Source: Promethearchaeota archaeon | GTDB lineage: Archaea > Asgardarchaeota > Lokiarchaeia > Sigyniarchaeales > SOKP01 | Direction of reading: 5' to 3' | Assembly (NCBI GenBank): GCA_019058295.1 | Contig: JAHPZI010000011.1 | Span: 1 to 17,025 of the forward strand | DNA length: 17,025 bases | In this document: positions 1-17,025 of the stretch, one piece after another | Position numbering within the stretch: position 1 is the stretch's first letter | How the letters are laid out: every line of letters begins with the position of its first letter | Program-made: the position numbers and the translations under genes | The notes under the pieces: model-generated | The model's database searches: none | Seen by the model: only the letters and a program-made list of their open reading frames with translations | Told to the model about the DNA's origin: nothing

Positions 1-609
1 ATAACTCTCTTAAGGTAGCCAAATGCCTTGTCTGGTAAGTTCAGACGTGCATGAACGGTCCAACGTCCTCCCTATTGTCCCAGCCTTCTGACGATTGAAA
101 TCACACTCCGGCGAACGGTCCGGAGAAGCCCAACGGGACGAGAAGACCCCGTGGAGTTTTACTGCAGCCTGTTGTTGCGGTTTTGAACTGGATACAGAGT
201 GTAGTCGGGAGCGTAGATGCTATCATTTCGGTGGTAGCGGAGCAACTTTGGAATACCGGCTTTCCTTTTTGAAATCGCTAACGGCGTGAAAAGCGTCGGA
301 CACCCGCAGGTGGGCAGTTTGGCTGGGGCGGCTCACTCCAGAAAAAATATCTGGAGTAACCAATGGTCAGCTCAAGCGGGTCAGGAATCCGCTGAAGAGT
401 TTAAGAGCAAAAGCTGGCCTGACTGGATTCTGATCACCAAGGAATCCTGAGGCGAAAGCCTGGTCTAGCGATCCTCTATTGTGCTCATGTGGCTTGTAGA
501 GGTGATAGAAAAATTACCCCGGGGGTAACAGAGTTGTCACGAGTAAGAGCTCATATCGACCTCGTGGCTTGCTTCCTCGATGTCGGCTCTTCCTATCCTG
601 GGAGCGCAC

Positions 610-640
610 ATATCATTTCCGTGTATTGGAAATGAGCGCA
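610..640 (+). other. ~31-nt insertion in the 23S H91 loop (mini-intron or expansion segment)
   Basis: 43 nt lie between CCTGGG (597-602) and CCCAAGGG (646-653), versus 12 nt in E. coli. Contains a perfect 8-bp hairpin TCATTTCC (613-620)/GGAAATGA (628-635). Exact borders are ambiguous because of the GAGCGCA repeat at 602-608 and 634-640. Confidence 0.8.
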
Positions 641-673
641 AAACTCCCAAGGGTGGGGCTGTACGCCCATTAA

Positions 674-716
<43 letters not shown>

Positions 717-894
717 ATTCTATCTGTTGGGCTTGTTGGAAGACTGAGGGTAAGGGAAAATCAGTACGAGAGGAACATTTTGCCGGCGCCTCTGGTGTAC
801 CGGTTGTCTGACAAGGCATTGCCGGGCAGCTACGCGCTAACGGATAAGTGCTGAAAGCATCTAAGCACGAAGCCGGACCCGAAAATAGTCTTCC

Positions 895-1086
895 ACTCCT
901 TTCTCAAATTGTTTGATTGATTTACTGGGATATTTTGGTTGGCTGGATTGATAAGGCATCCTGTGTAAGCCAGAGGTCAATCTAAAAGTTTTTAAAAAGA
1001 AACAAAAAAAGTCATAATCGGAATGGTCGGTGAGTTGGTTGACGTGCGTGGGGGCTGGTGACAGCAACCGCAGAGAAGGGACGAGT
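895..1086 (+). other. Supersized expansion segment ES39 (H98 region) of 23S rRNA
   Basis: About 190 nt between the conserved CCCGAAAATAGTCTTCC and the resumed core GCACCCATAAAAGATGGGGTTG. Closed by CCTTTCTC (898-905)/GAGAAGGG (1073-1080), with internal stems. Confidence 0.85.
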
Positions 1087-1292
1087 GCACCCATAAAAGA
1101 TGGGGTTGGTGAGACGGGGGTGTACGTGCCGAGCTTTCGGGCGAGGTATTTAGCCCGCCGTTCTCAATAGCACGAGTGTTTGGTGTTGAAAGAGGACTCG
1201 TGGTTCAGGCTTAGAGTTTATGGGTTTTAAAAGTGGTGTTGGTAGTTAAGTATTATAGTTGGTAAGTAAAAGGGTAGGGTGTGTTCCTGGAG

Positions 1293-2267
1293 TTAATTTT
1301 TTTTCTTTAATATATTCAAATAAATTAAGCTTAGAAGAACTCCAATGCTAATGGGATATACTACGGAAAATGTTACTAATGCACCATGCCAAGGGAGTCC
1401 TGCATGGAAGATATATGCAAAATATAGCAGAATTAAACCAGGCAGATATGAGTCTGTTTTTCTCGTGAGATAACATAACAAAAAGCCGAAGATTATAAAG
1501 GTTAGAACAAAACCCCAGGTATGCCAAGGATAACATAAGCCAAAAAGCATACTCACGATAGCATAAGCATAAATAGGTTTAATTTTACTTAAAAATAGTT
1601 TCAGTCCATATTTAAAAAAGAAAGTACACATCGCCCATAATTGTACTAATTTTATAATAAAGAAAAAAAAATACATCTTTGGCTCGAAAAAAGAGCAGCA
1701 GTGCCAAAGACAAGAAATCAAACCATACCCGAAAGCGATTATAATCATAAAAATAGAAATTTCTTTTATGTTATCTGTTGATGTAGCTAAATCTTCTTTT
1801 CTAAAATGAAATATTTTCTGAAGAAGCAATGGTGATAAACCAAGAAGAAATAGACTTAAAATTGATGGAAGGAATAATGGTCCCATGCCAAGAAATCCCT
1901 CTGGATCCCACCAATGATATCCTATCACAAGATTGACAATAAAAAACACAGCTGCTATAATAAAAAACATGATTATTTCCTTTTTTTCAACTTCTCTCTC
2001 GTGTAAAGATTTATTTTCCCATCCTAACACAATTGGTAAGGTGAATGCTATTATTAATATTCCCAAAATAGCAAGAAATCTCATTGAAATTTCGCCCCCC
2101 AGCTCATGTACACCTTCCATCCAAGTCCTTCCGTTAATTGGGGGCTCACCAACAACTTCTAACGATAAAAATTCTAGTAGAGTTAAGGGCAAGACCAAAA
2201 TAAGTATAATTAAAGAAATAATTAAACCTACCAGTAAATAAGTAAGGATCTTATCATCTTTATTCAT
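1293..2267 (-). CDS. Polytopic membrane protein with a C-terminal CPBP/Abi (type II CAAX protease)-like fold lacking canonical catalytic residues
   Basis: 324-aa ORF with many hydrophobic segments. The C-terminal pattern SMLFGLCY...FGFLLCYLTRKTDSYLPGLIL follows the CPBP scaffold (S-x-LFG-x-x-H ... G-x-x-L-x-Y-x-x-x-KT-x-S), but EExxxR and both His are absent. Confidence 0.6.
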   Translation of the reverse strand: MNKDDKILTYLLVGLIISLIILILVLPLTLLEFLSLEVVGEPPINGRTWMEGVHELGGEISMRFLAILGILIIAFTLPIVLGWENKSLHEREVEKKEIIMFFIIAAVFFIVNLVIGYHWWDPEGFLGMGPLFLPSILSLFLLGLSPLLLQKIFHFRKEDLATSTDNIKEISIFMIIIAFGYGLISCLWHCCSFFEPKMYFFFFIIKLVQLWAMCTFFFKYGLKLFLSKIKPIYAYAIVSMLFGLCYPWHTWGFVLTFIIFGFLLCYLTRKTDSYLPGLILLYFAYIFHAGLPWHGALVTFSVVYPISIGVLLSLIYLNILKKKN

Positions 2268-2502
2268 AAAATATTCCCTTTTTTCTATTCAATAATATTC
2301 CAAATGAAACCTTTTATACTAATCATAAGAATTCAGCTAATTAAATAATTTCTATATCTTTGGGAAGTATACCCCGTGTTTTATAAATTCTATATTATGA
2401 TTTCTTGTGGAATTGGAGCATTTACTTATCTTATCGAATTTTTATAGTTCAAATAAAACAATTTTCTTGGTCTTTTTATATTTAGGATTAGAGACTTGTT
2501 AT

Positions 2503-3453
2503 GTGAAAAAAAAAAGTATTTTGATAATAGGTATAATTTTTATTAGCTTTTTAGCTACAATTAGAAGTGTTAGAGGAGAAGGAGGAAGTTTTAACTTCAT
2601 TGTTACAGAATTCTATACAAACAAAACCACATACTATAATGATGAACAAATAGTAATAAATGCGACATGGTATTTAGATTATAATACGGAAGGTACATAC
2701 TATAACCAGATTTATATATGTAATGAAACAGATGAGCTTAACCCCGTCTGGTCTTCAGATCACATATCTGATTTGGGAGAACATAATTACATTTGGACAG
2801 TATGGATTCAAGACTTAAATACTTCTTTCAAAAATGATTATAATATCTTTTACATTAAAATTTTTTATTATTGGCATAATGATCCAGACCCTGTTGATGA
2901 AGGTTTTTGGGAGTATGATGTTATAAAAATTACAACAACTAAGCGTAATGTGTCTTGTGAATTAGAGGGTTTTAAAAATCCCATAAAATATGGAGAGGTC
3001 TTAAATATTAAAGCAACTTTTTATAATACAACGGGGCAAACCAGAATTGAGCTTGAAAACTACCAAATCCACTTTAAGGTTAGTTCGAAAGGAATTGTTC
3101 GATTCAATAGAACTTATGTTACAAATTCCTCAGGGATGATTGAGACTATATCTTTAAATAAGTCCATAGTATCCATTGGAGTTAATACCTTGTCTTTTAC
3201 TATGAATAATGATACTTTTTTTAATGATCTGGATTATGAATTATCTTTAGTGATTACAGAAACGAAGGTAAGCCATGCTCTTAGTGAGTCTAGGGATAGT
3301 GATGTGAATAATGGCGAGAATGGTGAATATCTCGAATATATTTCGATTATTTCGGTAATATGTCTTTCATTTGGTTTCCTTGGGGCAATGTTATATAAAA
3401 ATTATCGAAGGAATCAAAAACAAAATTTAGATGATATTTCATTTAAGTATTAA
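2503..3453 (+). CDS. Putative cell-surface glycoprotein, single-pass type I membrane protein
   Basis: A GTG at 2503 (in frame with the track's 2407 start) gives a signal peptide MKKKSILIIGIIFISFLATIRSVRG. The ectodomain looks beta-rich and has 10 N-x-S/T sequons. A C-terminal TM helix (YISIISVICLSFGFLGAMLY) is followed by a basic tail. Confidence 0.7.
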   Translation: MKKKSILIIGIIFISFLATIRSVRGEGGSFNFIVTEFYTNKTTYYNDEQIVINATWYLDYNTEGTYYNQIYICNETDELNPVWSSDHISDLGEHNYIWTVWIQDLNTSFKNDYNIFYIKIFYYWHNDPDPVDEGFWEYDVIKITTTKRNVSCELEGFKNPIKYGEVLNIKATFYNTTGQTRIELENYQIHFKVSSKGIVRFNRTYVTNSSGMIETISLNKSIVSIGVNTLSFTMNNDTFFNDLDYELSLVITETKVSHALSESRDSDVNNGENGEYLEYISIISVICLSFGFLGAMLYKNYRRNQKQNLDDISFKY

Positions 3454-3478
3454 AACTTCCTTAGAGTTGGCATTTAAA

Positions 3479-5227
3479 TTAGAGATTATATCTTTTTCTT
3501 TTCTTAAGTTCCTTCAATCTTAAAGCTTTTCTATCAATCTTTCCAACAGGAGTTTTAGGGATAATACCTACAAATTCAATTATCCTAGGATATTTGTACG
3601 CAGCTATGTTTTTTTTTGCCCAGTCAATAATATCTTGTTCAGAAATCTTTCCATCAAACTCAGGTTTCAATTTAATGAAGGCTTTAACAAATTCACCCAC
3701 AACCTCATCTGGATCAGGCACTCCGATCACAGCACATTCTAATACGGTAGGATTAGCATGGAGAGAGCCCTCTACTTCAGCAGGTAGAATTCTATAACCC
3801 TTGTATTTTATCATTTCCTTTAATCTGCCGACTATGTAAAAAAAACCATTTTTATCCATAGTAGCAATATCACCTGTACGAACCCATATATTTCCATTTT
3901 CGTCTTTCACTAATGTCTCTTTTGTGGCTTCCGGTTCTTTCCAGTAACCTTTCATCACTTGTGGACCTCGAATCAGCAATTCTCCATGCTCTCCCGGGGA
4001 TAATTCTGTAATATAATCAGGTGGGTTGATGATTTTGGCATCAGTATCGATTACAGGAAAACTTATTGAAATAGGATTTATATCTTCCCAACTAGCTGCC
4101 ATAGTGCACATACATGTAACTTCTGTCAATCCATAAGCATTAATAACCTTTAAACCTGTCTGTTCCTTCCAGAGCTTCGCAATTTTAGGAGGTAATGGAG
4201 CAGCTCCAGATGCACACAGTTCAATAGAAGATAAGTCTCGAGTCTTAAAATCTGGATGATTAATAAAAAAATTATACATAGTAGGAATTCCGGAGAATGT
4301 TGTTAATCTATATTTTTCAACCATTTTCAAAATTTCACCAGGATCGAACCTAGAGTATAGAATAAGTGTTGTGGCCGCTAATACAGTAACATTCAAAATA
4401 TAAAATCCCATTCCATGACAAAGTGGATTGCAAGTTAGAGTTCTGCCAGTACCATAAGTTTTTATTGATTCTTCTACAGATCCTTGCCAACTCCCAGCGG
4501 CTCCAGTATTATAATATTGAAGCGCATTTGCTATTAGATTCGAATGAGTCAACATTACTCCTTTTGGTAAACCAGTTGTTCCACCAGTGAATAAGATGGC
4601 TCCTAAATCCTCCCAGATATCTATATCTACTTTGGATGGTACTGGTGGATATTCTTCTAATAATTTCTGTATTGTCAGCTCATCAGGATTATCGGAAGAT
4701 ATTTTTATAATTTGTTCAATACTTGATTCTTTTGCCCCCCTTTTTGCGTTGCGAAAAAAATGCTCATCTGCAATGAAAACCTTGACTATATCTGACTTAT
4801 CAATGACATGTTTTATCTCTTTATTTTTATATAAAAAATTAATTGGAATTAAGATCGCACCAGTTTGACTTGAAGCATATGCCGTGAAAACATATTCAGG
4901 ACAATTGGGAGTCATAACTGCAATACCATCCCCTTTCTTAATTCCCAGCTCCTTCACAAAAGCATTACTGAGAACATTTGTGTAATAATCAGTTTCATAA
5001 AAAGTGTACTTCTCATTTCTATCAGGGAAGAACATTAAAACATTGTTAGGAAAATCTTTCGCAGATTTTTTTAAAAAGCAATGAAAGCCTTCTAAATTCG
5101 GATAATTTAAAGTCTTTGGTATTCCTTCAGGTCGATTCTTTAACCATGGTCGATTAGGTCTAATCCAAGGACTTTCATTTACCAAATCAGGAATATCACG
5201 AAAATCGAAATCACATTTCTCAGAAAT
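3479..5227 (-). CDS. AMP-forming acyl-CoA synthetase (long-chain fatty acid-CoA ligase-like, ANL family)
   Basis: Motifs FTGGTTGLPKG (P-loop), AYGLTE, RTGD, GRLKEMIKYKG, PKTPVGKI. The track starts at TTG 5185, but the frame is open up to the TGA at 5240-5242, and an ATT at 5227 follows a strong SD. Confidence 0.92.
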   Translation of the reverse strand: MSEKCDFDFRDIPDLVNESPWIRPNRPWLKNRPEGIPKTLNYPNLEGFHCFLKKSAKDFPNNVLMFFPDRNEKYTFYETDYYTNVLSNAFVKELGIKKGDGIAVMTPNCPEYVFTAYASSQTGAILIPINFLYKNKEIKHVIDKSDIVKVFIADEHFFRNAKRGAKESSIEQIIKISSDNPDELTIQKLLEEYPPVPSKVDIDIWEDLGAILFTGGTTGLPKGVMLTHSNLIANALQYYNTGAAGSWQGSVEESIKTYGTGRTLTCNPLCHGMGFYILNVTVLAATTLILYSRFDPGEILKMVEKYRLTTFSGIPTMYNFFINHPDFKTRDLSSIELCASGAAPLPPKIAKLWKEQTGLKVINAYGLTEVTCMCTMAASWEDINPISISFPVIDTDAKIINPPDYITELSPGEHGELLIRGPQVMKGYWKEPEATKETLVKDENGNIWVRTGDIATMDKNGFFYIVGRLKEMIKYKGYRILPAEVEGSLHANPTVLECAVIGVPDPDEVVGEFVKAFIKLKPEFDGKISEQDIIDWAKKNIAAYKYPRIIEFVGIIPKTPVGKIDRKALRLKELKKRKRYNL

Positions 5228-5234
5228 TTTAAAT

Positions 5235-5241
5235 CCTCCTC
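5235..5241 (-). promoter_or_regulatory. Shine-Dalgarno-like site GAGGAGG for the acyl-CoA synthetase
   Basis: CCTCCTC on the + strand. Lies 7 nt upstream of the in-frame ATT (5227-5225). Confidence 0.55.
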
Positions 5242-5282
5242 ATCATTGAATTTTGTTATAAACCTAATACTGTTGATTCACT

Positions 5283-5567
5283 TCAGTTGTATAATGCTTT
5301 TTCCGACTTTTTTGTTATACTTGCATGAATGGCTTTTTCACTAGATTGGATTCTTGGAGATATCTTCTTATATCTTGACGGTAAAACATAATTTAATAAG
5401 ACAGGGACAAGAAGAATCAATTCTTCCTTTCCAAAATCCGATAATTTATAAAAATATCTGAGAATCCCTTCTGTATTAACAGTCCGTTTGATTATACCTT
5501 TTTTTTCTAAAGCTCGTAATCTATCAGTTAATGTGGTTTGATGTTCTTGTAGTTTTAAATATAATAA
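5283..5567 (-). pseudogene. N-terminally truncated HxlR/DUF24 winged-helix regulator fragment
   Basis: Stop-free frame of 94 codons with no ATG/GTG start: ...HQTTLTDRLRALEKKGIIKRTVNTEGILRYFYKLSDFGKEELILLVP... It aligns with TLTTRLFSLEETGIIKRTVHTGRPVRVSYEMTAFGRGLILLFYP of the 9469-9933 protein. Confidence 0.75.
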
Positions 5568-5651
5568 TTAATAATACTAATTAAATTTAAATTTTGCACT
5601 TAGTTAAAATTTAAATTAGAAAAAAGTTATTTAAAATTGAAAGTGATTTCT

Positions 5652-6944
5652 ATGGTTGAATCGAAAGAAATGAATATTCAAAGAGAAGTAGATATTAAAC
5701 ATGCAATACCTCCAAAATTTGATTATAAAAAAGAAAAAGTAGCAATTGTTAAATTAGATGATTATGAACCAGAAAACATTAAAGGAGCATTAAAATCAAT
5801 CCTTGAATTATTGGATTTAACGGATTATTTTAATGGAAAGACGGTATTATTAAAGCCAAATGTGTTAACTTCGAATGAACATACATTTACTCCTTGTGAA
5901 TTATTAACTGGGCTGATTCAAATCTTCAAAAATGAAGCTGGTGTGAAAGAAATTTTCGTAGGTGATTCCACTTTTACTAAGAATCTTACCTCACATTACC
6001 TTAAGAAAAGCAAGATAAAGGAAAAATGCGAAGCAGAAGGTGCTCAAGTTTTTAATTTTTTCGAATCTGAACGAGAAAAGATCGATATAATAAACCCACC
6101 CTACAGCGCTGAAGAAAGCATTTATTTGCCCAAAGAAATATGCGATACTGATCTCATAGTAAACATGCCAAAATTAAAAACTCACACGGGATATGTCTAT
6201 ACGGGGGCTATAAAAAATCTCTATGGAACATTAGGAAACAAGCAAAAAATGCACATAATCCATAAGAATAAAGATTCTTTTCAAAGAATGTTAGGTGATA
6301 TTTATTTTGCTATTGAAGAGACTAATAAAACGGATAAACCAAAAGTCTTAACTATTATGGATGCTGTCGTAGCAATGGAGGGGAAGGGACCTCAATTTGG
6401 CAAACCAAGAAAAATAGGTCTATTGATTGCGGGATTCAATTCGGCGGCTATTGATATTATGGGGTATACATTAATGAACGGAGATCCAAATGATTTGAAA
6501 GCTATAACTTCGGTCGCAAATAGAACAAACCTTCCCATTGACATTTCTCAATTAGAGATTGTAGGCGAAAAAAATTATAGTGACTATATTATAGACGATT
6601 TTAAAAAACCAAAAATAAAAACACTTAAAGGGACAGGTTATGCAATGAAATGGATGCCTATAAGACTTGTTAAATTATTTTTAAAGATGTCTATTAAGAT
6701 TAATAAAAAAAAATGTACGCTATGCGAACAATGCGTCAATCACTGTCCCGCATCTGCAATGGCTAAAAAGAAGGATAAAATCATAATAGATCGTAATAAG
6801 TGTATCGAATGCTTCTGTTGCGGAGAGACTTGTCCTAACGATGCAATCAGCGCTAAATGGTATATATTTAGAATAGCACCATACTTGTTTGTGTTATTTG
6901 GTTTGATTGCATTAGCAATAATTTGGGTTGTTTTTTTCTTGTAA
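5652..6944 (+). CDS. DUF362-family protein with C-terminal 2x[4Fe-4S] ferredoxin domain and membrane anchor
   Basis: VLLKPN, NMPKLKTH, TGAIKNLYG and DAVVAMEGKGP are DUF362-type motifs. CTLCEQCVNHCP and CIECFCCGETCP are two 4Fe-4S motifs. Hydrophobic C-terminus. Start is TTG 5637 or ATG 5652. Confidence 0.88.
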   Translation: MVESKEMNIQREVDIKHAIPPKFDYKKEKVAIVKLDDYEPENIKGALKSILELLDLTDYFNGKTVLLKPNVLTSNEHTFTPCELLTGLIQIFKNEAGVKEIFVGDSTFTKNLTSHYLKKSKIKEKCEAEGAQVFNFFESEREKIDIINPPYSAEESIYLPKEICDTDLIVNMPKLKTHTGYVYTGAIKNLYGTLGNKQKMHIIHKNKDSFQRMLGDIYFAIEETNKTDKPKVLTIMDAVVAMEGKGPQFGKPRKIGLLIAGFNSAAIDIMGYTLMNGDPNDLKAITSVANRTNLPIDISQLEIVGEKNYSDYIIDDFKKPKIKTLKGTGYAMKWMPIRLVKLFLKMSIKINKKKCTLCEQCVNHCPASAMAKKKDKIIIDRNKCIECFCCGETCPNDAISAKWYIFRIAPYLFVLFGLIALAIIWVVFFL

Positions 6945-6994
6945 GATAAAGAATTTTTGGCATATCGGAACTGGGATATGAAGTGTGTTCCAGA

Positions 6995-7024
6995 TTTTTA
7001 TTTCTCTTTTTTCTCTTTTTTTTT
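6995..7024 (+). terminator. Oligo-T/pyrimidine tract, archaeal-type terminator candidate
   Basis: About 30 nt almost entirely T/C, starting about 50 nt after the DUF362 stop. Confidence 0.45.
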
Positions 7025-7113
7025 AAATTTTGAAATAAATTTTTTTAAACTAAATCCTATATAATAAAAGACTATTGTGGTATATAATATATTAAATAAA
7101 ATGAGTTGATGAT

Positions 7114-7461
7114 ATGACGCTTTATAAGTATCATGATGGAAGTGGCAACACATATATTATTAAAAGTGAAGTCAAAAAATTTATCGAATATATACCAATA
7201 AAACCCTCTCTTAGTTCAAGTGGCTTTTATGATGGAGGAAATTATATTAAAAAAGAAATAAATAATCTACAATACAATAAAATCGCGTCAGTTTTAAATG
7301 AAGCTATAAGAAATAAGGAAAGTCATATTGAGAATAGATTGAAAACGTCAGGTATGATAACTATACAAGAAATAAATGACAAAAAAATATATATATTAGC
7401 TCCAAACTCAAAAGAATTATATAAAATCGAAAAAGCATTGCAAGAAATAATTAAAAATTAA
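7114..7461 (+). CDS. Hypothetical protein (115 aa)
   Basis: ATG-started ORF filling an intergenic gap, with protein-like composition (YHDGSGNTY, SSSGFYDGG). No family recognised. Confidence 0.75.
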   Translation: MTLYKYHDGSGNTYIIKSEVKKFIEYIPIKPSLSSSGFYDGGNYIKKEINNLQYNKIASVLNEAIRNKESHIENRLKTSGMITIQEINDKKIYILAPNSKELYKIEKALQEIIKN

Positions 7462-7489
7462 AGTTTTTATATATTCAACCATCATCTAT

Positions 7490-8251
7490 TCATAATTTGT
7501 TATGGATCCACTCCAAAATTTCTGTAATTTGAGTTTCATCATCAAAAGAATGCCCAGCATCAACCAGCAAATATCTATCTTCACTAAGATTATATTTTTC
7601 AATAATTAATTTTCCACTTTTCTCGAAAGGTATATACTCATCCTTTTTTCCATGGATAAGATATACTTTCTTTATTAATTCATCCGTTAAATAATATTTA
7701 GGCATGAGATCTGTCTGGCCACCTGAGACAAAGTTAATAAATTTCTTAAACCACCAAGGTGGGCTGAGTGGTTTCTTTAATTTATTTAAAATCCTTTTTG
7801 CAATAGAAGTCAGAGAGTTATCTTGTTCCTTTTCAATATCTTCAGCTACAAGATCTTCAATCGAAAACAGTGTAGATAAAGCAAAAATTATATCGACTCT
7901 GGGATCTTGGATACCACTTGTTAAAGATGCCACAGCACCTAAACTATGACCAATTAAAATCACACGATCAGGACCCTTGCCTCTTTCTTCCATTTTGCCT
8001 ATTGCAGCATCAATTGCATATTTAATATCGAGGACTTGATTTTTCATGTCAAGTAGAATACCCTTACTTTTTCCTTTTCCCCTCAAATCATAGGAAAAAG
8101 TCGAATACCCAAATTTATCTTCTAGCAGTTCACACCATGGTTCTGAATCTGCAATATTACCTCCAGCTCCAGGTGAGTAAATGATCAAATCCCTTCCGCA
8201 TCCAGCCATCCGACCATGTAATATTGTACCATCTTCAGTTTCGAAAAACAT
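7490..8251 (-). CDS. Alpha/beta-fold hydrolase (esterase/thioesterase-like)
   Basis: YDLRGKGKS, nucleophile elbow GHSLG, acid in IHGKKD, His in AGHSF. AGGTGA SD upstream of the ATG. Confidence 0.9.
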   Translation of the reverse strand: MFFETEDGTILHGRMAGCGRDLIIYSPGAGGNIADSEPWCELLEDKFGYSTFSYDLRGKGKSKGILLDMKNQVLDIKYAIDAAIGKMEERGKGPDRVILIGHSLGAVASLTSGIQDPRVDIIFALSTLFSIEDLVAEDIEKEQDNSLTSIAKRILNKLKKPLSPPWWFKKFINFVSGGQTDLMPKYYLTDELIKKVYLIHGKKDEYIPFEKSGKLIIEKYNLSEDRYLLVDAGHSFDDETQITEILEWIHNKL

Positions 8252-8290
8252 ATCATATTCACCTAAATTCTTTCATTCTGTTATAAATCT

Positions 8291-9079
8291 TTAAGGATAT
8301 CTTGTATATAAATCCTTTATAAATTCGTCTAATTCCTCTATAGATTTTCTCCCTGTGTAAGTAACATTAGCACACTCATTTTCTAAATCAAAACATGATT
8401 TTATATAGCCTTTATGCATAATTGTTAGCATGGATTTTATAAAGAATAAGAATTCTGTTTGGTACTTACTTATTTGTTTCACGAAAGATAATGTCTCAGC
8501 ATCAAGTTGATCAAGTGGAAAAATACGAGTTGGAAAATATAGACCTTTTAATTCTTCAATTCCCACTTTATCCGATGTTAAAAGAAGGCGTTTAGCATTA
8601 CTAAATCCAAAAGCCAATAATGGTAATAGTGTTGCTCCGGTCTGAGGGAACGCTGAAATTGCAATTTCAGGTAGTCGTAAATACAAGTCTTCGATTGGTC
8701 TATCCGCAAAAATTCTTAAATCAGAAGCCAGTATCATCAAAACGCCAAAACCTACCGCAATACCTTGAACTTGCGTGATTATGGGCTTTTTCATAAGAAG
8801 CATAGTTTCGTTAACTTTTCTACCATATTCGATAATTTTGTTTGCAATCTCTCTATCAGCCATAACCTCTTTAAGGTCATAGCCTGCAGAAAAGAATTTT
8901 TGCCCAGTGCTCTTAATTAAAATACATTTGACTTTTTCGGCCTTATCTGCCTCAATCAATCTATTATGCAATGCTTTTAACATGCCAGAATTAAAAGCGT
9001 GTGCTTTTTCTGGTCTATTTATTGTTATAGTTGCGATCCGTCCTTTAGCTTCATATAAGATTAATTCTTGATTACTCAT
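8291..9079 (-). CDS. Enoyl-CoA hydratase/isomerase (crotonase) family protein
   Basis: ATITINRPEKAHA, FFSAGYDL, KPIITQVQGIAVGFG, ASDLRI, LPEIAI. Confidence 0.9.
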   Translation of the reverse strand: MSNQELILYEAKGRIATITINRPEKAHAFNSGMLKALHNRLIEADKAEKVKCILIKSTGQKFFSAGYDLKEVMADREIANKIIEYGRKVNETMLLMKKPIITQVQGIAVGFGVLMILASDLRIFADRPIEDLYLRLPEIAISAFPQTGATLLPLLAFGFSNAKRLLLTSDKVGIEELKGLYFPTRIFPLDQLDAETLSFVKQISKYQTEFLFFIKSMLTIMHKGYIKSCFDLENECANVTYTGRKSIEELDEFIKDLYTRYP

Positions 9080-9164
9080 AAGATCTTAAATTCGAAATTC
9101 CATTAAAGGTATATTAAATTGAAAACAGTTACTAAAATTACCAAATCGTCAGGTTGATAACGCT

Positions 9165-9446
9165 TTAAGGGCGTTCTATATGTTTTAATTCCGAAACCCA
9201 TTTAATCGACGCGTCGTAAAACCCATTCTTCGAAGGGAATAGACGGCCTTTAACCCTTATCCATTGGCCTACTCTTGGCAGAAAACCGTATTGGTTTAAT
9301 TTTGAAGTGTTAACGAGAACGGAGTAGTACTCAAATCCTACTTGGATTCTTAAGGACATATATCCGTAAGTGTAGCTTCGGGTTATTTTTTTCTCACCGT
9401 CTCTTATCTCTACTATTTTTCCTTCAATTGTTATAAGATCTGACAT
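9165..9446 (-). CDS. Small OB-fold nucleic-acid-binding domain protein (putative)
   Basis: 93 aa. The strand pattern ITIEGKIVEI ... VGQWIRVKGRL is typical of OB folds. Confidence 0.6.
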   Translation of the reverse strand: MSDLITIEGKIVEIRDGEKKITRSYTYGYMSLRIQVGFEYYSVLVNTSKLNQYGFLPRVGQWIRVKGRLFPSKNGFYDASIKWVSELKHIERP

Positions 9447-9468
9447 AATTATGAATATGCAATATTTA

Positions 9469-9933
9469 TTATTTTTTTTTACTATTACCCCTCTTATTAT
9501 ATTCTAATATTACATATATTACCATTGGATAAAAAAGGAGGATTAAACCTCTTCCAAATGCGGTCATTTCATAAGAAACTCGAACAGGTCTCCCAGTATG
9601 TACTGTTCTTTTAATTATTCCTGTTTCTTCCAAAGAAAACAAACGTGTAGTAAGGGTTCTTGAATTTATTTCAGGCAAATTATTTCTTAAATCATTGAAG
9701 AATGGTTTATTTAAAAAAAAGATCATATAAAGAATATCTACTGTCCATTTTCCTTGTAATAGTGTAGATACTTCTCCAATAAAACTCCTATCCATTTTAA
9801 TTATTTTTTTTAATTGTTTTGGTTTTTTCAATTCTCGTTTTAATCCTAATATGACTGCTTCTTGTAATGAAGGGATAAGATTAATAAGTTCTTTGAAATT
9901 GTCCAAGTCAAAAACTGGCATATTTTTTACCAT
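9469..9933 (-). CDS. HxlR/DUF24-family winged helix-turn-helix transcriptional regulator
   Basis: LLQGKWTVDIL, FNDLRNNLPEINSRTLTTRLFSLEETGIIKR, VSYEMTAFGR match the HxlR pattern. Confidence 0.9.
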   Translation of the reverse strand: MVKNMPVFDLDNFKELINLIPSLQEAVILGLKRELKKPKQLKKIIKMDRSFIGEVSTLLQGKWTVDILYMIFFLNKPFFNDLRNNLPEINSRTLTTRLFSLEETGIIKRTVHTGRPVRVSYEMTAFGRGLILLFYPMVIYVILEYNKRGNSKKK

Positions 9934-10051
9934 TTTATTAATTATTATTTTAAATATTGATCTAAATTAAGTGTAATAAAGTAAATCTATTGAAAAGTTT
10001 CTTTCTTAAATATTTATATAATATCAAGTAATCATTATATTTATATTATTT

Positions 10052-10075
10052 AAAGTAAGTTACTTTTTTAAAGTT
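10052..10075. promoter_or_regulatory. Candidate operator for the divergent HxlR regulator
   Basis: Overlapping dyads AAAGTAA-G-TTACTTT (10052-10066) and TACT-N7-AGTT (10061-10075), in the spacer between the divergent HxlR and DUF3795-like genes. Confidence 0.4.
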
Positions 10076-10128
10076 ATAAGTAAAATGTATTTATTTGCTT
10101 AATTAATTATTAAAAAGATGAAATAAAA

Positions 10129-10719
10129 TTGAATTTAAAATTAGATGATGTAAAGCCAGGAGACAGAGGGTTACTTGCCCCTTGTGGTATTCTATGCTTA
10201 GGATGTGATGTCCATATTGGAGAAGCAATAGAAGCCTCAAAAACACTTCAAAAAATTTGGGAAGGCTGGAATATCGTAGATGTTGGTCCCATCCTAGGTT
10301 TTAATCTCAAGGGAATAAAAACTACCTTGAAAACTTTAAAATCATACATAAATGCGAACAAACAAGGAAATTGTCCTGGATGTTCTAAAGGTGGTTTTGC
10401 CTCTCAAATATGTGGTATTGCTAAATGTGTCAAATCTAAAGGATATTGGACTTGTGCTGAATGTGAAGACTATGATCCAGATTCGGAAACACCCTGTCCT
10501 AACATAAATTCGAGTTCAATGCCAGTAACAGATAAGGGCCAAATGATGAAAATGATTTGCACGCGATATAGTCGAGATCCTAACCAGAATTTGAAAAAAT
10601 GTCGTGAAATTGGTTATCCTGCATTTATTAAAGAGGCCAAAGAAAGGGTCGCAAATGGTTGGAGAACTTGGCAAATAATCAGCAAAGAAATGGTTTTTAC
10701 TGATGCAATGAAAAAATAA
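10129..10719 (+). CDS. Cys-rich DUF3795-like putative metal/Fe-S binding protein
   Basis: APCGILCLGC, CPGC, CGIAKC and CAEC motifs at the spacing typical of DUF3795. TTG start. Confidence 0.8.
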   Translation: MNLKLDDVKPGDRGLLAPCGILCLGCDVHIGEAIEASKTLQKIWEGWNIVDVGPILGFNLKGIKTTLKTLKSYINANKQGNCPGCSKGGFASQICGIAKCVKSKGYWTCAECEDYDPDSETPCPNINSSSMPVTDKGQMMKMICTRYSRDPNQNLKKCREIGYPAFIKEAKERVANGWRTWQIISKEMVFTDAMKK

Positions 10720-10737
10720 TTTTTTTTCTTTTTTTTT
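10720..10737 (+). terminator. Oligo-T terminator candidate
   Basis: T8-C-T9 directly after the stop codon. Confidence 0.5.
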
Positions 10738-10841
10738 AATCACATTAATAGCATCACTGCTTCCATCTTTAAGATGATGCTTTTAACTAATCTTTAAGGT
10801 TAATGAAAGATATTTTTTTATTATAAAATTTTTATCTATAA

Positions 10842-12245
10842 TTGATATCAATGACAGAAATAGATTATTTTTTTGACCCTAAGTCAATAGCGATTATTGG
10901 AGCTTCTGATAAGTTAAGATTCGGATACACTACAACAAAATATCTTCTAAATTCAAAATTTAAGACTTTTCCAGTACACTTATATAAAACGGAAATATTA
11001 GGACATAAAACCTATAAAAATATCAAAGATATTCCTGAAAAGATAGAATTAGCAATTCTTTTGGTACCAAATGAGAGAGTCTTGGAAGCAGTTAAAGATT
11101 GTGCCGAAAAAGGAGTAAAAGGAATTATAATTGAATCAGCGGGCTTTGCTGAGACGGGAGAAGAAAGATATATTAATATTCAAAATGAAATTTTAGACAT
11201 CGTTAAAGAAACCAATATTCGTATTATTGGGCCAAATTGCGTTGGATTAACTAATTTTAACAATGAATTTACGAGTGCGGAAGTAGAATTTAATAACACT
11301 TTGAAAGGGAACATTTCTGTTATTGCTCAATCGGGAGTACTCGGCAATGTTTTTATAGATTGGGCATCTGGGCAAAAAATTGGATTTTCTAAAACAATAA
11401 CTCTAGGAAATAAAATTGATGTAGATGAGGTTGATATACTGGATTATTTGAACAATGATCCCGATACTAACGTAATTACGCTTTACTTGGAGGGTACGAA
11501 AAGAGGAAAAGAATTTACACAAATTCTCAAACAAATGACAAAACCAGTCTTAATCCTCAAAAATGGAAGAACTGAGAGCGGTTCAAAGGCCATTAAAAGC
11601 CACACAGCCTCGATGGCTGGGAATGACAAGATTTATGATGCGATTATTAGACAGAGTCGAGGAATTTTTAGAGTAAATAATTTTTATGAGATGTTTAATA
11701 TAGCTCAAGTTTTTTCCACACAACCGTTGCCAAAAGGCAAAAATGTTGCTGTAATTACTGGCTCAGGTAGCTTAGGTATTTTAGCTTGCGACGAAATTGA
11801 GAAGCAAGGGTTATCTTTAGCAAAATTAAATGAAGAAACGATCGCTAAAATAAAAGCTGCAATTCCTAATTGGGTTTCAATAAAAGGAACGATTGATCTG
11901 GGGCCATCTATGGCTACAAGCTTCATACCTTCACTAAAAGCTATACTCAAAGATAATACCGTCAATAGCTTGATATTTATATTTTGTATCCCAAGAGGTC
12001 CATTACAAGAATTTAAACCATTAAGTAGTATTATAGAGTCCTACTTTCGAATAATGAAGAGATTATCAAATAAAGTAGACAAGCCATGCATATGTGTCTG
12101 TTTTGGTTCACGATGGGTTTTTGATTTTGTATTAAAAAATGCCTCTAAATTTGATATTCCTGTAATGACTCGGATAAAGCACGCTATTAAAGCTTTTAAA
12201 ATGATGTATGAATATGAACAATACTTAAAAAATAAAGAATTATAA
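10842..12245 (+). CDS. ADP-forming acyl/acetate-CoA ligase, alpha subunit (ACD alpha)
   Basis: PKSIAIIGAS (CoA binding), SAGFAE, IIGPNCVG, AQSG, LGNKIDV, LYLEG, phospho-His SHTASMAG, TGSGSLG. No ATP-grasp beta domain. An ATG at 10851 is an alternative start. Confidence 0.9.
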   Translation: MISMTEIDYFFDPKSIAIIGASDKLRFGYTTTKYLLNSKFKTFPVHLYKTEILGHKTYKNIKDIPEKIELAILLVPNERVLEAVKDCAEKGVKGIIIESAGFAETGEERYINIQNEILDIVKETNIRIIGPNCVGLTNFNNEFTSAEVEFNNTLKGNISVIAQSGVLGNVFIDWASGQKIGFSKTITLGNKIDVDEVDILDYLNNDPDTNVITLYLEGTKRGKEFTQILKQMTKPVLILKNGRTESGSKAIKSHTASMAGNDKIYDAIIRQSRGIFRVNNFYEMFNIAQVFSTQPLPKGKNVAVITGSGSLGILACDEIEKQGLSLAKLNEETIAKIKAAIPNWVSIKGTIDLGPSMATSFIPSLKAILKDNTVNSLIFIFCIPRGPLQEFKPLSSIIESYFRIMKRLSNKVDKPCICVCFGSRWVFDFVLKNASKFDIPVMTRIKHAIKAFKMMYEYEQYLKNKEL

Positions 12246-12320
12246 AGTGATAATAACATATTTATTTATTTTCTTTCTATTATTATGATTATATTAGCAA
12301 TATTTCAGAAGAAGTAAGAA

Positions 12321-12713
12321 ATGCCAAATTTTATAGAAATAAACGAAACATATAGAGATTGGTATTGTGAAGAGATTTTTGAGGATTATTTGAATGGTCA
12401 AATTAATTTAGAAGAATTTATCTTTAAATTAGATTATAATAAAATTCAAGAGCAAATAGAATTATTTAATGCCTTAAATCTCATAATGACTAAAGAATAT
12501 CCACATAAATGCTACAACGAGAATTGCCAAAAAAAACTCTATTTTTCTGATACGTATAAAAATGCAAAAGAACATTTAAAATTACATTTAAAAGAATTTG
12601 TAAAAATATGGGTTGCTCCTTATAATTTAAACCAGCAAAAAAATCTGAATGTTACTATTCCGTTTTATTGTTGTTATTGTTTCAAAAAGAAAAAAGTTTT
12701 GGACTCTAAGTGA
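12321..12713 (+). CDS. Hypothetical protein with a putative Zn-binding motif (C-x4-C ... CC-x-C)
   Basis: 130-aa ATG ORF containing CYNENC and YCCYCF. Confidence 0.65.
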   Translation: MPNFIEINETYRDWYCEEIFEDYLNGQINLEEFIFKLDYNKIQEQIELFNALNLIMTKEYPHKCYNENCQKKLYFSDTYKNAKEHLKLHLKEFVKIWVAPYNLNQQKNLNVTIPFYCCYCFKKKKVLDSK

Positions 12714-12737
12714 AGCGTTCCTGTGATATAAAAAGCT

Positions 12738-13535
12738 CTACGGAAACAGTATACCATATTTCTTTTTATATAAATATATAAAAATACAGGTGATCCCTAA
12801 TACATAGAAGGAGAATATAGAAGTAAATATTTCCGGAAAAATGTCTTCTGTATTGGTTTCAGCTATTAAGCGCGCAATTTGGTCAATGCTATTAAGAAAT
12901 ATTAGATAAAACAAGAATCCCAGAAAAAGATATCGTTTGCTTAATGCTATTTTTCGATGTATTATAATAAATAATTGAACTCCTGCCATAACACCGTGCA
13001 AAATTGGTCCTCCTATAAGAGTTCCAACATCTTTTACTATGGTTGCAAGCCATATTGACACCATGATAAATCCATAAACAGATATACAAGTAATTGAATT
13101 AAGAAGGACTGATTCAAATTTATTAATTAACGTTAAACTGATAAGAATTAATGTGATATATGTAGTATAGACAAGTGGTTCAAAATCGTGAACTATGAAA
13201 AAGAAAAATATCCAATACCAAATTAATAGACCTAAGAGCGCTAAACCCATAATTCTTACTGCTGTGGAAAATTCCTTTTGTTTAATAACTATCGTTTTAG
13301 GTTCTAATTTTTTAATATAATTATTTAAATCTTCAGATATGGGTTCTTGATTTATTAATTTCTTCGTAATCTGTATAATAACTTTCTCGCTAATAATTTC
13401 AATTTCTTTATCGGAAATTTTTAATTTGCTTGAAGTGTGACCTGAGGGCTCTGTTCCCTTTAATTTTTCCCTCCACTCAATAAAATCCTTACTACCTAAT
13501 ATTTGTTTGATTTCTTCTGAAATCTCTAATCCCAA
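12738..13535 (-). CDS. Hypothetical membrane protein (charged ~90-aa N-terminus, then about 6 TM helices)
   Basis: 265-aa ORF with a TTG start. Topology inferred from the hydropathy pattern read by eye. Confidence 0.7.
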   Translation of the reverse strand: MGLEISEEIKQILGSKDFIEWREKLKGTEPSGHTSSKLKISDKEIEIISEKVIIQITKKLINQEPISEDLNNYIKKLEPKTIVIKQKEFSTAVRIMGLALLGLLIWYWIFFFFIVHDFEPLVYTTYITLILISLTLINKFESVLLNSITCISVYGFIMVSIWLATIVKDVGTLIGGPILHGVMAGVQLFIIIHRKIALSKRYLFLGFLFYLIFLNSIDQIARLIAETNTEDIFPEIFTSIFSFYVLGITCIFIYLYKKKYGILFP

Positions 13536-13901
13536 CCTTAAATTAGATAATTTTATTTTAAGCGACTAATAATCTTTCCGTTAATAAAATGATACATCAA
13601 ATAGACATATTACTATGAACATATTTTTGATATTCGTATTTGTATCTATTTGAATTAATAATGGTAAAAATATTTAAATTTTTCTAATAAGCCTAATAAC
13701 TGTTATAGGCGTACAATTATTTTTTTTATTATAATTGATGCAAAATATGAGTTTCTATGGCAGCATCTTATTTATAAAAGTTGGAATACTATTCGATTCT
13801 CGACCGGAAAAAAATTAAGAATATTTAAATAAAAAATTCTTACTTAATGTTTTTATAAAATTCGTTTATTCTAAAGAGGCCAGACTTTTCTATCAAAAAA
13901 T

Positions 13902-14948
13902 TTACTCTACTTTAACAATCCATCCATATTCATCTTCGATTTCTAATCTTTGAATTCCCGTTAATAAGTCGTAAAGTTTTATTGTTAATTCGCCCGGTTC
14001 TCCATTATTCCAGATTTTTTTTTTATCCTCTAAAACCACAGATCCAATTGGCGTGATAACAGCAGCAGTCCCAGTACAAAATGCTTCAGTACAAGTGTCT
14101 TCAAATAATTCCTTGTAAGATATATTTCTTTCTTCAACCTCTATTCCCAATTTCTTCTTTGCTATTTCTAAAACAGATTTTCGTGTGATTCCTGGTAAAA
14201 TTGTACCAGCTGCTTTAGGTGTGGCAAGTTTTCCATTGATGACCGCAAAAAAATTAGCTGTTCCAACTTCATCGATATATTCCATATTCACTGCGTCTAA
14301 ATATATAATCTGGGCAAATCCTTTAGCTTTCGTTTCTTTTGCAGGTTTCATTGTTGGAGCATAATTGCAACAAGTCTTCGCATAACCTGATCCGCCAGGA
14401 GCGGCTCTCGTATATTTTTTCGAAATTTCTAAATCTATTGCTTTAAAACCCTCTGGGAAATAAGGACCAACGGGGACTGTAAAAATTATTAATTTATTTT
14501 CTTCCGCTGGTGCAACACCTAAAATTGGACCATTCCCTATTAATATTGGCCTTATATATAACGCACCACCACTATCATAGGGAGGAACATAATCTTTATT
14601 GGCTTTAACGACTTGTTTAACATTATCAACAAATTTATCTACATCATAATTAGGTAATAGCATCCTATCGGCGCTGTCGTTAAATCTCTTTCCATTTTCA
14701 TGTGGTCTAAATAATACAATTTCGCCAGTTTTCGCTCTTAAGGCTTTCATACCTTCAAAAATCCCTTGTCCATAGTTAAGTATGCAAGCTCCAGGCGAAA
14801 TCTCAAAAGGTCCAAAAGGAACTAATTTTCCTTCGCTCCATTTACCATCCTTATAATCTGAAACAAACATCGTCTTAGTTTCAATAAAATTGAAACCTAA
14901 ATTATAAAAATCAATGTCACTTGCTTTCATATTTATCAACTTTCTCAT
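13902..14948 (-). CDS. ilvE: Branched-chain amino acid aminotransferase (PLP fold IV)
   Basis: YGQGIFEGMKA, LFRP, LYIRP, PLP Lys in AKTCCNY, EVGTANFF, ILPGITR, EAFCTGTAAVITP. Confidence 0.95.
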   Translation of the reverse strand: MRKLINMKASDIDFYNLGFNFIETKTMFVSDYKDGKWSEGKLVPFGPFEISPGACILNYGQGIFEGMKALRAKTGEIVLFRPHENGKRFNDSADRMLLPNYDVDKFVDNVKQVVKANKDYVPPYDSGGALYIRPILIGNGPILGVAPAEENKLIIFTVPVGPYFPEGFKAIDLEISKKYTRAAPGGSGYAKTCCNYAPTMKPAKETKAKGFAQIIYLDAVNMEYIDEVGTANFFAVINGKLATPKAAGTILPGITRKSVLEIAKKKLGIEVEERNISYKELFEDTCTEAFCTGTAAVITPIGSVVLEDKKKIWNNGEPGELTIKLYDLLTGIQRLEIEDEYGWIVKVE

Positions 14949-15071
14949 TTAATTGATAGAGTCATTATATGAAGCGGTAACTAAAAAATTTTATTAAAAA
15001 TTTTAAATGGATTTAGAGTCTGCTATTAACTCTATAAAAAGATTTTTTAAAATAATTAGGTTATCTTTCAT

Positions 15072-15971
15072 ATGTCCTTACAAAAAATGACTACAAAAAA
15101 AATAATAGAAAAAAAGCAAAAAGGCGAAAAAATCGTAACTATCACCTCCTATGACTATTCCATGGCGAAAATCGTTGACGATAGCAATATAGATCTAATT
15201 CTCATAGGAGATACTCTTTCTATGGTAATGCTAGGGCATCAAAACACATTACCGGTAACTATGGATGAGATGATTCATCATACTAAAGCTGTTTCCCGTG
15301 CAGTGAAGAATGCGTTAATTGTTGGCGACATGCCATTTCTATCATATAAAGTTAATATCGTAGAAGCAGTTAAAAACGCAGGAAGATTTATTCAGGAAGG
15401 TGGTGCTGAAGCTGTAAAAGTTGAAGGAGGTACGGAGATCTGCCCCACCATAAGAGCTATGATTGATGCTGATATTGAAGTAATGGGGCATATAGGATTA
15501 ACACCACAAGCGATATATAGATTTGGAGGATTTATGGTTCAAGGTAAAACAATCGAAGCTGCTAAGAAATTAATTATGGATGCTATTAATTTACAGGAGA
15601 CTGGTGTGTTTTCTATTGTTTTAGAGACTATCCCTTGGCAAATAGCAAAATTGATTACAAGTGCTGTAGATATACCAACGATCGGTATCGGCGCAGGCCC
15701 TTATTGTGACGGGCAAATACTTGTGATACATGATATGCTGGGAATCTTTACTGATTTCAAACCAAAATTCGTAAAGCATTTTGGTAATGTTGGAGAATCA
15801 ATTAGAAATGCTTTAAAAGGATATAGAGAAGAAGTTGAAAAGGGGATATATCCAGGACTCGAACATTCATATGAATTTCCACAGAATGAAGTGGATGATG
15901 TTAATGAATGGTTTGAAAAAGTTGATATTAATGAAGAAGCTTTGAAATTAAATAAAATGATACCAAAATGA
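15072..15971 (+). CDS. panB: 3-methyl-2-oxobutanoate hydroxymethyltransferase (ketopantoate hydroxymethyltransferase)
   Basis: [62 protein letters not shown]. Confidence 0.97.
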
Positions 15972-16248
15972 AGATTTTATATCTTTTAAGATGTTTTAAT
16001 TGCTTGAATCTATACACTTTATTTATATTTTTTTAAAATTATCACTTCTACCCAAAAAGAGCTATTAATCGCAATTACTTTTAGTCAATTTTTTTAAAAT
16101 TTTACTAGATCTCGATTTATTACTAAAATTTTCTCTTTATAAATAAAATTATAAAGTTGTATTAATAGATCTATCTTATATAAAAACGAAAATTGTTAAA
16201 AATTTTTAAATTATTACTTTTAACAAAATAGATAACGGTTGACTTGTA

Positions 16249-17025
16249 ATGGCTGATGAATATGATTATCTTTTTAAATCAATAGTAGTTGGAGATGGAG
16301 GAGTTGGTAAAACTGCTCTAACTCTACGATTTTCAAAAGGTTTTTTCACAGAAGATTATAAAATGACTATTGGTGTTGATTTTCACGTTAAAACTATTTC
16401 CATCGATACACAAGAAGAAGGTCAAATAATGGTAAAATTACAAATATGGGATACGGGTGGTCAAGAAAGATTTAGCTCAATAAGACCTATGTATTATAGA
16501 GGCGCTTTAGGAGCCTTATTAATTTTCGATCTCACTTCATATGAGAGTTTTGAACATTTGCCTCAATGGATTGAAGAAATTAGGTCAAATATAAAAAATG
16601 AAGTGCCTTTCCTTCTCGTTGGAAATAAAAGCGATTTAGTTGATATTAGAGCCGTTTCTTTAGAGGAAATCAATGATTTTACAGAAAAATTTAATTTATA
16701 TTATATGGAAACTTCAGCTAAAACAGGTGAGGGTGTAGGCGATTGCTTTTACATTCTTGCTTGTCTAATGGTCGGTTCAGGAGTTCCGGATCAACTTGTG
16801 TCAAAAGGAATTGTTAGTAGCCCTGGTAATGTGCTTGCTGCGACTTCAGCTCCAGTTGCCACTCCTTTAACTCAACAAGAACCAGAAGAATTTCTCGCCT
16901 ATGTAATAGAACCTGAACCACAAAATGATTTTGTAGCTCCACCGGTTCCTGAACCACAAAATGACTTAGCAGCTCCACCGGTTCCTGAACCACAAAATGA
17001 CTTAGCAGCTCCACCGGTTCCTGAA
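16249..17025 (+). CDS. Rab-like small GTPase with a Pro-rich tandem-repeat C-terminal extension (3' truncated by the window end)
   Basis: Manual translation gives 259 codons with no stop: MADEYDYLFKSIVVGDGGVGKT (G1)...TIGVDF (G2/RabF1)...KLQIWDTGGQERFSSIRPMYYRGA (RabF2, G3, RabF3, RabF4)...LIFDLT (RabF5)...GNKSD (G4)...ETSAK (G5). Absent from the ORF track because it has no stop codon in the window. Confidence 0.96.
   Translation, partial: MADEYDYLFKSIVVGDGGVGKTALTLRFSKGFFTEDYKMTIGVDFHVKTISIDTQEEGQIMVKLQIWDTGGQERFSSIRPMYYRGALGALLIFDLTSYESFEHLPQWIEEIRSNIKNEVPFLLVGNKSDLVDIRAVSLEEINDFTEKFNLYYMETSAKTGEGVGDCFYILACLMVGSGVPDQLVSKGIVSSPGNVLAATSAPVATPLTQQEPEEFLAYVIEPEPQNDFVAPPVPEPQNDLAAPPVPEPQNDLAAPPVPE
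16912..17025 (+). repeat. 36-bp coding tandem repeat, at least 3 copies, encoding PEPQND(F/L)(V/A)APPV
   Basis: Units at 16912-16947, 16948-16983 and 16984-17019, plus the start of a fourth. Units 2 and 3 are identical (CCTGAACCACAAAATGACTTAGCAGCTCCACCGGTT). Confidence 0.95.

Follow-up and report, generated by a model that had tools for sequence, protein, structure and literature searches.

The H91 Insert and its Structure

The window, the stretch of 17,025 nucleotides analyzed here, opens on a contig whose start falls inside a 23S rRNA gene. Its first 1187 nucleotides are the 3' third of the archaeal gene, matching model positions 2019-2987 (cmscan, Rfam RF02540, 856.5 bits). A profile search with RF02540 over the organism's own genome returned no match despite this cmscan score, which is ascribed to the sensitivity of the search with a truncated gene. 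Near the 3' end of the gene, window positions 895-1086 hold about 190 extra nt in the ES39 region.

The initial annotation placed an insertion in the loop of 23S helix 91 (H91) with a set of stems, bulges and a repeat, and every element is found where it was drawn. GGGAG (600-604) and CTCCC (644-648) form the outer stem, CGC (605-607) and GCG (636-638) the central helix as drawn, and 613-620 and 628-635 a perfect 8-bp inner hairpin. The drawn bulges are ACATA (608-612) and CAAAA (639-643), and the direct repeat GAGCGCA stands at 602-608 and 634-640, around the insert. Minimum free energy (MFE) folding of 594-654 reproduces this drawing at -25.3 kcal/mol (z = -5.2; none of 200 shuffles reached this stability), with the GGGAG/CTCCC stem, a GCGC helix of 3-4 bp, 5-nt bulges and an inner hairpin of 8-9 bp. 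A cmscan comparison with the Rfam LSU_rRNA_archaea model bears out the insertion, giving 34 nt in the H91 loop versus 3 in the model. By our own alignment to the E. coli sequence, the site presumably lies between E. coli positions 2534 and 2535.

Four independent assemblies, G001, G003, G007 and G019, carry the same H91 insert, which rules out misassembly. A group I or group II intron was also considered and rejected, since LSU rRNA is the sole Rfam match in the window and 30 nt is far below the size that such introns require. A search for a second copy in the organism's own genome found none, only chance 11-13-mers, and the idea of a mobile repeat was dropped. Coordinates of the insert, and of the related inserts described below, are collected in Table 1.

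Table 1. Features of the H91 insert in the window and further inserts in 23S genes of relatives
Feature	Position	Strand	Basis or remark
23S rRNA gene, 3' third	1..1187	+	Rfam RF02540, 856.5 bits
Exon helix h, 5' strand, native H91 stem (GGGAG, with C605 facing A643)	600..605	+	600-604 pair with 644-648
Central helix, exonic 5' strand GCAC, first four bases of the mature loop	606..609	+	pairs with 636-639 in the 3-4-3 register
5' bulge AUA, predicted cut after U611	610..612	+	positions 1-2 conserved as in intron-less loops (A/C, then U); position 3 variable
Predicted 30-nt BHB mini-intron	612..641	+	product as in uninserted G010, G267, L090, L099; 613-642 equivalent
Intron hairpin h', stem 613-620 / 628-635, loop 621-627	613..635	+	MFE fold; compensatory changes
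Central helix, intronic 3' strand GCGC	636..639	+	G-Y-G-Y in 30/30 variants, but imposed by the pattern
3' bulge AAA, predicted cut after A641	640..642	+	position 2 variable; position 3 invariant A, predicted exonic
Exon helix h, 3' strand (A643 and CUCCC)	643..648	+	pairs with 600-604
G020 insert, 32 nt, H89 region	L017:1625-1656	-	strict script
G001 insert, 29 nt, window-14 equivalent	L002:2394-2422	-	strict script
G001 compound insert, 125 nt, with a 31-nt 3' unit between CCCCGGG and GGUAACAG	L002 ~1761-1885	-	3' unit: strict script
G007 BHB mini-introns, ~30 nt	L005:1146-1175, L005:675-704		other 23S sites
G003 BHB mini-intron, ~30 nt	L007:704-733		another 23S site
H93 ORF-less inserts between CGUCGUGAG and ACAGG	L005:1734-1866, L007:1725-1848		~window 704 equivalent
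H93 ORF-less inserts between CGUCGUGAG and ACAGG	L017:1385-1504, L011:1295-1503	-	~window 704 equivalent

Two Registers and the Predicted Product

The exon sequence GCGCAC and the 3' end of the insert, GYGC, can form the central helix in two registers that lie 2 nt apart. The register of the MFE fold (604-607:636-639, GCGC:GCGC) has 5-nt bulges. [quoted passage not shown] The non-canonical 5-nt bulges described previously are thus a property of the MFE register, whereas the register shifted by 2 nt has canonical 3-nt bulges at the cost of one mismatch. In the window the 3-4-3 register is 2-4 kcal/mol less stable than the 5-4-5 register (-21.3 versus -23.1 to -25.3). The insert of the congener G007 ends in GUGC; here the central helix is fully paired, and MFE folding directly yields the 3-4-3 form. 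The motif is flanked by a helix h of 5 bp (600-604/644-648) and a helix h' of 8 bp, the latter abutting the bulge and the central helix.

Under the canonical cut rule, each strand is cut behind the second base of its bulge. In the 3-4-3 register this removes 612-641 (30 nt; equivalently 613-642), and the predicted product, GGGAGCGCACAU joined to AACUCCC, is identical to the uninserted sequences of G010, G267, L090 and L099; the uninserted H91 of G010 reads GGGAGCGCACATAACTCCC. The insert in L032 (GCAC CUU ... GUGU AUA) yields by the same rule the loop core GCACCUAAC, as in uninserted G013 and G023, although the H91 stems differ. Applied to the 5-4-5 drawing, the canonical rule gives a loop that is 2 nt too short, and the relatives' sequence is recovered from this drawing only if the two strands are cut at unequal distances past the helix, 4 and 2 bases (or 5 and 3). 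Removal of 610-640 (31 nt), proposed earlier as restoring the usual loop, leaves a product one base shorter than the loop of intron-less relatives. In shuffles of the 30 nt, a minimal fit arose in 213 of 200,000. A strict script demanding a 4-of-4 central helix does not call the window motif, because of the A·C mismatch.

Variation among Loki-Type Inserts

A Loki-type set of 30 distinct inserts was assembled from relatives, survey contigs and 12 metagenome contigs. All 30 parse as GGNNNC, GCAY, 3 nt, a hairpin of 21-31 nt, GYGY, 3 nt and A-NNN-CC, with the parsing patterns presetting the central-helix letters H5 and H3, so that independent evidence comes from the bulges, the inner hairpin and the product test only. 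The corresponding predicted introns are 28-38 nt long. The first and last inner bases pair in 30/30 variants, with five pair types, and the neighboring hairpin bases, which the pattern leaves unconstrained, vary freely.

Evidence for the flanking helices includes double-sided changes in a MAFFT alignment of the 30 variants, at 6/6 pairs of the inner helix and at two of the five pairs of the exon stem (G-C/A-U). Paired cells amount to 89%; shuffles reach 72%, and sliding the partners against each other lowers the value to 33-56%. The central helix has no double-sided changes in either register, and because its 5' strand is invariant exon, covariation cannot choose between the two. In the 3-4-3 register the central helix is 81% paired, with A·C in 23/30 variants, the window included; in the remaining 7/30, G007 among them, the equivalent of A608·C637 is A-U and the central helix is perfect. 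In the 5-4-5 register (GCGC:GYGC) the central helix is paired in every one of the 30 variants (100%). Pair counts alone therefore favor the 5-4-5 register, the one drawn in the initial annotation. The 3-4-3 register is favored by the product test, by the symmetry of its cuts and by the exon-like conservation of 610-611.

Distribution in the Phylum

The survey of H91 in Asgard 23S genes that had been suggested earlier was run on 400 genomes of the phylum. An inserted H91 is present in 22 of them, all belonging to family f1, and an archaeal uninserted H91 in about 47, a few extra matches being bacterial contaminant contigs. Within family f1, the insert is found in 22/38 genomes with an assembled H91. 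Counting only these genomes, H91 is inserted throughout genera g1 (4), g11 (9), g4 (1) and g6 (1) and uninserted throughout g8 (4), g9 (2), g5 (1) and g12 (1); g2 (6 inserted, 6 uninserted) and g3 (1 inserted, 2 uninserted) have both. Insert length in the phylum is all-or-none, either 0 or 28-38 nt with no intermediates, and wherever the insert is absent in the sampled genomes, the GG and CC anchors of H91 are separated by 18-19 nt. The sister family f2, including single-contig genomes of 4.4 and 6.0 Mb, has the usual hexaloop without an insert.

A DNA search of 40 related genomes with extraction of H91 likewise separates inserted from uninserted groups. The congeners with an assembled H91 are all inserted at the same place, with 30 nt in G001, 31 nt in G003 and 38 nt in G007. 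The G001 insert is near-identical to that of the window, and the inner sequences of G003 and G007 are unrelated to it. G019, from another genus, carries a 30-nt H91 insert almost identical to the window's, and H91 is plain in representatives of other f1 genera (G010, G013, G016, G017, G020 and G023). Exact presence or absence among congeners fits the gain or loss of an intron, unlike the behavior of expansion segments.

Two matches raise questions of assignment. A 23S fragment in genus g11 (L003, G019:C22) is 99% identical to window 480-780, intron included, which suggests either binning problems with rRNA contigs or very shallow genus limits. The contig L043 (JBHLQA010000164.1) carries the NCBI label Odinarchaeota and has a Loki-family H91 with the intron; it corresponds to G206 in family f1, and a label or binning issue is likely.

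A scan of metagenome contigs gave 12 inserted and 2 uninserted H91 contigs. It yielded no pair of spliced and unspliced sequences, and no metagenome contig in it is near-identical to the window. A search for RNA-derived assemblies by the exact product of four spurious ORFs overlapping the rRNA gave no match.

The Same Site in Other Archaea

A wider survey took one genome per prokaryotic species and looked for H91 with 11-41 extra bases between strongly conserved anchors. It returned 55 contigs, of which 7 are bacterial and the rest are archaeal MAGs or SAGs. The archaeal contigs include about 22 from Promethearchaeota, others from DPANN (Woesearchaeota, Nanoarchaeota and Naiadarchaeum), six from Methanosarcinales, two from Thermoproteota and one from Sulfolobales. 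The bacterial contigs (L056, L058, L059, L060, L063, L066 and L082) contain N-runs or H91-H92 tandem duplications and look like assembly artefacts in public MAGs; they were set aside.

In the DPANN, Methanosarcinales, Thermoproteota and Sulfolobales MAGs, 22 distinct inserts share the layout GCAG, AAN or CAA, hairpin, CUGY and NNG, and are positioned after the same loop base as the Loki-type inserts. Four more archaeal inserts fit by way of one central-helix mismatch or wobble pairs, bringing the non-Asgard total to 26. Between 22 and 41 extra bases are present at H91 in these other phyla. The predicted non-Asgard product is a standard hexaloop helix, such as GGCCGU-GCAGAA-GCGGCC. Column entropies in the non-Asgard set are 0.57, 0 and 1.77 across the 5' bulge and 1.33, 1.29 and 0 across the 3' bulge, so that entropy jumps precisely at the canonical cut sites. 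The bulge columns of the Loki-type set have the same conservation trend, which is softer because that set is younger. The description of H91 as an unusual insertion site holds for the literature searched and fails for the sequence data, where 22/38 family-f1 genomes and at least 26 further distinct inserts occupy it.

Further Inserts in 23S Genes of Relatives

The 23S genes of relatives contain additional inserts of about 30 nt at core sites. A strict script, requiring four central-helix pairs, 3-nt bulges and both flanking helices, confirmed three of these sites as 3-4-3 with a product equal to the window's uninterrupted sequence, and strict canonical status is claimed only for these three (Table 1). 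A 30-nt insert of G007 inside a core motif, between GACCCCGUGG and AGUUUUAC, obeys the cut rule when read by hand and fails the strict script because of a weak exon helix. Four relatives have longer ORF-less inserts, of 120-209 nt, in H93; read by hand, these too follow the rule, with an exon helix that is imperfect or weak. The script missed the hand-read motifs at this H93 site and at the equivalent of window position 154 in G007, where exon helices are imperfect. The window's own 23S fragment contains the H91 insert only, without any of the sister inserts. Several sister sites belong to the peptidyl-transferase core, in which a retained insert is scarcely conceivable, and family f1 is accordingly predicted to splice 23S introns of about 30 nt.

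One of the G007 introns (L005:1146-1175) has hairpin arms, CGGAATGA and TCATTCCG, that resemble the arms of window 613-635, TCATTTCC and GGAAATGA, in swapped order. The likeness may be fortuitous, or it may point to a shared element that has been circularly permuted.

Splicing Enzymes and tRNA Introns

The organism's own genome encodes two EndA paralogues of 201 amino acids, each with PF01974 and PF02778, at L030:1168-1773 (+, contig G000:C1) and L031:1426-2031 (-, contig G000:C26). In one of them the Tyr/His/Lys triad is intact, and this protein most resembles chain B of the A. pernix enzyme (3p1z_B, 3ajv_B); the entries 3p1z and 3ajv are heterotetramers in which B is the catalytic subunit. 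The other paralogue has Ser aligned at the catalytic His. [quoted passage not shown] Asgard EndA has been reported as a broad-specificity enzyme of this type, and (alpha-beta)2 EndA, like the epsilon2 type, cuts relaxed motifs (PMC5829648; bioRxiv 10.64898/2026.10.13.758758). A search for the ligase RtcB found none in the organism's own genome, which is 79% complete, and found it in 8/9 congeners.

Many scattered tRNA genes of the same genome contain introns of 13-54 nt. Separately, an array of 27 intron-less tRNA genes lies within 3 kb at G000:C22:30303-33335 (aragorn), with scattered tRNAs elsewhere mostly having introns. The array could be a tRNA array of a mobile element or virus, or the contig could be a contaminant.

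Proposed Mechanism and Alternatives

The initial annotation left open whether the insert is a mini-intron or an expansion segment, and the comparative evidence favors the intron. With a probability of roughly 80%, the H91 insert is a BHB mini-intron that is removed from the RNA by cuts after 611 and 641, or equivalently after 612 and 642; we infer the splicing, including cleavage, ligation and circularization, from sequence comparison. In the pre-rRNA, a 4-bp central helix with one A·C mismatch would join the loop bases GCAC (606-609) to GCGC (636-639) at the intron's 3' end. This helix would be flanked by the bulges AUA (610-612) and AAA (640-642), with the H91 stem outside and the intron hairpin inside. 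The two-subunit EndA would then cut after the second base of each bulge, RtcB would join the exons to restore the 7-nt loop GCACAUA of intron-less relatives, and a 30-nt ORF-less intron would be released, probably as a circle.

Alternatively, the 30 nt may be kept in mature 23S rRNA as a micro-expansion segment that extends H91 near the sarcin-ricin loop and the factor-binding site, the former loop bases persisting as the two internal bulges. Several observations are in line with retention: the MFE fold is one continuous, stable extended hairpin, both bulges are loop-like in sequence (ACAUA and AUAAC), and the insert is fixed in g1 (4/4) and g11 (9/9), in 13/13 genomes with H91 assembled. Large expansion segments are, moreover, known in Asgard rRNAs (PMC7594248). 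The H91 loop base-pairs with that of H89 through its tip and contacts the sarcin-ricin loop on its other face (PMC3614586), contacts that would make a retained 30-nt hairpin awkward. Retention is also at odds with the all-or-none rather than graded length, with the 18-19 nt spacing of the GG and CC anchors throughout the sampled archaea that lack the insert, and with the exact match between the predicted splice product and uninserted congeneric genomes. The 3' end of the insert appears selected to pair with the loop bases and so form the BHB motif, the conserved stretches end at the canonical cut sites, an effect clearest in the other phyla, and the same layout is repeated in four unrelated archaeal groups. 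Sister inserts of similar size occupy core sites that could hardly tolerate retention. Taken together, these observations make a retained segment unlikely.

A somewhat fainter prospect is that the insert is functional rather than passive. It may be a retained Asgard-specific extension by the sarcin-ricin loop, or its obligatory late removal may gate the docking of H91 onto H89 and the sarcin-ricin loop during 50S assembly, the competing registers (5-4-5 stable, 3-4-3 cleavable) acting as a switch. Either role would explain fixation in two genera.

Excision might instead occur at other sites or without ligation, through a 5-4-5 cut that leaves the loop 2 nt shorter (…GCGCAC joined to AACUCCC) or through fragmentation of 23S rRNA at H91. 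The greater stability of the 5-nt-bulge register and its pairing in 30/30 variants agree with the former, and the failure to find RtcB in the incomplete own genome agrees with the latter. Such a product would, however, not match the loop conserved throughout the intron-less relatives, and 610-611 would become part of the intron despite their exon-like conservation. The asymmetric cuts needed in the 5-4-5 register are ill-suited to a symmetric enzyme dimer, and the presence of RtcB in 8/9 congeners argues against a lack of ligation. These outcomes are very improbable. An assembly or binning artefact, suggested by the N-runs and tandem duplications among bacterial matches of the same length scan, has a negligible chance of being correct, since upward of 40 independent archaeal assemblies share the insert at an identical position and show compensatory changes.

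Relation to Known Systems

Short hairpin BHB introns in rRNA are already known, and the H91 insert most likely belongs among them. The short (<50 nt) BHB introns in 16S rRNA of Thermoproteales and Desulfurococcales are, like the predicted H91 intron, ORF-less single hairpins with a BHB motif at highly conserved rRNA positions, with sporadic presence and presumed processing by EndA (Jay & Inskeep 2015, PMC4496867). Unlike these introns, the H91 insert lies in 23S rRNA, in the H91 loop, and in a Loki-type family of Asgard archaea rather than in Thermoproteota; it also has an A·C mismatch and a competing register, with no neighboring homing-endonuclease intron seen in the window.

Pre-tRNA BHB introns at position 37/38 and the relaxed forms hBHBh', HBh' and hBH (PMC5829648) share with the shifted register of the H91 insert the 3-4-3 geometry and bulges 3' of the central helix. 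As predicted for H91, the intron's 3' end finds its pairing partner in the loop of the 5' exon. The two also agree in their expected enzymes and are of similar size, as judged from the tRNA introns of the organism's own genome. The H91 substrate differs in being an rRNA hairpin loop without a tRNA body, not an anticodon loop. Small ORF-less BHB introns in conserved 23S domains of Staphylothermus marinus were reportedly described by Kjems and Garrett in 1991. These are said to be about twice the length of the H91 insert, at other positions, in a cultured crenarchaeon and with RNA evidence. The supersized expansion segments ES9 and ES39 of Asgard 23S rRNA resemble the H91 insert as extra rRNA of the Asgard lineage (Penev et al. 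2020, PMC7594248). They are retained, transcribed and graded in length at recognized variable sites, whereas the H91 insert is all-or-none and BHB-shaped in a length-invariant loop.

Searches for published accounts of an H91 or L2534 intron, of Asgard rRNA introns and of 23S mini-introns, with subscription journals and the CRW intron tables outside their scope, found none for this site. In the literature searched, the H91 site, its recurrence across phyla, and the combination of mismatch and register competition in the Loki family appear to be undescribed.

Significance

If the insert is spliced, mature 23S rRNA lacks 22-41 nt that the gene contains at H91, both in family f1 and in numerous MAGs of DPANN, Methanosarcinales and Thermoproteota. 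Such an excess in the gene affects rRNA alignments, structure models, probes and lists of "expansion segments". One loop position is occupied in several phyla by unrelated hairpins whose 3' ends are tuned to the local loop (GYGY facing GCAC, CUGY facing GCAG). This pattern suggests a settlement rule for BHB mini-introns, namely that a hairpin stem and four loop bases already provide half of the motif.

The natural A·C mismatch and the competition between registers offer a test set for the substrate range of the Asgard (alpha-beta)2 EndA. The closest prokaryotic relatives of eukaryotes would also have many tiny rRNA introns, present or absent within a genus, as material for the study of intron gain and loss.

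Follow-up and report, generated by a model that had tools for sequence, protein, structure and literature searches.

The window analysed here, 17,025 nt in length, is the first part of the 24.5-kb scaffold C11 of an assembly of 3.2 Mb in 30 scaffolds (31% GC, 79% complete). Close to its downstream end is an ORF for a Rab-like small GTPase, which begins with an ATG at 16249 on the forward strand and is still open where the window stops (Table 1). The gene sits among CoA-related genes, with those for a class IV aminotransferase and PanB, and a PLP-dependent decarboxylase is encoded downstream of it; MazG and NrdD follow farther on. Similar surroundings are found at related loci. Of 80 compared, 57 have a panB homologue within the fetched 4-kb flanks, 67 have ilvE, and 69 have the PLP decarboxylase gene. 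Candidate bacterial-type promoters in the spacer upstream of the GTPase gene scored no better than those in shuffled sequences, the model used being bacterial and the host archaeal. Short contigs from a metatranscriptome run (X15) lie on 16441–17010, one of them (16671–16819) with a single difference; these could also come from DNA carry-over.

Table 1. Features mapped in the 17,025-nt window, in window coordinates; residues are those of the GTPase.
Feature	Position (nt)	Residues	Strand	Basis or remark
23S rRNA gene, 3' part	1–1187			Rfam archaeal LSU, 856 bits
panB (ketopantoate hydroxymethyltransferase)	15072–15971		+	Pfam, 373 bits; upstream neighbour
AT-rich intergenic spacer, panB to GTPase gene	15972–16248		.	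277 nt; spanned by X2 contig
Rab-like GTPase gene, 5' part	16249–17025		+	259 codons, 3'-open ORF
Small-GTPase (G) domain	16249–16788	1–180	+	Pfam Ras, PDB matches, AF2 fold
EYDYLFK, N-terminal	16258–16278	4–10	+	As in Rab1, Rab8, Rab11-type proteins
P-loop (G1) GDGGVGKT	16291–16314	15–22	+
Switch I Thr	within 16249–16788	40	+
Rab family motif region, RabF1–RabF5	16369–16536		+	RabF3 and RabF5 near matches
RabF1 IGVDF	16369–16383	41–45	+	Exact
RabF2 KLQIW	16435–16449	63–67	+	Exact
G3 DTGGQ	16450–16464	68–72	+	Catalytic Gln72
RabF3-like RFSSI	16468–16482	74–78	+	Near match
RabF4 YYRGA	16492–16506	82–86	+	Exact
RabF5-like LIFDLT	16519–16536	91–96	+	Near match
G4 NKSD	16624–16635	126–129	+
G5 SAK	16714–16722	156–158	+
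Conserved segment after G domain, CLMVGSGVPDQLVSKGIVSSPG	16762–16830		+	End of alpha5 and a short helix; without Rab counterpart
36-nt tandem repeat, (PEPQNDLAAPPV)n	16912–17025		+	Carries APPVPEP; TRF, 3.2 copies, 96% matches

A Rab-like GTPase had been proposed at this position from the nucleotide sequence and its ORFs, and all of the motifs named in that original prediction are in frame in the ORF starting at 16249. The translation matches Pfam Ras (PF00071) over aa 10–171 with 182.1 bits (E 7e-54, cut-off 21.6). Its best PDB matches are human Rab30 (163 bits), Rab1A/B, Ypt1, Rab11, Rab8, and Rab43, with Rab30, Rab1A/B, Rab11, and Ypt1 at 146–163 bits; an NCBIfam profile search of the protein returned the generic small_GTP domain as its sole match. 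The protein is a Ras-superfamily small GTPase. The proposed likeness of its N-terminus to Rab1 and Rab11 was borne out in the alignments, where EYDYLFK falls on the starts of the PDB Rab30, Rab1, and Rab11 sequences and the form [ED]YD[YF]LFK is common to the query and the PDB Rabs. The claim of five RabF motifs holds exactly for three of them (IGVDF, KLQIW, and YYRGA), whereas RFSSI and LIFDLT come close to, but are not identical with, the canonical sequences of RabF3 (RFRSIT) and RabF5 (LVYDIT). The catalytic Gln is intact, as had been stated, and like the G1, switch I Thr, G4, and G5 residues it is invariant in 26 orthologues. The G domain has a complete set of nucleotide-binding and catalytic motifs and a Rab-type switch and interswitch surface. 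The extent originally given, 16249–16800, has the right start; 16800 corresponds to the end of the G domain, and the ORF runs to 17025 and beyond. The gene had also been described as missed by the ORF track, where it is listed solely as a 3'-open frame; the simplest explanation is that there is no stop codon within the window.

The window ends exactly where a scaffold gap begins. C11 contains two 100-N gaps, at 17026–17125 and 17576–17675, which are 450 nt apart, and the gene continues on the scaffold through both, to a stop after C11:18176. Each of the three segments (16249–17025, 17126–17575, and 17676–18176) has one fully open frame in 31% GC DNA, and the third ends IICSQCGAMLSSDYAFCNKCGSKL-stop. 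Both gaps fall in tandem repeats; in one the 36-nt unit encodes PEPQNDLAAPPV, and in the other a unit of 66 nt encodes a Lys/Glu repeat. A 363-nt contig from X2, a metagenome run on another sample from the same study, runs in frame from the Pro-rich repeat into the beginning of the second segment. In a sister genome (G007) the orthologue P0002 is complete, with 579 aa and 100% identity to the query over the G domain. Ungapped orthologues are single ORFs with an identical order of features in at least 12 relatives, and in a search of 30 relatives the best match was open over 484–662 aa in most. The frames and the orthologues together indicate that the window ORF is the 5' third of one gene of ~580 codons, and the extent first predicted covers only about the first third of the protein.

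That the gene is native to a Loki-type Asgard archaeon (Promethearchaeota) is likewise supported. The genome carries 58 Pfam Ras matches, an Asgard hallmark, and the GC content at the gene agrees with that of the genome. Both of the landmarks invoked in the original prediction, an adjacent panB and an archaeal 23S rRNA gene on the same contig, were recovered by profile searches (Table 1). G007 is collinear with C11 over ~17 kb, at 86–99% protein identity and with the junction between panB and the GTPase gene included, and the same junction is found in G006. Continuity across 15970–16250, which had been suggested as a check, was also found outside the assembly's own sample: a 2431-nt X2 contig covers 15400–16371 with four differences and bridges the panB junction. 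The second suggested check was a phylogeny. A maximum-likelihood tree (LG+C20+F+G4, PMSF) was computed from 88 G domains chosen by similarity to the query, with 12 eukaryotic Rabs included and eukaryotic Ras, Rho, Ran, and Arf left out. Within that sample the query belongs to a 33-sequence Asgard-only clade (UFBoot 99, SH-aLRT 93). Support for the union of this clade with the group that contains all 12 eukaryotic Rabs is moderate (93/81), and the query is not nested among them. Identities run the same way, at 55–93% between the query and Asgard MAG proteins versus 46–51% for eukaryotic Rabs.

Two other accounts of the locus have some evidence in their favor. The N runs prevent a reading frame from being followed across both gaps in the assembly, there is an ATG (MPETILSKK...) inside the second segment, and short orthologues of 180–196 aa occur in other Asgard groups, all of which would suit a stand-alone short Rab-like protein followed by one or two other genes. 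The second and third segments, however, are open from their first base and in one frame only, the X2 contig fuses the repeat to the second segment, the ungapped orthologues keep the same motif order within single ORFs, and the G domain is paired with a C-terminal zinc ribbon in all of the best 120 homologues, and separate genes are accordingly considered very improbable. A eukaryotic contaminant, a chimeric contig, or a recent transfer from a eukaryote might be argued from the solved structures, the top ones being eukaryotic Rabs at ~50% identity, and from the best score of a paralogue within the genome (156 bits), which is lower than that of human Rab30. These origins are hardly credible, and they were rejected because of the synteny (with orthologues in most relatives), the contig spanning the junction, the Asgard-only clade with every sampled eukaryotic Rab outside it, and the higher identity to Asgard proteins; eukaryotic Rabs, moreover, have no such tail and zinc ribbon.

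Orthologues were found in 27 of 31 relatives of this order, and there is a sharp gap between them (54–100% identity, 218–400 bits) and the paralogues (at most 49% and 156 bits). More widely, at least 558 database proteins match, and relatives are present in at least 259 species genomes; these genomes and the closest database proteins carry MAG labels of the Promethearchaeota/Lokiarchaeota type, and the 80 listed loci are titled Promethearchaeota, other named Asgard groups, or unclassified “uncultured archaeon” MAGs. By these comparisons the gene belongs to a single-copy orthologue family found throughout the order.

One member of this family is already in the literature. P0088 (587 aa) is GenBank KKK40223 (LCGC14_0681700) from Lokiarchaeum sp. 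GC14_75; in an end-to-end alignment with P0002 it is 51% identical overall and ~88% identical in the G domain. The two share the tail motifs, the order of these, and the terminal zinc ribbon, but KKK40223 comes from another species and its repeat copy numbers differ. On orthology, and on the shared tail, helix, and C..CGA.LSSDYAFCNKCG ribbon, all of them encoded on C11 beyond the window, the query can be assigned to the KKK40223 orthogroup. KKK40223 served Surkont and Pereira-Leal (2016; PMC4915359) as the archaeal “Rab-like GTPase” exemplar for modelling; with Rabifier they scored all five RabF motifs as present in it, and their model covers the G domain only. The G domain of the query is not new in this respect, its Rab-likeness having been published for this orthologue. 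The same authors describe archaeal Rab-like proteins as having no extended C-terminus, polybasic region, or other membrane-association signal (PMC4915359), and Tran et al. (2024; PMC10933270) describe them as having no C-terminal extension. This generalization does not fit the KKK40223 family.

In the full-length protein the G domain is followed by a disordered tail bearing some eight conserved short motifs, a Lys/Glu helix, and a C4 zinc ribbon, the part beyond the G domain amounting to ~400 aa. Conserved islands in the tail were defined from 116 full-length homologues and are given in P0002 numbering. The segment directly after the G domain (Table 1) has 70–99% column conservation in these family members, with AF2 helices at 163–175 and 181–185, and corresponds to the first island, CLM.GSGVPDQLIS.G.V..PG (172–194). 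APPVPEP-like units are present in one to five copies per family member. Farther along are F.FKTP..IL (296–306), YKPK..PF..N.P.PAP.PE.FQ (332–355), and SL.DY.PE.I.SKK..KK.EKQKKK (361–385), the last of which is followed by a Lys/Glu-rich stretch, and then PSLFQ.L.QK (481–490, family form LFQTLSQK), F.PF (499–502), and LRIIPN..D (516–525). The protein closes with the ribbon, IIC..CGA.LSSDYAFCNKCG..L, which is as conserved as the G domain, is present in all of the best 120 homologues, and scores 27.2 bits with Pfam Zn_Ribbon_1 against a cut-off of 25.

An AlphaFold2 model of P0002, built with 26 orthologues, has a folded G domain, disorder at 198–362 and 457–550, a single 82-residue Lys/Glu helix at 373–454 (pLDDT 76–93), and a small ribbon at 555–579 (pLDDT 84–91). 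A polybasic patch, KK..KK.EKQKKK, opens the helix, ~190 residues from the G domain. Among 64 members the median net charge of the basic segment is +10, and there are at most 10–13 Lys/Arg in any 20 residues; the tail overall is net acidic (−8 over 360 aa). Complete orthologues end in ...FCNKCGSKL or similar, with the last Cys 5–7 residues from the end and within the C4 ribbon, and no CC, CXC, CCXX, or CAAX prenylation motif is found at their C-termini. Tails are not uniform across the family. In the branch with G026, P0280, and P0284 there are 10–12 xPF and 4–6 NPF motifs, a number reached in at most 1 of 2000 shuffles, and in the subfamily of the window there are just two or three PF motifs, with no enrichment over shuffles. 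The short forms of 180–196 aa in other Asgard groups have no tail at all, and since some of them are nested among long forms, the tail is dispensable in some lineages. A literature search on Asgard small GTPases, disorder, and zinc found no paper describing it.

The G domains of eukaryotic Rab1/Ypt1, Rab8, Rab11, and Rab30 are ~46–51% identical to that of the query and have EYDYLFK, IGVDF, KLQIW, YYRGA, the catalytic Gln, NKxD, and SAK in common with it, and the query clade is the nearest group in the tree to the sampled eukaryotic Rabs (93/81). Beyond the G domain, eukaryotic Rabs have a tail of ~30–40 aa with prenylated Cys, in contrast to the ~400 aa without a prenylation motif in the query family. 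Because that motif is absent and the branch lies outside the eukaryotic Rabs, the query is Rab-like and not a Rab sensu stricto. In K-Ras4B and Rit/Rin, a polybasic region at the C-terminus serves for membrane binding. The query family, like them, has a Lys/Arg cluster C-terminal to the G domain, but its patch lies within a long helix ~190 residues away, disorder and the zinc ribbon come after it, and there is no lipid-modification motif. Searches for TBC (PF00566), TRAPP Bet3 (PF04051), and EH (PF12763) domains gave no match in G000, G007, G026, or G024, four genomes of this order, and none in the control genomes either, which stops short of showing absence. Among archaeal proteins, the Thorarchaeota Rab (PDB 7EZB, 7EZD, and 7EZE) is likewise of Asgard origin, and its Rab-like G domain carries RabF-like motifs; 7EZB matches the query with 148 bits. 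It is a paralogue-level relative and not an orthologue, a single-domain protein (182 aa) whose C-terminus is truncated, unlike the long, ribbon-bearing form considered here. Its intrinsic GTPase activity has been measured (Tran et al., 2024; PMC10933270).

The gene for P0393 deserves mention as a possible lead. A homologue of it lies directly downstream of the GTPase gene, in convergent orientation, in 79 of the 80 related loci. The protein (202 aa) begins with a basic stretch and a zinc ribbon, continues with a beta-sandwich in its center, and has a second zinc ribbon at its C-terminus; in a Foldseek search of the PDB its model matched only generic beta-sandwiches (CBM21, CBM56, and FN3), with E values of 1.2e-3 or higher and TM scores of at most 0.37 on the query. 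The adjacency is weak evidence of a connection because synteny in this lineage extends to the entire region, and at the more distant orthologue loci in G026 and G024 P0393 is not adjacent. Since the pair is convergent, the two genes are not co-transcribed.

The whole is probably best explained as a single-gene, Rab-like GTP switch whose tail substitutes for the hypervariable region and anchor of Rabs. The G domain would cycle between GTP and GDP and display a Rab-like effector surface, and the tail would stand in for both the short hypervariable region and the prenyl anchor found in the eukaryotic proteins. The polybasic helix and the zinc ribbon could then tether the switch to a surface or a partner, which might be the membrane or a protein, for example the neighboring P0393 with its two zinc ribbons, and the motif-studded disordered part may serve as a long, multivalent docking arm. 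A bolder version is possible, although doubtful: that the ~400-residue tail is both an anchor equivalent, its polybasic helix and all but invariant zinc ribbon tying the most Rab-like GTPase of the Lokiarchaeia to the membrane or to P0393, and a recruiter of effectors through APPVPEP, xPF/NPF, LRIIPN, and other motifs, and represents a motif-docking network of eukaryotic style that predates prenylation.

The same tail could be read in other ways. C4 zinc ribbons and Lys/Glu-rich tracts are frequent in nucleic-acid-binding proteins, and the switch might instead be directed by its tail to DNA, RNA, the ribosome, or another RNP, as a regulatory GTPase outside membrane biology. Matches below the Pfam cut-off to the CAF1A acidic or K/E region (21 bits) and to the TFIIB ribbon point in this direction, as does the lack of TRAPP Bet3, TBC, and EH matches, in searches without a positive control. 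Yet no nucleic-acid-binding domain scores above threshold, the tail is net acidic, its Pro-rich and xPF-type motifs are typical of protein–protein docking, and the G domain has kept a Rab-type effector surface, all of which makes such a target unlikely. Much the same can be said of a switch for polarity, the cytoskeleton, or motility, acting in the manner of MglA or Ras/Rho, with the Pro-rich repeats recruiting actin-regulatory proteins. Repeats of the APPVPEP type do look like the peptides bound by profilin, SH3, or EVH1-type modules. Cultured Asgards have protrusions and no internal compartments (PMC10933270), and where Asgard Rab-like proteins belong with respect to Ras, Rho, and Rab is not settled (PMC4915359), both of which suit this possibility; the switch and interswitch motifs, however, are specifically of the Rab type, and it too seems improbable.

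Taken by itself, the gene is an ordinary further member of a family that is known and, in part, already published. What is of interest is the conserved tail with its zinc ribbon, most of which lies outside the extent first predicted. This is the family that supplied the textbook example of a Rab-like protein in archaea, and in its full-length form it bears the extended tail, the polybasic patch, and a Cys-rich terminus, features that publications had called missing. If the tail does act as an anchor, the published view of archaeal Rab-like proteins as having no localization signal would be overturned. How Asgard small GTPases are positioned without prenylation is a question in research on the origin of eukaryotes, and it becomes a testable one here because the full-length family carries these tail features and has orthologues in 27 of the 31 relatives.

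The gene for the Rab-like GTPase and its downstream neighbour, which encodes the protein P0393, are convergent; of 80 related loci, 79 have a P0393 homologue in the equivalent place. P0393 has a basic stretch and a zinc ribbon at its N-terminus, a central beta-sandwich, and a second zinc ribbon at its C-terminus; Foldseek returned generic CBM/FN3-like matches only. The pair is flanked by an ilvE-like aminotransferase, panB, and an MfnA-like decarboxylase (see table); these surroundings fit a pantothenate/CoA precursor neighbourhood, with synteny in 57–69 of the 80 loci. Farther upstream, two ORFs have 89–95% identity to their counterparts in the sister genome, G007, which has an extra 389-aa ORF, missing from the window, between its homologues of window 12321-12713 and 10842-12245.

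Coordinates of the features discussed
Feature	Location	Strand	Remarks
23S rRNA (archaeal), 3' part	window 1-1187		model positions 2019-2987; gene cut by contig start
ORF, 130 aa	window 12321-12713	+	no Pfam family
ORF, 265 aa	window 12738-13535	-	no Pfam family
Class IV aminotransferase (ilvE-like) and panB	window 13902-15971		one flank of GTPase/P0393 pair
P0393 gene	C11:18281-18886 (= L047:1282-1887)	-	202 aa; just outside 3' end of window
PLP-dependent decarboxylase (MfnA-like)	C11:19148-20323		other flank of pair
GTPase orthologue in G026	L049:7022-8836		xPF/NPF-rich tail; branch with P0280, P0284
Ras-family paralogue, 205 aa	G000:C19:5853-6470	+	C-terminal zinc ribbon
Ras-family paralogue, 198 aa	G000:C2:181604-182200	-	C-terminal zinc ribbon

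C-terminal ribbons occur in about 3 of 39 Ras-type GTPases of the genome under study, versus about 1% of all its ORFs. In the two short paralogues a C..C-x10-C..CG ribbon immediately follows the G domain, at the protein end, and they form a separate clade of their own (aLRT 99, quick tree).

The tail itself varies within the family. In one branch (the G026 orthologue and the family members P0280 and P0284) it carries 10–12 xPF motifs, four to six of them NPF, a count matched by at most 1 in 2000 shuffles. NPF is the ligand motif of eukaryotic EH domains; a search of four genomes (G000, G007, G026, and G024), run without a positive control, gave no EH-domain match. Five other relatives (P0140, P0149, P0154, P0156, and P0159; 180–240 aa, 72–76% identity), variously labelled Hodarchaeota, Heimdallarchaeota, or Promethearchaeota, have no tail. 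The tree places these short forms within the long-form clade, which suggests that in some lineages the tail was lost or the short form is a derived paralogue.

Follow-up and report, generated by a model that had tools for sequence, protein, structure and literature searches.

A Lokiarchaeial Rab-like GTPase with a short repeated motif in a long tail capped by a predicted zinc ribbon

The DNA analysed here, termed the window, is a stretch of 17,025 nucleotides from a Promethearchaeota archaeon of the class Lokiarchaeia (assembly GCA_019058295.1, contig JAHPZI010000011.1), and corresponds to bases 1-17025 of a 24.5-kb scaffold, denoted C11 in the coordinates below. At its 3′ end lies the first part of a gene for a Rab-like GTPase, still open where the window stops and continued on the scaffold beyond two gaps. 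The features of this locus are as follows.

16249..17025, + strand: 5′ part of the GTPase gene, 259 codons, open at the 3′ end (ORF list)
16276..16761, + strand: Rab-like G domain (Pfam Ras, solved-structure matches and conservation)
16762..16911, + strand: neck that follows helix alpha-5 and is conserved (GSGVPDQLVSKGIVSSPG), with a variable linker rich in Ser/Thr/Ala/Pro behind it (conservation profile)
16912..17025, + strand: tandem array of 36-bp (12-aa) units (TRF, unit listing and copy numbers of relatives)
16912-16947, + strand: unit 1 of the array, PEPQNDFVAPPV
16948-16983 and 16984-17019, + strand: units 2 and 3, both PEPQNDLAAPPV and identical in DNA
up to 17025, + strand: CCTGAA, the first six bases of the next unit or of the junction (unit listing)
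C11:17126-17575 and C11:17676-18176, + strand: continuation of the GTPase gene, with the stop codon at 18177-18179 (one open frame per piece)

The source genome (3.2 Mb in 30 scaffolds, GC 0.31) holds 20 scaffold gaps, and two of these fall inside the Rab-like GTPase gene, each within a tandem repeat. A 100-N gap at C11:17026-17125 follows the window directly within the 36-bp array, and a second one lies 450 bp further on (C11:17576-17675), inside a 66-bp repeat that encodes a Lys/Glu-rich segment. To follow the gene across, Logan contigs from the sediment metagenomes that match best were mapped onto an ungapped relative, L004. Contigs of runs X1 and X2 show breaks at both repeats, which bears out the suspicion of the initial annotation that the repeat itself had broken the assembly. 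Contigs of these runs also join ...GTTCCTGAA, the last bases of the window, straight to CCAAAAATCGAA, the first bases after the gap, and this junction omits 39 nt (13 codons) relative to L004 while keeping the frame. Because both flanks are linked in frame, the first gap can contain only further repeat units. The flanks of the second gap keep the register of the 66-bp unit, the two pieces after the gaps consist of a single open frame each (150 and 167 codons), and the last of them ends with CSQCGAMLSSDYAFCNKCGSKL and the stop codon. The three pieces of the gene are identical at 256 of 259, 133 of 143 and 151 of 164 positions to the ungapped relative P0005 (579 aa), which displays the full architecture, as do the ungapped P0006 and P0007. 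The gene therefore spans both gaps, which were caused by tandem repeats, and since the metagenome junction, the register at the second gap and the single open frames link the three pieces, its product has at least 576 residues. Recovery of the 3′ end, which had been proposed as a check, came here from the rest of the scaffold together with metagenome contigs across the first gap, and leads to a predicted terminal zinc ribbon.

Two doubts about the assembly have to be weighed at this point. One is that two or three genes lie here, the GTPase ORF ending within the first gap and the downstream frames encoding two further proteins, one rich in Lys/Glu and one with a zinc ribbon. The three pieces do stand in different frames of the deposited scaffold, and an ORF finder lists an ATG-started ORF of 110 aa in the middle piece, but a frame shift across an N run of arbitrary length carries no information, the X1 and X2 contigs connect both sides of the first gap in frame, and a single uninterrupted ORF is present at 76 of 80 orthologous loci; separate genes are accordingly highly improbable. 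The other doubt concerns the array, whose units could have been duplicated by the assembler or scaffolder from a true sequence with one unit. The array does adjoin a scaffold gap, and contigs from short reads end inside it, as such an artefact would lead one to expect. Against this, tandem 36-bp units recur in two independently assembled MAGs, L004 (four units) and L005 (three units), and one contig of run X3 spans a complete array of three units, so a three-unit strain is present in X3. In X1, the depth is 53 on a collapsed repeat contig of 58 nt and 19-24 on its flanks; this is the direction expected for several copies, but depth in Logan contigs does not equal copy number, and the value is a weak hint (of two to three identical units) that we do not rely on. 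With the independent MAGs and the X3 bridging contig in hand, duplication by the assembler, the outcome that would have undone the initial annotation, has next to no probability left.

The G domain occupies roughly the first 175 residues, over which the Pfam Ras profile (PF00071) matches with an E-value of 7.3e-54 and 182 bits against a cut-off of 21.6. All five nucleotide-binding motifs can be read in the sequence (G1 GDGGVGKT; switch I TIGVDF, with its Thr; G3 DTGGQ; G4 NKSD; G5 SAK), which places the protein in the Ras superfamily. Within it the affinity is to Rabs. In alignments to Rab30 and Rab1A, the RabF-like motifs IGVDF, KLQIWDTGGQE and YYRGA match and RFSSIR and LIFDLT match nearly; the closest solved structures are Rab30, Rab1A/B, Rab11 and Rab8 (E 1e-47 to 1e-41), the top 60 solved-structure matches are all Rabs, and the Thorarchaeota Rab 7ezb matches the G domain at E 2.4e-42. 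Thus both the RabF1-RabF5 motifs and the closest similarity agree on a Rab-like protein, and the G domain as such is a typical Asgard Rab-like domain. Among 75 full-length orthologues, one per species, it is more than 90% invariant at most positions. About 58 Ras-family matches were counted in the source genome, and the family with the zinc-ribbon tail is the most Rab-like, and among the most conserved, of the small GTPases of its clade.

The likeness to eukaryotic Rabs such as Rab1/Ypt1, Rab11, Rab8 and Rab30 comprises the EYDYLFK N-terminus, G1-G5, the catalytic Gln and the RabF-like motifs, and extends to a potential positioning element at the very C-terminal end, beyond a flexible region. 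The tails themselves are different. A Rab hypervariable region spans about 30-40 aa, is short and is followed by prenylation cysteines, whereas the Lokiarchaeial protein carries a tail of about 400 aa with conserved repeats, a charged helix and a C4 zinc ribbon. More exactly, the tail counts about 390 aa and is far from short and non-repetitive, with two tandem-repeat regions and around ten conserved islands. Nor does it end in any of the prenylatable arrangements (CC, CxC, CCxx or CaaX): the protein terminates in ...FCNKCGSKL, and its last cysteine belongs to a CxxC pair and stands 5-6 residues from the end, a distance that varies among 76 orthologues.

An AlphaFold2 model of the full-length protein, built with an alignment of the orthologues, together with conservation across the family, gives the layout of this tail as a G domain, an acidic proline-rich disordered linker with motifs, a Lys/Glu-rich helix of about 80 residues, a second disordered linker and the terminal zinc ribbon. 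After the folded G domain comes the neck, in which all 75 orthologues share P180, P192 and G193, and from about residue 198 the pLDDT falls below 50; it stays there up to residue 368, except for a short helix on an island of sequence EFEFK. The array lies inside this region, so the disorder foreseen for it is indeed predicted. Upstream of the array, the Ser/Thr/Ala/Pro-rich linker covers about 16780-16911, and the portion of the tail inside the window amounts to some 80 aa without a stop. Residues 373-453 are modelled as one unbroken helix (pLDDT 81-97), residues 453-552 again have pLDDT below 50, and the ribbon is modelled at 74-84. Across the 75 orthologues, the tail alternates between sharply conserved islands, the Lys/Glu block among them, and unconserved stretches of 0-30% identity. 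Besides the repeated motif, the islands of the first linker are EFEFKxPEEIL, YKPKxxPF, PxPAPxPEEF and SLxDYMPE, and those of the second linker are FFQTxSQK, FxPF and KIIPNVADI.

The acidic linker has a net charge of about -23, and the Lys/Glu helix of +12. The helix segment is 79% charged and 11% hydrophobic, and 29 of its 77 i/i+4 pairs are of opposite charge. With high E/K/R content, few hydrophobic residues and one long predicted helix, its make-up is that of a predicted ER/K single alpha-helix rather than of a coiled coil. Such helices serve as spacers in myosin VI, myosin X and caldesmon. The Lokiarchaeial segment resembles them as a highly charged stretch of about 80 residues predicted to form one uninterrupted helix, and differs from them in being built from the 66-bp tandem repeat, whose copy number differs between strains.

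The ORF ends in a CxxC-x10-CxxC arrangement whose match to Zn_Ribbon_1 (PF13240), a profile with a cut-off of 25 bits, scores 28.8, or 31.7 when the segment is excised, and none of its four cysteines (C558, C561, C572 and C575) varies among 75 orthologues. The terminal domain is thus a predicted zinc ribbon, and it shares the CxxCG-x9-FCxxCG-xxL signature common to Zn_Ribbon_1 and DZR (PF13240, PF12773) while here it forms the C-terminal end of a small GTPase. In two other Rab-like paralogues of the source genome, a short tail likewise leads to a terminal zinc ribbon. It had been suggested that the tail might lead either to a further domain or to a membrane anchor. The former was found in the shape of the ribbon; the latter was not, since the tail has no transmembrane segment and no prenylation cysteines, and no hydrophobic segment in the tail of any orthologue comes near transmembrane values.

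The repeat that drew attention to this locus is the one strong array detected by TRF in the window, a period-36 array at 16912-17025 with 3.2 copies, 96% matches and a score of 207, in frame with the ORF starting at 16249. Each 36-bp unit is a minimal copy of a motif of the whole family, PEPE-x-[ED]-[YF]-x-APPVPEP. The identity of units 2 and 3 in DNA supports a recent repeat, as was first thought, and a comparison of relatives likewise upholds its variable length: among relatives 91-99% identical, the unit number is 2, 3 or 4. The closest of these, P0005, is 99% identical across the portion that the window encodes and has four units, one at 95% identity has three, and one at 91% has two. An open-ended expansion would be too strong a description of the array, which is small here, with about 3-4 units.

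The motif is much older than its present packaging. Pooled over 75 species, 187 instances give PEPE-x-[ED]-[YF]-x-A-P-P-V-P-E-P, in which the aromatic position is Y/F in 97%, followed by A in 98%, P in 100%, P in 98%, V in 95%, P in 100%, E in 98% and P in 93%. Two copies are found in 42 of the 75 proteins, three in 26, four in 5, five in 1 and none in 1, so that 74 orthologues carry 2-5 copies, and the spacers between them are conserved at about 0-30%. In most species the copies follow one another at a distance of 28 residues and their DNA has diverged, and tandem repeats are detectable at the DNA level in only 18 of the 75 genes, with periods of 36, 51, 54, 57, 60 and 84 nt. Because these periods differ, the arrays must have been re-expanded or homogenised independently across lineages. 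The genus of the window packs the motif most tightly, into a 12-residue unit that is close to the bare motif, and in its expanded units the aromatic position, Tyr or Phe in 97% of instances, is taken by Leu. Constraint is strong on motif and ribbon, while the spacers change in sequence and the units in length and number. Given a conserved motif in independently re-expanded arrays, multivalency of the motif is old and selected, and its packaging and copy number young and variable. The initial annotation is hence to be amended where it took the repeated motif for a novel expansion, of which only the 12-aa packaging is recent; its opposite worry, a non-conserved tail free of constraint, is met by the 93-100% conservation of the motif positions across 75 species.

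The architecture is widespread within a narrow group. A search restricted to longer proteins found at least hundreds of Asgard MAG proteins of 530-660 aa that combine Ras and Zn_Ribbon_1, and in a set with one genome per GTDB species, 76 of 80 loci have a complete ORF of 528-660 aa ending in a nearly invariant ribbon, CxxCGxxLSxDYxFCNKCG; the proposed search for similar tails among Asgard Rab-like proteins has therefore been answered amply. Among the remaining four, a contig end truncates one locus, a second shows a run of N immediately behind the repeat region, and two are apparently broken. A run of N at this same spot also interrupts L013, a locus that is complete in other respects. When the last 125 residues were used as a probe on a sample of 400 genomes of the phylum, 115 of the 134 genomes belonging to the window's GTDB family proved to carry the tail, and with three exceptions each of these has it once. 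Outside the family, the probe gave two weak matches in 14 sister-family genomes, one weak match at E 7e-6 and one isolated strong match elsewhere, which may be misbinned; the tail was found in none of the remaining genomes of the sample.

Gene order around the GTPase is conserved as well, running from a class IV aminotransferase and panB through the GTPase to a convergent double-zinc-ribbon gene, a PLP-dependent decarboxylase, MazG and NrdD. The convergent neighbour, P0123, encodes a central beta-sandwich between two terminal zinc ribbons, and stands tail-to-tail with the GTPase gene at 78 of 80 loci. In a fold search its central domain resembles a generic FN3/CBM-like sandwich with a best Z of 8.7; as this value is tied with many unrelated sandwiches, assignment to a specific family was rejected. 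A search of a protein atlas with P0123 returned nothing beyond its own Promethearchaeota cluster. A complex prediction of the full-length GTPase (with GTP and Mg) and P0123 scored 0.20 where the mark is 0.32, a result that counts neither for nor against binding. The 3′ intergenic region gave no sign of an RNA fold (z = 0.41). RNA-library contigs of run X15 cover parts of the GTPase gene at 95-99% identity, and as carry-over of DNA is possible, they offer only a hint that the gene is transcribed.

A conserved proline motif invites a search for its reader, and its PPVP core had at first been compared with ligands of SH3 domains. The comparison does not hold. Class I and II SH3 ligands combine PxxP with a flanking Arg or Lys, and here PPVP is followed by Glu (98% at +1) and Pro (93% at +2) and has acidic residues on its upstream side. 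The class I consensus of EVH1 domains, [FYWL]-P-x-phi-P, has its aromatic residue directly before the prolines, and in the present motif ([YF]-x-A-P-P-V-P) the aromatic stands three positions before the first Pro. The PPxY and PPLP consensus of WW domains does not fit either. In the source genome, which is 79% complete, the Pfam profiles SH3_1, WW and WH1 detected nothing, although for WW and WH1 the blank does not show absence, as these profiles had no match in control genomes either. A profilin match in this genome was weak (18.5 bits, below the cut-off), and Loki profilins have been reported not to bind the polyproline of VASP (PMC8410842). That no reader domain was detected in the 79%-complete genome speaks against a docking array. 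The motif occurs in no other protein of the source genome, and for that reason no network of motifs points to a common reader. Arrays of proline motifs are familiar from eukaryotes, as in the FPPPP repeats of ActA and zyxin for EVH1 or the PPP motifs of Sec31 and TANGO1 for Sec23. The present array resembles them in having several tandem acidic-aromatic-proline motifs within a disordered region, and departs from them in a motif that fits no EVH1 class I, SH3 class I/II or WW consensus and in a genome where no such reader was detected.

Taken together, the array is a genuine, recently re-expanded one of a conserved short linear motif in a single-copy Lokiarchaeial Rab-like GTPase, and we consider it probable that the protein is a tethered, putative docking switch. 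As a tethered molecular switch, it would use the zinc ribbon as a docking knob that fixes it to a partner or site, at the place where Rabs carry prenylated cysteines. The charged helix and the disordered segments would form a long spacer that gives reach, the repeated motif would offer multivalent, avidity-based sites for a dedicated reader, and the G domain at the free end would switch effectors according to its GTP state, while replication slippage would alter the number of docking sites between strains. The role of the ribbon as a positioning module is suggested by analogy, because it sits at the position of the lipid anchor and caps two other Rab-like paralogues. Within the compact array, abutting 12-aa copies without a spacer may hinder simultaneous binding of several bulky readers, and the Leu-bearing units may be weaker sites, given that 97% of instances have Tyr or Phe at this position.

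The same tail could instead be an entropic spacer, in which the repeats have no specific partner, selection acts on an extended, acidic, polyproline-II-like linker of more or less suitable length, and slippage is neutral. Copy number and unit length that vary freely, predicted disorder, the failure to find SH3_1, WW or WH1 in the source genome and the restriction of the motif to this GTPase within it all suit a mere spacer; what they leave without a reason is that eight positions, including the aromatic and the Val, are held at 93-100% over 187 instances and 75 species when the sequence between copies is conserved at 0-30%, and we regard a spacer without partners as unlikely. The conserved motif could also act within the molecule, with the acidic array (about -23) folding onto the basic helix (+12) or onto its own G domain, for an autoinhibition or compaction that GTP would release. 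Adjoining segments of opposite net charge, the extreme conservation of G domain and neck, and profile searches and a motif scan of the genome that found no external reader fit such a regulator. In the full-length AlphaFold2 model, however, the motifs have pLDDT below 50 and show no sign of docking, a weak objection in that fuzzy electrostatic contacts are not modelled, and intramolecular regulation seems to us rather improbable. An extension of the docking switch that we hold only tentatively, and that is still well short of an even chance, is a Rab-like positioning free of lipid, where the ribbon docks to a membrane or cytoskeleton partner, for which P0123 could be one candidate, and the tail of about 400 aa works as a giant hypervariable region recruiting effectors by motif avidity.

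The architecture contradicts explicit statements about archaeal Rab-like tails. Archaeal Rab-like proteins have been described as being without an extended C-terminal region, terminal cysteines or any localisation signal (Surkont and Pereira-Leal, 2016, PMC4915359; Tran et al., 2024, PMC10933270, on 7EZB), and the proteins in question share the same kind of G domain and the same phylum with the present family, whereas the latter has a conserved extension of about 400 aa that ends in four cysteines. The combination is absent from both papers, in line with the early impression of an undescribed architecture, and no description of a Rab-like G domain with a long tail and a zinc ribbon was found in the literature, in a search that is incomplete and leaves novelty unproven. 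A loose parallel is the ArvA GTPase of Haloferax, whose operon includes a zinc-ribbon protein (PMC10927574). As for overall build, we note the resemblance to eukaryotic proteins in which an N-terminal G domain precedes a helical segment and a proline-rich region. Arl13b and RABL6 are such large members of the small GTPases with long disordered C-terminal tails; they belong to a different GTPase subfamily and lack a zinc ribbon, and their tails are not homologous to the one described here.

On the practical side, the two tandem repeats break short-read assemblies, and two other MAGs are gapped at the same place; annotations are for this reason prone to cut the gene short or to divide it. Research on how eukaryotic membrane trafficking arose still has to explain what positions Asgard Rab-like GTPases in the absence of prenylation, and the family offers concrete reagents for finding partners, namely the motif peptides, the ribbon and the product of the neighbouring gene. 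If the lipid-free reading were true, it would mean docking by short linear motifs in the eukaryotic style in archaeal relatives of eukaryotes, with a valency tuned from strain to strain by slippage.

The Lys/Glu helix in the tail of the Rab-like GTPase is itself the product of a tandem repeat, which lies beyond the window on the same contig (C11, JAHPZI010000011.1) and holds the second 100-N gap inside it. Contigs from X1 and X2, two runs among the best-matching sediment metagenomes, have one unit more of this repeat than the ungapped relative L004.

C11:17400-17800 (L001:2650-3060): second in-frame tandem repeat, 66 bp (22 aa, AIQEKEQAKLEKERKIQEEKER)

N gaps were also found in or directly after the Pro-motif array in two other MAG assemblies, L013 (at orthologue residues ~233-265) and L073, indicating that the array is a recurrent assembly breaker. 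Two further orthologues are interrupted; possible causes are a frameshift, a fault in the assembly or genuine pseudogenization.

L076:6001-7449: interrupted orthologue, 482 aa, without the ribbon
L080:6001-6153: interrupted orthologue, 50 aa

The surroundings of the gene are conserved, with synteny of the neighbourhood genes in 57-69 of the 80 loci. Among them are panB, for ketopantoate hydroxymethyltransferase, and the genes of a class IV aminotransferase and a PLP-dependent decarboxylase, together plausibly a pantothenate/CoA precursor cluster. The convergent neighbour gene, which encodes P0123, is arranged tail-to-tail with the GTPase gene in 78/80 loci; its 202-aa product (most relatives have ~260 aa) carries an FN3/CBM-like beta-sandwich between two zinc ribbons, belongs to no named family and is restricted to Promethearchaeota.

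Window 13902-14948 (-): conserved neighbourhood gene
Window 15072-15971 (+): conserved neighbourhood gene
C11:19145-20323 (-): conserved neighbourhood gene
C11:18278-18886 = L084:1279-1887 (-): P0123, outside the window

Beyond the GTDB family of the window, the 400-genome phylum sample yielded a single strong match to the GTPase tail, in a genome of family f13. Because this match sits on a short contig and the rest of f13 gave 0/30 matches, the contig may be misbinned.

G012, C344:430-780: strong tail match (E 7e-23)

Within the genome of the window, the combination of a G domain and a C-terminal ribbon recurs, since two further Rab-like paralogues (198 and 215 aa) are capped by a ribbon, with a tail of only ~30 residues preceding it. 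Three Ras-family paralogues carry a CCxC cluster (FFCCNCY..., IPCCRCF... and IPCCSCF...) in tails of 80-96 aa.

C2:181694-182188 (-): Rab-like paralogue with C-terminal CxxC...CxxC zinc ribbon
C19:5877-6380 (+): Rab-like paralogue with C-terminal CxxC...CxxC zinc ribbon
C20:77810-78283 (-): Ras-family paralogue with CCxC cluster
C3:6174-6647 (+): Ras-family paralogue with CCxC cluster
C3:7062-7469 (+): Ras-family paralogue with CCxC cluster

The cluster lies ~10 residues before the C-terminus, thus internal rather than terminal, and does not constitute a canonical Rab CC/CxC signal. These three paralogues are nevertheless of interest against claims that Asgard GTPases are devoid of C-terminal cysteines.
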